Source: Lingula anatina (Eukaryota > Animalia > Brachiopoda). From it: a stretch of DNA of 64,000 nt. Of the stretch, positions 1 through 64,000 are shown one piece after another (the stretch's first letter is position 1; each line of letters opens with the position of its first letter). The translations under genes were made by a program, and so were the position numbers. The stretch is taken from positions 13,516,001 through 13,580,000 of the forward strand of contig CM120640.1 in NCBI GenBank assembly GCA_051362555.1, given 5' to 3'. The notes beneath the pieces are model-generated. The model did not search any database. It saw only the letters and a list, made by a program, of their open reading frames with translations, and was not told where the DNA came from.

Positions 1-412
1 AACATAATTATCATACCAGACTTTGGATCTCAGACCCGCTCGAAGCAGCACTAATTTTTATTTTCAGAAATATGTTTGTTAAATGCTCCCCAGCCCGCAT
101 AGCACGATCAATTCCTGGAATACTAGGGGTTGGGGATGGGGCCTTACAAACGACAAAAGCCGGGCCCAAAAATATGTTCTATACTTTAAAAATGCATTAT
201 ATTGAACTTTATTGCACGTCATTCGACCTCATCTAATTAGGAAGCGTCTGCGTTTTAAGATGATTCACTTCACTCTTATGGGAATGAAGAGAGTGGCAGG
301 CAAGGGAAAACACACATTCCATTGGAAACCGGGATTTCCAATCATCGGTGGGTGGGGGTTAAAACCTTGAAAATTCTGAGTGTTACCGATTCCATTCCAG
401 AAAGTGCTTTAT

Positions 413-434
413 ATTTATTCATTTATCTAACTAT

Positions 435-469
<35 letters not shown>

Positions 470-472
470 TTT
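413..472. repeat. (TTTA)n microsatellite
   Basis: Run of atttatttattt, about 60 bp, with a few interruptions. Confidence 0.85.
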
Positions 473-2277
473 GACAAAGTGTGACAAACGTCGTGTGAGT
501 AGAGTACTGTTTACATAAAACTGAACCCGGAATTGACCTTTGCCGGTGCCCTCGACCACATAATTGTAGCTTAGCTTGATTGGCTTTAATGATTAATGAT
601 AGTTATTTTTCATCTTTAAGGTGGTCGATTCGCATGGAGAAAGCTGATAATACTACGTTGACTTCTTTCTAGGACATATTTCGCATTTAGTCAAAGCTCA
701 TCCAATGTTTTTTATGCTAATAAAATTCATAAACACCCATAAGAATTTGGGGGAAAATCACGTATGATAGCGGTGGAATATCAACATCTCGAAAACGCTT
801 TCAGCATAACATGTAAGGACCTTGACTTTTAAGAGATATCACAAATAAGCTACTAAAGTAACCCTCCTAGACCAATGAATCCTTAGACCAATATTTCATG
901 GATCTAATGGCTATTTGAAAATATGACTAAAGTCATTAGCCGGATTTGTGCCTTTAAAAATTCACTATAAAAAGAAATAGTAGTCTAGCTTTGTTTTATT
1001 CCAAACAAAAAGGAGGCAGTCTAATACACTAATTACCAAACGATCACCCCCACGATACGAACATTTTCTTACTGTCGATAAAATTCCAACGAGGTTAACG
1101 TCCTCAATTCGCAAGAAAGATAGAGATAGCATTAAAATTACTTAATTTCATCAATATTCTATAATCATTTAATTTTATTATTATTCTAAAATTACTTAAT
1201 TATGTAAAAATACTATAATTCTGTTTTTTGCATGTTTTAATAATAGGCTTTATTGTTATTCCTTTGATTGGTAGTTTACATCAGTAAGTTTTATTCAGCA
1301 CAAGTGTCTTGAAATTACTGAAAAATCTAAAAAATAGCATTCATCAAAGTTTTGAAGACAGCTAAAATGTTTAAATTTCTCCATCAATCATACTTGATAA
1401 CCATCATCCCAGCAGTTTAATTTAGAAAAAATTGCAATTCTAATCAATCTGTTATCATAAAATGATAAAGCATATTTTAACGATGTAATCTTACAGGGTA
1501 ACATTTGCCCGCAAGCAAAGGGCGGCATGAAGGCAATGCCTGGAGAAAATAATCAGTCGACATAGTTCCTACATAGGGATTCTTTAACAGTTAAAAAAAC
1601 GTTATTGGATGCAGCTGGATGGTTTCTTTTTTAAAGATACTGGCAACAAGCCATGGTCTTTAGGCCATCACTCTGTTCTGTGCTCCTCCTCCTCCCCCCC
1701 CCCCCCCCCCCAAAAAAAAAAAAATTAATTAGTTAATTAAAAAGGTGAAGATGAGGTAGTATTCTCACAGATTAATTAATAGATAAGCAAATTAACACAT
1801 AGATGATATGGCTGCAATTTTCTTTAACTTTCTTTTTCGTTCATGAATGTGTTGGTGTAAGGTAGAATTCTGTTAATTCTAGCTTTCATTTTGCAAGTAT
1901 AGGCCTACTCTTTGGTGGCAGATAGAAGAATCTGCTTTGAAATGGGATGGCTGAAAGATAAGTTAAACTCATGGGTTTAGTATTTTAGTTGCTTTAATTG
2001 ACTCCTATTGCCCATTATATACTGTAGATACAAAACTAATAAAAAATGATAGGCCTAGAGTTAAACTTGGTCAAAACGTTGAAATAGAAAACATGGGACT
2101 CACATATGAGTCTGATACATGTAATAGGATTTTGAGGTGACCTTTTCCACTCTACGATTGCCGATATAACTGCACCTATAGGGCCTATATTTTGTTTTAG
2201 GGTGTTTTGTTTTGGTAATATACCGATATCAGAACTCGGTGCAAACAGACCGAACAGACACTGTGCCGTTATAGACT

Positions 2278-3665
2278 ATTATAATAATAATAATATAGTA
2301 ATAGTTTATTAGGTAAAATCGCAACCCTAACGTTGAAGATGTAGACAGTATGTTTAAAAGAAAATTGAAAATAAACTTTAAATCATAAACCAATAAATTA
2401 TTCCTAAAATACTACAGATTAAAAAGGCGTTCATGAATTACTACAAATTAAAAGGCAATAATTAACAAAGGAATTTTTTTAATCACTTTTGATTGTAAAA
2501 ATTTGGTGTTATTTCGTGTTTCTTTCGAGCAATAAATGACTCAATTTTTCACAATTTTGTAGTTTTGTATAAAACCTCTGATACAGCAAATGTCTACGTT
2601 TGTCTATAGTGTCGATGTTACAAACTTTTTCGGCATCGTCATAACTGAGACCAGGGCAAATAATCCTCAAGGCTCTCTTTTGAACTGACTCTAGACATTC
2701 AGATTGCTCAGCAGTCAGACCTTGTCCCCACACTAGACACGCAAATTCTAAAACTGATCTTAGTACAGACTGGTAGATAGGCCTAGTTAATAAATCTTGT
2801 ATGTCCAGTTTTGCCCTCTTTAGCTGTCTGAGATAAAAGAGCTTTAGGCTTCGTTCACATGGAATATCTATTTTCTATTCGCGGTATCTTATGATCACGG
2901 TCTGGGCCCTGAATATCCCGCCGCGTAATTACTGGCAGCACGAGCCAGTTACTTATAGTAACTTATAGTAACTGGCTCGCGCTGCCAGTAATTACGCCGC
3001 GGGATATTCAGGGCACAGACCGTGATCACAAGATATAGGCCCTACCGCGAATAGAAAATAGAATTTAGAAAATAGACATTCCATGTGAATGAAGCCTAAA
3101 ACATGCCTTAGCATACATGGTTTGGATGTGTTCAGCCCACTTAAGGTCTGGGGTTAAAATAACACCAAGTACGCCTATCTTAAACTCTTTGACCTTTTCC
3201 ACACATTCACCATCTATTTCCAATGTTGGTATTGTAAGATTACAGTTCTTGGTAAAAATTTATGTCCATCCACTTTGTCTTCCTGGCATCAAGTGTCATC
3301 TTGTTTTGCTTCACCCAGTCAGCCAATTGGTAGGTGCGGTGTTTCGCCGAATTTGCAAATTTAAAATGTAGATAGGCCCTACATGTACTCCGTATCATGA
3401 CTCTATCATCAACAAACTTAATGTCTGAGCAACAAGTTTTCAGGTCATTGATCATTGCAAGGAAAAGAATGGAGTCTATTTTAAAGCCCTGAGGCACCCC
3501 TCCCACTAGCTGAACCCAATCAGATTTAAAGCTACTGCATTTTACTCGTTGCAACCGTTCGCAAAGAAAGGAATAAATCCAACGTCTTAGAAAGTCTGGT
3601 AGGCCTATCCCTTGAATTTCAATTTTTTCCATTAAGATACTGTAGTCAATCCTGTCAAATCCTCC
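2278..3665 (-). mobile_element. 5'-truncated, decayed non-LTR retrotransposon (CR1/L2-group-like reverse transcriptase C-terminal half plus 3' tail)
   Basis: Minus-strand fragments carry LINE RT motifs: WIYSFLCERLQRVK, GVPQG, FLAMINDL, KFVDD (YADD-type), and LESVQKRALRII in ORF 2509-2733. The reading frame is broken by frameshifts. The 3' end has AATAAA (plus-strand tttatt near 2305) followed by an (ATT)n tail at about 2278-2295. It is interrupted by the MITE at 2847-3096. Confidence 0.85.
2847..3096. mobile_element. PIF/Harbinger-like palindromic MITE (internally deleted), inserted in the LINE
   Basis: Ends GGCTTCGTTCACATGGAA...TTCCATGTGAATGAAGCC; nearly the whole element folds back. Flanks are TTA and TAA (TWA target). 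Same family as 27357-28174. Confidence 0.85.
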
Positions 3666-3789
3666 AAGTCGTCTCTCCTCCCTATTGTCGACAAGTAAAT
3701 GATAAGATTTCCATTTTAAATCTACATTAAAAAAAAAAAACGTCGTTAGGTTTCTGGAAGACTCGAAAACTCACAGACTCATAGACTGA

Positions 3790-3887
3790 TTCGTTTAGTT
3801 GCCGCCAGGAGCGCTACTGCATCATGAAAAAACAAGATGGCAGCTCCCACATGTTGGATACTGGCAAACTGATCATATCATGTAAAG
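3790..3887 (+). other. MRPL24: Probable non-coding first exon / TSS region of MRPL24
   Basis: Locally CpG-richer, with a YY1-like AAGATGGCAG at about 3834 and a strong donor AAAG|GTAAGA at 3887. The next acceptor (6405) is immediately followed by the MRPL24 ATG. The start coordinate is approximate. Confidence 0.55.
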
Positions 3888-4411
3888 GTAAGATATTTGA
3901 AGTTGGTGGGTTGTGGACCTTATTTTGAATTAAAATAAATGATTCCTTCACTGAGATGACGGCTAGATCTCTTTCTCTGTCTCACCCTCTCCCTCTCTCT
4001 CATTCGGATTCGATTAGGATAATGCATCTCTGACTTTATTCAAATTAGTGTAGTAATGACGTTAAAAATGCTACCATGCTACTGTACATGTACTTGGTAG
4101 GTGCTCACTTAGTGACTTTCCAATGCATCATTTTAAAAAATGAACCAAAAGATGCCCAGCTTGATTTTAGCCCCTAAATAGTGTCACAGACACTTTCAAT
4201 TTGTCACACAATAAGTATTCCCCCCCCCCCCCCCCCCAAGATTTTGGAAAAATTATTAATTTGGTTGGGATTGACCCAGTCCATTCAAAGACTCTTAATT
4301 TTCATTCAGTCAGCCTCTTAATGAGTATTATAAATGGTATTAATGATCTCGCTTATTGCAGTATTCTAAAGTTTTCTGGGGCACATTTTCTGTGGTTGTA
4401 AATTTCATAAA

Positions 4412-4578
4412 CAGGGGCGGATTCAGAGATATTTTCTGACAGTCTTCCAAATTATCTTTGTTGATCCATTCTTCTTTTTTGACCGTCTTCCAACAAAAAA
4501 ATTAGATACCCGTCAATGTTAACGTGAAAATCTGACCGTCTTCTGTAAGACCCAGAAGACGGCCTAAATCCGCCCCTG
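4412..4578. mobile_element. ~168-bp MITE with CAGGGGCGGA TIRs and 5-bp TSD (copy 1)
   Basis: CAGGGGCGGATT...AATCCGCCCCTG; flanks ATAAA/ATTAA. Near-identical copies at 5239 and 52792. Confidence 0.85.
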
Positions 4579-5238
4579 ATTAACCTTTCAAACTTTGAAA
4601 GGTACAGTTAAGAGCACAGCAAATTATGAACTTTGGTTTAGAGCAATTAATTGTCTTGATTGCAGTTGGAGTTATTCTGCTGGGACTTGTGAGTTGCAGT
4701 ATCTAAGTAGCTATATTAACTACATATATGACCAACCCTGTAGTAATTATCAGCCTAGGTACACCCTTGGAATTCTTCACAGTGTCACAACTAGTAGAAT
4801 CTTCACAGTGTCACAACTAGTAGAAAAAACATGTAAAGAATGAGCCAGATACATATCTGTGAATACGTATTGAATAATCAATCTGTGACCCTGATATAGA
4901 GGATACCCGCAAGAAAACGCAGTAGACTACTGCAATCATACTGCAATCGTTAATGCTTTTTTGCTATTTCGATACTACTGCATTTTCGTGCGGGTAGGAC
5001 TTGACAGGGACAAGTCAACTGCTGTGCCTGAGAATCAGTGCAAAGCCAAACAGTGACCAACCCTGTAATTATCACTTGGAATTTGTTACATGGTCACAGT
5101 AGAGAACTGTGTCATGAATTAGTCAGACGTGTATGTGAACATCTAGTGAAAATCAGTCTGTTGCACTGTTAAAGGTTAGGACTGAGCAGGGAAGTATCAA
5201 CTGCTGTGCCTCAGAAGATGTATGCAAATGACCAACCC

Positions 5239-5406
5239 CAGGGGCGGATCCAGAGATATTTTCTGACAGTCTTCCAAATTATCTTTGTTGATCCATCTTC
5301 CATTTTTGACCGTCTTCCTACAGAAAACATAAGATGGCTGACAATGTAAACTTGAAAATCTGACCGTCTTCCAGAAGACCCAGAAGATGGCCTAAATCCA
5401 CCCCTG
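5239..5406. mobile_element. ~168-bp MITE with CAGGGGCGGA TIRs and 5-bp TSD (copy 2)
   Basis: Perfect AACCC TSD. The empty-site sequence tgaccaaccctgta is seen in neighbouring local repeat units at about 4729 and 5054. Confidence 0.9.
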
Positions 5407-6405
5407 AACCCTGTAGTAATTATCACTTATATTTCGTGACCAGATCAAGGTAGAGAAAATGCCGAAAATTAGCCTGAATACCTAGTAAAAATCAATCAGT
5501 GGCCCTGGTAGAGGTTAGTATCAATACACGTACCAATTCAGTTATAGTTTACAGACAAAAGACACACTGAGCCCCACATAAGCATGTACGTACATTCCAA
5601 TAACTTATAAGATGCCTCAAATTGCCTCAGTTTTTTCTAAAATTTCCTACACTGTGGGTTCCCCTTTCGATTTGAATCTTACCTGCAGGTCTGCTTTAAA
5701 TTTCTTAATATTTATTTAGTAGGCTCTGTCTGAAGTTTAATTTACATAATCCTCTAGCAAAAAGCAGCTGCTCTGGTAACACCAGTACATTGGAAACAGT
5801 GCATATAACGGCCTTTAGTATTTACTTTCAATCAATTTCTGATATATAAATTTTTTGATTTTCTTGTTTATTTTGGTACATAATGACATTCAAATGTAGT
5901 TCATGATTATGGATAAAAAAAGTAGCAGGTAAAATGGGAAAACTCTGCAAAAAAGACCAGATTATAAGCTCCCTCCTTAAAGTGACCTAATTTTTTGCCT
6001 AAGAAATCATTTGGCAATTTGACCTTTTTTCTTTTTATTGGTGCATAAGACCTTTTTCTCCAGAAAAGTTTGTGGATTTTTCTCTTCAAGGTAGCTTTTT
6101 AAAGAAAAAAACAATATGTATTACTAAAGATTATGAGACAAGGGAAATATTTGGTTTAAAAAAGCTAGTTTATGTCCACACAAATTTTGGCAAACAGACA
6201 AATTACATTAAAATTAAAAAAAAAAAATGTTGTTCTTTTTCATTGTTATGTTGGTTGTTCACAAATTTTGGACTTTATCAGTGTTGCTTCTTCTGTCAGT
6301 TTTGCCATTTACATGTCTGTCCATTTGACACATTTGCTGCCTATTTAGAATTAAAATACTTATGACAAAAGATAAAAAAAAATCCCCCTTTTCTTGCATT
6401 ATCAG

Positions 6406-9400
6406 ATGAAGCTTACGCAGCAGTTGATGTGTAGTTATTGGAAACGCTATGTGGACCGTCACTTTATTCTAACATGGAGATGGAAAGGGCAGCTAAAAGG
6501 CCAAGAACCAGTCGTTATGAAAAGATGGCATCTTGGTAAAGACAGGCCGTGGACCACAAATAGCCGCTTTCAGCAGTTAGACGTACCACCACAAGAGGGT
6601 GAAGTTGTGATGAGAAGAAAAAACTTTGTGGAACCATTAGAAAAATGGCCAATATTTAAAGGGGACCAGGTAAACTCATATAATGAGGTGGAATCAGGAT
6701 AAGATTGGGTAAAATTTGTCCAGTAATTCACATTTTAATTAAATGACTCAGTATCAGATTACTTTAACAATACCTTTGTCTTGGAGTCTGACATTTTTCA
6801 TGCTTTTGTATGACTATTAATATTTTTTAAATTTCTCTTTTAAAAACTTTATAGTTCTTTGTTGTGAAATATAATAATAAATCACTTCCGAGTATGTTAA
6901 ACTCCTTCAAAATTCAACTTATTCCTAAGAAAGCTTCTGCAGCTTCAATACTTTTGGGTTTATTGAACATTTTTGACCCACAGGTCTTGTTGTGTGTGCG
7001 TGTATGTGTGCATGTTTTTACATTACTTATAATACTGAAGTATCATCGTGCAGTGTGACAGTAGCTCTGCTTAGAACTGATATAGGTTGCCTGTACATGT
7101 GTCAGCTGTAGTTGGCTTGTATTTCTCAAATTTTAAGCACAACTTGTTATATGGTATAAATTCTTCATTATATTCTCTACTCTACAAGATTATATTTCGC
7201 TTTAAACTATATAAGAATGTTACTTGTTCAAACTTGATATAGGGACTGTGCATTCTTATTTTTTTTTTACACAATAATAATAAAGTAAAATGAAAAACAA
7301 CATCTGAATACTATTTCTCATTCATTAACATTTACTAGTAAACAAATATGCTAGTTACAGGAATAAAAACTTCACTTAATTTAAACGGGAGCACAGACTA
7401 TTCCACTGGAATATATTAATTAATGATGAATGATTCAAGAATTCTAGCTATACAGTAAGCATGCATTTTATAAAATGATTATGGTGTAATCAAATGATTT
7501 TAAGGAAAATTGGTGTATTTTGGTTGAACAATGCAAATAATTTTAAATGGACAGACCAGCCAGGGCTGCTTGTTACAATTATCATTTTTAAAAGGAGAAA
7601 TACAATCCGTAATACCCAACATACATTGAAAAATCCCCATCTTGTTTTTCTTTATTTTTTAGATTGCCTTTTAAATTAATCCAAATCTTGAGGAGTTGCA
7701 TTTTACTGTGCATGCATGCCCCCGTATACATATGTGTACATGTTATTTGAAGTCTGGCGTGTCTGGATAGTTGCATCCCCAGTGTTGTATGACAGTCTTA
7801 GCAGCATACTGGCCACAGCGAATACAGTCCTCTATAGGCCTGCCCTGCACCACTTGAGACAGAAAACCACCCATGAATGCATCTCCACAGCCATTGGTGT
7901 CTTTGATTATAGAGGGATCCACAGGAGTTACAGGGTATTCCTTGACTTCCCCTTCAGCTGCAGCCACCATAGGGTCTCTACCTTGTGTAAACAGGACAAT
8001 TCGCTTACGGTCTTTGTTCTTCTTTGGCAGATCTACTGTCTTTGAGGCCATCTCTTTTAGGTCATCAGTCTCTATTCCTGCGCGGCTTGTGAAACGCTCA
8101 GCCTCATTCTCATTCCCAATTAATATATCGATGTAAGGCATTATATCAATATCTGGATCAGCAAAATATCTACACAGAAATCCAGCTGAAAGATTCATAA
8201 CAAGAGTCTTTTTCTTCTCAGCAGCATGTTTGGCAATTTTCATTATAGCTTCAGTGCAAACAGGAAACACAAACCCCCCAATGTAGTAGAACTGAGCCTT
8301 CTCCACCAGGGCCCATGTCTCTGGGTCATCCAGGAAGTCCACGTTAAGGTAGTTTGCTGCCCCAAGACTGGACACTAGAGATCTATTCTCACCAGTAATA
8401 ATAGAAGCACACACCCCTGTAGGATAATCTTTATTAACCTGGTAGTGAACATTAACACCAACTTCTGCAGCTTTGTTTCTTAAGATTTCAGCTAAGTCGT
8501 CCTGTCCCACACACCCCATAAAAGTAGTTGCATTGGACTTCCCTAGTAACCACTGGGCCACACGAATAGAGTTCTGGGTGGCACCTCCTGGCATATAAGT
8601 GGGTTTGTATTTTTCTGTCAGTTCTCTAAACATGCCTTCATGCTTTTCCTCAGCAATTATGGCATTGTTGGCCTCCAGGTCGTACTTTTTCAAGAACTCC
8701 ACGTCTGCCGTGACAGTCATATCCAGGAGGGGGTTTCCAAGCCCAAGCAACACTCCCTCTGGGACGTCAGCGGCCATCTTAGGATCAATCTGCACTTTCC
8801 GACGCTTGCTAGCTTTTACCTGGGAAATAGATGAATTGATCTTATACACAGAAGATAAACGTAAAATAATATTTAAGTGTGATAAAGATTTAACCTTTGA
8901 CAATATCTGGATGATAACTTGCCTAAATAAATACCTCAGTAGGTCAGACGAAATTGTCAGCTGGATGAGGTTAGAATATGCTAGGTGTCTGTAGAGCAGA
9001 TCTGAGTAGGCAAACAAACTGAATCAGTAGGCTAAAGGTCAGTCAGAAGAAGACGTGCATCTCCACATTTGGTTTCTCAGAAACCTAAGCAGTGTTGAGC
9101 ATGGGGAAATATGGATCGGGTTTCTACATAGCCAGGTAGGCAGACACCTACTAGGCAAATGGTGTTACCAAAATGTGAAAATAGTACCCTTTATGTGTGT
9201 GTGCCAAGGAAGAAGTAAACAGTAAAGAGAACGACTAACTAGCATTAACTCATTTGGCAGAGCAGTTAATTTTTGGTACATTTATAGATATCTACAAAGT
9301 AACATGAACAACGGGTAAGATTTTAAATCATGTCAGGTGTCAGTAAGAACTGTATGTAGGTTGAAGATTTATGAACGGAGTGAGTGTTTGGATATATTAG

Positions 9401-12400
9401 TTCACTGGTGTTTATATATTCTCAGTAACAAAATGCATAAACAGTACATACAAAACCTTCACATATAACACTATTCAGGTTCAGGCAGGCTATATGTAGG
9501 CCATGGAAGTATTAGGCACTATTAATAATTACAAGTGTATTGAATTTTATAATCTCTTTGTGTAAATCTAAAAAATAATGAATCCAGGACACTAAATTTG
9601 CTACATGTTGTCCATGCAGATATTTTTCACAAGTTATGAAATCTAAACAGTTCAAAGATTTAGTGAGTAGGCTTAACATGGGCATTGCACATGTATAGTC
9701 ATTTTGCATAGTACAATACCTGGTCAGACACATCCTGGAGGCTTATTTGAATCATTCTCTGGAATTTGACTGATATTGGAAGAAAAGTCTGGAGGAAAGT
9801 GTGCAGCTTTACGGTTATACGCATAGTCTGTGTATTGATTGCTGCACTCAGGCCGAAGTAAAGTGAAAAAGCATTGCTATGCACTAGTGTATTGTGTGCT
9901 GGGTAAACATGCTGAGCTGGTTCATATGTAGGTCATGCGTAAAATACAGTGGTCCTTTCCCTTGACCTACTTACCTGCATGTGAATTCTTACACCTGTAT
10001 TAGGTTGACCTGTGTAATGTGCAGTTGATGAAAATTTTATAAATCTTTGTAAGCTGTTTTTTTTTATGGTTCAGGGTGATCATATGTAAAAAATATTGAT
10101 TGCTATATTCAAAATAAAGTGTATTTTACCTCCCCGGATAATATAAATGATAAATGATAATTGTAACAGACTAAAATGCTGTAGTGGAGGATGTACAGGC
10201 ACTCATAAATTTAGATTTAATAGTGCTGTATTAGTTTCACCTACAGTTAAACACATTATTTATAGTCTGACATCGATCTTGTTGGAAAATACATAGAGCT
10301 ATGAAGTATATATCAATCCTTAATTTGCAAATAAGTAGGCATTCAAGCACAGGTACACAGTATAGCTATAGTTATGGTATTTTCTGTTTATTGTTATTGA
10401 AATATTGAGAATTCCCTGAGCAAAAATATAGTCATCCCTGTGACATCTGTATTTATCACTCTTTTGCATCTGAGTGACAGACAGCTGCAGGTTGACACCT
10501 TTTCCTCACATTGTTGACATCGTTTTACTACAATATGACTTAGTTCTTGCCCTGTTACATCATATATATTTTTACATAGACTGTCATATATATATATATA
10601 TATTTTTTTTTTAAATATATTAAATATCAATATTTCGTCCAAATGAGCAATTGGCCTACTTTTGTGTTGCAGTGCTGCAAAGGTTTTACAATAGGGACAA
10701 TTATGTGTGATTTTCTGAGACCCATTACCTTATGTCTGACATTTCAGCTTGTAATTAGCTTATGTATGACTGACTTTAATTCATTTTCAAATACTTGAAT
10801 CCCTGTGATTTTGCAGTGCATTAAGATGCTACCCTTTCTTGGCAGGTTTATGTACTGGAAGGAAAAGATGCTGGAAAAATTGGCATTGTAAATAGTGTGT
10901 GGCCAGAACGCAACTGGGTCTTTGTGGAAGGTCTCAACTGTGTAAGTATATATACATATACATACATATATGTATGTTACCAGGGACTTTTCAATTTGAA
11001 AAAAAAAAGTGAATTCACTGTCTTATGAAGATTTTTATGATTGATAACCATCGTGTACACATGTATATGCCATGTTTAATCGTTTGAACCCCGTTAGTTG
11101 TACATGTATCAGATTAAATTTATTTATTGACAGATTTTGAAATGGTGCTTACAATCAAACAGTTATTAAGATTAATTTACTGAAATGATTCCTAGCATTA
11201 TGTTACAAATAAAGCTCTATTTAAAACTATCCAAAAGTCTGTAATAGATCATCAGACAGTCGTACAACAATGTGTCAGTTTGGTCCAGCCCCCAGTTAAA
11301 TGAGCAGGTGCTCGACAAAAATGCTGTCGGAGTATTGGGGTGTCACCTTGAGCTTAAGAGAGAACTTGAAATAAACCTGAACATTATATCATTGCTCTGC
11401 TGTAACTTGAAACAGTAGAGGTGTGCTGTAATGTAGAGGTTTGTTTTTTAAGTAATCTCTGAAGCTTAGGGTGCTCTTAGACCATGTTCCGCTGTGCCAT
11501 CTGCTGTACATAAACATTTCATGCTTACACACTAAAAATAGGTACTTCGCTGGTAATTTTGCTGTCAGCGACTCTTCAGTGAACACCTCCCACCGAATGG
11601 TGTCCACTTGCAAATAGAGGTTCAGAAAGCAGTAAAATGGATGTGACACTTCTTTGACACTGTCATGAGTAAATGGATCATTTGTGCATGATGGCCTAGC
11701 ACAGGTATTCACTGCAGCCAAGATTAGCAGGACCAAAGATGGGCCTCTACTCTCTTATTATATAGATACTTCTGCCCTTTGACAGGCATACTACCTTTTT
11801 ATTTTACAGAAATTTGTGGAAAACCAGTTGTCGGATGACGCTTCTGATCCACCTGAACTCACTCGTGAAGAGCAGCCACTGTTGGTTACAGAACATGTGA
11901 AACTTGTTGACCCCTCAGACATGCAAGTGTTGACAGCCCAATTTCTAATTTATCTTCGTTTTATTTTTAATGAGTCTTTGACCTTTCTGACCTTTGTAAA
12001 CAATGGTAGTAGATCAATGACAGGTCCCACTATTTTTACATAAAGGAGCAGAAAATTTAGACAAAGAATCAGTTTTAATATAATTTTATTGATAGACTTA
12101 TTTTAGATTTTTTATAAGCATAGATTAATCTTTTTAGCCTCCCAAGTATCAGTTTGTAAAATGTTTTTTTTTTCTTTTAAAAAAATGAATGTGTATGTAA
12201 GAATAGTTTTATTTATTTATTTGGTGAAAGGAAACATATCTTGTCATAATACATGCCATGTTATTTGCATAATCTATCACTCCAGGCAGCCGACAGACTT
12301 TGAATGGCGCTATGATGAGGAAGGCAATGAGGTCAGGGTGTCCAGCAGGTCAGGGAGGGTAATACCACTACCATCAGGAGCTCAGCAATTGGAAGACTTC

Positions 12401-13144
12401 GTTATACCCAGTCAGTATGCTGGTAAGTATGCAGTACATTACCATTGCAGTGTTTTAGAGACCATTCCCAGACCCTATCGTACTAACTTTGGATCAAACA
12501 ATCTCCAAGGGGATTCTCGCTTAATTGCAATTTATTTGAGCAGCTTAGATGTTTGTCACGCCTACTGAAGCTGATAAGAGGTAATTAACAATCGTTTAGC
12601 AGCTTTAGTAGGCGTCCCAGACATCTGAGCCATCTCCACTTAAGCTGGAGATGGACCGATCCTGTCAGATCGATGGGAACTCAGTCTTACTCTCTTAGAA
12701 AGGTGTTAGAAAAATTATTTATTAATATGTACATTATAAACAAATTGGTATGTGCCCATCTTCAAATTATTAAGTATATTATGTAAATTCAGACGAGTCC
12801 TAAGCAGGCATTTTAACACCCATATGCTACAACTTATATTGCATCAGCCACAGTCAAAACCGATCTGTATATCATCTATAGACATTTGATTGGTTGTGAA
12901 CATTTTACATAAAATTAGTGTTAAATGTAGTATGGGGGGGGGGGGGGGGGGTATTAATAGTGTGTAAAGAAAAATCAACTTATTTACTTCTTTTTCAATT
13001 TTAGAATCACCTGACAAAGATACAAAGAATTCTGATTTGATGAAAATAACTTATAAACCATCACTTAAATATTTTGAAGAAGAACTCATGGAAAACATGG
13101 GTATAGAAGAGAAGAGAAAGAGAGCAAAAACATACTGGTATTAA
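6406..13144 (+). CDS. MRPL24: Mitochondrial ribosomal protein uL24m (39S L24), 5 coding exons
   Basis: Exons 6406-6669, 10846-10941, 11810-11922, 12286-12422, 13005-13144 splice in frame. Diagnostic segments: [23 protein letters not shown] (KOW), [50 protein letters not shown], and C-terminus [15 protein letters not shown]. Confidence 0.93.
7743..8777 (-). CDS. ADK: Adenosine kinase (PfkB/ribokinase family), 344-aa uninterrupted ORF nested antisense in an MRPL24 intron
   Basis: From ATG 8777: [56 protein letters not shown], and the PfkB anion-hole motif [16 protein letters not shown]. The provided ORF start at 9017 is upstream intronic read-through. Confidence 0.95.
   Translation of the reverse strand: MAADVPEGVLLGLGNPLLDMTVTADVEFLKKYDLEANNAIIAEEKHEGMFRELTEKYKPTYMPGGATQNSIRVAQWLLGKSNATTFMGCVGQDDLAEILRNKAAEVGVNVHYQVNKDYPTGVCASIITGENRSLVSSLGAANYLNVDFLDDPETWALVEKAQFYYIGGFVFPVCTEAIMKIAKHAAEKKKTLVMNLSAGFLCRYFADPDIDIMPYIDILIGNENEAERFTSRAGIETDDLKEMASKTVDLPKKNKDRKRIVLFTQGRDPMVAAAEGEVKEYPVTPVDPSIIKDTNGCGDAFMGGFLSQVVQGRPIEDCIRCGQYAAKTVIQHWGCNYPDTPDFK
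9975..9980 (-). CDS. ADK: Candidate upstream coding exon end (ATG CAG) of a long ADK isoform
   Basis: Minus strand ATGCAG|GTAAGTAG is a consensus donor in phase 0. It matches the phase-0 acceptor TTTCCCAG| at 8819, which adds [14 protein letters not shown] in frame. Confidence 0.5.
12456..12697. repeat. Degenerate fold-back (MITE-like) element in an MRPL24 intron
   Basis: gcttagatgtttgtcacgcctactgaagctgataa (about 12543) is the reverse complement, with mismatches, of ttagcagctttagtaggcgtcccagacatctgagc (about 12596-12630). The outer arms are weak and the boundaries are approximate. Confidence 0.45.
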
Positions 13145-14686
13145 ACATTTGAGAGGCAGTTATAGGGACTGGAAGGCACGCAAATGACTTATCTGGGAGG
13201 AGGGGTGAAAGCAAGAAATTATGACATTGTTTTACTATCCAGCTGTTGTTACTCCCTTGCAGTTGAAAGAAAGCATTTGATGAGTTAAAACAAAAACTTG
13301 AGGCATTATTGCTTGGGAATATTCAACTGTTATCACTATGGGATCAGGCAGAAAGGAAAAAAAGAAGAATCAGGTTCTGTGTAGCAGCCAGCAGTGGAAT
13401 ATAGTACAGGACTAAACTAATAGTCAATACCAGTGTGTTAGACATCACATAATATATAAATTTCAAATTGGTTTGAAGAAAGACATTCTTTAAATAGTGA
13501 CAATAAGTTGATGTATTTACATTGAAATTTATATTGCTAAAGAAAGTGGTATCACAAAACAAATCTTGGGGATGCGTTTTATGTACAGATTTCAATTTAT
13601 TCTTGTGTCTTCATAAGTTGTTCACAGACAGCTGTAAAATGCACCTTGTTTTCAACTTTACAAACAAGCAAAATAAATGAATAAATGAAATTTAACATGT
13701 TTGTCAATCATTAAGTAATAAAAAAAATTTAAGTAGATAAGATTTCAAGTAGAAAAGATTTTATGTAAGCACAATATAGTAGATTCTGTTGTAGACTAGA
13801 CAGCAAACAATGTTAAATTGTAACATTCAAAGCTGAATAAATTATTATTATTATTATTAATTATTATTTTACACGACCACTTAATCATGTGTACGCAATG
13901 GTCATATGCCTTAAAGTTTGCTATTCTAGTGAAAAAGCATATATAAAAAAGGTCTTAAAAACTTTGGGATGAAAAAAAATTATTTTGTTCAGTTGATCAT
14001 GAATTGGAATGTATTAAGTAGGAATTTGTTCAAAGGAATCGAGTCAAATTGTAAAATTGGTGTGAACTTAATAATCAACTTGACAAACTTTGGTATACAT
14101 GTATAAAACATATGCATTGAAAATTGTAAGGTTAAAAAATAAAAAAGACTGACAAAATTATTTTTAAACAAAACAGAAATTTTCCCTTACAAAATACTTA
14201 AATTCAGGCAACATGCCATTATTTACAAATATAAAATCTAATTTAAGATTTTTTGAAATTGGTCATATTGCAAATAGTTACCTTAAATTTACTTTGAAAA
14301 ACAATAATGCTAGAATTAAAGCATTCCATTTGACACCTTTTGACTTTAAATATCTGAATGACTTCCATGAACATGGATAAAGATGTTATAAAAATGGGGA
14401 GGTACTAAGAATACAAATTTAATGTACAATCCCATATGTACACTTACTTAGTATAAAGTGACAAATATAGAAAACTGTCTCCCTTAATTGATCTTACAGA
14501 TTTTTCTCTTATTTTTCTAAAAATACAAATAACTTTTGATACTTGTGCCCTTCAAATTTTTTTACATCTTAATAAAAAATAATATCACTAAAAGAAATCC
14601 ACTGAAAAACTGTTTCTGATCTTTTTAACGGGTTCCATTTTCACCACTGTCTTTGAGTCATATTGAGACACTTGTTATTGCACACC

Positions 14687-17600
14687 TTATGCTTCATCAT
14701 AGATCGGTTCATCAAAGTTTTCATCGAAGTCCTCATCTGGTTCATCTTTGTAATAATCTCCTTCAAGCAGCTTCTTTTTAAACCTTGGTGGTAGATCATG
14801 GTAGAAAAAGGTGCCTGGAAATGTAAGCTTTTAGGTTTTCATTGGCTGAAATTAGTATAGCTTACAGGCTGGGATTGACCAGACTGCATAACAGTATATG
14901 GTTGTTACGTTTTGTTTAATCCAAAGCATTTTTTTCAAGTAACACAGTAAGCATTGAACCTTTACATTGAACTATTTAATTTTCCTGGAAATTTTGACAC
15001 TCCCATTATCACAAATGACAAATGTAATTCATATGTAATCCTGTTTTTGAGTTTTAATTTTGTTATTTTAAAGCAAGCCTCATCAGTGGAGATGAGTAAT
15101 AATCATTGTTAAAATCAGAAATTACGAGCTTTAATATTACTTTATCAATAGTAATTTTCTGGATTGAATGGTTTTGAATAGGGTGTATCTTGGTGACTAA
15201 GGGAAAATTAATTTCCAGATAAATTCAGTTTTTGGTTTAATAAAATCTAAGGTGAAATACATGCTTTTGAAGATTTACAAAATCCACAGATTTAAATAAT
15301 TGTGCTTGACCCTTGAAAATGTGTAGTTACTTTTGATTCCTTTAGGAAGAAACTCCTCTGCATTCATCACACACCCCCATTTCTGGTACTGCCGTAGGAG
15401 TTTATCCCATACTTTATCACATTTCAGCAACTTTTGGTTCCCTGAAACAAGTCAACATAATACAAATGAAACCACACTTTTAGTAGAAAAGGAAAAAGAA
15501 AAAAAAAGCAAATTTCATCAGTTCTACTTCAAAATCCAGTAGCTATACACATATAATTAAATCAGCCTTAGTACAAACCCTTAATTTCATAATCCCTAAT
15601 AACATAACATACTTCCGTAAGGCTTATATAAGTTCATATTTTACCTATGATAATCAGGCATTTTCTGGCTCTTGTTAGAGCTACATTTATCTGGTGAGCA
15701 TCCACTATAAATCCCAAATTCCGTTTAAGCCAGCCAATATTTGACTTGTCAATTATCTCATATTCTGGGATTGAGCACACAGTGGTGAATATCACAATGT
15801 CCCACTCTCCTCCTGTAAAAAGGCATTCTTCCAATGAGGGTTTCATTACAAAAAAGAATGTCAGTAAATGCTTCAAATTCCTCGGTGTTACTGTATTGTT
15901 ATATCAGTATTAGAAAATGAACAGCAAATTCTTAAAATAAAACAGAATCAAAATACTAATGCAATTTTAAAAAATGCAACAATAATTTTTTAAAAGATGA
16001 TACTTTTCTTAATGTGTCAAGCCAATGAACAGACAGGACCTTGACTAGCAACCACTGTGCTAACGTTAGCGTTTCTCCCTTCCAGTTTGCTCCGGATAGC
16101 ATTGACTTGTGCACGATACTGACTAAGAATCATGATGGTTGAGGAAGGGACATTCAGGCCAGTTTTGCTGGTGAGAATGTCAAATATTCTAACCTGATAA
16201 AAGAGAAAATATTGATTAGAATACTATTCACAAAAATGATAACTACCGCAAATGAGAAGAATTGGCCAAGTTATTTTAGTAATTAATTGATATATAGTAA
16301 TTTCTCTCCTCCTACATAGGAAAATATTCAAAAAGCATCACAGTTGTGATTAAAAGCATCAATTATACTGCATCTGATGTTCATATGAGAAATGAATGTA
16401 ATGAATACAAGTTCTATTTCATTTATGGACTTACCACTTCTTCAACTTCCTTCATATTCTTTTTTGACATTTCGCTCCCTTCATTGGTTGAAATAACTAA
16501 ACTTTCCTCCTCTCCTTCCAAATGGAGAAATTTGTATCTTCTTGTCTCCAACCAAAATCGTTTATCTTTAACACCACGAGAAAGGAAGTCGTTTGCACTC
16601 ATGACACATCTTTCCTTCTCATAAATCTGAAGAATCCTCCTCCATGTTTTGTCACACTTCAGCAAAGTCTTGTTTCCTGTCAAGTAGTAGAAAACAGTTC
16701 AGTGTGACACTAAAATCAAGCCAGCTAAACCTGACATATGAAGGAACAATCTTGAACAGCACTAGCGTAAATATGGAAGACTGACAAAATATAAAATACA
16801 GCTACATACACATTTTTGGCTCTGATGCCAAGCATACAGGGCCAAAATTATTGAAAGAGTAACAAACCAAGAAAAATAATCCACAATGGCTGTTTTAATT
16901 CAGATATGAACTGTATCTTAAGTTAGTCTTATGAAACTTTTATTCAGTTTGAGAAAAAATAGCACAAGTTTTTTGTGCGTGTGTGTGTGTTTTGTTTATA
17001 CCCCCCGTCAAACTTATTCGGAATCAGCAGGAATGAAGAAGAATGAGCCTGAATGAAGAATTTTAAAATTCGCACCACATTTGGGGAAAATTTCAAATTG
17101 ACCTTAATTATTATAAGAGTACCGTTAGAATACTCAGAATGCGCTTGAATTCGCCTGGAATAATGAGTGCACTTTCGACTGCATTAGCTCTCAAAAGCAG
17201 TTGGAATGTAGTTGGAAAACTAGGAATATTTATAATGCTGTAAGAAGGCAGTAAGAATATTTAGAATATACTTTGAACGGCGCCCTTGTGTAGTTCGATT
17301 GCTGGCAACATTAATATTTCAGCTCATCCGAACATTCGAAACATTCTGGCGGGATATAAAATCCCTATCACACTAGAGGCAGAATGATTAAGAATGGCAT
17401 CTGAAATACAATTCTTTGTGCATTCCAGGATATTAGAAGAGTATTCTAAAAAAATTATAAAAATTCTGAGTGCATTCCAAATATTTTTACTCATTCTTGT
17501 GGCCGGCTCGAATGTTTTTGTCATGTCGAAAACTTTCGAAATGCATTCCAAGAGGAAATTTATCGCAATATCCCTACAGTATTCCAACTACATTCGAGAC

Positions 17601-20600
17601 GCAATTGAAAGGTAAAATACCTGGAATGTGCAAGAATCATTCCAGGTGGGTTCGATGTGCATTCTCAGTATTCCAGAGGCATTCTTACAAAGCCGTAATA
17701 TTTTATGATAATTTGAAATTCCCTCCAGAATATGGTACAAATTTTTTAATTTAGTAATTCTGGCTTGATTCCTACTTATTTCGAATAAGTTTGACGGGGG
17801 CTTTAAGTCACTTGTCAGTTCGAATATTCCTCTAATGTGATCAGAATGTTTTGAATGCTGTCGAAATGCCGTGAGAATATTTAGAATGCAGTCATAGTGC
17901 AGTTAGAATACTGTTCAAATGCCATTCAATAAATTTCCACTTGGAATGCACTTCGACAAAAACATTCGGGATGCCACAAGAATGGGTAAAAATATTTAGA
18001 ATGCACTCGGAATTTTTAGAATGCTCTTTGAATATCCAGGAGCGCACAAAGAATTGTCATTCCGCCTCTAGTGTGATGGGGGTATTAGAGTGCACAAAAT
18101 AAGCTTTTTTTGTCAATCTTGATGCAACATGACATAATCATGTCATCAATTTTTTATCATATACTATTATTATTGTGAATTCAATAATACAATAAGGCTG
18201 TTTTTTTTTCATATTCCAGCTTTATATGGTCATAGGAATTGTTTTTGTAAGGTTAAAAAAAGTACTCTGTTTTTCCTTCTCTGGTGTTAAAAAGGCAACC
18301 AATTTAAAGACACTGGTACATATAACTGCTAAATATCCAGACACAGTGTCTGATCACAAAATAATCTAAGCACGGTAATGACTTAATCTGAATGAATTTA
18401 TCAAAATAATTATACCTAAAACTATTTTAAATGTGTTCTAAACAGGCTATGTGTCAACAAAGAAAAAAATTGAAGTACGTAATTTCTTTTATGTGCATGT
18501 AGTTGCTTAGCACTTGTAACTGTCACACTTTAACCATGCATCCAGCCTTCAAATTTTTATCAAATGAAGCACAGTTTCAAAATCAACAACCTATCATAAT
18601 TATCTTCTTCCTTGCTCTTCTATATGCCACATCACATATTTGCTCCTTCACAACATGAGGAAGTCCAAGCTGTTTTTTTCGCCAGTCTGCATCTAACCGA
18701 AACTGATCAATCTCATCTTCAGGAAGAGAGCACACAGCTGAGAAGATGACAATGTCCCACTTCATATGCAGCATTTCAGGTTCTTAAAATATGAAAAAAA
18801 TCAACATAAAATGGTTAACCTCAGAGTCAGTCAAAAGGAGACATAGTATTATGGTTCCAAACCATTTGTCATTCCAAAGCATTGCTCATTTTGTACATAC
18901 TAAAAAATAGCTTTTACATAATAATGATTCATTATTCACTGGTACATGTACTTTTATACCACCAGTTTGGTAGAAAATTGAGCAATCATCACAGAACTAC
19001 TACATGCTTTAACTTCAAAACATTCCAAAAACCTCAATTTACTTTGAATATCAGCAACAAGTTTGACATTTTCAGGATTCTCTTTCTTCTGATTGTCAGC
19101 AACATGTATGACGTTTTCATTTTCAAGTTTCCTAATCATCTCCTGAATGGCCATGGCCTGAGCAGGGTACTGGGTCAGGATCATGATGTTTGTTGGAGGT
19201 ATTTTTAATCCATCTCTGCTGGTGAGAATATCATATATCCACCCCTTGAAGTGTACAACATTTTGTATCAATTACTGTTGTAAATGCAGTGGACTATAGA
19301 AAGAATGGTTGCTAGTTTACTGTTATTATTTCAACAGCAGATAAAAAGTTATCTGGCTAACATTCTATCCATTAGATTGAGCTTACCTTGGTAATGAATT
19401 AGGTGCAAAAACTGTTAATGCCCATCACAAATGTATTTTTCTACATAATTACTGCATGAACAGAAGTTTATAATGATTAAATACTCACAACTTCTTGTAC
19501 TTCATCCATATTCTGCTTAGATGGAATATTGGTCTTTGGCATGGTGACAATCTCTTGTTTTCCTTCAATATGAAGGAATTTATATCCCTTGGTTTGATAC
19601 CACAGACCTTTAGCTAAGTTGGAATAATCTTTCAAGGCTGACTCTTCTGTGAAACTAAGCGCCTTCCCATCCTTCAGTTCTCCGTCATAAAATTCCCATG
19701 ATGGAAAATGACAGATATCTGGGTGCTGAAGGTATACAATAAGATCACATAAAATCTTTCAGTAAGAGTGGACCTTATTGTATTCATTTAATTTCTTCCT
19801 AGAATAGAGGGTACTGGAGGAGACAGGATTGTGCTGGAAGTGACCTGTAGTGGTTTAAGACGTGAAGCCGACTAGTCATCTAAAAACTTGTCAAAATCTT
19901 TAAAAAAGCACAGCAATCGTGGTTCGGTGCGCTTCAGTTGTCAGTTGCAAACTACTTCCTGGTTTTCACAAGGTCCTTCAAGGACTCTAAAACATCGTTA
20001 TAATTGCGGCACATACCATAAATCACCCAAAAATGATTAGATATGGGCATATCAGATTACATAAATGCAAAAATTCCACATGACAAAGATTCACAACCTC
20101 TTGGGAATTCTTTTCCCATGACACTCTTTATTGCGCTGTTGGTCGATGCAGCATATCTTTCAAAACAAAATAACTATAAATTAAGCATGATTTTGCACCT
20201 TCAAGTATTGTAACATGTTTTCATATCATGTACCTATTATTTCATCTAGTATTTTCTGCCCAAAATACCAAGAGAAAAAATGTTATCTCACTATGTTATT
20301 GGCAAAACTGCTTTTTTCTCTGAGCCCACATCTTCACTCCCGTTCACCTCCAGCTAAAAATGACCACTCAGCGTCTTACACCACTTGACGTCACATGATG
20401 TCACACTTCCGGCACAATCCTGTCTCCTCTGGTACTCTCTACTGAGACTGGTATTAGTGTAGCATTTGATAGCAAAGTGTCATCAATAATGTACAGTACT
20501 TGATGCATGTTTTTAAATTTTTTTTGGCAATATTTCTATAATCAAGAAATAAACAGAACATACAACCAGTATGTGGTTCATTTCTGACTATCTGTCACAT

Positions 20601-21085
20601 TCAATTGTAATTCAAGATATCCATAAAAACTAAAATTGTATGAAGTTTCACTTATACATTTGTAATATGCACAAGATATGCTACCATTAAAAAAAAATTA
20701 TGGCTGTATGATGAAACCTCTTATAAAAATTGCGTATGCATGCCAAATATTGCTGATAATTGAAAAATGATTGGCATTTCAGGAAGGTGAAAAGCACTTT
20801 AAAACCTGTGGATAAAAACAAGAAAAAATTTACCACAAAAAGGAAGTATTTAGATTTTTTACCCACAAGTAACCCCAGGAGTTTTTAGCTTATAACCATA
20901 TATTTGATACAGTTAGTGATTACAAGTCCTTAGTTATTGAAAAAAATCACTATATTTGTAAATTTGTTCAACATTTTAGGACAATGAGTAAAATGGCAAC
21001 ATTGCTGCCCAGTTATCGTAGTTACAATAAATGTCCATGTCTGGTAATGCAAACTGCATTTTGTACTGCTTCTACTTTAGCTGTA

Positions 21086-21120
<35 letters not shown>

Positions 21121-24100
21121 ATCAACTCGGGAGTATTCATTGGGACATGCTTAAATTCAACTAAAAACCTACCATTCTGTACTGAAAATCAAGCATAACT
21201 TTGGCGGGTCCATTGTCTGCAAAAGATGCATAGCGTTCAAACAGGGACTTTGCAAGGCCAAATTCACTAGCAGTGTTGTTCTTGATGATAGGCCTCAGTT
21301 GTTTGTGGTCACCAATCAGAATAACCTGCTTGGCTTTTGATGAGACAATAGGTATCAGGCTCTCTGCTTCTACGCACATTCCACTTTCATCTACAATACA
21401 CTGCTCAAAGCTGCTGACCCCTGTTATTTTAGGAGTTCCACTTGTGGTGCATGTGCATAGAATGACATCATGAGAACGGATCTCTTCTTCTTCTGCCTTA
21501 GCAACCAGCTTTCTGTATTTATCTAAATCTTCATCTGAAACATCATACTTAACTGGGTCCTCAAAGAACTTTTTGAAGTCTGCATCGAACTTGAGTAGCC
21601 GGGTGGCATTAGGCTTTCCTTTCTTCCTGATGATGTGATGAAGAGCCACATCTTTGTGGGCAGATGTAGAAACTACCTCTTTTTCTGTCCACGATAAAGA
21701 CTGTTTTGGCACAGGGTAGTCATGAAGAACTATGCTGTCACCATACACTCTGAGTATTCTGGGGCATATAGAGGGCCTCTTGTCTTTGGCGTTGACAGAT
21801 TTTGGATCAAATTTTCTCTTCAGAAAATCTAGAAAATGATTGAACTTGAATTAATTATGATGTATGAATTTAGCATCAAGTCCTAAATTGTATTTCCTAG
21901 GATAAAAAAATGTTTAAACCAAAATATTATGCATCTATTACCTGTGACCACATCCACTGATTTATTAGATGGTCCACAATACAGAATTTGTTTAGGAGAT
22001 TTTCTTCCAAATTTCTCCCTGTTCCACTGAACAAAAAGGTACACGAGGCGAATACCAGTCAAAGACTTCCCAGTGCCTGAAGCAGTAAGAATTCTTGAAT
22101 CAGTATCATTTACCCAAAGCAAACTAATACCTCAGTTCTGTATCTTATTTCATACCTTTAATTTCATGTCTTTTAATTTTCAGCATACTTTTATCAGTAA
22201 AAGAGTTTATTTTTTATCTTACAACATAACAAAAAGATAGTGTTATGAAGGCTGAGATGAGACTATATAAATGTCACATTTATCCAATTTTGTGTCTAAA
22301 AGTCTCACCAGGTGGACCTTGAATCAAGGCAAATGGCTTAAGTAGAGCCTCTTTGCAAGCATCCTTTTGTCTCGGATTTGCTTTTGGAAGATAGTTTTCC
22401 AGGTAAGGCGCAATTCTCTGGTCCCTGTTCTTCATTGTGTTGATCGCACGTCGTTTAACCTCCACTCCATACTTTTGTTTCATTTTCTCTATTCTCTCAT
22501 CTTCTGCTTCTTTCCATGCAAGACGCTCTTCTTCTGCTTCAGGATCTATTTCATGCTTTAGAAAAAAGCTTTCAACTTCTTCTTTACCTTTTAAAAGTAA
22601 AAAAATGTATGCCATTAATAAAATATACAACTATTCCAGTTTCAAAAATTGATATTCATGAATTAACAGAATTATTAAAATAATAAAATGAAAAAAGGAG
22701 AATGAAGACAAAAAGAGACCCATCCCAGAAAACATTCAAATGAAAAAAATTGTTTGTCATTACAAGCAATAGAAAAGGCAGATATTAGCATCATATAACA
22801 TCATGCAATACGTAGGTTGAATGAGCAGGTGACGTGGTAAATATCACCTTGTCCAAGTTGGTATTGCTCCTATTTTAGATAGGATGTTTCTGTAAATTAA
22901 TTCATGCTGTATATTAAAAAAAAAGATTGTTCTTCAATTTCAATCAATTACCATAGTGAAGTGAAAATGTACACAATTTAAACTTTTAAGGATACTGAGT
23001 AGGTCATCATGCATCATATAAAAAATGCATGTGTATTTTCTTGAGTACATACTTCTGCCTTCTAAATTCCCCATCAGGTCAGTATTTCCCAGTGCTATTT
23101 TTTGTGGCAGCTGTCCATGTTGTGTATCTGAAAGTTCCCTCACTGCCCACTCCATTCGTCTGGTACAACATAAAAACAAAGAGCAACATATCACATACAT
23201 CAAGTTCAGATCTGTAATATATTACTTTTTAATTTCAACTGCCATTTTGTTATTTTCCCTCTATGACATCTTCTTTACACAAAGGATTAAATTAGACTTA
23301 ATTTTTGGATTCACTACTTAAGCTAATTGAACACAGGTTTCATAGGTAATGAGCATCTTATTATTTTTCTATGTGAAGATTTCAGTCTACAACTTGATAA
23401 AACATACCTATCTGGCAAAGTTTTTGAGATGATCTCCACAATGCATGGCAGAGCAGTGTTTTTGTCTTGACTTCTCTCAAATATCACAGCAGGCACATCA
23501 TTCCCTTTTAACTTGAAATATACAGTCAAGGCTCCTTTCTGTTCAACATGTAATACCAAACCATGAGCAATCCACATTGCTGCTTTGGACTTCACACTGG
23601 CTAGAACAAACTTGGCACTGTCACTCTCAATGGGATACTCTGCAGGTAGCTGTGGATACATAATACACAGATAGTCAAAGTATTGCTTGGTGTCCCGCAA
23701 CTTACTCTCAAGAAAATCCTCTGATGAATCATCTTGAAGGTTGAGACGTATGTGCCTGTCTTCACAGAAAGTGTGCCCCATCTTGAATTTTCCAAAATAG
23801 ATATTTTCTCTCTTAATCCATTGCACTCTAACATTCTGGATACTGACTGATTGATCATTTGTAACAGCACTTACAGCTGCTTCAAGCTGAAGTAGAGAGA
23901 GCAGAGTATCTTGATAGGCTTTCACATTTTTGTATGTTTCCTCCAGATGACGAGCAGTTGACAGTTTGCAGAATGCATCAACAGGATCTGCACGATGTTG
24001 CATACAAAGGTGAACATGCTCAGACAGACTAAAAGCTGCCAAGTGGGGTTGAAGAATGCCACGTTTCAGTTTTGAGCTAAGCAAAACTTGGACTACACTT

Positions 24101-27100
24101 CCTGGGTTCAGGTCAATTTGAAATTTGATTTGTTGTGAAATGACTTTGTTTTCCTTTCCATGAAACATTTCTGCACTTGCATTGTCCACATAATGAGCTA
24201 GACTTCCTCTGTGGTTTTCTTTGAAAGATCTTACATTTTTGTCACAGTTTTTCACAAAACTGATCAACATTTTGTCTTCTCTTTTGGTAGCTTTAAGAAT
24301 CTGGTCCCACAAAGAAATTGGCACATTAAAAATGAATTGATTTGGATTGAAGTGAAGAACCTTATCCTTATCAAACCGCTTCTTGGAAGATGCCTTCACC
24401 TTTGAATCTATGTCAAATATTTTCTTGTTCCAGATCAAAGAAACTTCCTTGGAAGTGCACATATTGTCCTCAACAACTTGATGAGGGACACTTGGTCTTT
24501 CACATACCCCAAGGTGGTTATATGGTAGCTGCATTAAACTTGGTGACACAAATTGCAGCCCGGGAGTTGTGAGTTGTATGCTTCTACCATCAATTCTTGT
24601 CACGACTGGGAGGATGGACATAAATTTGTTTTCTTTCAGCATCAAAGAAAATTTAAGCATTTTGCAGCTTCTATCAAATTGCTTTGCTTTAAGAGCACTG
24701 CTATTTGCTCTATCACATATTTCTTGTATCTCCTCTTGAGTGTATGGTGGCTTTTCCTGATCCTCAAGCATTGCAACTACCAAACGATGGACAACAATAT
24801 CAATGTATCGTCGGATAGGAGATGTGAACCTTGTGTACTCTGAAAATTCTAAATCAAAATGTGCCATTTCATCATCAGGTATACTTCCAGAGCAAACCAT
24901 TTTGGCTTTTCTTTGAATTGCTATCCAAGCTGTAAATGTGCTGCACTGCAGAGGATGAAGCTCCTCATAGGCAAAAAGGCGTCTTAGAGTTTCAAAATGA
25001 CAATCTGGGTTCACTGCTTTGAGATGAGCTTCTTCCCAGGTGCTCTGACGAATTGGCATATAGCGTAGATTTTTAGGGTCTTCAAAGTCAGGATATACTC
25101 TTCTAAGCCATTGTCCTGGTTTACTGGAATGCATGGCAATCTCTGCAAATGAATCTTTCCACATTTCCAACTGTGAAGAGTTGGGTGAGGGCTGAACTCT
25201 CAAGGGAACATGCATTCGGTACTTTCTGAGCAATTCCTTTGCAACTGTTTTATTAGTTAGTAACATGAATTCTTCGACAACACTTTCTGCCTTGCTACCC
25301 AGCAGAACATCCCCAAGTCTCTTTGCTGAAAGTTTTTTGGCAACTTTGTACAGCAGTCTCACAGCTACTGCAATTTTTTTATCCTCTTCTGGGACATCTG
25401 AAGAACTGATGTACGCATTTGCTTCTTCATATGTTAGCTGTCTTTGTGATCGGATTGTTGTTCTCCTTATTTCTGTAGGCCTGTCGGCATACAGTTCACC
25501 ACTTTTTCTGTCTGCATAAAAGAAAACAGATATAACAGGCCTCACACGGCCTGCAATCAGGCTGCAAGCATGAGCACTCAGCTTCTCTGGTAACATTGGC
25601 ACAGGTGGATCTTCAATGGATGGGTAGTATGTTTCTCCCCTCTTTTCAGCTTCTGTGTCAATTGGATTTCTTTCTTGTAAATTGTCCTTATTCTTCTTCA
25701 CTTTCAAAGATACATCAGCAATGTGAACACCTATTCTTATGTCTTTTCCTCCCAAATATTCTACACTCAATGCATCGTCAAGATCTTTGGCTCTGGGAGG
25801 ATCTATAGTGAAGGTAGCACCTCCATCCTCGTCCTCCTCAAGCTGACTGAAGATCTCTTCATTGGACATTGCTGTGATGGTATCATTCACTTGTGCAGGG
25901 AATTTTTCACTTAAGTTGTACTGTATCTTTAAGATATCCAATCTGCTTTCCCAGTCTTCTGACACAGCAAGCTTCTTAACAACAACACCAAGTGGATAGT
26001 AGTGATATCGATCCCATTGCAGGTAGCGAACAACAAACACTGTATGCTCACGACTATGAACATTCAACAGTTCAGTTTCTTTATGAGTTGGCTGTCCTGT
26101 GCTGTCAAGGCTATAAATAGCAACTTCATTTTCATTTTCAGCATCTTTGTTGTAAATGTGAATCTTTGGAAAAGTGTTGCATAATGGCAGCATTAGGTTA
26201 GCCCTAAAATGGTCTGCAATACAAGCAAATCTTGCATACTTCCTCACTTGAGTTTGCCTCCAAACACCTATGACTTTGCCAATGTACACATCAGCACCCT
26301 CTGGTGGATTCAGTAGTTCAACAACAACTTCAGATTCATTGAAAGCCATACCACACTTGTTTCTGCCAAACAACTCTATCCTCTGAATAGTCTCTGTTTG
26401 ATCAATAGGTACAGCATAGGCCTTTTGTGGTGTTTCAAGGTACAAAATGCACTGCTTAAACTGCTCTGGATATTCTTGCAATTTGTTTCTCAGGTCTTCT
26501 TTTGGGAGGTCTTCATAAAATGGTTCTTTGTCTCCTATGTACTTATCAGCTAGATAATTCTGATAAGTTTCATCTAGAAAATCCTCATCATCTATGATTT
26601 CATTAACCAAACCACTTTCACAATACAGATTTCTACCCTTTTTCCAGTCATTTGGATTGTCAAAGATATTGGCATTACCTGAAGTTGGCTTTTCATCATC
26701 TCGTTTAAAATCAAGATGTGGTGTTTTCAATTTACTTTTTGTCCTCTGTAGATTGACCTTCATGTTTTTTACAACCTTTTCAGCCAAGGAATCTGGCTCT
26801 GTGCCAATTTCCCCAAAGTCACCTTCACTGTCACTTAAAACACCTTTATCCGCAGAGATTCCATCATGAGATAGCTTTTTACGTTTGCCTTTTATCACTG
26901 GTGGCTTATACTTTGCACATGGTTGGGTAAACATTTGCAAGTTGTCAATTTTCTCAAAACATAGATCTTCTGGGGAAAGGGTTCCTTTCTCATCACAAAT
27001 TCTAAAATAGTGTTTCCAAACATCATTCTGGTTTGCTTTTGACAAAAGAAATGGATCTCCAAACACAACAATGTGTAAGCGTGCACAGGCAAACACCGAG

Positions 27101-30100
27101 TTCAAAGTTTTTCTTTCTTCCAAACTTCCAAAGTCTACTGGACCTGTCACATAGCGTGGGGTTCTCACAGTACTCAGCAGAGTACTTTCAAATTGTGTGC
27201 CTGCACATGAAATAAACATTTTTTATATTAAATTCATATCTTTATTTTGGCTATTCAAATTAAAATCTGACCAAATTCAAAATCAACACATATGACCTTT
27301 TGTCAGACTTCTGACTGTAGTAACTTTCTTATATATTGGGAAATATTTTACATTTAGGCTTCATTCACATGGAAAGTCTATTTTCTAAATTCTATTTTCT
27401 ATTCACGGTATGACTTGTGATCACGGTCTGTGCCCTGAATATCCCACGGCGTAATTACTGGCAGGGCGAGCCAGTTACTTATACGAAGCTGTAATTAATT
27501 CTCCGCTGTGCTCCGAGGAGATTCTGATACCTTGACATATGCGCAGTAGGAAGTGATCATGATCCGATGGCAAGTGATGCGGCAACGGAGGATGAGATTT
27601 TATAGAATGCGAGCACAGCCGAGAATTAATTACAGCTTTGTATAAGTCCCTGTGGTGTTTCCAGACCTCTTTTGTAGTAAAAGCTTAGTGCACTGGGACT
27701 GCCAGGATATTCATTCTCTACTTCTAGCTTGCCATCATAAAAAGCATTTGACAGAAAATGTATGATGTCAAAAGATTTTCCTGAGAGCCTTTTCAGAGGG
27801 AACAGGTACATCTGGTTTTCATTTTCCTGCAGCATCTTCAGCCTGTTTGTCAGAAAGTGACTAAGCTCATTTTGTGATCTTGATCTAGGTGTCACGTGTA
27901 CACTAGGGGACACACACATCTCGGAGGAGATTCTGATACCTTGACACATGCGCAGTAGGAAGTGATCATGATCCGATGGCAAGCGATGCGGCAACGGAGG
28001 ATGAGATTTTATAGAATGCGAGCACAGCTGAGAATTAATTACAGCTTTGTATAAGTAACTGGCTCGCGCTGCCAGTAATTACGCTGCAGGATATTCAGGG
28101 CACAGACCGTGATCATAAGATACCGCAAATAGAAAATAGATTTTAAAAAATAGACTTTCCATGTGAATGAAGCCTTAATGTTAGATATTAATGACAAGGG
28201 TAAAATGTGACAATCTTTTTGATTTAGAAAAGAAAAAACACACCACTTTCTGTGTTGCACTTTTTGAGCTTTGCAAAATGCAATGAACAAGAGACCCAGC
28301 TTTGCTTACTAGTGGTCACATTTTTAAAACTCTTTGTAGCACATAATAAAAATGGTGGTGATTATTAAGCATTATGTAATATTGCATCAAAATTGACAAA
28401 AAAAAAACTATTTTGGGCACTGCTACAATATTGACCACTAAGGGAAAACCATGTTACTTATGATTCTCAAACTTACAGAAAAGATTTTTATGTCTGAAAT
28501 ACAGCTTGAGTTGGAAAACCATTGTTTATTACCAAGAGCACACTTTTTGCACATGTGCAGATGTTTGACACCTGTACTGGTGATGGCTACATGTATATGT
28601 GTCTGTCCATAAAAACTGTTAACCTGAGGTATATACCTGACAAAAACTGACAAAAATTTTAAGAAAATGGGGCAGAAGTTAAGTTTGCCCATACAGTAGA
28701 TAGAGATTTCAACCAAAAAAATCTATTAAATAAATGTATAAAAAACATCATATTGATCAAGAAAAACTGCACACCTTGTCTTGTGTATTAGCTGCTGATT
28801 AAAAAAACAAGAAATAAATGAATGAATGTATCAAACACACCTGGAACTGATTCTGGAGACAAAATGGTCACTTTTTCTCTTATTGGCTTCGGGAGACCAT
28901 CAAAGTATTTCTCAAGAAGGTTTACCTGAAATGAAATGAAATGGTAAAAATTTATTACTGCCATATCCTTTATATACAAAAGGTGTCACAGTTAAGGATA
29001 CATAAAAAGAGTAATGTACACATAAAAGGAGTTATGTATTTTGGATAAATATTAATGTAAGTTATCAAAAATGACTATGCTGACACATGTACTTCAAGTA
29101 AAAACAATTATTAAATTGACAGATAGACAGTGATGATGAATTTATGACATGCACAGCTTTGGGGATTCTTTACTTTTTTTGCAACATTACATGTGAATAT
29201 ACCTGCGCCAGAAAAGGAGAAATAACAGCTATGTCTTCACTGAAAGCGGCTATTTCCTGAGCAACTTCAAACACCTCTTTTGCCTCGGCTTCATTGAAAT
29301 AAGACAGTCCCTGCGGTGTTTCCAGACCTCTTTTGTAGTAAAAGCTTAGTGCACTGGGACTGCCAGGATATTCATTCTCTACTTCTAGCTTGCCATCATA
29401 AAAAGCATTTGACAGAAAATGTATGATGTCAAAAGATTTTCCTGAGAGCCTTTTCAGAGGGAACAGGTACATCTGGTTTTCATTTTCCTGCAGCATCTTC
29501 AGCCGGTCTGTCAGGAAGTGACTAAGCTCATTTTGTGATGTTGATCTAGGTGTCACGTGTACACTAGGGGACACACACATCATGGGGTCAACAGTCAAAA
29601 CAACAATTGTCTGCGTACATTCGGCATACATCAGTGGGATGATACTCTCAGTCTCATTTGCTTTGTCCATGCCATCAATTATCACATGGGTAAAAGCAGG
29701 GAATTTGTTGACATCTTTCCTCAACAAGAGAGAGGCTGTCAGTGTTGTAACAATAATTCGGTGTTCATCTACTTCTTTTTGAGTTGGACTGGGATGCTGA
29801 CTGCAGTACTGCACTACTTCAGGCTGTAGGCAGACAGGGGAGGACAGACCTAGTATCCTTAGAGGCCTACTTGTATAGGGAAGCATTCCACCACTAATCC
29901 TTCTGTCCAAATCCATGACATATGCGTCCACATCACTATAAGAAATATTGAAGTTATTAAGATCATTAGGCCAGTTGGGTAATATGTAACTAATTATAAG
30001 TGATAAAATTATCATTTTTACGTTACTTATAATCATTATTATCATTATTAATCTTTTGTGTTTGTTCTTATAATTTTTATAGTGCATTATTAATTACAGT

Positions 30101-33100
30101 ATAGCTCAGTGTGAACAATACAAGTGCACAGGGAATCATGCCTCTCTTAGTAATCTAAGAAAGAAATAAGTAGAATTCACCCTCTGGTATACATCTATTA
30201 CGAAATCACTGCAGGTGCAAATATCTATAATAATTACATTTCAAAGGCTGAGAGTACCTTGACTTTTTACAGCATATGAGAACCTTTCTCTTCATATCTT
30301 TGGCCAGGAGAGCTATGGCCTGCTGTATGGTAAAGCTCTTTCCTGATCCAGAAGGTCCAGTCACAACAAAAGGTGATACGTGTTGGTTCCCTGGAGCCTG
30401 ACACAATATGTGTTCAATACATTTCCTTTTCTCCTCTGACAGCTCATTTGGCTTGCATCTAAAATTTAAAAAAATCCCTGCAGCATTTTTCAAATGAAGA
30501 TAAATAAAATTATAACATTTATTTAAATAAAAAAGGAACACATTATGAAGTCTTTTGAGAAGCATATATTGCACTGAATAGAGACAAAGTATTTTGGTAC
30601 TAACACTGTAAAAGCAATTGAATAGTGCTGTTATATGCATTCATTCTAGTATAATCTTCCATAGTTTATATATAATAAGAATTTTCAACCCCATACATGA
30701 TATGAATAAATCAGTTGGATACCATGGATGTACGTGCAATGCTGGAAATATATATGATTATGAAGATGATGACCTTCTTCCAGGCTTGCAGCAGCCTTTT
30801 TATATTCAGGTGAGAATTACAGTCAGAATGGGACAACTGAAGCTGATTCCACTGACTGCATTTTAGGGAGAATTAACCACAGAATTAAACCAACCCAGCT
30901 AGTATGTGTGAATCTGAATGTGCCCTCGAAGATTATAGGTGAAAACTCATTTCAGGCTACATGTTTGAGTTATAAATGATCATCACAGATATATGTTACA
31001 AAAACTTAACAGTGAAAACATTACAGAATAGTGTAGAGTTTTCATCATTATAAGTATACCTTAACTTTCCTGGAAGGACAGCAGCCATGGGAACATTCCA
31101 ATCAGGAAACAGCAAACAGTTCTGAGTCCTTTCAAGTGACTGGTGCATCAAATCAAAGAGAGTGGTGTTGAAAACAAACTGCATCCTCAAAGTGGCAACA
31201 TCTCCTTCAAGTTTCAACCTTGTGGCACATTTCTGAGACATCCTTATATACAGAGCTTTTCTTGGAGTTCCTGTTGCAAGATAGTCAGCATAATTTAGCA
31301 CTGTGGCTTTACATATATGCCCAGTGTTGATTTCTTTATCAGGCTGAAGGTAGACTTTGCTGACAGCTGTGAGAAGGAGTTGGCAAAGGGCTGGTTCCAA
31401 ATCGCAGAGGTCTTGCTTTACCTCTCCAAAAATACAACCATCAGTCTCATGTTTGCTCTCATGAATCTTCACAGGAAGTTGTTTGTGAAGCTTGAGTGAT
31501 AAGATAGTGGCTTTCCTAAAATTAAATGTTAGTGCAAATATATTTAAGCCAGTTCACTACACAAATGAAGAATGATAATTACAATGTCATGTATATAATA
31601 TGGAACAAAGTGATTTTTTCACTCAAAGTCGCAGAGTTTAAGGAGTGTAAAGACAATTTCTAAGACCCCAGATGGAACAATTTTAGCTTTAATCTGAAAA
31701 ACACATACCATTATGTTTAAAAAAATCTAACAAATTGACCAATGACAGTTATCAACATTATTTTTGAAATCTTTTTCAATAGTAAAAATCATCAAATACC
31801 CATGAACAATGTCCATCTCTTTTCTTTTTTGCTCCTCTAAATATGTGTGCATCATGCTCTTATAGGAGAAAAAGTTGATTTCACCACTGTGACTATAACA
31901 CAGAGGCCAATCCACAATGGGGTACTTAGCAGCCAATTCTTCAAATACCGAAGATTCTGTTTCATCGCTTCCATCCTCAGCATCACAATTCATGCAAGTT
32001 GGTTGCCTTAGCCTTAGGCTACAAGTAGAACCAGCTTGTGAGACATCCTCTGTGTTAAATTTACATGCATCTGTCTCAGCATCCACTTTCAGAACCATCC
32101 GCAGCACAGGTCGGTCACCAAAATCCAGGATGAGCCACTGATCAAAGGCGCCTTGCTGTCCATGACTAGTAAATTCTACACCGAATACATATTTGCTGCC
32201 ACTGTCAGAGTTGAACTGAATTACCTGTGCATTTTCACTTTTGTTGATGAAGTGAAAGTGACTTCTGAATCTGTCCCTCAGAAGATACACTTTCTGCAAT
32301 CTTTTGGTCTGAGAAAAAAAAAGGTAAATTGATTGATGAGAATATATTTGGTGAAATATGATCAGAATCATAGAAAAGCAGCAATATAACAGTGTTGAAT
32401 TTATAATAATATCAGATCATGTCACTGATGCTTACTTTATCCTTTATTTTGACCTGAAAATTCCACTGAAGTGTTCTCCCCTCATGAACCTGATGCTGCT
32501 GATGGAGTTCCATTGGTCCAGTTGTACTACCAAGGCTGGGTTTAACCTCTACCTTTACACCCGGGACACAAGTATCAGTGACCTTAGGAGGAAAAATTAT
32601 AATTCTACAAATAAAAATTTTGTGTAATCATTTTTTCATGTTAGTATTCAATGTTCTAGACCATATCTTATTTTTATTACCATCTACCATATCAAATACT
32701 TCAGATAATCATAAACCCTTCATTCATTCTGACATCACTTTTAGATGTTGGAATATGATTTTATGACTTGAACGTTCTGTACATATATCTTTATACTGAC
32801 CAACTCTTTTAACTCGTTTGGTTTTGTCTGACAGTGAAGTATATTTTTATACAGTTCATAAAAATCCCTGTGCTCTTCTTTCTTAAGACTATGAAATGCT
32901 TTGTTTTCTCTCTTGCGTTCCTCCCACTCTTTCAATTCCTCTCTACTATGGGCATGTTGGCAAAAATTGTACTGTGACACAACATTGGAGTACTGGCAAG
33001 ATTTATTACTTATGTGCCTGAAACAAAAGGGCCATAAAAGCAAATTTATAATCTTATAAGCTGAAGCACATAGAACTTCAACCTCAATTCACATGTCATT

Positions 33101-36100
33101 ATTCTAGACTATAGCCTGGGTGCCCTATATATCCTACTTTTATCTGTTTAAATTCTTATATTATAACTCAAAAACATATATTAATGATGACAAATGCAAC
33201 AGTGCAACACCCAACATTGCAAACTGCAAATACAGTATCAAGAGAAATCATCCAAGATAGCAGTAGTAACAATTCAAGCTCTCGGCATGGCAAAACCAAT
33301 GTGAGGTATGTGGGGTTAACTGTTCAGCAAATAGGGTGATAAATATACACACTGAGAAAATGGTGTTAGAGAGACATACATAAGTGACATGCAAAATATA
33401 GTAAATCTGTACCATAATTGGACAGAACTGATTGAGAGACAACGACCAAGAAAATACAAATGGATAAACTCTACCAGACTGAGGTTAATTTCATTCCTAA
33501 CCATGTACACAGCACTCAATAGTCATTATTTCTGATCCCAGTCTCCTCCCACTCCAGTGAAACCCAGTTTCATTTTACTCTAAGTCAAAACACTTTGGGC
33601 TATCTCAGATGATTCCCATTTTTCCTAATGATATTTCTTATTCCAGATATTATATGGTAAACATAATAACAACTGTAAATGCAGTGAAAGAGAAAAAAAT
33701 TCTACTAACTGGTCACAGAGTGTGTACTGCTGTGCATCTGGTGGGCAGCGGTGAGTCCAACTCTGACTTGCCCTCAGTTGCTGAAGGTGTTTCTCTGAGT
33801 TAAGATGTTTATCAAACTCAGACCTGTGTTTCCACTTCTTGCAGCACACACCACACTCATAAAAATGAGCCTGGGAAACTGGTATTTTTGCACTGACATG
33901 TTTGATGCTAGGCTTTTTGCTAGGACTTCTTGGGCACTGCTTTACTGTTTGAAAATATCTTTCTGATGCTTGCAAAGCATCAGTTAACTCAGAAACTGAA
34001 ATTAAATAAGATCCATAGTCATTTTAATGAGCAAAAAATTAAAAATTACACCCTATGTAAAGATAACATACCAGTTATAGTACATCAAACATGCAACTAT
34101 CTAAGATTTACTTAACCTTATAATCTTCCTATGAGATGCATATACTGTAGTCCTTTGGGTTCTGAACAAATGCAATGAGTCTGTACACTGGGGAATTTGA
34201 ATTTAACAAGAACACTTGTAAAGCTTTGTAAAACAGTTATCTGTATATAGACTGTAGTTACTTGCTGCTTACCTTGGTTTCGTTTCATCCATCTCCACAC
34301 CAACATCTCTTGCTTACTATGGGCATAGTTACATGCCTTTTTTATACAGCCCCATTTTGTATTCAGATATTTACATAAGCGTGGTGTAAAATACGTTTGT
34401 GTATGTGGTTTTCGGATTTGGACATACTGACAGGAGGGTTCAACATTATCCTTACAAACAAAAACTGGATTCCAGGTATGATTTCTTTTTTCACATTTAT
34501 TTTTTTGTCTTGCAACCAATCTTTTGTGATCTTCTTTGTAGCACTGACCACAAGTTTCAAATATCTGAAATTTTCTGAACTCCTTTTCTTGCACAGAAGG
34601 AACTTCTGATGAGGCAACAGCACATGCAGATGAAACAGGTTCAGCAGGGTCTAAATTTACACCTGGGATTTTCACTAAGGATGTGACAGATGACAGAGAT
34701 GCTATGGAATCTGACCGTGATAGATTTTCTCTACTCAAACCACTAGTAACGTTGGCATATGTCCTGGTATCTACCAATTTCTCACTCATAATGGAAGAAT
34801 ATTCTTTTTCGGAAGAGGCAAGGTCTGGTATTTCTTCACTGAATGCCTCACTTTCCTGCAAAAAATACCCATTGGGGCCATTCAGCATGAGAAGACCCAA
34901 GTGCTAGCTGGTTCACAGCCTAAATATGGTGGACCTACATGAAAGGAAGACCGCTTAATCCTGTAATGGTCTCTTTCACGCCTTCCAACATGGCATCCCT
35001 GCAGGGGCACAGTAATAAAACCTCGTCTCAATGCGACCAGGCGAGGGAAGACATGTGGGAAGGCATATGAGAGGCGGAATGACCATTACAGGATTAAGCG
35101 GTCTTCCTTTCATGCAGGTCTGCCATATTTCGGCCCTGGACCAGCTAGCACTCAGCTCTTAATTCTCAATCTGAATGGCTCCATTGACTTCAAAACAGCA
35201 TGGCAAGCTTGAAAATCTTGTTTGATCAAATTATATTTTTACTTTCAATTCAACTGCAAAACATACAAATAGCACTATATGTCATTCTAAAAGGAAAAAT
35301 TAAGTTGACAGCAAAAGTTATACATAAAAATATCAACTGCTACAATAACGAAGGTTCTTACATGTGTTTCTGTAAAACAAAATTCTTGACACTCTTCCAA
35401 AATGGAATATTTGAGATCATTTAGGAAATCTTCATTCTGAAAGAAATGAATATTTTGATCCTCTTATTGATAATTTCATTAAAAAAAGAAAACACACTGA
35501 AAAAAAAATGCACTTCAAGGCACCAAAATATTTGATTTATGGTTTTGTAAGTGAAAGTAAACATTAAGGTTGCATTTTAGCTTATCAGCACAAAAAAAAA
35601 AAAAAAAAAAAAAAAAATTGACATTTTATAAAACTGAGATATTTTGATCAAATCAAGTTTTGGAAATTTCCACTAGATTTTTGAACATTTGGAACATTTA
35701 AAATTAATAAATAGAATTGTGCTATAAAAAATAGAGAGGTCTTTTTACAATATACAATATGTAGGTGTTCCATAGGTCCCCTCTACCCTCCCAAAAAAAA
35801 GTAAATAAAGGTTTGGAAAAAATAATGAAATAAAATAAATAAATAATTGTAAATAACTGAATTGTAGCTGCCTTACCTTGGAATCACATTCAATTGCTAG
35901 GTTAACTGCATCCATTGCTTCAGAATATTTTTTTTGGCATCTTAATACATTTGCTTTCCAAAAATGCAACTGCCCCATGTGCCCATTTGCACCATAATCC
36001 ATACATTTGCTTTGAATGATTTCAATGCCTGAAAGTGGCAAGCCAATAAAGTATGAAATTAAGCAAAACAACAGATTCAGAGACTGATTAATGCTAAAAG

Positions 36101-39100
36101 AATTAAATGACTTACAGGCTTTCTGACACAAATTCAGAGGCTTAAAATTGGTTTCATGTCACCACTGCACTTTTACATTATAAAACAAAATTTCCATACC
36201 ATCTGTACAGGCTTTTAAAGCAGTTTCCAGATGATGCCCCTTTTCCTGACAGCTTTCTTTATCAAATCCCTAAAATGACATTTTTGTTTGATTTTACACC
36301 ATATGGTTTTATAGGAGTAAAGTTGGAGAACATTTATAAAATGTTTTTTTTAATGTCTGCCTGGGTAATAACTTATATTCAAAAGTTCTACAAATTTCAT
36401 CAAAATGTACAGTAATGGCTTGGTATATTTTTGTATAGCAGTTGTGGTGCTTTTGATGCATAGAATTTAACCATATATAAGGTAGTCTGGTTTTCAGTTT
36501 TGTTGCCATTTCACTCAATAGGATTGCTCTTATTTAAAGAAATTAAGACTTAAAAATACAGTATCTGTAAAATTCACAGTTTTCCCCCATTGAAAAGATC
36601 GAGTCATTACCCTAATATGGTAAATTTTTGCATTAAGGATATTGTTACCTTTCGTCAAAAACTCCTTATTTAATGCCTTACATACATGTACATTCTTTTG
36701 GGTAATAAATAAATGTTCAGTGTTCGGTTACTAAATTAATTAACATATACACACGTCATCTTACTGACGATTTCATAATTGCAATTTTGGGATAAAAACT
36801 AAAAAAATCAGTTTTTCAAATTTCTCTTTTACCTGAACTCCCAACTGTCATGTATTAATGCTGATTTAATGACACCATTTAGTACTACAAAGCCCTGCCA
36901 ACAATTTTTCTTGAAAGTCTTAGTTCAGATTTTATCATTGATAAAGCAAAATAATGCTTTTGGTAAATGAAAATCTGTAATTAGGGGCTCATAACTCCAT
37001 AACAAAAACATATAAACTAAAATGACAGCACGGGATTGTAGCCTATACTCTCCTGGTTAACTCTGCCAATGTTCATGATTAAATCTTATTCAGGGATGAA
37101 GTTACGCCCAATACCAATTGCTATCTCACTTCAAAATAGAAAGGTGTTTAATTTACAATTAAAAGTTTGAGTTGCCCATGTTTATACGTTGCAGTGAAAA
37201 AATATAAATGCTGATATTTTATATTTTGAGGGTTTTTTCATTGTTTTAAATCAGCACAAAGGCAGATGCATTGCTGAATAATTAGATGCAGGAAAAACTC
37301 ATTTTCGGTATCTGGATGATAACAAAGGGTTACAATAACCTTTACTTATTTTTCATAAGGGGGTGAGGGGTGATTCTTCACATTACATGATCTAATCTAT
37401 TGCAAAAAGTCTTCTTGGAAAAAAAAAAAAAACAGTACCATGTTGTACAAAATCTCAGCATAAGAAACATGACATTTTGCAGCCAGCTGCTGTGTATCAG
37501 GACACTCCTTTTGAAGATGAAGCAAGTATTTTCCAAGCTCTGCTGCATCTTGGTAGATAAACATTGCTCCAGCCTTGTCCCCTTCAATCAAGGTCTTCCT
37601 GCCACATTCCTCCAGCTTCTTCAGCATTTGTTTAGCTCTTGCAAACTAAGAGAACACAATTATACAATCTCATGTTTTATTTTGTATATTCCAAAATACT
37701 GTAGAAGATATTGTATTAAAAATCAGGTCAGGTCTAGGATTTTTATTACAAAGGAGGCAGCATCTGTTCCATTGGTGTACAGCACTTAGTTTGTCTTACC
37801 TCACAACTGTCATATTCTCATGTTCACTAAAGACATTTTACTTTGAAGTTACATATGAAGTAAGCGTAGATTCCCAATAACACATAACCACTTCTCAAAG
37901 AAAGTCAACATGCCAAAGGATTATTCAACTAAATAACATCACTTGGTCAGCCAAAAAGCAGGTTGTAAACTTGGCCTATTCATTTGTCTCTTCTGTTCAT
38001 AAAAGTCTGCCTAATCCATACTAATCAATGTACAGAATGATGCATATATAACCACTGCGCGTGTGGAGGTGTCTTGATAGTATGAAGGTTCATTGGTCTG
38101 AAAAATCTTAACATATTCAGAATAATACTGTTTTTTAATCAAGGGTTCCTTGGTCCGAAGATTCTATAGTGAACCTTTGGACCAATGAACCTTCGGACTA
38201 TTGCTATGGCCTAAGCACATAATAGCATGTTAAATATTCAAATTAGGGTTGGCAGAAATGACCAAAGTTTATAAACAGCATAGAAAAAAACCCAGAGAAT
38301 ATCTTTTCAAATATCATATTTTTTTAAGTATGATATGATACCCTTTGGTATGTCTTTAAGTTATGCTGTTTGAAACTATATGACATCACATTTTTGTCAG
38401 GTAGAAGTGGCAAGATTTAAAGTGCCTTCATATGTCAATTTAATTGGGCCTTCAAAAAATCAGATGATTGACCCTATATAATACAACACATACATTGTCT
38501 CTGAACATTTAAACCAATAAAACAAGTTTGTTAGTTTTGTAGGTCCTTAGGTTAAAAGTCCCAAATAACTGGCCTATTTGCAAGGGTTTTATAGTATATG
38601 TCCACTTTAAAGATACTTACTACTGCAGGCTGGCCTTGGCTTTTTGTCAACTGTCCAGATATGAGTGGTAAAACACATTTTCTATCTGAGGCCAAGCTTT
38701 TATCCCAGAAACCAAGGATACATGATGCTATTTATAAAAAAATCCAAAATAATTTAAAATAATTCCATACAAGGAAAATAAACTGTTTATGTGATACTTC
38801 AGTTGATGATTCCAGTGAATAGGATTCCAAACACTAAATATCATGTTATCATATCACCCTATGATAGAGTTCCAAGAACTGAAACACTTATAGCACAATG
38901 GATTTCTACTACCATATTCTCAGTAAAACTGCATTAAAATTGGTGAACGAATAACTATACAGGCCTAAAGTGATACTGACATGCACTGTCCAAACAGGAC
39001 AATTATATAATGACCTTTTTATATCTTAGATAGAATATTTTATGAATAAATTTACTAGTACATATGTTTATTATATAAAGATTATTTTTTCATTCACAAA

Positions 39101-40012
39101 CGGCTAGGCAACATAATTACCAATTAGAGAAATGGTAATGCACCAATTGCATTGTATCATCATTAATATATCATATTGTACAAGGCCATGACAATCTATG
39201 TACCAGTACAGAAATAAATTGAAAATTAAATTTATTAAAATATATAATAGCACCAGTGTTCGATGTATTAATAAAGTAATTGATTCATAAGCAGTGTTTT
39301 TCTTGCCATTGGTTTACATATAAATAGGTAAAAATATATTTGGCATTTCATTTAGCAATGTTAGTATGATACACAGGAACATGCACATATATACATAATA
39401 ATATCAGACATACAGTAGAAACGCATACCTTTGAAGAGATCTTCATAAGCTGACAGTGCCACACTCTGAAATTTGCAAAATGCACATGTAAATCTATTCC
39501 ACAGCAGAAAGTGTGTGTAGGTCAAAGGACAAATTAAAGGTCATATTTAGATCCATGATCTATTTATATGACCCTCCAAGCATACTAGTATTATAATAAT
39601 CTCACAATGCTGATTTTTTAACTCTTCTTTGTAAATTTAAAGTAAAAAAACAGGTTTTGGAAGTTGTGGGTCTTTAATGATTAAGGTTGTGGTGATAATC
39701 TGGGATGGCAACAGCTTTGTCAGCAACACCAGCAGCTACAAGTACCATCAAAATATTATATAGAGCCTCAAACAGCTTAAAAAGACTTACCAAGTCTGAA
39801 TCGATTTCTGCCTGATTTTTGTAACGATTTGCTCGCATTTTATGTAACTCTGCCAACTTTTGGAAAAAGCTCAATGTTTCCCGAGACTGAATGGACAGTT
39901 TCTCCTTGTTGATTATTTGATTGGCATATTTGATGCCTTCTGAAAGCTGTCGGAGAGATTGCCTCTTACCATCTTCCAAGTACCTAAGTAGATTTCTCTC
40001 ATGTTTTTCCAT
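14687..40012 (-). CDS. HELZ2: HELZ2-like helicase with zinc finger domains (TPR-like, CCCH/C2H2 fingers, degenerate SF1 helicase 1, RNB exoribonuclease, SF1 helicase 2 with duplicated C-terminal RecA domain)
   Basis: Phase-consistent exons (minus): 40012-39791, 39465-39429, 38727-38621 (uncertain), 37645-37439, 36269-36200, 36028-35877, 34855-34273, 33962-33710, 33017-32801, 32582-32436, 32308-31800, 31515-31060, 30458-30258, 29935-29203, 28925-28841, 27200-23408, 23159-23053, 22587-22309, 22076-21942, 21828-21173, 19725-19489, 19244-19043, 18782-18591, 16676-16435, 16193-16040, 15812-15645, 15441-15331, 14814-14687. Motifs: GPSGSGKS, TFTIDPPRAKDLDDALS, YTRFTSPIRRYIDIVVHR, GPPGTGKS, IVDESG, GDHKQL, QYRMHP, QGGEWD, INVALTRAR. 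Confidence 0.9.
16999..18084. mobile_element. PIF/Harbinger-like non-autonomous element rich in GAAT/ATTC motifs (outer copy)
   Basis: Ends TACCCCCCGTCAAAC...GTGTGATGGGGGTA, with TTA on both flanks. Confidence 0.7.
17360..17803. mobile_element. Same-family element nested in inverted orientation inside 16999-18084
   Basis: 17361-17570 is the reverse complement of about 17930-18084, and 17700-17803 is the reverse complement of about 17000-17110. TAA on both flanks. Confidence 0.7.
19805..20441. mobile_element. MITE-like element with ~55-bp imperfect terminal inverted repeats
   Basis: TAGAGGGTACTGGAGGAGACAGGATTGTGCTGGAAGTG ... CACTTCCGGCACAATCCTGTCTCCTCTGGTACTCTCTA. No TSD other than a possible TA; superfamily not assigned. 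Confidence 0.75.
23408..27200 (-). CDS. HELZ2: Giant (3.8 kb) HELZ2 exon containing the RNB (RNase II/R family) domain
   Basis: Lies inside ORF 23323-27219. Acceptor TGCAG| at 27201 and donor AG|GTATGT at 23408. RNB motifs DPPRAKDLDDA, VEEFMLLTN, HFDL and FTSPIRRY. Confidence 0.92.
27357..28174. mobile_element. PIF/Harbinger-like MITE carrying a captured copy of a HELZ2 exon fragment (Pack-TIR-like)
   Basis: ~155-bp TIRs GGCTTCATTCACATGG...CCATGTGAATGAAGCC and a perfect TTA TSD. Internal 27645-27920 matches 29306-29581 (5 mismatches in 276 bp) and is flanked by a 137-bp direct duplication of element sequence (27511-27647 / 27920-28056). Confidence 0.92.
28343..28700. repeat. Dispersed repeat fragment shared with ~42810-43000
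   Basis: cattatgtaatattgcatcaaaattgacaaaa and downstream sequence recur at about 42845. Boundaries are approximate and the family is unknown. Confidence 0.5.
34874..35182. mobile_element. Fold-back MITE (GGGGCC...GGCTCC ends, 3-bp ATT flanks, Harbinger-like)
   Basis: Long inverted arms: gtgctagctgg...catgaaaggaagaccgcttaatcctgtaatggtc versus gaccattacaggattaagcggtcttcctttcatg...ccagctagcac. ATT on both sides. Confidence 0.8.
38080..38212. repeat. Short dispersed element built from direct and inverted gaaggttcattggtccgaa units
   Basis: Units gaaggttcattggtc(c/t)gaa and their complement ggaccaatgaaccttcgga. Second copy at 40160-40298 and a remnant near 865-895. Confidence 0.65.
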
Positions 40013-40159
40013 CCTCTGTATTTTGCTATATCTTTACTGTCCCTTCTTTGAAAAAGTGTAATTGTTAGATACTTGCATGGTACCTGAAATGAAATAATGA
40101 AAGAGTTTGATTTTAAACAGATACTAACCCCTTTGGGCTGAAAAAGCTTGCATCTTTAG

Positions 40160-40298
40160 TCCGAAGGTTCATTGGTCCGAAAAGTGATAACAATTTCATC
40201 GTTTTTTTAATCAAGGGTTCATTGGTCCGAAGGTTTTATAGTGAACATTCGGACCAATGAACCTTCGGATAATTGAAGCTTTGGACTATTGCTACGGC
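40160..40298. repeat. Second copy of the gaaggttcattggtccgaa element
   Basis: Colinear with 38080-38212. Confidence 0.65.
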
Positions 40299-40573
40299 AA
40301 TTAATATAGTACCACTCGCTTTAACGGGAACCCCGGGGGCCTATATGCCGCAAAAAGCACGATTTCTACGTGTCGCTTCGGTATTATAGCTGATTTGCCA
40401 CAAAAAATCTTCATATTTTCCCGTCTTTTAGGATATTTAGTCCTCAACTAATTTGAATTTATGTTTTTTTTATCATACATGGTGTTCTCTGTCGAATTTG
40501 TTGGTTATATATAGTTACGACACCGTCATAGTTTAATCATTGTCGCTCAGTAACCCCTAACCTCAGTAGGATC

Positions 40574-42043
40574 AGCGCTGAAGTTAAGTCTGGTTTCTAG
40601 TTTCCAGTTTCGTTTTTCAAAAACGAACCTGGCAACCAGAAACTAGTGTCGTTTTTCTAAAACGATTTTGAGAAGCCAGAATAGTTTTTGCTGAGAGAAA
40701 CAGGGGTGGACGGAGGGAGAGGTAACCGGCGATTATCTTGTACCGCGACTACGTAACCTTCACAGCGAAAGCCGTGTAGGGTGTTTAGGTGGAGTTGGGG
40801 GTGGGCAGATGAGAGTGAGGAGGGGGAAGAGTCCGCAGGGTCTCCATTTGTAGTTTGAGGTATAATTTTTAATTTTATTGAAAAACATTCTGGCTTCTCA
40901 GAATCGTTTTTAAAAAACAACACTAGTTTCTGGTTGCCAGAATCGTTTTTGAAAAACGACATTAGTTTCTGGTTGCCAGAATCCAGGCCTTCCCAACTAC
41001 CAGACTAGGCACCTACGGGTCCAGAATAAACCGGTATATCTGACCACACTACCCGTTTTCAAGGTGTGTGTCAGATCGCATAAAAGAGTATCATACCCTA
41101 TCACAAATTCTGTAAGTCTACCTGTCATCCGGGTATCGCGCCTCGTTTTCGTCAAGTAGGAGTCGCATGAATACAACAGACGACTCCCTCAATCAGGGGG
41201 TGGAAACGCGCTACTTATATGATTAAGACGAGCCTAGCCGTCAGTACCGGTTATTGTTTTGTGACCTTGAGGAGCAATTAGGTTTGGTCGTTGCGGCACG
41301 CATCAACAGTAGTTGAACTACCACACCTGGGTCTTTTGTTTTTGACAACTGTTCACTCGTCATCGAGGCGCTTGTTCAAGACTACAGGCTGATATCTACT
41401 AGTACTACCAGTGGCTTCATTAGTAACGTTCCCACAATACTTAAGTTTTCTGTCCGTGCGTACAAACCCTGAAAAAGGACAGCCTCGCTGACGAGAACAA
41501 TGGACGTTTCTCACCCCTCTCTAGGATTACCCCTGCCCTCAATCTCGTCCATCCCGGTAGTCACAAAAATATTTAACCCCCGACAGAATGTGCTTCTGCT
41601 ATCAAAATTAGGTATACTTTTCTAAATTAATATATAAGTTTGCAAGTTCTTATTTACAAAACATCAATGGCTATGTCCGAACCTAAATTTTATGTTAAAA
41701 ATTGCGGTACTGTCAGATTTTAGCATAAACAGAGAAAATTGCAGCAGCGCATGAATCTAGATGAGATGCACTACTTTCCAACCCCGCTTAGGATCATTGC
41801 TATCACATCGCGCACCAGGCAAAATCGGTGTGGTGGCTGATACTCTGTAATGCGATCTGACACACACCTTGAAAACGGGTAGTGTGGTCTGATAAATCGG
41901 TTTATACTGGACCCGTAGGTGCCGAGTCTGGTAGTTGGGAAGGCCTGGAATCGTTTTTGAAAAACGAAACTGGTTTCTAGTCGGCAGGCTCGTTTTTGAA
42001 AAACGAAACTGGAAACTAGAAACTAGACACTAACTTCAGCGCT
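40574..42043. mobile_element. Inverted-repeat element with subterminal GTTTTT(C/G)AAAAACG arrays, host of a nested insertion
   Basis: AGCGCTGAAGTTA...GTTTCTAGTTTCCAGTTTCGTTTTTCAAAAACG at the left end is the reverse complement of the right end at about 41990-42043. No clear TSD. Confidence 0.75.
40984..41947. mobile_element. Non-autonomous DNA transposon with ~105-bp TIRs, CAG termini and GAATC 5-bp TSD
   Basis: CAGGCCTTCCCAACTACCAGACT...AGTCTGGTAGTTGGGAAGGCCTG, with GAATC on both sides. Removing it restores the host repeat unit gaatcgtttttgaaaaacga seen at about 40940. Confidence 0.9.
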
Positions 42044-45000
42044 CTTTTCTGCCCCATTTTGGTAATTCTCTTAGTTATACTACTTGAAACTATATGCTGG
42101 CATTCGGTTGGCTTTTGTGGCAAAAATTGACTTTATATGCATTTTATATAGCTAAAAAATATCTAAACAAATATGGTCGCTATTGACCTAACCTCCGTTA
42201 CGAAATGACTCATTTTTCATTTGAACATTGGATATGTTTGTGCTGATTGATCTATGCTCATATCAAAACAGATTGAGAGCACTTTGTTAATAAACAAATA
42301 GTATGATATAATTATATGTCTGTCCCCAATGATTCCTAAAATATTTAAATTGAAATATCTCAGGCTTTGTATTTATAGAAAACGTTTGACTTATTACCAA
42401 TACTGTTAGCACCGCATTTTCTATAATTAAAGAGAAATCTTAAATTGGTAATAATTTTTTGAATACATACAAAATCTTAATAATTGAATCAAATATGGCA
42501 CCTGTGACCTTTGGCATGATTGAAATATAACCTAATTTAGATGTTACCTAACCTCCGTAACGAAAAAAATAGGGTATCGTGTTTACACGTGCATATGTCT
42601 TTAAATACAGTAATGGTGTAGGTTAAAATTCTCCTACTACTCTCTGAATACCCCTTCATGAAAATAATATAAAAAGTTTCCCAGTTTTGCATATTTCTGC
42701 ATTTCTCGTTTTGGAATTGTACCCTTTTTCATGGAATGGCGGTGTAGGGTTAGGTGGCATGAAGCTCGGTGGTAATCAAATTTTATAAAGGTTCATGTTA
42801 TTAATATTAGATAATTAAAAATTGGTGGTAATTTTACAGTTAATCATTATGTAATATTGCATCAAAATTGACAAAAACCTACTTAGTGCACTACCACCAC
42901 AAACGTTATTAAAAGAAAACTGTGTTACTTATAATTTTTTGACTTACACGAATAATTTTTAGGGTTGACATACAGCTCAAATTAGAAAACAAGCTCTGTT
43001 GGAGTCAGGATTATCATTTTTTATTGAATTAATGCAATTTTAATGAAATTTTCATTTTTCTCATTCTGGCATTTTCCAAGTCTAAACTTAAACTCTCATG
43101 GCAGAATTGACAGTATCCTATTTTGTGCATTATTATCTTTTGCTTTTTTGTCTTTGCATTTGACAGCTTTGCTGCCTTGTTAACTGTATACAAATTATAT
43201 ACAACGGTCCTGCAACAAAAATAAAAAATCTTTTCCCATTTTTTTTTTGTATAATAATCATTATTCTACTTAATTTTTTGTGATTAGATAGGCATGTTTA
43301 TAGGGTGAGGGAGATCTGTTTGAAATCGATGTTACAATTTCACCCAATAATCTGCTGTTACATCGTCAGCTCAAATTGACAAATTCCCCAAAATGTATTA
43401 CAGAAGTGAAAGCATTATCTCATAACATGACAATGTTCATTTCCTCACTATACATGTATAAGCAGATAAGAAAATATCCTAACGTATCCAACCCTGTAAA
43501 AGTTACACACTTGAAAACATTGTTTAGAGAAGATTTATATCATATTCTCTTGAAAACAATTGCCTGTAATTACAAATATGCAATTCATAACTATGTAGGT
43601 TTTGTGAAACGAAACTGAAAATTACCCACTGAAAAATAAATGGAAACAAGAAATAGTTCCAAATACAATCCCTATACACAAAATAGTCACCCGAGATACG
43701 TTGTCTATATTTCAGGTCTCAGCATCCATCAATACCATTCACTGAAGTCATGCCTGGTGTGCAGGTGGGGAGTGAGAGCGTTCTGGCTAACAGTTCTGCA
43801 TCCACGGGAATTGTTCAAGTATATTTATTTCCATAGGGCGGTAATTCTACTTAATCGGAGCTGCTGACAAACCCAATTCTTAGTAAGCCTGGCCTATTGC
43901 CAACTGACTGTCGATCTTGTGATCAATATCACGCACGGTACTTGTGATAACATTTTTGGCAACTTTGGAAATTAATTTATAAGTCACCTGTTGATAGGTT
44001 TTAACAGAAACAGCGATTAAACAATTATCCCTGTGCTTTATCTTTTGTCAGTCGATTGATAGTCATCTCCGTGCCATCCTTGATTAAATCAATTTACAAA
44101 ACAGGCACTATGCGGGCTCACAGTTGTCACTTGTGAAAACTTCAGATGATTTCTGCCAATATCTCCCAGATTTAGAGGGGTGGGGCATTTTTGATTTCTA
44201 CAGATAATAGTGGCGCTATCTCTCCTAGATGCGCGCGGTGTGCAAAACAAACTTGCTTTACTCACTTCGTATTGCAAATATTGTGATGCGACAATAGCCT
44301 GTGAACGTCATTCACCTGTGTAAATGGGCTTTAAATACATCGATAACTACAAAAACCGTCTTTAGCTTAAGCAATCTAATGAATGCCACCAGCCAAAAAG
44401 CTACTTGAAGGGCAATAAAATGATAAAATGTTGATGATTTTATGCAAGGTACTTGCGTTTTGTTCTGTGATCCTCTCCAAAGGTGTTTATGCATGTAGGC
44501 CTTATCATAAAATATGAAATAGTACTTATTTAATCAATCTGTCTGTTTGTTTACAGCATTGCCTGCATTGTTGCAATGATCTGGAGATAAAACCCTAGAG
44601 AACAAAAAGTCGTCGGACCAACAACGAGCTATAAGCTACAACAAACGAGTCGCTGGCAAGCCAACGCTGTGGGCCGATTACGGCGTCACTTGCATGTCAC
44701 GTGAAAAAAAACTGCGGTAATACCCACGTTATCAGTGGTGAGACATATTACTTATTTTTAATCGAAACTAAAATAAAAGACGGTATGTCAAGTGTACAAA
44801 CGTTGATCACCCAAACAAAATATAGAAGTGCATTTCACATGGTGAAGTATCAAAAAACTGAATTGAAAGAATGCTAAGTTGTATTCAGTTTTTTTTTAAA
44901 CATATACGTGCTTAGAACAACAATCCACGACTGTCTCAATTTTACATACATTAAATGTTCACCATATTTATACATTGTGTAACGTATGTTCCGGGCCGTA

Positions 45001-45854
45001 TAATTTTAATTTCGATATTGCGTTCCCATATATTTTGTAGTGATTAAGTCACAGTAAATTATACACTCTATTTGACGTGAGGATGTTTTTATAAATATTT
45101 AAGCTGTAACTCAAGGGGCTTTGAGTCATGGTTAATACTACGTTTCACATGTTTCCCAGGAAAACTGACAGACAGTTTTATCTTGCCCAAGTACTTGGTG
45201 AACAGGAAACAGGGTTCTCTGTTCCTGACTGAAAATATAGTGTGATTCTATTACAGGTTGACATTTCTGATACAATAATTGAACCACATATGGAAAAGAG
45301 TTTATTTAATGCTTATTTTACTGTTAGTAGGGTTTATTCAACTCCCCATTTTATAATATTCAGTGTCAAGCAGATTAAAGTCGTTTAAAAATTAACTGCT
45401 CTGTATAGAAGATTATCAAATTTTTTTACGTTGTACCTGTAGGAGAAAAATAACAGAACAAAACCAGTGATGATTGAGTTTTCAAAGTGAGTAAAGGTTC
45501 CAAGTGAAACTATGATGTGAGACCCTAAAATAATCAAGCATAGTTTGTAATCTGTGCACTAAATATTTTAAAGAGCATGCCCGTGACCTCATATATTGGG
45601 TATATTTGGTTTGAGTGTGATCAATGATAAGGTTTGACCTGTGTACAACTCCATTGTTTAACCAAGTAAAGTTAACCTTAGTTCAAGATAACTTGAAGGG
45701 CTTTGATCCGATTAAATGATTTAAGTTAAATATTGATACACACTTCATTTTAACGTACATGTAGCACTGGTTTTGCGTTAATACTGATGGACTAAAGAAC
45801 ATGTTAAAACTTGCAAGTTTAAAGTAAAACTATAAATTTTCAATTATGTCTTAC

Positions 45855-45945
45855 CTCTGTCAAGAAGGTTATGTTCTCTGTCTTGTCTGTCCTGTTGCGA
45901 CTTTTCTTTCGGTTCCATTCCTCTCACCCTTTCTTTTGTAGGCAT
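45855..45945 (-). other. Candidate first exon of the HELZ2-like gene (uORF-bearing)
   Basis: Minus strand reads ATG...MPTKERVRGMEPKEKSQQDRQDREHNLLDR, then GAG|GTAAGA donor in phase 1, compatible with the acceptor at 40083. It lies just downstream of the ISRE and kB motifs. Confidence 0.4.
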
Positions 45946-46375
45946 TTGTCCCTAAATGGGGGCATGTTGGTAAAATAGGTTAATAAAACTAGCCCGTAAC
46001 TTCAGTTTCGGTATTGGATACAAAAACTTAATCGTTTGAACATATGTTGAGGACGCACTAAATGACAACCAGAACCTTCCTAAAAAAAGTTAACACCTGC
46101 TAATGACCGTCGGAGAATATCAGAAACACTTCGTTGTAATGAATATCTTTCAATTGACCTACGGACATAAAAAACCTACTATACGACTATACGCACTCCC
46201 CCGCCAACGATCGACATGCAAAGGACACAAAATAATTTACATGTCAACATGAACTTAAAATATCCGTATATCTTTGAGAAACTGTTCCACACCTGCTTTA
46301 AGTTTGGAGAACTATCTGTTTTTTTAATGCAACATACTAGTTCGATCGTAGCAGAATGATTCGATTATACCGGGT

Positions 46376-46389
46376 AGTTTCACTTTCGG
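46376..46389. promoter_or_regulatory. ISRE / IRF-binding element
   Basis: AGTTTCACTTTCGG (minus strand GAAAGTGAAACT) matches the ISRE core AGTTTCNNTTTC. Confidence 0.55.
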
Positions 46390-46619
46390 TGGTCTGTCTT
46401 CCCGTAGGATCACACTCCTTTGTGTGGTAGATCCAGGTCTTACGATATTGAAAGCATATCTCAGCCTTTTAGTTACATCAGTCATCAAAAATTTACTGTA
46501 CCTGTGTGAGCTGTAATATATCCACCTGGGACTTAATCGACCTGTTTACATTCGTATATTTTCAGACACATATCATGCAGATGTCAGATGCGTGCGCAAG
46601 CACATATTTCCTCACAACT

Positions 46620-46630
46620 GGGGAATCCCC
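46620..46630. promoter_or_regulatory. NF-kB (Rel) site
   Basis: GGGGAATCCCC is a palindromic match to GGGRNWYYCC, about 240 bp from the ISRE. Confidence 0.55.
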
Positions 46631-47649
46631 TTTCAGAAGTTAATACAACATCGATAGTATTTTGCTTCAAATGGACAGAAGTGCGTAGAACTGGCATAAG
46701 TGGGTTTCAACTCAAGAGTGTCGCTTGTGATATCTTTATGTCCACACAGAACACAGGACAGGCACATTTATATATTTTTATTATAACTATGGCAAGCCAA
46801 AGGGGAAATAATTGCAGAACATGTTTATCACAGCCCAGAACCAATAAATAGTATTCAGAAATATGATTTCAATGCCAAAAATCATATCTATACACATATC
46901 AGGAAGTAAATTTATACTTCAGAAATGATTTCCTCTTCAGAAATATCCTACATCATAGATAAGAAACATTTATCATTCATAAGAACTGAAGTTCATGTTG
47001 CAGAAAAAAAAACAATATCAGAATATTTTAGAACATGTTGCAGGAAAAAAAATCACATCAGAATTTTGCCAGGAGACCACGTGACCAAGCCGGTAACGTC
47101 ATTGACATGTTGTAAAGTCCATAAAGTGATTTTTTTTCTGCAACATGTTCTAAAATATATATATATATGTTTTTAGGTCTTCCCTTTTAAAATGGTGGAT
47201 TCATTCCCATGTCTACAAAAACTATACAAATTGAGAGAAAGCACTTTTATTTAACATCTTTCATACACCATTTAATACCAAACTGAAAAATAAACATAAA
47301 ATTGTGTATTACTTTTACATACAGTTTCAAAGGAACATAAATTTACATGATGAACAGAAGTTATTACTAAATGTTTAACACTGTACTTATCTTCAAAATC
47401 CTTACAGGAAAGGGTCTACATATTTTAAGAGTTTTTTAAAAGTATTGAATTTGATAGGGAGTTAACAGATTTCTAAATGATACACAATATATAACAATTA
47501 TTATATGGCAGGATTTTTACACCCATATGTTTACAACTAGTTTTATCAACTAGTTTTATCATTTATTCAGGACCACTAATTTCTCCCTATGCTTTTAATG
47601 GTTTTATGAAAAATCATTATAATTTTTCATTAAGACATATTCTTAAAAT

Positions 47650-49540
47650 AACTAGAGGATCAGAGAGGCGATACCGCCTCCGAATATTGTACCACCAGCT
47701 GGAGCAAGCGCATTCGTATAGACCCCCACATACACAAAGTAAGGGACACAGCCACCAGTCTTGTGCTTGACAAGCTGTAAAAATGCAATCAACAAAAATT
47801 TTCAAAATATGCAAAAAATATATATAACTTAAAATGGTACAATCAAAGTGAATTCATCGTAAGGTAGGTCAAAGGTCAATTTCAAGATCACAGTAAATTG
47901 CCAGTATATGACTTCCTATTGAAGTTTAATAGTAACTATGAACCTATCTCTGCCAGTTTTGGAGATAAAAGGGAAGCAAAATTCGCAAAGTTCAGTTCAT
48001 GGTGAAAAGTAGGCCAAGGGTCAATTTAAGGTCACATTTAGATTGCCAGTATATGACTTCCTATTCAAGTTCAATAGTAACTATGGACCTATCTCAGCCA
48101 GTTTTGGAGATAAAAGGGAAGCAAAATTTGCAAAGTTCAGTTCATGGTGAAAAGTAGGTCAAAGGTCAATTTCAAGGTCACTGTAAGATTGCCAGTATAT
48201 GACTTCCTATTCAAGTTCAATAGAAACTATGGACCTATCTCTGCCAGTTTTGGAGATAAAAGGGAAGCAAAATTTGCAAAGTTCAATTCATGGTGAAAAG
48301 TAGGTCAAAGGTCAATTTTAAGGTCACATTTAGATTGCCAGTATATGACTTCCTATTCAAGTTCAATAGTAACTATGGACCTATCTCTGCCAGTTTTGGA
48401 GATAAAAGGGAAGCAAAATTTGCAAAGTTCAGTTCATGGTGAAAAGTAGGTCAAAGGTCAATTTCAAGGTCACAGTAAGATTGCCAGTATATGACTTCCT
48501 ATTCAACTTCAATAGTAACTATGGACCTATCTCTGCCAGTTTTGGAGATATAAGGGACTAAATGTTATAATTTTGGAGTTACCATAATGTGCCATAAATT
48601 TCCTACAGAAAAAAATTAATTAAAATAAAGAAAAAGTCATTTTGGTCAAAATTCTTGAAATGGGAGGTGCTCTGAAGTTCCAGAAGTTCAAATTTGATGA
48701 AATAATGTCATTTTTGACCACAAGTTGTCTGCTTTGCCAAGCCTTATATTTTTTTTTCTGGAGTTCAAAATTTATTATCCATTACTGTACTGCACATTTT
48801 GCTTTCACCACCAATATGTACTTTTTGATACAGCGTAACTCGAAAACCGTATGCAATACAAAAAAACGGAGACCACCTACAGTGTTGGGCTTTACATGCT
48901 CTACAAAATGCAAAAAAGAATGGGTCTCTAGCGTTAACAGTTCCCGAATTAGAGACAGTTTTCAGTTTCAGTATCTTGTGGCCGCTACTCCTGTGAAAAT
49001 GCACCGATTGATCCCAAATTCACGGAGATGAAAGATGACCTGAAGGGTAACAACTTCCAATAATATTATTGGTTAAGTCTGTGTGGTGTCTGAATAACAG
49101 GGCAAATAATTTTTTTTCGTAAAAAATTAATTTTTTTGAAAATTTTGGCCCGTTTGACCTTGAAATAAAGGTCAAAGGTCAAATCCAATGGCATATTTGA
49201 AATGTACACATATGACTTTTGGAAAGCCGTCTGTAGAAATTTTTCCCATAATGCCTTCCATAGGGTAGATAATTAGCATTTAATTTTGCCATTTTTAGAC
49301 AAGGGTGCATTGCAATGAGTGCCACACCTAGACCCCAATTCCGACAAAGCCCAAATTTTACGTGGAACGAGTTGAGATTATAGGTGACCTAAATCCAAGA
49401 GATGGGTACGGGGGCCCTTACCGGCTAGGAGGAGAAGCGGTAATGGTAGCCGTCCGGCGGAGCCGCAGGAGCCGGCGGAACGATCCGGACGGGACTAAAA
49501 CCATGTGTACCGCCAGCGCTAACGCTGGTGGTACAATAAA
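47650..49540 (-). mobile_element. Non-autonomous Helentron/HINE-like element with internal tandem array
   Basis: Subterminal inverted repeats TATTGTACCACCAGC (47685-47699) and GCTGGTGGTACAATA (49524-49538). Hairpin at 49506-49535 at one end; hairpin GAGGCGATACCGCCTC plus CTAGTT terminus at the other. A/T-run insertion site and no TSD. Confidence 0.8.
47856..48557. repeat. Tandem array, 145-146-bp unit x ~4.8
   Basis: tagg(t/c)caa(a/g)ggtcaat recurs at 47865, 48010, 48155, 48301 and 48447; the units are highly similar. Confidence 0.95.
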
Positions 49541-49931
49541 TGAAACCATGGATTCTTACAAGGAACAAAAAGTACAATAACTGCATTTATTTTTGCCTTA
49601 AAATCTTCAAATTTACATGATCACTTATATTTAGACTGTTGTTACACCTTTGAGTAATATCAAAGACAAACCCCCAAACAGTAGATATAAGATGTCATAC
49701 AACTAACTTCTTATACAGATATAGGTATACATGCACTAACCTTTATTTGGCAGTTTCACACATGCTTTTTTTTTACCACAAATTGCTCAATTTCACCAAA
49801 TGAAAATTCACCAAAGAAAATGAATCACCTCTAAGATGTTTGATCATTAAAGCTTAGTTTGAAACCTTGTTGTCACAAGTCATAAAAGCTGAATAATAGC
49901 TGTTACACCATTTCCATATTTTGTGGTCTTT

Positions 49932-52900
49932 TTAATAATATGGTCTTCTTGGGTTATTCTGTAAAGAAATAAAAGAAACTGCTGAATCCACAGAAAAAAA
50001 CATTGATTTTTCAATACCTGGTAGACAACTTACAAGCATTGACCAACACCCCTCTCGAACAAGGCTGACGATTGTGAAGACCTCTACCTGCACTGAAACT
50101 GTATTGATAACAACCAAAATGTTTTCAGTAAAAGTTTTTTTAGCTTACCAGCTTAGGTTTGCTCAAAAAGATAAAAAAAATTGTGAGACCAAAAGGTCAA
50201 TACTGAAAGAGAGCCTCTGCAGTAAGGCCTAACATATGAAATTGCAAACTTTGATGGATTATGGGTCTTCATATTATCATGGTCAAAAGTTGCAATACAC
50301 AATAAAACAGCACCAATTTAAAATGATTGTTTCATCATGCCAGGCTTTCTGAAGCTGTGGACAGACACAGGAGACTGCCGTCTGTTCAGCTGCCTAAGTG
50401 TCTGCACAGGAAACCTCTTTTACTGGTGTGCTAGTCACTGACACTGTATATACCTACCAGTGGATTTGGTCTAAATCTGTAAGCCAGCATCATACGCTTT
50501 CTATATGCTTCAAACTCGTCATCATCTTTGGCCAGATTTGCTGGTCTCTCCATACCAAGTCCTCTTCCATCTAGGGAGGTATTGCCCCTGCAAAAGGAAA
50601 ATTAGACAAAACTATGCAAATTTGATCAAACATACAGAGAAGTTTGTCAAATGTTTGTTGGATCATTTTGTAAAAATATCAAGTCATACCTGTAAAAGCG
50701 TACGTCTGAATCAGTTCCAAAAGGGATCATACAACCATTTTATTCACTTTTAATAGAGTGCAGAAATATTCATTATTCTATTTATTAGTGTGCAATTCAA
50801 GTGTTACAAACTGAAGCATAACTTATGATAATTATTAAATATCTACAGGCCATCTATCTCCATTTATATTTATGAACACCTCTCACATAATCAATCAACA
50901 AGATGTTACATATGATTCATACCCTTTCACTTACTTGTTGACAGGTGCAGTTATTCCCTGAGATTCAGAACCGAGACCTTCCCCTTCTTTCCAACCCATT
51001 TTTTGCAGCATTTTAAATCCGACATTTTCACAATTTAGCTTGAAGTCTTTGTAGTCAGACAAATCTGGCTCTCTTCCTTCTTTCAATGCCTATGTTAAAT
51101 ACAATTTAGTGGTTGTATAACATGATACACCCCTTAAAAATAACCCACCATAATAATTTTCACCAAAGCCACTCAGAAAATTCCAAGTAAAATAAAGGTA
51201 TGATTAGGGTGATATATATACAACAGAGTCATAATACAGACTCAGTGATCAAAATGTTTGCAGAATTACACACACATATAGTGTCTATAAACAAAAATAT
51301 CTCTTAAAGTGAATGAAAGTGAAAAATAATTCCTGTAGTCAGATCATCACCAAAGTAATGCAGTGTGAAGGTGTTTTAGATAACTGTGTATCATTTCATC
51401 CAACTTCCAGAAGTTTTTGGGTTATTTTCTATGCTAACAAACACACAGAATGGCACACACACAGTGTTTATTTGTTTACTTTTTGACTAAAGTAAATACA
51501 TACATTGAAAGTTTCCATGAATTTTTCTAGTTCCTCAGGTGGTAAAAAATCTCCAATATGATGCTTGCCACGACTCATCTCCGTTAACTTCTCAGCCCAG
51601 TCTGAAAAAATCAAAATGGATACAACAAAACCATAGCATTATTGAAATTGCAAGCATCTTCCTATTCTTTATAGTTGTTGCAATGTCAAACGGATATGAA
51701 ATACTCATTATATCACCTTTAGTAGCCTGCATCTCTTGTTTTCTCTTCTTGTGTTCCCATGTCCCCTCCTCGTCCACTTCTTCATCTGAGTCATATTCAT
51801 ATTGCTGCTTGGCTTTAGAGTAATTAGATCCCTGTATGCCAGAAACTGCTGCAGCCTCCATTGCCTTCTGTCTGGCATTGATCATATCATACATCAGTTG
51901 CAACTGAAGGATAAAAAACCATTTGATAATGATATTATGCAAATTCATGAAAGCTGTACCCAGAGCTCCTTACTGTGGGTCATCTTCATTAAAAAAAAAT
52001 CCTGCACCCCTTATCAGCGGATGTTCTACAGAAGACTGTAAATGGGGGAAAATCCAAGAAGCAATACTGGTTATCAATATAACTAGGAGGTATTGCAGTT
52101 GGAAGGTAAGGATTTTTTTCGGCCATTCCCTTTTTGATAAAAAATGCAAAATAACATGAAATGCATTTTATGTAAAACCTGCACTACAAACAATGCTTCA
52201 GAAGGCTACCTACCTCTTTTTGTTGCTGAAGTTGTTTAATTTGATCTGCATTCATGTGCTCTCCGCCTGTCATCTGTTTGGCCAGCAAAGCAGGGTTGAA
52301 TGGAACAGGAGGCCGCAAACAGTGGTGGCTTATAGTGACTGCAATTAGTAGTATTATAAAGATAATGTTTTATTTGATACAGCTTTCTTTCATGATTATC
52401 ACTAATTGCTCATTCAATTTCTTTTTAACCGAGTAACAAAGTTTTCCCTCTGTATCAGAAAGTAATAACAGCAACAAAAGTTCCTATTAGTTTGATGCCC
52501 ATGTATGAAAAAAGTGCCTAGAAATGGGTTTATTTAAAGATTTTGAGAAAGTATATCAATGCAATTTTATGTGGAAAGTATTTCTAATATGATGGAATTA
52601 TCACTAGAAACTATAAATAACTCACATCTAAAAAAACTTTTTAAAATCACTTTAATATTCATATTGGATATGCATATATCTATCCACTTAATAACATTCA
52701 CTTGCATTTGAAAGAAAAACTCTCTTGTCCACAGACTCATTTTAAAATACTTATGCCAATAATAAGTAGAGTCAAAAGTCATTAGGGGTGGCAGGGGCAG
52801 ATCCAGAGTTATTTTCTGACAGTCTTCCAATTTATCTTTGTTGATCCATCCTCCATTTTTGACCGTCTTCCGACAGAAAAAATTAGATACCCGTCAATGT

Positions 52901-55900
52901 GAACTTGAAAATCTGACTGTCTTCCGGAAGACCCAGAAGACGCCCTAAATCCGCCCCTGGGTGGGTTATTAACAATGTCAAGATATGTTTAGTTATGGTT
53001 TTTAGGTATATTTTTTAGTTTACCAGAGCTATGGCTGGCCTTGATATTTTTAAGGAACTATTATTCTAATCTATGGATCCATAGAATATCTTCTACTATC
53101 CTTGAAAGTTAAAATGCCTTGACACCAAAGATTTTGGGCTATCAGACCTTATTTGTTTTTTTGTAAGCCAGTTAAGTTTATAGAAGTAACCTGTTCCTCC
53201 AAGACTGAGTGCTGTTGCTACTCCTGGAGCTCCTATATTGCCGCCTGGAAAGGGTGCCGCACCCTGAGGATCTGGTAGAGAGGCCACTCCTGGAGGTGGT
53301 ATAGAACTCTCCTCTTCCTGAGGTCCCCACCTGCTCTTCCTTTTCTTTTTTCTATCAGGTTCCCCTATTTCATTACCAGAAAACAATTTTGCTGTCAAAG
53401 CTCCATCCTACAATTTTCTCAAATTGGTAAAAATTTTCATTTGTCAAATGAAGTTGGAAAAGAAATTAAATGTATTAAAATTTTGAAAATGGAATCATTA
53501 TAGCAAAAGGAATAAAATGTTCTTGTCAGTGTGTGCCAAGGTTGTTTTATGTTGTAGTTTTATAAACAAAGTTTGAAGGAGGTGCCAAAAGTAATATGCA
53601 AATGATTGGAGTACTCAACTAAACTTAGAGTACTCAAATCTCATTTGATGAGTACGAGTTGACTTTCCATTATAGTTTCAATTTTCTGTTTACAAGCAGA
53701 ATATACAACTTACCATCTCCTACATCTGTACCTTGCACTTTCTTACTGTCTTTGCCAGCCTTCAGTGACTCAACTTTCTGTTTGTAATAAATGTGGGCTG
53801 GACTATTTTCTTCATAAAGAAACCTGTAAAATCCAAGAATTCAATGAATTAGTAAGCTATAACTGCTTTAGCCTTGGCCTTACTTAAAGATAGATTGCTT
53901 TGTGCCACTATTCACTGCACATTTAATAGGCATTTTAATGCATTTAAAAATACTATTTGGAGTTTTAAATTTGGGAAAGGAGGCAACTCACGCAAATGCT
54001 GGGTTTTCCCTGTTGTTCTTGAAGGCCACTTCCTCTACTACTGGCCCTCCATCAGCCACATACTTGGCAAAGTTATCAATAAAGTTTCTCAGCTGTGGGT
54101 TCTCTGGAGGAGAAACTAGAACCACTTCTATTAATATTCTATCCCTGCTCTCGTGGCTATATCATCTGCAGTAGGTTTATCATTGTGCAATTGTATTTAA
54201 CAGTTCAGATTCACTTACTGTATAATTTTTTTAAAAAGTATAACAAGCTTAAGCAAAGTTCTTACAATAATCTTTTATGAATAAAAGCAGTTTTACCCAA
54301 ATACATTTATTAACATATAACACAGCCAGTTTTGTGCACCTACCAGTATCCTTCTGCTTTTCTACTGTTGAGGTCTCAAACACATTGGCCACATTGCTGT
54401 TTGGCTTGTTAGTTGTGCTGGCTTTCTTCATTTGGAACAACATGCTGAAAAGCAGTTGTTTAAATTTGACATATACATGTAAACAAGTTCAATTTTTGAA
54501 ATTTTTAATCCAGTTCAAATGATTATTATATTGGAAACAAAAATCTCAATACAACAAAGCAAATCCTGCCAACTAAACACTATTAATCATTCTTTTTGTG
54601 TTAACAGAACTTCTACATCAAATGTTTCCATATGAAGAATCAATTATCAAAAACTGCTATATATGTACAAAATAACCCAAACCTTGAGATGGAAGTGGGA
54701 GTGACCTTCTTTCCAATTAAGGGAAGCTTTTTCTGCTGCTTTTCATCAGGGCTGGATTCTGTTCCCTCAGTAGGACTTGTAGGATCATACACCTGCTCTG
54801 GTGGTATGTGCTGCTGAGGTTCTTGCATAACTGGCAATTGTGGCTGCCCATATTCACTGGGCATTCCCTGTCCAGTGGGAGGCCCATATTCTCCTGAGTA
54901 TGCCTGTGAATTGGACAAAGGTTGCCCCAAATTTTTCATCATTCCTCCACCCTGGTTGCTGAAACCCTCACTTGGTAACTGTCCATGGTTGTAATTAAAC
55001 ACATTCTGACTTTCAACTGAGTGGTTTTTCCTCTCATGCCCATATTCAAACACTTCAGTTTTCATGTGGGGTTGCTGTTGTGTTAATGTGTGTTCAGTTT
55101 TAGGTGTAAATTGCCATGTGTTTTGACCAGCAATGAGAGGCTGGGGTGCAGCCATGTGTAACGGAGGTGGGCCTGATGTCATAAAACCAGGCGGGGCAGA
55201 ATTTGTGAAGCCAAGTGGGGCTGATGTTGCCGCACCTGGGGGAAATGAAGTCATCATGCCAGGAGCTGAAGTTGAAAAACCTGGAGGAACTGATGTTGCT
55301 AAACTAGATGGAATTGATACTTGAGAAAACACACTGGTTGAAGGAGGTGGTGGTGGACCCACAGGTAACCCCAAAACTTGACCACTGGACACAGCCATAC
55401 CAGGGGGTGGTAATGGCCTTGCTGAGACTTCCCCTACATGTGGTGGTGTGGGGACGTGGGGGTTCATTAAACCTGAAGGGGGTGGTAAATGGGGAGCAGG
55501 GGGTTGGCCTCCAGGCACAGCAATCCCTCCATGAGAAGGAATGTGAGATGTGGGCACTACAGGTTTAGGCGGAGGCCCTTGATGCTGACCCAGATGAAGT
55601 GCAAGGGGAGGTGCGCCCAACCTCGGTTGATTAGGGATCTCCACAGTTTGGGGAGGAGGGTGACCCAAGTCAGGAAAGTTCACATGCCTCTGATTTGCTG
55701 TGTGTTCTTGTTGTTGTGGGTAGACAGGTTGTTGGACAGACTGGGATGTTACTGGAGGTGGCACAGGAATGGTACCAACATGTATTGTGGCTGGAGGTGG
55801 AGGTGAGGGTAAACCAGGGCCAGCTGGCTGAGGGTCAGCAGCGGGTCCTATCCTACCAATACTTTGTACAGTGATCTGTGGCCTCGGCTGCTGTTGATGG

Positions 55901-57270
55901 GTTGACATGAGCGGTGATGGTATGTGTGCAGGCATGTTTACAGGCACTGGGCTCTGGACTACAGCTGTCTGTTTCTGGTCATTTTGGGGAGTTTGTTTTT
56001 CCTGTTGTTGCTGTTCTTGCTGATAGTGAGTGACAGAAACATCTGATACATTTACATCTTCATCCATTTTCTTCTTTTTAACTGAAAATGACATCTTTCT
56101 TTGTTACTTCACACTGGACAACAAAAGCACAATTTAGCAAAACAAAACAATTGAGATTAAGTGCACTGGATGAAGCTAATTACTGCATAAAACTTGCCAT
56201 TAAGAACGTTATAAAAAATCATCACTACAGAATACAGTCAAAAATATGCAATAATACAATTTAGTACAGGTCAATGTAAATATCAGAAATTGAAAGTGCT
56301 GCCAAGGTTGATATTGCCTGTTATTATTTTATTATATGATTTAATATCTAAATATCAATGTCCTCCATAATAACACCAAAAGTTGCAACTTTTGACTTTG
56401 TTGACTAAATGATAAAATGTTTACCTTATATAACTGGTCAAAACATGTTGAAGGCATAATGATAATCACTGGTTAATATAGTGTCTTATAAGGCAACAAA
56501 TTCATGCATATAAGATCATAATTAATCTAGGTCACTTAAATGTCTGTTTGCTGCTGAAGGTGCCTAGGAATAACTCACCTTTCATACCACTTAATTTCTG
56601 GAATTGTTCTAAGAAGCTGCCATCATTGGAAAATATGTTAGAATTTGAAGCTTGTTTGGTCTTTTCAGGTTCTTCTTTTCGATCTCGTTTTTGAAAGCCA
56701 GGCCTTCTGCCGAACCTTTTTGAAAAATTGACCAGCATCAGCTATTTTCCCCATCTTAAAAAATACATATTTGGTAATCGAAAAACAGACAACATGTTAT
56801 TTAGCTTGCATCGGACCCTTGCCTTAATGTTTATACTTGAATTCTTTGGACACTGTACTTGGTACGTTGGTAATTAGGCCTCCTAACACCCCGTGTTACA
56901 TTACAAAATCAAGGCTCGAGTTTTGAGGCCTTACCTGCCTATCATGTAAAGCTGAAATAAGACACAAATCTGAGCAATATTAATCAATGAACAATGACTG
57001 AGAAATCAAATAAACATCTACAAGTAATTACATTTTGCCGAAATGTTTTCCTCTGTTGCCCACGGGATTGGATTCTTCTTTTTTCTGCTTTCCTTGTAGT
57101 TTCTTTAGGGCATCTTCCTGCTGTTTTCGTTTATCTTCTAGAGCTTTCTGCTCCAGTTCCTTTTTCTTTTGCTCGATTAGCCTCTCTTGTGCCGACATCT
57201 GCTTGAAACGATCCTGAAAGTTGCCCTTGCTGGGACACTGGTTTGGCTGTTGATGTTGTCGGTACGCCAT
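49932..57270 (-). CDS. SUGP1: SURP and G-patch domain-containing protein 1 (splicing factor 4), 13 coding exons
   Basis: Exons 57270-57032, 56715-56579, 56081-54683, 54444-54344, 54115-53992, 53823-53714, 53364-53191, 52338-52214, 51903-51717, 51601-51504, 51089-50935, 50587-50458, 49958-49932. Motifs: [15 protein letters not shown] ([10 protein letters not shown]...ENPAFAFLY), [43 protein letters not shown]-patch ([19 protein letters not shown]), [24 protein letters not shown]. Confidence 0.95.
52792..52959. mobile_element. ~168-bp MITE with CAGGGGC TIRs and 5-bp TSD (copy 3)
   Basis: Perfect GGTGG TSD; same family as 4412 and 5239. Confidence 0.9.
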
Positions 57271-58164
57271 TTTTAGCCTGGGTTGTTTTTATGTACACTC
57301 TTGAAGCCGAAAATAACCTTTTTGACTCAGTCTTAAAAGTAGTATTCGGCAGCAAGTGCGTGTCTGTTATGATAAATGACAGTTCTTAACCTAACGTACA
57401 GATGGGTAGTCAAATATTCGAGTTCTCTACTGTTGACAACAGGTTTCTGTGCTGTACACAAATTCACAATCCAAACAGTCCACACTCTTTCTCGTTCACA
57501 GCTCTTTCATCTTCATTCTCTGTTAGCCTGTAAATACTACGCATTGTCTCTGTTATAATATAGTTGTCCTGAAGCATTGCTGGTAATATCACAAATAAAG
57601 TTAATTTCAGCAACAACAGTCATTATAAATTGCCCCTACCTGAACCCCTGTCATCAGTCGACGAGTATCCGCTTTGTAGCCTCGTTGCAAGCGCGATATG
57701 CTACTACCTTTGCCTTATTTTGTTTAATGCAAATCGAGTCTGTGAATCGGATAGACGCCATAGTACGCGTGGTTTGTTAAAGACCATTTCTATCTCCTCT
57801 CCGCACTGCGTTTTTTTTCATCCTATAATTTTTTGGCCCTTATAACCAAGTGAAATAGAGCTAAGGTGCAATACATTTCCGTCTTTTCTTTTTATCACGA
57901 CATAATGAAATGAAATTTGTGAGAAGGTAGAGGGATTGAGGAGAGACCACTTTGCGCATGTGCAGAAGAAAGATGGGTGGATTGCTTTGGAAATTTTACT
58001 TACATATTTTGAAGACCCAGTATAATTCTATGAGTAATGCTTTTCATACTTTTCAAGTACTGAAGAGCAGACATCGCTATGCAATTTGTCATAAAATGTC
58101 CCCCCTCCCCCCTCAAATATAGTTACGTACAACAGTTGGATGGTACAGGCATTCATTGACATGG

Positions 58165-58405
58165 TTTATTACCTCCGCCAAGGAGGTTGTTTTATGGTTC
58201 CGTTAGTTTGTCTGTCTGTCTGTCTGTCTGTGTGTTACCAACATTACAGAAAATGTTATGGACCGATTTTGATGAAAATTTCAGGAACTGTCAGAAGTGG
58301 GCCAAGGAATAGATGATAAGTATTTGGTGGTGATCACGATCAATAATCCATCAATAATAAAAAAAAAAAAAAAAAAAAAAACAATTAAGTTATGGACCGA
58401 TTTTG
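58165..58405 (+). mobile_element. Truncated Helentron/HINE-like element
   Basis: TTATTACCTCCGCCAAGGAGGT terminal hairpin, then a (GTCT)n microsatellite and a repeated gttatggaccgatttt core. Confidence 0.65.
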
Positions 58406-59067
58406 TTTTCCTCTATTTTTTCTCAAAATAATTCTATAAACTTTTCTTTTTCTTATTGCTTAAACGAAGATTAAATTCAATGCTTTTTTACAGTAAAAAA
58501 ATTATATTTTAAAAGAGGAGGAAAACCTAAAATTGATACACGTTTAATATACAAATATATATTACATACAATAAGATATAATTGATAAGAAGTACACTGC
58601 AAAGAAACTGGTTGATGAAATCTACATGTACAGAGTAGTTTGTTCACAAATAAGGCCACAAACAATGATTAACTTTACAATAGTACTGTACTGTAAATCC
58701 TTTTATGTTAACTGAATTGAGTGGATTTCATAAATTGAATATCAAAATAGCAATTAACCTGCACATGCAAGTACAGAGAAGGTGGGCAGTCTTGCTTGGA
58801 TCCTCTGGTAGTAAAGTTTCAGTACCAGTTTGATTTTTAAATGTACAATATAAAGAGTACTAAAATAATACATCAATCCTGTAAAGGTTCCAAGTTGAGG
58901 ATGATGAGGTCAGTCCACTTTTGTTTTTCCAATGAGACTGTGATAATGTACAGATGAATATTTGCTCAAAATCTTCTCTTAGTCTTAAGCATCTGGACCT
59001 GCCATGTACTATGAATATATTACATTTCACAAATTATCAGCAGAAATGAAATAATCTGTAGTAAGAT

Positions 59068-62000
59068 TTATTCCTCATCTCCTTTGGTCCCTTTTCCTGG
59101 TGGGGGTGTTAAGGCTCCTCCGCGCTTACTCTCCCTCATCTTAGCTGTGTGCTGGATAAGTGACAGGCACACAAATACCCAGTTATACATGTGCTGAGCA
59201 GGTATAGAACTGTGCTTGGACACCATACCATGGGGAATATCTGTTGCAAAATAATTGTAATTTTGTAAGAAATATTTGACATGTTATGTATATGAAAATT
59301 AAACACAAATACTATGAAATACAGAAAAATTAACAAAATAACTGTTTTCACTCATATCACATAATACTGGTATGTCAATAAAAACGTATTTAAAAGAATA
59401 ATATATAAAATTAAAATAACAATAAACTACCATGTGTAAGGCAAGAAAAAAATGAATTATTTCAAATGTTTGAAAACTTACTTCAACCTATATGTGAAAG
59501 GACTTTCCAATAATTAACTTACGTTCAAGATGTTTGGCAATCCTGTCAGGTGGAATGAGAGACTTCGCAGATGTTGGATCGTATTTCCCTATCATGCTGA
59601 CAAGGTCAGAGTTGAGAAACTGCAATTATAGAAAATTTAAAAAATGTTTTATTGAAAGAGTACAAATCAAGATTTGATGTGAAAAAAAAAATAATATGAA
59701 TTATTACCACCCCCTGATATCAAAATAAATAGCAGCTAACATATTGAAAATTTTCCTTAAAAATGTACACATACCAACTGAACTAAACAAGAAATTGAAA
59801 ATTAAAAAAAAATAAAAACTAAGCAAACAAAATTATTTACACTATAACTTAACAGAATGGTTTTAAGCCAAGTACCTGTTTAGCTTTGGTCCAATCATCA
59901 AACTCCCCATTTTCCACCTCATCTGGGTAGAATATACTCAGTGTTGCCTTCAGTATACTGTGCACTGTTTCTGGGGGTTCCTTGTAGCTACGCAGCTCTG
60001 CGTATGCCTGAGCATCCAGCTTAGCAACATTTTTACGTAGGTCCATTAACATCAAGCGATCAAACATAACATCTACTCTGGTTTCTTCATCTTTTTCAGC
60101 CTCTATAATCAAAACAATTTGCACAATCAAAAGCCTGGTGCCCAGAGAATTCACAGACCATGACCAAGCTTAAAAATAGCTTGTGTATATATATGATATT
60201 TCATATTGACCATTTGGGGAAAAAGGAACATTATTGAATGGAAAATTTTAAATATGCTACTTAAAAGTATAATATTACCATTTAGAGGCATATTTACCTA
60301 ACACTTGGGTCTTTTCTCCACCAGCAGATTCCTTGCTGACTTCTTTTTGTGCCAACTGCAGCAGTTTAAGCATTCGTTGTACTTCTTTTTCTTCATGCTT
60401 GGGCATTTTCTTTACATCTCCTGTATTCAGATCCATAACTGCCACTGCCATGCCTTGGCTGTCACGTAGTGGGAAGGCGAAGTGCCTCTCCCCATAAGCA
60501 TCAGCTGTCACTGTCTCACTGTTGTCAACACACTTGAACAAGTAATCCCTGCAAGGTTCATCCATATTTTTTACACAATTATTTATATGCCCATTTATGA
60601 ACAATTTCAGTATTGTGTTATATAGACATACAAATGATTGCAATTATCATAAAAAGTAATGAATTAATACAGCAATAATTATGCTTGTCTTGATTACAAT
60701 TTGTATGTGTGTATACAACTTCCATAGATTTCAATGTAACATAATTTCTGTACAGTTCATACCTGAACAAATTGTCTTTTCTTTCCAGTAAAGGTGGGTT
60801 AGAGAACATCTTTGCTTCTCCTTTATTGTCTGTCATCATCATCTTACGCAGAACATAATCAATGTCTTTGCCATCAGGCTCTACCATGTACACTGAGATG
60901 TCTCGCACATTAGCACTTCGACGGTGAATCCAGGATATGGCACTTTCCGTTATACGCATGGTTTTACGGCGGTTGTCCACATGATGGTAAGCAATACTAA
61001 ATGCTTTGCCCACACCCTAATGTTCATCAGAATAATAATTGTAATGATCACTTTATAAATATATAAAACCTGAAATAATCACTTGCCACATTCCCCTATT
61101 GACTGATTCACTATAATACAGTGTATAACAAAGTTATACATTACATATTATAGAGGGAAAATTGTGACATGCTGGTAACAATAAAAATAAATTAGTTCAC
61201 TTGATTTTTTAAAGAAAAAAAAAAGAATTTTTTAAAACTTTACACATCACCTGCCTTAAAAATCCTTTAAGAAAGCAGTTTGATAATAATATTCACCTGG
61301 AAGAATTGTATTTCATGTGTGATGAAAATAGCCTTGGTATGTGGATCCCTGAGGGTGTCAATGGCAAGCAGTCCAAATACTCTCTTCCTCTGATCCTTAA
61401 CAGCAACAACAATCAAGGAACCATCACGGTCCTAAAAAATCAATTTAACAAGTATGTTAAATTTCTTTGCATCTTAATAATTTGAGTATCAGTGTCTGCC
61501 ACAGAAATAAACAAGTTATTTTCATATATAAAAAAGATTGTTTTTTGATCTTGTGCCAAGTACTTAATTTTAATTGGTCTCACCTCTGCATCTCTGTCAG
61601 TGTTCCAAAAATATATGCTGCCATGATTATTCACCCTGGGTACATGGATAGGCTTCCCAGTCTCTACTGAGGCAAAACTATAATGAAAGGGATAAAAGTT
61701 CATGAATATCATTATACATACTAGTATACCACATCTGATTTTCTAAACAGTCATATTCTATTAACAGCTATAATACCAATGAAAACAATGGTACTAATAA
61801 AATGTTATGTTCCATTACTTAGTCTAGAAGAGTAATTGGTTAGACAAAACTGATTAAAATTGGTTATCAAATGTGACCGCGACCCTAATTTTGGGTTAAT
61901 TGAGTTTTTGGCACTTTTTTTTCAGATGGCACCGACCCTGTTTACACAGAATTGTCACTTGGTAATCAACATATCAATTTTGTTTGGCCTAACGATAACT

Positions 62001-63988
62001 TTTAAAGCAGAAGTCTAGATCTGTGAAGAAGATGTTGCCAGAGCACTGAAAACATCTCCTGTATGCATAGTCACATTTAACACTAAATATAGAAAAACAC
62101 AAATAAAAACAAGTAATTGTGTAAATCACAAAAATAACCATGAAAAAGAAACCTTGCCTGATTGCCTTCATGTCCTTGAATAGACATTTCCCCAAAATAT
62201 ATGGTGCATCCTCAGGTGTAGAGGCCACATAGCGCAGTAACATATCTCCTCTCTTTGGATCAATATCATTGTTCTCAAGAAGGGATATGTTTGCACTGAT
62301 CCTCTTACCATTACCATGGGTTTCAGAATCCTAAAATGTGAAATGTTTTGAAAATATATTCCTTCCTGCATTTTGCATACCACTTGTTATAACTTTTTAA
62401 CACAATATTATAGACACTCAGTGACTGTAATGACTATCTTTTAAAATAAAACTTTATAATTCTAATTTATGGAAGAGGGTGATTAAAAATGATATGCTAA
62501 ATATTTTTTTCTCAGCTAAAATGTTAATTCTGATCTTATCTTTTATAAGATGAATGCAAAAAAATTTGGACTTGCTTGATTATGCCGTTACACCTTATAC
62601 CTTATAGAGCGCTTGAAAGACTGCCTTGTACACTGGCTCCATCTGTGCCCCACTGGTCTCCGCTGCCTTTACTATCTGCTGCAGCCATTTCTTCCTGGCT
62701 TCACCACGAACCCGGTCTGTGTAGGAGCGCTGTGATACAAAACATTTTGCTGTCAATTATTCACTCAGTTTTGAAAAATCATCTATCTTGGTTTTTAAAA
62801 ATGCAGGTGCTTCATCTAATGCTTTACATTCTGCAATTTTCACTTGCTTGCATTATTACTATATAATTTATTAAGGCTGAAACAAAAACCTAACTGAAAA
62901 TTCACTTCAATTACAAGTGAAATTTTACTCACAAAACAAATATTCATTGTCAAAACATACCTCAACACTTGATTCCATAAAGTCAACCATGTAATCAAAC
63001 TCATCTGAGCCTGGGATTTCATCTGCCACTGCTGTCACAAACTCACGGAACTCTCGTTTGCTCAAACGATTGTCAGTTTCATCCTTGCGTAATTTGGATT
63101 TCACTATAAGAAAAATCAAATGCACTGCACTACCTTAATATCTTTATTTAAATATTGCAATTAATTCTAACTAAACCATGTTCTTATGAGCAGCCATGTT
63201 CTTATGAGTTAAAAGATATTTTTTTCTGGATGTTTATCCTACAAATACTTCAAATGAATTGGTGTTTTGAGCAAACGTTTCTGCATGTTGTTTCAAAAAT
63301 GAACTCTACACTCACCCCTGCGCACCGTTTCCTTCTCCATTCCGTCCTTATATTTAGACAATATTGTTTCAATCTCATCCATGTCGAGATATCCTGAACC
63401 ATCATTGTCCCACTTCTCAAATAATCCATCAACTCTAGTCTTACGCTTAGCAGTTACATGTTCTCTGTGAGCCTAAAAAATATGTGAATGAAATATGAAC
63501 AACGTTATCTCAAAACACTAATAAAAAACATTAGAAGAAACAATCTACGCTCAATACTCTATGCAAATGACTCTTTGTAAATGCAAGGTTTTTGTGTTAA
63601 AACAACATGTCCATTATCTTATTTTTAGCCAGGGTTTCAAACTACAAAAAATTGCAATTCTTCAAGAAAGAATGAAATTCCCACAGATAGGAATAGTAAA
63701 TGAAATACTTTTTTAGAATTACCAATTAAATTTTAAAAAGACAAATGAATAAATTAAAAAAAAAAAAAACAAAAACAAACATACAAACCTTGAGCAACCT
63801 CTCTCTCTTTTCTTCCTCCGTCTCCATGTATCCATCCCTGACATAGCGCACCAGGCTGTTGAAGGCCTCCATGCCCGGCTCATCTCCCAGGAAAGTTTCA
63901 ATGAGGTTGACAAACTGAGACACATTAAGTGAGGTTTCATCAAAGGCAGAAGCCTGAGACATGCTCCCAGTGCCTCGTGTCTCCAGAG
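59068..63988 (-). CDS. EFCAB5: EF-hand calcium-binding domain-containing protein 5-like, 3' part (gene continues beyond the window)
   Basis: Exons 63988-63789, 63472-63316, 63103-62961, 62729-62601, 62330-62158, 61677-61584, 61431-61297, 61016-60763, 60548-60298, 60102-59876, 59619-59523, 59240-59068. EF-hand [17 protein letters not shown]; GAF-like [29 protein letters not shown] and [10 protein letters not shown]; second GAF-like segment [29 protein letters not shown]. Confidence 0.85.
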
Positions 63989-64000
63989 CTGAAGGTAAGT

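Follow-up and report, generated by a model that had tools for sequence, protein, structure and literature searches.

A HELZ2-like gene (RNB plus helicase 2) on the minus strand of the 64,000-nucleotide window analysed here, from the brachiopod Lingula anatina, carries a tandem duplication of the RecA2 core of its helicase 2, with both units inside one open frame. An SF1 helicase typically has one RecA1 and one RecA2; helicase 2 of this gene has two adjacent RecA2 cores. The duplication is old, and in one RNA run both copies are spliced together. Copy 1 has lost key residues of the ATP site and is under purifying selection, and the two copies share a Cys where nearly all homologous units have Arg. 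On balance, we favour the account that copy 1 is a constitutively included pseudo-RecA insert on a helicase 2 that likely binds ATP but grips RNA poorly.

All features described below are on the minus strand. Copy 1 is a degenerate RecA2 core of 210 amino acids at 16558..19605, made up of exon parts 19605-19489, 19244-19043, 18782-18591 and 16676-16558. Copy 2 is a near-canonical RecA2 core at 15331..16557, with exon parts 16557-16435, 16193-16040, 15812-15645 and 15441-15331. The two meet in the exon at 16435..16676, where the final helices and strand of copy 1 are followed directly by the opening strand, the hairpin and the beginning of a helix of copy 2. An earlier note on this DNA had called this a junction exon, and RNA joints on either side, with 7 and 4 reads, bear that out. 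The peptides and coordinates quoted in that note could all be located on the minus strand of the sequence.

In a global alignment of the copies, 92 of 186 aligned residues are identical (49%), and the score of 390 compares with -31 +/- 13 (maximum 13) in 500 shuffles. Each unit has introns at three homologous places, and the phases are 0, 1 and 1 both times. Run against the spliced model, a profile made from homologues detects two complete units, at 117 and 228 bits. Alignment, intron positions and phases, and profile thus agree on the intragenic tandem duplication that had been proposed. The Pfam AAA_12 scan suggested as a check for two hits gives matches in exons of both copies, partial per exon: positions 27-94 and 109-141 match copy-1 exons, while 109-144 and 151-191 match copy-2 exons. 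AAA_12 is absent from 3 of the 7 unit exons scanned, among them the exon with motifs V and VI of copy 1.

The earlier claim was that the RecA2 half is doubled. This holds for the RecA2 core, but the N-terminal helix and linker of RecA2 (19606..19725) lie outside the duplicated piece and are present in a single copy. Since only the core is doubled, copy 1 is likely a 210-residue insert within a flexible loop. The earlier exon set also overlooked the last coding exon, 14687..14814, which encodes an acidic tail and the stop. It is added by RNA joint 15331>14814 (4 reads), and with it the frame closes.

The domain order of the gene is helicase 1, OB/CSD, RNB, helicase 2. A large exon at 23408..27200 holds the end of the RecA2 of helicase 1, the OB/cold-shock domains and the RNB exoribonuclease domain; Pfam matches on it above the cut-off are RNB (3e-61) and OB_HELZ2 (3e-24). 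The catalytic aspartates of RNB are intact, in a D-x5-D-x-D-D pattern identical to that of homologues. RecA1 of helicase 2 occupies 21173..23159 (exons 23159-23053, 22587-22309, 22076-21942 and 21828-21173) and has Walker A GPPGTGKS, Walker B DE, motif III GDHKQL and QYRM. The exons of helicase 1 are at about 29203..30460. Walker A is present there, Walker B reads IIDG, and motif VI, located in the following exon, reads NSVFACAR; judging by its sequence, helicase 1 is likely inactive. AAA_11 and AAA_12 match on both sides of RNB, with the helicase 1 matches below the curated cut-off. In tblastn searches the gene is colinear with its homologues.

Four of nine raw-read RNA runs for the species were aligned, with joints listed at 3 or more reads, and only run X7 covers both units. 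X7 gives every one of the six joints within the units, with 4, 5 and 7 and then 4, 5 and 4 reads in order. Joints flanking the units have 4-6 reads, which is similar. Copy 1 had been said to keep an open frame and splice sites, and its joints are indeed used. The joints also span the boundary between the copies, which places both in one transcription unit. Within RecA1, joints 22309>22076 (6 reads), 21942>21828 (5 reads) and 23053>22587 (2 reads) were found. The joint from RecA1 to the units, 21173>19725, was deduced from homology, phase and the GT/AG ends, and is absent from the listed read joints. Run X1, with few reads overall, has none on the three upstream copy-1 exons, and runs X4 and X5 have none on copy 1. 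X4 does contain a related transcript. The reads come from a different individual and have several differences each, yet give identical joints. Among 40 listed of 248 variants, none falls in copy-1 exons.

The copies group as sisters in a tree (100/95). An origin of copy 1 in another gene is ruled out by this tree and by shared rare states, with the caution that the branch of copy 1 is long. Between the copies, 10 of 32 fourfold sites are identical, and pS is 0.74 against a pN of 0.31, which puts synonymous sites near saturation. A recent duplication or mis-assembly is ruled out by this divergence.

Copy 1 has decayed, but not freely. Neutral evolution of copy 1 can be rejected (p about 4e-5); when copy 2 is frozen, the neutral model still fits worse, by a 2dL of 17. 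The copies agree at 37 of 57 columns that are conserved in the family, versus 50 of 127 others (p 0.0015). Copy 1 keeps 25 of 43 highly conserved columns; copy 2 keeps 37. Its loss of motifs V and VI, as previously described, is partial: G and E are changed in motif V, which also has a 5-residue insertion, and N, L and T are changed in motif VI, but the Q of motif V and the Arg of motif VI remain. The catalytic patterns Q-G-x-E (V) and N-x-A-L-T-R (VI) are no longer whole in copy 1. The joints and the rejected neutral model together describe a copy that has degenerated but is still spliced and held by purifying selection, and the earlier reading of an extra pseudo-RecA module gains support from joints, profile, tree and selection test alike.

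Copy 1 is predicted to fold. It keeps 19 of 21 hydrophobic strand positions and 21 of 29 hydrophobic helix positions. In the predicted structure of a homologue, the isolated core has a pLDDT of about 95 and the linker before it one below 50, and the core model matches UPF1. Insertions and deletions in copy 1 are confined to loops, the hairpin or the end of a helix, although it also places three prolines where the homologue model has helix or strand. The purifying selection could be for folding alone.

This last point leads to the possibility that copy 1 is a jobless passenger, kept in frame and folded only for the sake of copy 2 further downstream and because an insert that did not fold would harm the protein. 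We consider this unlikely. It would account for the fact that what copy 1 keeps is largely hydrophobic core and for an end branch of 1.4, five times the 0.27 of copy 2. Copy 1 also tolerates a 15-residue internal repeat and, in RNA reads, an in-frame 3-nucleotide polymorphism, and no orthologue with the duplication was found in a full-library homologue search. Against this, copy 1 has persisted until synonymous sites were nearly saturated, despite three separate in-frame deletions or skips that could have removed one unit. Polar residues that are invariant in the family, among them S-x2-N-x2-E, Y-x2-Q and the Arg of motif VI, are also retained in copy 1.

A more doubtful idea is a docking switch, in which the N-terminal helix and RecA1 accept either core, with copy 1 docked as off and copy 2 as on. 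In alternate frame folding, a duplicated segment competes for one shared partner segment. The layout here fits, as there is one shared segment followed by two tandem alternatives, like the switches of PMC12344692; those are engineered, while switching in this gene is hypothetical. Copy 1 is also at the native distance, 58 residues from QYRM as in homologues, with copy 2 at 268. The last segments score alike, at 66 bits for copy 1 and 67 for copy 2, and the retained motif VI Arg would suit such a role. However, segments 1-3 of copy 1 are strongly degenerate and score below those of copy 2, and the motif V insertion would likely perturb the RecA1 interface.

Copy 2 is not quite what it seems either. 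Its motifs V (SQGGE) and VI (NVALTRAR) are present, so that RecA1 and copy 2 together have Walker A, Walker B, III, QYRM, V and VI. It had been called the intact copy, which is overstated, because it carries an Arg-to-Cys change. The RNA-contacting Arg of the V-R-S/A motif (UPF1 R843) is Cys in both copies, at 18730..18732 in copy 1 and 15775..15777 in copy 2, as placed by alignment to homologues. Of 61 homologous units 60 have Arg here and none has Cys; in a second homologue set Arg is found in 51 of 51. In an alignment with full-length yeast Nam7, the shared Cys falls on residue 779. A 'VCS' motif in homologue P0060 lies inside its RNB domain and is unrelated.

Yeast R779 corresponds to human UPF1 R843, which touches the RNA backbone (PMC5789848). 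Human UPF1 R843C is a dominant-negative allele. Papers disagree on its effect. It is reported to abolish helicase but not ATPase activity (PMC4197951), and to lower RNA affinity only slightly in vitro (PMC5789848); elsewhere its ATPase is called 'low' (bioRxiv 10.1101/2022.07.08.499162). As both copies carry this change that cripples UPF1, the motor of helicase 2 is, by analogy, likely weakened, still able to bind ATP but poor at gripping RNA. The alignment of the unit with the RecA2 core of UPF1 starts at the Trp ahead of strand 1 and runs through the last strand. UPF1, unlike this gene, has a single RecA2, and its R843C is a laboratory mutant, whereas the change here is natural, predates the duplication and occurs in a protein that also has an RNB nuclease.

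The favoured account, a constitutively included pseudo-RecA insert, would then work as follows. After an ancient tandem duplication of the RecA2 core, both copies came to be spliced into one frame. Copy 2 likely pairs with RecA1 and completes the ATP site. Copy 1 would be a folded, catalytically dead module that loops out where RecA2 begins, from its flexible linker. The shared Arg-to-Cys change would leave ATP binding in place, with poor RNA gripping and unwinding, and copy 1 may have been retained because it gives the intact RNB nuclease an extra surface for binding RNA or protein.

A bolder version, as speculative as the docking switch, is that of a natural three-RecA SF1 helicase. Here a dead and a live RecA2 would compete for RecA1 as a built-in on/off switch, and the protein, with its R843C-type motor, would clamp or sense RNA and feed it to RNB instead of unwinding it. 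The gene could then represent a surviving intermediate in the permutation of domains by way of duplication.

The earlier note had also offered alternative splicing as the selector between modules, with a 19489>16193 skip yielding a canonical one-unit helicase. This is very improbable. The skip is in frame, and the 19244 acceptor reads AAG behind a weak pyrimidine tract (11 of 20). The inclusion joint 19489>19244 has 4 reads in X7, and the skip is not listed at 3 or more reads in any of the four runs, of which the single informative one has 4-7 reads per joint; this depth allows for a minority skip (up to 2 reads versus 4) or one in another tissue. The product would not be canonical, because it retains the degenerate first segment of copy 1, in which an invariant E, T and G are lost. 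Against the homologue profile that segment scores 31 bits, versus 70 for copy 2 and a homologue median of 83, so the skip would discard the better one, the opposite of what selection on a skip form predicts.

That the locus is an assembly artefact, a pseudogene or two separate transcription units would suit the unlisted 21173>19725 joint and the degenerate helicase 1, but is hardly credible given copies only 60% alike in DNA, unrelated introns, a single 2133-codon frame that starts at 27200 and runs to the stop, and identical joints in another individual.

Of the 78 homologues that match the unit, none has two units side by side. A word-seeded search with the junction exon, itself a weak search, gave no match among proteins of 141-2000 amino acids. 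The top two matches of the full-library search, P0037 and P0038, are repeat artefacts. Linker values of 106 and 130 were pattern errors and not insertions, and the remaining 57 of 59 values are 38-66. An extra RecA2 core in an SF1 helicase had no precedent in the literature searched, mostly papers outside subscription. So far the extra core is a feature of a single gene in a single species.

The gene indicates that a whole RecA-like domain can sit long-term in the RecA2 entry loop, which is of use in thinking about helicase evolution and engineering. The gene also offers a natural, long-retained counterpart of the best-known dominant-negative UPF1 allele, and a chance to ask what role an uncoupled HELZ2 motor has in invertebrate RNA defence.

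The 3'-5' exoribonuclease-helicase HELZ2 (PRIC285) and invertebrate HELZ2-like proteins have the same domain order, and the best homologues are named HELZ2-like. Human HELZ2 couples its helicases to RNB and degrades structured RNA (PMC10516660), and helicase 2 is the most important against LINE-1 (bioRxiv 10.1101/2022.03.26.485892). Unlike HELZ2, this gene has a doubled RecA2 core in helicase 2, Cys in place of the conserved Arg each time, a degenerate Walker B and motif VI in helicase 1, and an RNB only about 30% identical to the nearest RNB regions. HELZ2-like proteins have N-terminal zinc fingers; here, Cys/His-rich frames at 34903-32744 match homologue N-termini weakly, with no Pfam zinc-finger match. 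The family to which the gene belongs has several paralogues per genome.

The HELZ2-like gene lies on the minus strand of the window. Its open frame of 2133 codons runs from 27200 through 13 exons and closes at a stop in exon 14814-14687, with GT/AG borders at all introns; one exon, on the same strand, carries both OB_HELZ2 and RNB domains (Pfam matches). The QYRM motif and the single helix-plus-linker segment after it (19725-19606) are not doubled. They are followed by copy 1 (19605-16558, 210 aa) and directly after it copy 2 (16557-15331), two units of the RecA2 core of helicase 2. The copies are identical at 92 of 186 aligned residues (score 390 versus a shuffle maximum of 13) and have three intron positions in common (phases 0, 1 and 1), which bears out the two colinear units of the earlier note. 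A profile built on 61 different homologous units matches copy 1 at 117 bits and copy 2 at 228 bits. The duplication is real, and it is also old, unusual and expressed. So far this variant of the HELZ2-like family has been seen in one gene.

Searches with the RNB exon found 36 long proteins and 305 shorter ones, 120 of the latter being listed. The unit profile matched 78 of the 197 proteins compared. Isoforms included, 70 of these have the full helicase-2 core, and none of the 78 has two adjacent units. The junction exon (16676-16435), in which the end of copy 1 is fused to the start of copy 2, has 27 matches in 1.84 billion representatives: 24 are hit in two separate stretches, one is a fragment, and two were dropped as repeat artefacts. 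Among the matches listed, those named are molluscs, an annelid, hemichordates, echinoderms, amphioxus, a coral and vertebrates, and no orthologue is closer than ~58%. The literature surveyed held no precedent for a doubled RecA2 core.

Homologues aligned to UPF1 show that the unit starts at the Trp ahead of the first RecA2 strand and ends with the last strand; UPF1 HPALSAFPSNIFY, the helix before it, is not part of it. A mussel homologue that is little more than the unit was folded (alignment of 43 rows). Its residues 31-200 are confident (blocks of 87-98 pLDDT), its linker 11-28 is below 50 pLDDT, and the model matches UPF1, SETX and IGHMBP2. The distance from QYRM to G.E is 38-66 in 57 of 59 homologues, the other two being pattern errors; in this gene copy 1 lies at 58 and copy 2 at 268. 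Given these distances and the low-pLDDT linker, copy 1 would be a 210-aa insert in this flexible linker, assuming that the working core is copy 2.

Of 116 highly conserved columns, RecA1 plus copy 2 retains 105, a lower count than in 50 of 51 homologues. Copy 2 had been called intact, and this stands for the ATP-site motifs, which are all present, but not for the conserved Arg of T-V-R-S, which is Cys. This residue, 779 of full-length yeast Nam7 (971 aa; counted in the alignment), is Arg in 60 of 61 homologous units, Ser in one and Cys in none. At this position, Arg 843 in UPF1 and 779 in Nam7, both Lingula copies have Cys. The change is thus older than the duplication and no private variant. 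According to PMC5789848, UPF1 R843 touches the RNA backbone, and R843C and yeast R779C inhibit NMD most strongly, but RNA affinity in vitro drops only slightly. PMC4197951 has R843C losing helicase but not ATPase activity, with RNA binding undetectable in cells; bioRxiv 10.1101/2022.07.08.499162 terms its ATPase low. Four reads of RNA run X4 match 15778-15813 and continue into a related HELZ2-like transcript with Arg at the position (by-eye translation). It is probably from a paralogue, though another organism or a very distant allele could be its source.

Most likely, copy 2 and RecA1 would complete the ATP site, copy 1 would be a folded pseudo-RecA module hanging from the entry loop, and the helicase-2 motor would grip RNA poorly. 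The RNB motif is intact. Helicase 1 (29203-30460 and 27200-27050) looks inactive. Its Walker B is IIDG and its motif VI NSVFACAR, against DE and N-T-A-x-T/S-R-A in most of the homologues checked; it retains the V-R-T Arg. Human HELZ2 depends on its helicases for degrading structured RNA (PMC10516660), so the Lingula protein would be a nuclease whose helicase parts bind more than unwind, copy 1 being an added surface. We lean towards this mechanism, somewhat beyond even chances. Copy 1 could instead be a folded passenger, which we consider unlikely.

Copy 1 retains the hydrophobic core, and its indels sit in loops. A neutral copy 1 is rejected in the pairwise model (2dL 17, p ~4e-5); omega is 0.12 overall between the copies (codon model) and ~0.1-0.5 for copy 1 with rates split as in the tree. 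This tree, of 63 units, groups the copies as sisters (support 100/95) on a stem of 0.45; the branches are 1.4 for copy 1, flagged as long, and 0.27 for copy 2. Their DNA is 60% alike (66, 71 and 43% at the three codon positions), with identity at 10 of 32 fourfold sites, and the introns are unrelated in sequence.

Among the 43 columns conserved at 90% or more, copy 1 keeps 25 and copy 2 keeps 37. The motifs V and VI said to be lost are gone in part: G and E of what we take to be motif V and Q, N and T of motif VI. S-x2-N-x2-E, Y-x2-Q, W, L-G and the motif VI Arg, presumably the arginine finger, are retained. A docking switch between the copies, on the principle of alternate frame folding (AFF), is decidedly unlikely; AFF switches are the subject of PMC12344692.

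Another explanation is that splicing selects between modules, which is improbable. RNA reads were aligned from four of nine runs, and X7 alone covers the exons. Its joints (donor>acceptor) are 19489>19244 (4 reads), 19043>18782 (5), 18591>16676 (7), 16435>16193 (4), 16040>15812 (5), 15645>15441 (4) and 15331>14814 (4), and, upstream of the units, 22309>22076 (6) and 21942>21828 (5). At the threshold of three reads, joint 21173>19725 is absent from the list, and so is any skip joint, including the proposed 19489>16193, though a minority skip form could fall below this. Each X7 read departs from the window at several letters, so these joints are present in a different individual or population as well. 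X1, a run of very low depth, shows two copy-2 joints with one read each and covers the junction exon, but has no reads on the three upstream copy-1 exons.

Matching phases put three skips in frame, of which 19489>16193 alone retains motifs V and VI of copy 2. The earlier note was right about its frame; the product would not be canonical, drawing its segment 1 from copy 1. Segments 1 to 4 score 31 (1 of 61 homologues lower), 30, 43 and 66 bits in copy 1 versus 70, 73, 130 and 67 in copy 2. Selection has thus kept the copy-2 start within the junction exon, a part that the skip would remove, in agreement with the reads. That the doubling is an artefact is very improbable.

Copy 1's second exon holds a 15-aa internal tandem repeat (19043-19125, 26/33 nt alike); at 19083 run X7 has 3 extra nt, in frame. 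The 1914-nt intron of copy 1 is filled with nested inverted-repeat elements (16996-18087); RNA reads over these come mostly from other genomic copies.

Another intron of the gene holds an element at 27342-28189 bounded by inverted repeats (arms 170 nt, 90-93%), with a related copy at 2843-3100. At 27645-27920 it carries a 98% identical copy of 276 nt of the gene's own helicase-1 exon (29306-29581), flanked by a 142-nt direct repeat; this is a recent capture of a gene fragment. Further upstream, helical open frames at 37400-40033 may be TPR-like first exons of the gene, as in amphioxus homologues; Pfam gave no support for TPR in them. A ribosomal L24-like gene (11783-13141, plus strand; Pfam 3e-4) is convergent with the HELZ2-like gene. 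On the minus strand lie a proline-rich gene (50434-57288), whose C-terminal frames we take to resemble CHERP, and a presumably EF-hand-like gene (59852-64000). A palindromic element at 34870-35186 adjoins zinc-finger-like exons, an inverted-repeat cluster lies further upstream at 40574-42043, and a tandem repeat of ~143-nt period (~5 copies, 90-94% alike) occupies 47844-48557.

Follow-up and report, generated by a model that had tools for sequence, protein, structure and literature searches.

How did a transposable element lodged in an intron come to carry a piece of an exon from the very gene in which it sits? The question is raised by an 818-bp MITE (27357-28174) in an intron of a HELZ2-like gene of the brachiopod Lingula anatina, within a 64-kb stretch of DNA that was analysed as a whole and is called the window here. 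The copy is bounded by TTA TSDs (27354-27356 on the left, 28175-28177 on the right) and ends in TIRs of 157 bp (left, 27357-27513, forward strand) and 155 bp (right, 28020-28174, reverse strand). In the TIR alignment 144 of 157 columns are identical, and the outermost 28 bp are free of mismatches. Between the TIRs lie a 137-bp segment, a stretch of exon sequence referred to as the cargo, and a second copy of the 137-bp segment. The first copy, D (27511-27647, forward strand), combines the roughly 100-bp loop of the MITE with the innermost 37 bp of right-TIR sequence; the second copy, D' (27920-28056, forward strand), differs from it by 4 substitutions in 137 bp.

The MITE belongs to an abundant family, with a summed contig depth over the TIRs that is thousands of times that of the flank in each of four DNA runs, and the cargo-bearing copy has letters other than those of the family majority at several places in its TIRs. 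The cargo-free form of the element is TIR-D-TIR, about 409 bp, and past position 27647 the family norm, in family contigs and in RNA reads, is to run into the right TIR and not into cargo. A 250-bp sequence at 2847-3096, flanked by TTA and TAA, had been put forward in an earlier note on this DNA as a cargo-free relative. It is related and it carries no cargo, but it is internally deleted and lacks segment D. From the sequence of the palindromic centre of the element it was also considered that a second transposon may be nested there.

The host gene is read from the reverse strand. The element occupies the intron between an 85-nt exon (28841-28925, reverse strand), whose donor opens that intron, and a large downstream exon (23323-27200, reverse strand), which encodes the end of helicase 1, OB_HELZ2 and RNB and whose acceptor, at 27200, is 156 bp from the element. 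On the other side of the 85-nt exon lies the source exon, which encodes the first SF1 helicase domain, extends over at least 29203-29937 (reverse strand) as judged by the protein P0001, and includes the parental stretch 29306-29581. The three exons join in an open spliced frame, and the 85-nt exon matches P0001. A protein search with the source exon peptide found 2 proteins. One is the Lingula anatina protein P0001, which contains the peptide at 100% identity and under which NCBI lists the N-terminal half as "probable helicase with zinc finger domain"; the other, from a beetle, matches 85% of the peptide with 29% identity. A PDB sequence search with the same peptide gave 0 matches.

The Pfam order, AAA_11/AAA_12, OB_HELZ2 (E 3e-24), RNB (E 3e-61) and a second AAA_11/AAA_12 pair, places RNB and OB_HELZ2 between two UPF1-like helicase domains, and this predicted architecture agrees with the earlier assignment to a HELZ2-type gene. 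The catalytic aspartate motif is intact in the sequence, and nuclease activity is putative. In the available part of Huntzinger et al. 2023 (PMC10516660), HELZ2 is described as having zinc fingers, an SF1 helicase, an RNB nuclease and a second SF1 helicase, and as occurring in corals and molluscs; human HELZ2 is interferon-induced, and its nuclease activity has been shown. The predicted Lingula protein shares this domain set, and the antiviral role that the earlier note implies for the gene is unsupported here.

The cargo (27645-27920, reverse strand) is a 276-bp copy of the inner part of the first-helicase exon, corresponding to P0001 residues 1209-1300. It differs from the exon at 29306-29581 by 5 substitutions in 276 bp (98.2% identity, E 3e-134), lies 1,661 bp from it, and has the orientation of the source exon, sense to the host gene. 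It includes neither splice site of that exon, falls within a single exon and has no poly(A), and the source stretch is flanked on both sides by coding exon in which no window repeat is found. As judged within the window, the cargo would not be a retrocopy, nor would its parent be flanked by a TE within 100 bp. The window contains one copy of the cargo, close to its parent exon. At the left junction, J1 (27645-27647, forward strand), AGT is common to element and exon; at the right junction, J2 (27920, forward strand), one C is common to both sides. The chance of three or more common bases at random breakpoint pairs is 5.5%, and the AGT microhomology alone is weak support. The earlier note had described an 818-bp element with TIRs of about 155 bp and a TTA TSD in a HELZ2 intron, a 276-bp exon match about 1.7 kb away in the same orientation with 5 substitutions, and two copies of a 137-bp segment with AGT at the left junction, and on all these points of anatomy it was right.

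Assignment of the element to a superfamily is less secure. Its terminal motif presumably resembles the ends of animal Harbinger elements. The TTA/TTA TSD, ends that start with GGC, 157-bp TIRs, short length and high copy number are all PIF/Harbinger-type traits. A TWA TSD is given as defining PIF/Harbinger (PMC4482050). The earlier Harbinger label is plausible, but the TSD does not separate the element from Zator, whose TSD is also 3 bp and whose amphioxus member Zator-1 has TAA and TTA (PMC12905397, PMC10045372). A scan of metagenomes with the terminal 18-mer gave 37 loci, with 1 hit of at least 24 bp (E 0.18) and 0 paired ends, as expected by chance; no autonomous partner with the same ends was found among these 37 loci.

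Evidence for the structure outside the assembly comes from 6 of 21 public Lingula runs, four of DNA (X1, X2, X3 and X6) and two of RNA (X12 and X15). X1 and X2 represent different samples from a single study, and the assembly may derive from one or the other. A contig is evidence of a join but not of its location, and contig depth is a rough measure that does not give copy number. In X1 an exact 63-bp contig (27891-27953) crosses J2 at depth 135, and in X2 an exact 65-bp contig (27619-27683) crosses J1 at depth 211. Both fall short of the bridging rule of 31 letters on each side of the join (30 + 33 for J2, 29 + 36 for J1); the longest exact match of the junction strings to the cargo-free locus is 30 bp. 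Across these DNA runs no run shows both junctions, X1 having J2 only and X2 having J1 only, and no contig spanning the whole element is listed in any of the four. With the two junctions recovered exactly, each by a contig of a public run, it is unlikely that the structure arose as an artefact of assembly.

The depths in X1 can be compared with explicit predictions. The exon contig forks and ends exactly at the cargo boundary, with the exon path at 114.9 and the junction path at 135.2. Its mean depth of 136.1 compares with 136.0 predicted for a cargo with the letters of the window, when the junction path is counted over just the words that such a cargo has in common with the exon, 145 for identical letters and 250 for duplication of the whole region. 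This fit of the depth sum suggests that X1 carries the allele of the window and that its J1 path was removed by graph cleaning. The J2 depth in X1 is near the single-locus depth of 106-136, which suggests that the cargo occupies one locus; the J1 depth in X2 is higher. In X2 the 190-bp core common to cargo and exon has a depth of 297 against about 150 (144-153) on the left flank.

The two RNA runs, both from 2026 and each sampled to about 6/100, matched 27600-27965 with 58 (X12) and 64 (X15) reads, every one of them on element sequence and 0 on the cargo. The region would also have caught reads from the source exon, and since such reads would match the cargo too, the zero says nothing about cargo expression or alleles. 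Positions 28211-28293 are without cover in all four DNA runs; the listing filter omits records, so no weight is given to this gap.

The DNA runs also bear on the order of events. In all four the left flank continues 25-27 bp into the TIR, placing the left end of the element at this site. In X3 a single 3,254-bp contig runs through the exon without a break at either cargo boundary, with a depth of 19 against 24 on the flank, and in X6 depth over the core is about 90 against 62-95 nearby. Neither run shows a sign of cargo at the level of contigs, which drop variants and cannot prove absence. The element is thus common at this site and the cargo probably not, with the cargo probably carried by only some individuals. 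Because the left end is in place in all four runs while X3 and X6 show no sign of cargo, capture is likely to have taken place at this site after the element had inserted.

The duplicated segment carries its own record of origin. D and D' both have A at the corresponding positions 27537 and 27946, where the family depth is G for 29,056 of 29,892 in X1 and 33,771 of 35,435 in X2; the A is thus a letter missing from about 97% of the family depth. RNA reads have G at the same position in 31 of 31 and 27 of 33 cases. Because the two segments share this family-rare letter, D' is a copy of the D of its own locus and not of another family member. Taking the two routes considered below together, it is very probable that the loaded element originated in place.

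The route that we regard as probable is a single event: a common MITE received a 276-bp copy of an exon on the spot, by double-strand-break repair and without transposition. An element of about 409 bp, already resident at the site, would fold into a long hairpin and break near its stem-loop boundary, at about 27511. Strand invasion would then extend the left end, recopying 137 bp of the element (D); synthesis would switch at the common AGT to the exon 1.66 kb away and copy 276 bp; and the extended end would be end-joined to the right end at one common base, giving D-cargo-D'. The break site fits the predicted hairpin of the empty element, whose stem stops at 27512-27513, no more than 3 bp from where D starts. 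There is precedent for the outcome in C. elegans, where abortive SDSA followed by end joining leaves tandemly duplicated tracts between 100 bp and 10 kb long (Kamp et al. 2021, PMC8654963). Local template switching during replication or repair, which the earlier note had suggested, is supported. Among the points against the single event, the paths in X2 do not fit the allele of the window, and a 137-bp duplication of element sequence is outside the 4-21 nt reported by Pace et al. (PMC2671141, in the part available).

The identity of the template can be approached through the five differences between cargo and exon. The exon contig of X3 has 4 differences from the cargo, all among the five, so that it would carry the cargo letter at 27653. 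X6 has the cargo letters at 27844 (39 of 71 in depth) and 27879 (55 of 55), along with a further 5 variants in 127 bp. The cargo letters at 27847 and 27854 are found only in an X2 contig that leaves the path of the element. The five differences are therefore probably natural alleles, and the 9 differences in 413 bp of D plus cargo are compatible with the published heterozygosity of the species, 1.6% (P 0.22; PMC4595640, in the part available). As other alleles have letters of the cargo too, synthesis probably used the homologous chromosome as its template, or else a haplotype that has since been replaced. The proposal that the five SNPs are diagnostic of the cargo fails, with three of the five occurring in other haplotypes; letters that are allelic cannot tag cargo-derived RNA. 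Two other readings of the substitutions were rejected. Selection on the cargo was considered from the 3 of 5 changes that are synonymous (P 0.07-0.15), but the letters look allelic; error-prone synthesis was considered from the 4 of 5 changes that fall within 36 bp (P 0.03), for which a haplotype block is the better reading.

The most serious alternative, which we hold as a tentative possibility, also takes place at this site but in two steps. A microhomology-mediated deletion would first join D to the exon, creating J1 and removing about 1.25 kb, including the outer right TIR, the 85-nt exon and the 3' end of the source exon with its donor; the product would likely be a null allele, and in the J1-only frame a stop follows 6 codons after the junction. 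A break in an intact chromosome would later be repaired on the deletion allele, with a 413-bp tract copied once and end-joined at J2, so that the "captured exon" would mark the place where sequence of a deletion allele was copied into an intact one. This sequence of events explains why D/D' and cargo/exon both show allele-like differences (4/137 and 5/276, Fisher P 0.49).

The evidence that such an allele exists comes from X2, which has J1 and no J2 contig. A 494-bp X2 contig with cargo letters (depth 170) continues unbroken past 27920 for 387 letters unlike anything in 26800-29260, most simply the rest of the exon. The intact entry into the core has a depth of 76.5, half that of the left flank, and the intron at 28792-29260 is one contig at the same 76.5. 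The count of paths is nevertheless too high for one intact and one deletion allele, as X2 needs about four copies of the core (entries at 211 and 76.5, exits at 170 and 153), and its second exit, with exon letters (153), departs at 27885 into 23 letters of other sequence. That the 387 letters are exon is itself a presumption; the X2 sample may be a pool, and its depth is not a copy number; and graph cleaning can delete a junction, as in X1, where depth implies a J1 contig but none is present. Alternatively, later collapse between cargo and exon could have produced an allele with J1 alone. The exit at 27885 was also considered as a join into a 168-bp repeat family through a 7-mer, a candidate set aside with 208 of 780 exon 7-mers occurring in some window repeat. 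By extension, the hairpin MITE may be a fragile site that generates an allelic series at an innate-immunity gene, made up in wild brachiopods of an empty form, a J1-only HELZ2 knock-out and the loaded form, the last having arisen when an intact chromosome took the deletion junction from its homolog; this too is possible but doubtful.

It is improbable that the structure is a chimera assembled from two haplotypes of a heterozygous animal. The differences between cargo and exon and between D and D' are of allelic size, and the runs offer neither a contig across the element nor both junctions together, as a chimera would have it. Overlaps of 1-3 bp, however, are not what an overlap assembler joins on. 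The two junction strings are matched exactly, each in a run of a different sample and at the depth of a single locus, so that at least one is independent of the animal from which the window was assembled, and the depth sum in X1 matches the allele of the window.

It is very improbable that the loaded element formed elsewhere or during transposition, as a mobile Pack-MITE that spreads the HELZ2 fragment now or did so once. The TIRs are intact over their outer 28 bp, as are both TTA copies, the family is abundant, and the J1 depth in X2 (211) exceeds that of the local flank (about 150). Against this, X3 and X6 have the left end at this site but give no indication of cargo, and the J2 depth of 135 in X1 is about that of a single locus (106-136). 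The copy is not a fresh insertion, because several of its TIR positions differ from the family majority. Multicopy Pack-TIRs lay far from their parents (PMC8277862), while 1.66 kb separates this cargo from its own. The idea in the earlier note that the fragment could be mobilised is unsupported, with no multicopy sign in X1.

That the exon sequence instead derives from the element, with all family members carrying it, is next to impossible, as nothing found here speaks for it, element parts have depths of 10,000-800,000 where the cargo has 19-425, family contigs and RNA reads pass 27647 into the right TIR, and the segment is inside a continuous helicase exon, overlaps the AAA_12 match and belongs to a peptide along which the beetle protein aligns (85%, 29% identity), all in support of the exon-to-element direction first proposed.

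The class of event is not new: the locus is probably a single-copy Pack-TIR, or repair-mediated duplication, and the class is already catalogued in animals. The catalogue of Tan et al. 2021 (PMC8277862) has 370 Pack-TIRs from animals. Among the 281 unique ones, 160 are within 15 kb of the parent and microhomology is seen in 190. PIF-Harbinger elements account for 21 of the 370, with the parent no more than 15 kb away for 15 of these, and some Pack-TIRs lie inside their own parent gene. Like these, the Lingula copy holds 100-5,000 bp of non-element sequence, at least 90% identical to its parent, in one TIR element that apparently predates the cargo; like the single-copy ones, it has its parent in cis within 5 kb and microhomology at the breakpoints (here 3 bp and 1 bp). 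Unlike them, it has duplicated 137 bp, a third of the element, where theirs usually lose sequence at the break (median 4.6%), and its cargo seems to segregate within the species. Neither "Lingula" nor "brachiopod" has an entry in the 12 supplementary files of that study that were searched.

A second precedent is the set of 824 proximal repair-mediated duplications in human TEs described by Pace, Sen, Batzer and Feschotte in 2009 (PMC2671141, in the part available), for which the authors propose the homologous chromosome as template and which includes an exon of ACSBG2 duplicated into an ACSBG2 intron. The Lingula case resembles these in a donor within 5 kb (their mean is 1.2 kb), a length of at least 50 bp and under 619 bp, a location in a TE, microhomology as a mark of repair, and no poly(A). 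It differs in its 137-bp duplication, theirs being of 4-21 nt and known in that source from vertebrates only. The halves of the TE do not rejoin here within the +/-30 bp set by Pace et al., and the 137-bp overlap would have escaped that filter.

Two worm systems provide further comparison. As in Kamp et al. 2021 (PMC8654963, in the part available), the copied tract is duplicated, falls between 100 bp and 10 kb and has minimal microhomology, and occasional templated insertions occur; their events were traced to abortive SDSA and polymerase-theta end joining in repair-mutant worms, whereas here the allele is a wild one and the enzymes are inferred. Turmoil-1 of C. elegans is likewise a long-TIR Harbinger with host coding fragments (Sela et al. 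2008, PMC2572040, in the part available). Unlike the Lingula element, it is autonomous, has cargo in both TIRs, spread by transposition, and drew on parents unrelated to its site. What is unusual at the present locus is the 137-bp internal duplication, of which the supplements of Pace 2009 and the supplementary figures of Tan 2021 may hold cases, and the hint in X2 of a deletion allele with the left junction only. The locus is not named in the literature searched, which covers subscription papers to a limited extent, and no paper in it mentions HELZ2 and Lingula together.

For the host gene, the loaded element is most likely an inert intronic passenger. The sense strand, as in the pre-mRNA, is predicted to fold into a structure (-367.7 kcal/mol, z -19) in which the TIRs pair and the cargo lies within the loop, as the earlier note expected; the predicted stem consists of element sequence and would also form without the cargo. 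Because the exon piece is in sense orientation and in the loop, the cargo should yield no HELZ2 double-stranded RNA. The chimeric 122-aa ORF does have an open frame, but it starts with TTG, its first ATG would give 107 aa, and it is open because coding sequence was copied, so it is not meaningful. A crude scan of the element found no convincing splice sites, only weak acceptor-like sequences at 28084, 28069 and 27843 and three donors with 6 of 9 matches.

As it stands, the locus is a case of in-place capture of a gene fragment and extends a catalogued process to a brachiopod. As direct repeats of 276 bp at a distance of 1.66 kb, cargo and parental stretch would make the gene prone to a deletion by which it is cut short ahead of the nuclease domain. 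The birth of Pack-TIRs has so far been inferred from finished products. If the hint in X2 is true, the two junctions segregate apart in Lingula, and one could read directly in which order the steps occurred and whether a sister or a homolog served as template. If the allelic series is true, a Pack-TIR would have been born in two steps through a null allele and not in one gap-filling event.

The host gene of the MITE, the 818-bp element at 27357-28174, seems from its reading frame to be one HELZ2-type gene that NCBI annotation has split. The model P0001 (Lingula anatina, "probable helicase with zinc finger domain", 1,512 aa) ends at about 26764, within the exon at 23323-27200 on the minus strand, while the frame of this exon remains open for about 1,150 further codons that span OB_HELZ2 and RNB. 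Every aspartate of the RNB catalytic motif is kept in the sequence.

Allelic diversity at this gene is high in X6, one of the public DNA sequencing runs compared with the window. Two haplotypes differ there by five substitutions and three gaps over 157 bp of intron (29081-29236) and by five substitutions over 127 bp of exon (27713-27839). In run X2, a contig of depth 153 that carries the exon letters departs at 27885 (29546 in the exon) into 23 letters of other sequence, a candidate third junction or allele.

Various other repeats are found in the window. A second MITE-like family of 168 bp has three copies (4412-4579, 5239-5406, and 52792-52959; 88-91% identity) with CAGGGG...CCCCTG ends, which we take to be hAT-like; a TSD was not clear at any of the three. 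The same intron as the MITE holds another high-copy repeat (28343-28519), with relatives at 42811-42990 and 18089-18141. Other elements of palindromic or inverted-repeat structure lie inside and near the HELZ2-like gene (34870-35186, 40574-42043, 16996-18057, and 47008-47174), and a tandem repeat occupies 47844-48557 (unit of ~142-146 bp, ~5 copies, 90-94% identical). An adenosine-kinase-like PfkB-family kinase is encoded in one long frame at 7743-9023 on the minus strand (E 6e-60); it is possibly a retrocopy, because it has no introns though the surrounding region is intron-rich.

The 250-bp relative of the MITE has on each side one piece of a non-LTR retrotransposon frame that has decayed (2509-3770, minus strand); the stretch 3243-3770 gives a weak RVT_1 match (E 3e-5). 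At 2940-2985 and 27634-27647 respectively, this relative's internal deletion and J1, the left junction between element and exon copy, coincide with one palindromic motif found in the TIR arms. Among sequencing-run contigs of the MITE family, many jump from ~27410-27525 to 27612-28057. This motif is possibly a break hotspot or a nested-element site.

What the first reader, a model, noticed from the sequence alone, without database searches (positions are those of the whole stretch)
45855..46630. ISRE plus NF-kB module upstream of an invertebrate HELZ2-like gene
Seen in sequence: AGTTTCACTTTCGG (46376), GGGGAATCCCC (46620), and weaker IRF-like sites TTCAGTTTCGGT (about 46001) and TTTCTTTCGGTTCC (about 45903). 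These lie within about 750 bp of a candidate first exon facing HELZ2. Known background: vertebrate HELZ2 is an interferon-stimulated gene, and IRF and Rel factors exist in invertebrates that lack canonical interferon. Inference: this is an IRF/Rel-driven antiviral promoter, suggesting ISG-type wiring in this lineage.
Basis: partly seen in the sequence, partly recalled or inferred. Interest (0 to 1): 0.7.

Follow-up and report, generated by a model that had tools for sequence, protein, structure and literature searches.

The report
Antiviral-type promoter of brachiopod HELZ2
In the lamp shell Lingula, the start of a transcript that likely belongs to a relative of the human antiviral RNA-degrading gene HELZ2 is flanked by near-perfect copies of the two DNA signals that switch on antiviral genes in vertebrates, so infection likely turns it on, an untested but expected case because oyster HELZ2-like genes already respond to viral mimics.

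Summary
All four motifs lie where stated. The window is Lingula anatina; the gene is a full-length, minus-strand HELZ2-like paralog. Two motifs are strong. The ISRE (46376) scores 14.05 of a possible 14.23 on a published matrix, best of 127,978 positions. The kB site (46620) is a perfect consensus. Both together within 1 kb have a chance rate near 1.5e-4 (nominal). The two weak sites fall below threshold. If 46553 is the start (4 reads, one run), kB lies at -77 to -67 and the ISRE in intron 1 at +167. No read bridges these exons to the first coding exon (40083), so the link to HELZ2 is inferred. Binding, induction and conservation are untested. Lingula has 4 IRF and 3 Rel domains on record; oyster HELZ2-like genes are poly(I:C)-induced; IRF/NF-kB motifs are enriched at induced Nematostella genes. 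Verdict: a likely real IRF/Rel promoter, a clean new example of known invertebrate ISG-type wiring.

The parts
46620..46630 (.). Perfect kB consensus site (GGGGATTCCCC on the transcribed strand), -77 to -67 from the 5'-most read-supported base
   Evidence: the only non-coding GGGRNWYYCC site in the window
46502..46553 (-). Exon A, 5'-most read-supported non-coding exon (donor CAG|GTACAG at 46502/46501); 46553 is the likely 5' end
   Evidence: 4 X8 reads with 4 different starts join it to exon B and all stop matching at 46553 (34 bases each); 3 X9 loose ends carry the same junction; splice sites read out
46376..46387 (.). Near-maximal ISRE / IRF-E in intron 1, +167 to +178
   Evidence: 14.05 of 14.23, rank 1 of 127,978
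46001..46015 (.). Weak IRF-like half-sites in intron 1, below threshold
   Evidence: score 4.34; 2 mismatches to IRF-E
45855..45951 (-).
   Evidence: covered in 3 of 4 runs (X7, X8, X9; none in X2), with a sharp edge at 45855
45903..45916 (.). Weak IRF-like site inside exon B, below threshold
   Evidence: score 7.72
45950..46700 (.). CpG-retaining patch typical of an unmethylated promoter region
   Evidence: CpG o/e 0.96; HELZ2 body 0.25, SUGP1 body 0.19, SUGP1 5' end 0.86; the repeat-rich intron 40000-45000 is also high
45199..45228 (-). Start of exon C (acceptor TTTTCAG at 45229); its 3' end is unknown
   Evidence: 5 X9 reads leave exon B into a sequence matching this place (25 of 30 letters by eye; its last 11 letters occur once exactly in the window)
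43606..43622 (.).
   Evidence: score 11.05
39790..40083 (-). Exon D, first coding exon of the HELZ2-like gene (acceptor TTTCAG|GTAC; annotated ATG at 40012)
   Evidence: covered in 1 of 4 runs (X7)
15347..40012 (-). HELZ2-like coding region, approximate: TPR-like head, zinc fingers, helicase 1, OB, RNB, helicase 2

Best explanation
This is likely the infection-inducible promoter and leader of a Lingula anatina HELZ2-like gene: a perfect kB site lies about 70 bp before the read-supported first exon and a near-maximal ISRE lies about 170 bp after its start, and these are predicted to be read by the animal's own Rel and IRF factors. Shown: the motifs, their scores, the spliced exons A and B, and the HELZ2 identity of the coding gene downstream. 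Inferred: that 46553 is the start; that exons A-B continue into coding exon D; that RIG-I-like or STING signalling activates Lingula IRF and NF-kB, which would bind these sites directly, with no interferon needed, and raise a low basal output of a helicase-RNase predicted to degrade viral or mobile-element RNA. The weak ACCGAAA half-sites and the 43611 site may be auxiliary or chance.
For: ISRE is rank 1 of 127,978 positions. The only non-coding kB consensus in 64 kb lies 233 bp from it; joint nominal chance 1.3-1.5e-4 per kb. The gene class was predictable beforehand: human HELZ2 is interferon-induced and its long-isoform promoter has ISREs (PMC10516660, PMC5316548; passages). Spliced reads place a 5' exon between the two motifs; the CpG profile fits a promoter. 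The SUGP1 5' region has neither motif, and the adenosine kinase region has only the kB match inside its CDS. No reads lie on the ISRE or kB bins, and no copy of the region exists elsewhere in the window, so nothing marks them as repeat-borne. Exons B and D appear together: both covered in X7, both absent in X1, X4 and X5. Lingula has 4 IRF, 3 Rel-homology and 8 RIG-I C-terminal domains (PMC8662601 suppl. table 2). Oyster IRFs activate ISRE reporters (PMC5557890); shrimp IRF binds an ISRE in the Vago4 5' UTR (PMC4602278); 8 of 8 HELZ2-like rows in the oyster table of regulated genes are 'sustained' after poly(I:C) (PMC7064767 suppl. 5A).
Against: No listed read joint reaches exon D. The 3-base overhang past the exon B donor, seen in one X7 and one X8 read, fits exon D but fits a nearer acceptor at 45436 equally, since both begin GTAC; 5 X9 reads go to exon C instead. 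The 5' end rests on 4 reads of one run, with up to about 9 unmatched bases each on average, so a further upstream exon is not excluded. No TATA or Inr-like string was found upstream. Each motif alone is within window-wide chance (14 and 17 of 100 shuffles). No induction, binding or conservation data; the one collection scan found 0 matches. In Nematostella, 40-60% knockdown of each of five IRFs did not reduce cGAMP induction (PMC8713801). The oyster table lists only regulated genes, 2 of the 8 rows are also 'sustained' in the seawater control, five have consecutive ids and may be pieces of fewer genes, and orthology to this Lingula paralog is unresolved. Low expression in 4 of 7 runs fits induction but equally fits tissue specificity or 3' bias.
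Confidence: 0.62

Rival explanations
1. The promoter is real but only one motif, or neither, is used; the rest is chance in an A-rich genome.
For: Each motif alone is reached by 14-17 of 100 shuffles. ISRE-like strings are over-represented here (20 seen, 6-10 expected), partly because TTTCAG splice acceptors mimic them, as at 33992. The scan reads very many windows. NF-kB, not IRF, was needed for cGAMP-induced genes in Nematostella (PMC8713801 passages).
Against: The ISRE is near-maximal and purine-rich on the transcribed strand, so it is not an acceptor. Both sites flank the 5' exon of a gene whose homologs are known induced genes; joint nominal chance about 1.5e-4.
Confidence: 0.15
2. The sites are functional but set basal, tissue-specific or repressed expression rather than antiviral induction: constitutive IRF1-type activity, or binding by Blimp-1/PRDM1 (GAAAG-type IRF-E) or Schnurri/HIVEP zinc-finger proteins (kB-type sites).
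For: PMC7819612 (passages) proposes constitutive IRF-E-driven defence in invertebrates. Reads are present in all 3 runs of one study and absent from 4 runs of two others, which tissue differences could explain. The PRDM1 and HIVEP overlap is recalled, not tested.
Against: Pairing of kB with ISRE is the usual signal-responsive arrangement, and oyster homologs are induced.
Confidence: 0.13
3. Exons A-B-C form a separate short non-coding transcript, and HELZ2 starts at another exon nearer 40100 or in the intron.
For: No listed joint reaches exon D; X9 reads go to exon C, whose end is unknown; the GTA overhang has a rival acceptor at 45436; repeats mask 40100-43400.
Against: Exon D has a strong acceptor and needs an upstream exon; no other unique exon signal was seen; B and D are present or absent together in 4 of 4 runs; HELZ2 is the next gene on the same strand.
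Confidence: 0.1

Closest known systems
Human HELZ2 long-isoform promoter (PMC5316548; passages seen)
   Same: HELZ2-family gene with ISRE matches in its control region; interferon-responsive in reporters.
   Different: The human ISREs were found at marginal significance (q 0.14-0.58); the Lingula site is near-maximal on the same matrix and paired with a kB site. Lingula's gene is one of at least two lineage-specific paralogs, and no interferon is known in invertebrates (PMC7819612).
Oyster poly(I:C)/OsHV-1-induced HELZ2-like genes (PMC7064767 suppl. 5A rows; bioRxiv 10.64898/2026.05.15.723513 passage)
   Same: Lophotrochozoan HELZ2-like genes within an IFN-like, RLR-linked response.
   Different: Induction is measured there and promoter motifs were not described in what I saw; here the motifs and exons are mapped but induction is untested. 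One-to-one orthology is not shown.
Shrimp Vago4 ISRE (PMC4602278; passages seen)
   Same: An invertebrate ISRE at or downstream of the start, bound by a native IRF.
   Different: The target is a cytokine-like gene and binding was shown by EMSA; here the target is an effector RNase and binding is untested.
Nematostella poly(I:C)-induced promoters (PMC8476169; passages seen)
   Same: IRF, NF-kB and STAT motifs enriched in the 500 bp upstream, first exon and first intron of induced genes.
   Different: Genome-wide enrichment in a cnidarian; HELZ does not occur in its main text (0 occurrences). Those genes were TATA-enriched; none was found here.
Vertebrate kB plus ISRE promoters such as MHC class I enhancer A / ISRE (recalled)
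   Same: The same 11-bp kB word and a closely similar ISRE (recalled, from no call).
   Different: Here 233 bp apart and on opposite sides of the start; no SXY module was looked for; convergence on short consensus sites is expected.

Membership tests
ISRE/IRF-E-driven antiviral promoter | Two GAAA half-sites two bases apart, above a published ISRE matrix threshold | tested here: met
   14.05 against threshold 10.51; strict consensus match
ISRE/IRF-E-driven antiviral promoter | Site lies near the transcription start or in the first intron | tested here: met
   115 bp into the intron after the 5'-most read-supported exon; the start itself rests on 4 reads
ISRE/IRF-E-driven antiviral promoter | The start belongs to the HELZ2-like mRNA | tested here: inconclusive
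   No listed joint to exon D; overhang fits 40083 or 45436
ISRE/IRF-E-driven antiviral promoter | IRF protein binds the site and is required | not testable with these tools
   4 IRF domains on record for Lingula; no binding data
ISRE/IRF-E-driven antiviral promoter | Induction by dsRNA, virus or cGAMP | not testable with these tools
   Run conditions are not given; induction known only for oyster homologs
ISRE/IRF-E-driven antiviral promoter | Motif conserved in orthologous promoters | tested here: inconclusive
   No genome held; 0 matches in metagenome contigs; reads do not cover either strong site
Interferon-stimulated gene in the strict vertebrate sense | Induced by interferon through ISGF3 | not testable with these tools
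   IFN homologs are described as vertebrate-only (PMC7819612), so this can work like an ISG without being one
NF-kB (Rel) target promoter | GGGRNWYYCC site near the start | tested here: met
   46620-46630, -77 to -67; consensus recalled
NF-kB (Rel) target promoter | Rel binding and requirement | not testable with these tools
   3 Rel-homology domains on record for Lingula
HELZ2 | Helicase - OB/CSD - RNB - helicase order | tested here: met
   Pfam RNB 207.8 bits and OB_HELZ2 84.9 bits (cut-offs 29.3), AAA_11 86.4; collinear hits to mammalian HELZ2; 24 of 25 hits carry OB_HELZ2
HELZ2 | Four RNB catalytic aspartates | tested here: met
   All four present, including the one that is Asn in human
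HELZ2 | Both helicase domains keep Walker A and B | tested here: not met
   By eye: helicase 2 has GPPGTGKS and VDES; helicase 1 has Walker A but its Walker B reads IIDG, so it may be inactive
HELZ2 | N-terminal zinc fingers | tested here: inconclusive
   Cys/His patterns and weak hits to HELZ2 finger regions; no Pfam finger family above cut-off

The most novel reading that the evidence does not exclude
HELZ2 was already a direct IRF plus NF-kB target in the last common bilaterian ancestor, and the Lingula promoter preserves that pre-interferon wiring in near-consensus form; vertebrate interferon was later plugged into existing ISREs of such effector genes. Brachiopods would add a phylum with no cis-level example in my searches.
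Probability: 0.3. Interest if true: 0.55.

Novelty: new member of a known kind. Interest (0 to 1): 0.38.

Why it matters
If it holds, it gives a concrete, mutable cis-element for the open question of how invertebrates switch on ISG homologs without interferon: directly through IRF, through NF-kB, or both. The sites are strong and close to a mapped first exon, so a small reporter or binding test could decide it. The concept itself is established in oyster, shrimp and sea anemone; the gain is a new phylum and a named effector, not a new mechanism.

Tried and rejected
No whole genome is held, so other Lingula ISG promoters and the paralog's promoter could not be scanned. The run search listed no indexed RNA holder; its 9 runs were added by species label. 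The first lay was dominated by repeat-derived reads, and 14 joints were not shown. X2 gave no reads, which is no test. Reads at 46790-46930 and 47285-47394 carry many differences and loose ends and were rejected as repeat copies. A metagenome scan for a 21-base stretch over the ISRE gave 0 matches. Dinucleotide shuffles under-predict A-rich cores, so Markov backgrounds were added. The careful tree did not finish; the quick tree is used (37 rows; P0019-P0022 and P0156 left out beforehand). The idea that the motifs lie in the SUGP1 3' UTR was rejected: its last coding exon and a poly(A) signal end near 49590, 3 kb away, and no reads cover the motifs. Papers: Gerdol 2018 on Lingula immunity is not held; HELZ2 + Nematostella gave 0 papers; searches listed no paper on brachiopod ISRE promoters or invertebrate HELZ2 promoters (listings only, top 7-20 rows; subscription journals are missing). 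bioRxiv supplements are closed, so the oyster Helz2 figure was not seen. No earlier finding of this scan lies at this place.

Full report
Observation. All four strings are present once each at the stated places. The strict IRF-E consensus (recalled) matches once in 64 kb, at 46376-46387. With the HOMER ISRE matrix printed in PMC5316548 (passage) this site scores 14.05 of a possible 14.23 and ranks first of 127,978 positions; 3 positions pass the threshold: 46376, 56286 (an intron of SUGP1) and 43611. The kB consensus (recalled) marks two sites, 46620-46630 and one inside the adenosine kinase CDS. Window-wide, neither motif beats chance on its own (14 and 17 of 100 shuffles). Their joint presence in one given kilobase has a nominal chance of 1.3-1.5e-4 on a background trained on the CpG-rich regions, or 4-6e-3 with the loose ISRE core. 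The two weak sites score 4.34 and 7.72, below threshold, though they share ACCGAAA with the strong site (3 of 5 copies in the window; post hoc).

Organism and gene. The intronless adenosine kinase at 7746-8780 is 100% identical to a Lingula anatina protein, and a Lingula model from a scaffold of the same length, P0156, maps exon by exon on 40012-26764. That model stops early. The window holds a full gene with a TPR-like head, zinc-finger region, helicase 1, OB_HELZ2, RNB and helicase 2, running to about 15350. The RNB keeps all four aspartates; helicase 1 has a degenerate Walker B by eye. A second Lingula HELZ2-like protein is 37% identical and is its sister in a quick tree (SH-aLRT 99); placement among mollusc and vertebrate groups is unresolved. 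The upstream gene on the same strand is SUGP1-like (named from recalled motifs; no Pfam hit) and ends near 49590, followed by a transposon.

Where transcription starts. Nine raw RNA runs were offered by species label only; I laid seven. Over 37300-47500, unique coverage of the first coding exon appeared in 1 of 4 runs (X7), and repeats dominated the tables. Over 45745-47394, 3 of 4 runs cover 45855-45946 with a sharp edge at the donor. Four X8 reads with four different starts join this exon to 46520-46553, and three X9 loose ends show the same junction. The letters fit a GT-AG intron 46501-45952 with small allelic differences. All four joined reads carry exactly 34 matched bases and stop at 46553, with little read length left, and nothing unique lies further up. 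The start is therefore likely near 46553, but a further exon is not excluded. On this model kB is at -77 to -67, the ISRE at +167 to +178 in intron 1, the 46001 site near the end of intron 1, the 45903 site in exon B, and the extra ISRE at about +2.9 kb. CpG o/e is 0.96 here against 0.19-0.25 in gene bodies, although the repeat-rich intron below is also CpG-rich.

The weak link. No listed joint reaches the first coding exon at 40083. Five X9 reads go from exon B to an acceptor at 45228. One X7 and one X8 read match three bases past the donor, as expected if the next exon starts GTA then a base other than A; 4 of 71 pyrimidine-rich acceptors downstream fit, among them 40083 and a nearer one at 45436. 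The link to HELZ2 rests on strand, adjacency, the acceptor that exon D needs filled, and joint presence or absence of exons B and D in 4 of 4 runs.

Mechanism. Most likely, nucleic-acid sensing activates Lingula Rel and IRF proteins, which bind the kB site just before the start and the ISRE just after it and raise a low basal level of a helicase-RNase. Lingula has 4 IRF, 3 Rel-homology and 8 RIG-I C-terminal domains (PMC8662601 supplementary table 2). Oyster IRFs drive ISRE reporters (PMC5557890 passages), and shrimp IRF binds an ISRE in a 5' UTR (PMC4602278 passages). Binding and induction in Lingula are untested. Against a simple IRF model, IRF knockdowns did not reduce cGAMP induction in Nematostella (PMC8713801 passages). 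Rivals are chance for one or both motifs (0.15), basal or repressive use by IRF1-type, Blimp-1 or HIVEP factors (0.13; the last two recalled), and a separate non-coding transcript (0.10).

Comparison with what is known. Invertebrate HELZ2 is known from corals and molluscs (PMC10516660 passage). All 8 rows annotated HELZ2-like in the oyster table of 1,587 regulated genes are 'sustained' after poly(I:C); 2 of them are also so in the control, and 5 have consecutive ids (PMC7064767 supplement rows and passages). Oyster Helz2 rises at 24 h of herpesvirus infection (bioRxiv passage; supplement not seen). IRF, NF-kB and STAT motifs are enriched near poly(I:C)-induced Nematostella genes (PMC8476169 passages). 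The shrimp STING preprint (passages) and PMC8998645 (passages) added only background. My searches (listings) showed no description of a brachiopod ISRE promoter or an invertebrate HELZ2 promoter; the main Lingula immunity paper was not available.

Verdict. It works like an ISG promoter on sequence and position; it cannot be filed as an interferon-stimulated gene, and its activity is unproven. New member of a known kind; interest 0.38.

Noticed in passing
window 45945, 45918, 40078 and 40036-40034 (minus): If exon B joins exon D directly, three upstream ATGs are all in frame with the main ORF and are closed by one TAA 21 nt before the annotated ATG: an in-frame upstream ORF of up to 46 codons, or an interrupted N-terminal extension. 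Four of five read variants in exon B change the residue in that frame, which argues against a constrained coding exon. Human HELZ2 also has unusual initiation (GUG).
   Followed up: partly
window 29170-30093 (minus): Helicase 1 Walker B reads IIDG rather than DE, while the other Lingula paralog has IDEAG; this paralog may have one dead and one live helicase.
   Followed up: no
window 27626-28078 (minus): Partial, 98%-identical duplicate of part of the helicase 1 exon inside an intron; the last helicase 2 exons also appear twice (18762-18589 and 15813-15643; 16677-16582 and 15451-15347).
   Followed up: no
window 26764-23323 (minus): The public model P0156 leaves the 3.9-kb RNB exon after about 150 codons and so misses the RNB and second helicase; the reading frame is open through the exon.
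   Followed up: partly
window 47660-49540: Non-autonomous transposon between SUGP1 and the promoter: 15-bp perfect inverted repeats (47685-47699, 49524-49538), 4.8 copies of a 146-bp tandem unit, and a terminal hairpin; resembles Helentron/HINE elements (recalled).
   Followed up: partly
window 7746-8780 (minus): Intronless adenosine kinase, a second Lingula copy (57% to the other), possibly a retrogene, near an MRPL24-like exon on the opposite strand at 12107-12568.
   Followed up: no
window 45855-46553: Reads of study P3 differ from the window by several substitutions and a 4-base deletion in the leader exons, pointing to high polymorphism or a divergent population; useful for a motif-conservation test.
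   Followed up: no
window 40560-42060: Expressed repeat family in the long intron, with inverted terminal segments and partial ISRE-like strings (score 9.11 at 40606, 41960, 41999).
   Followed up: no
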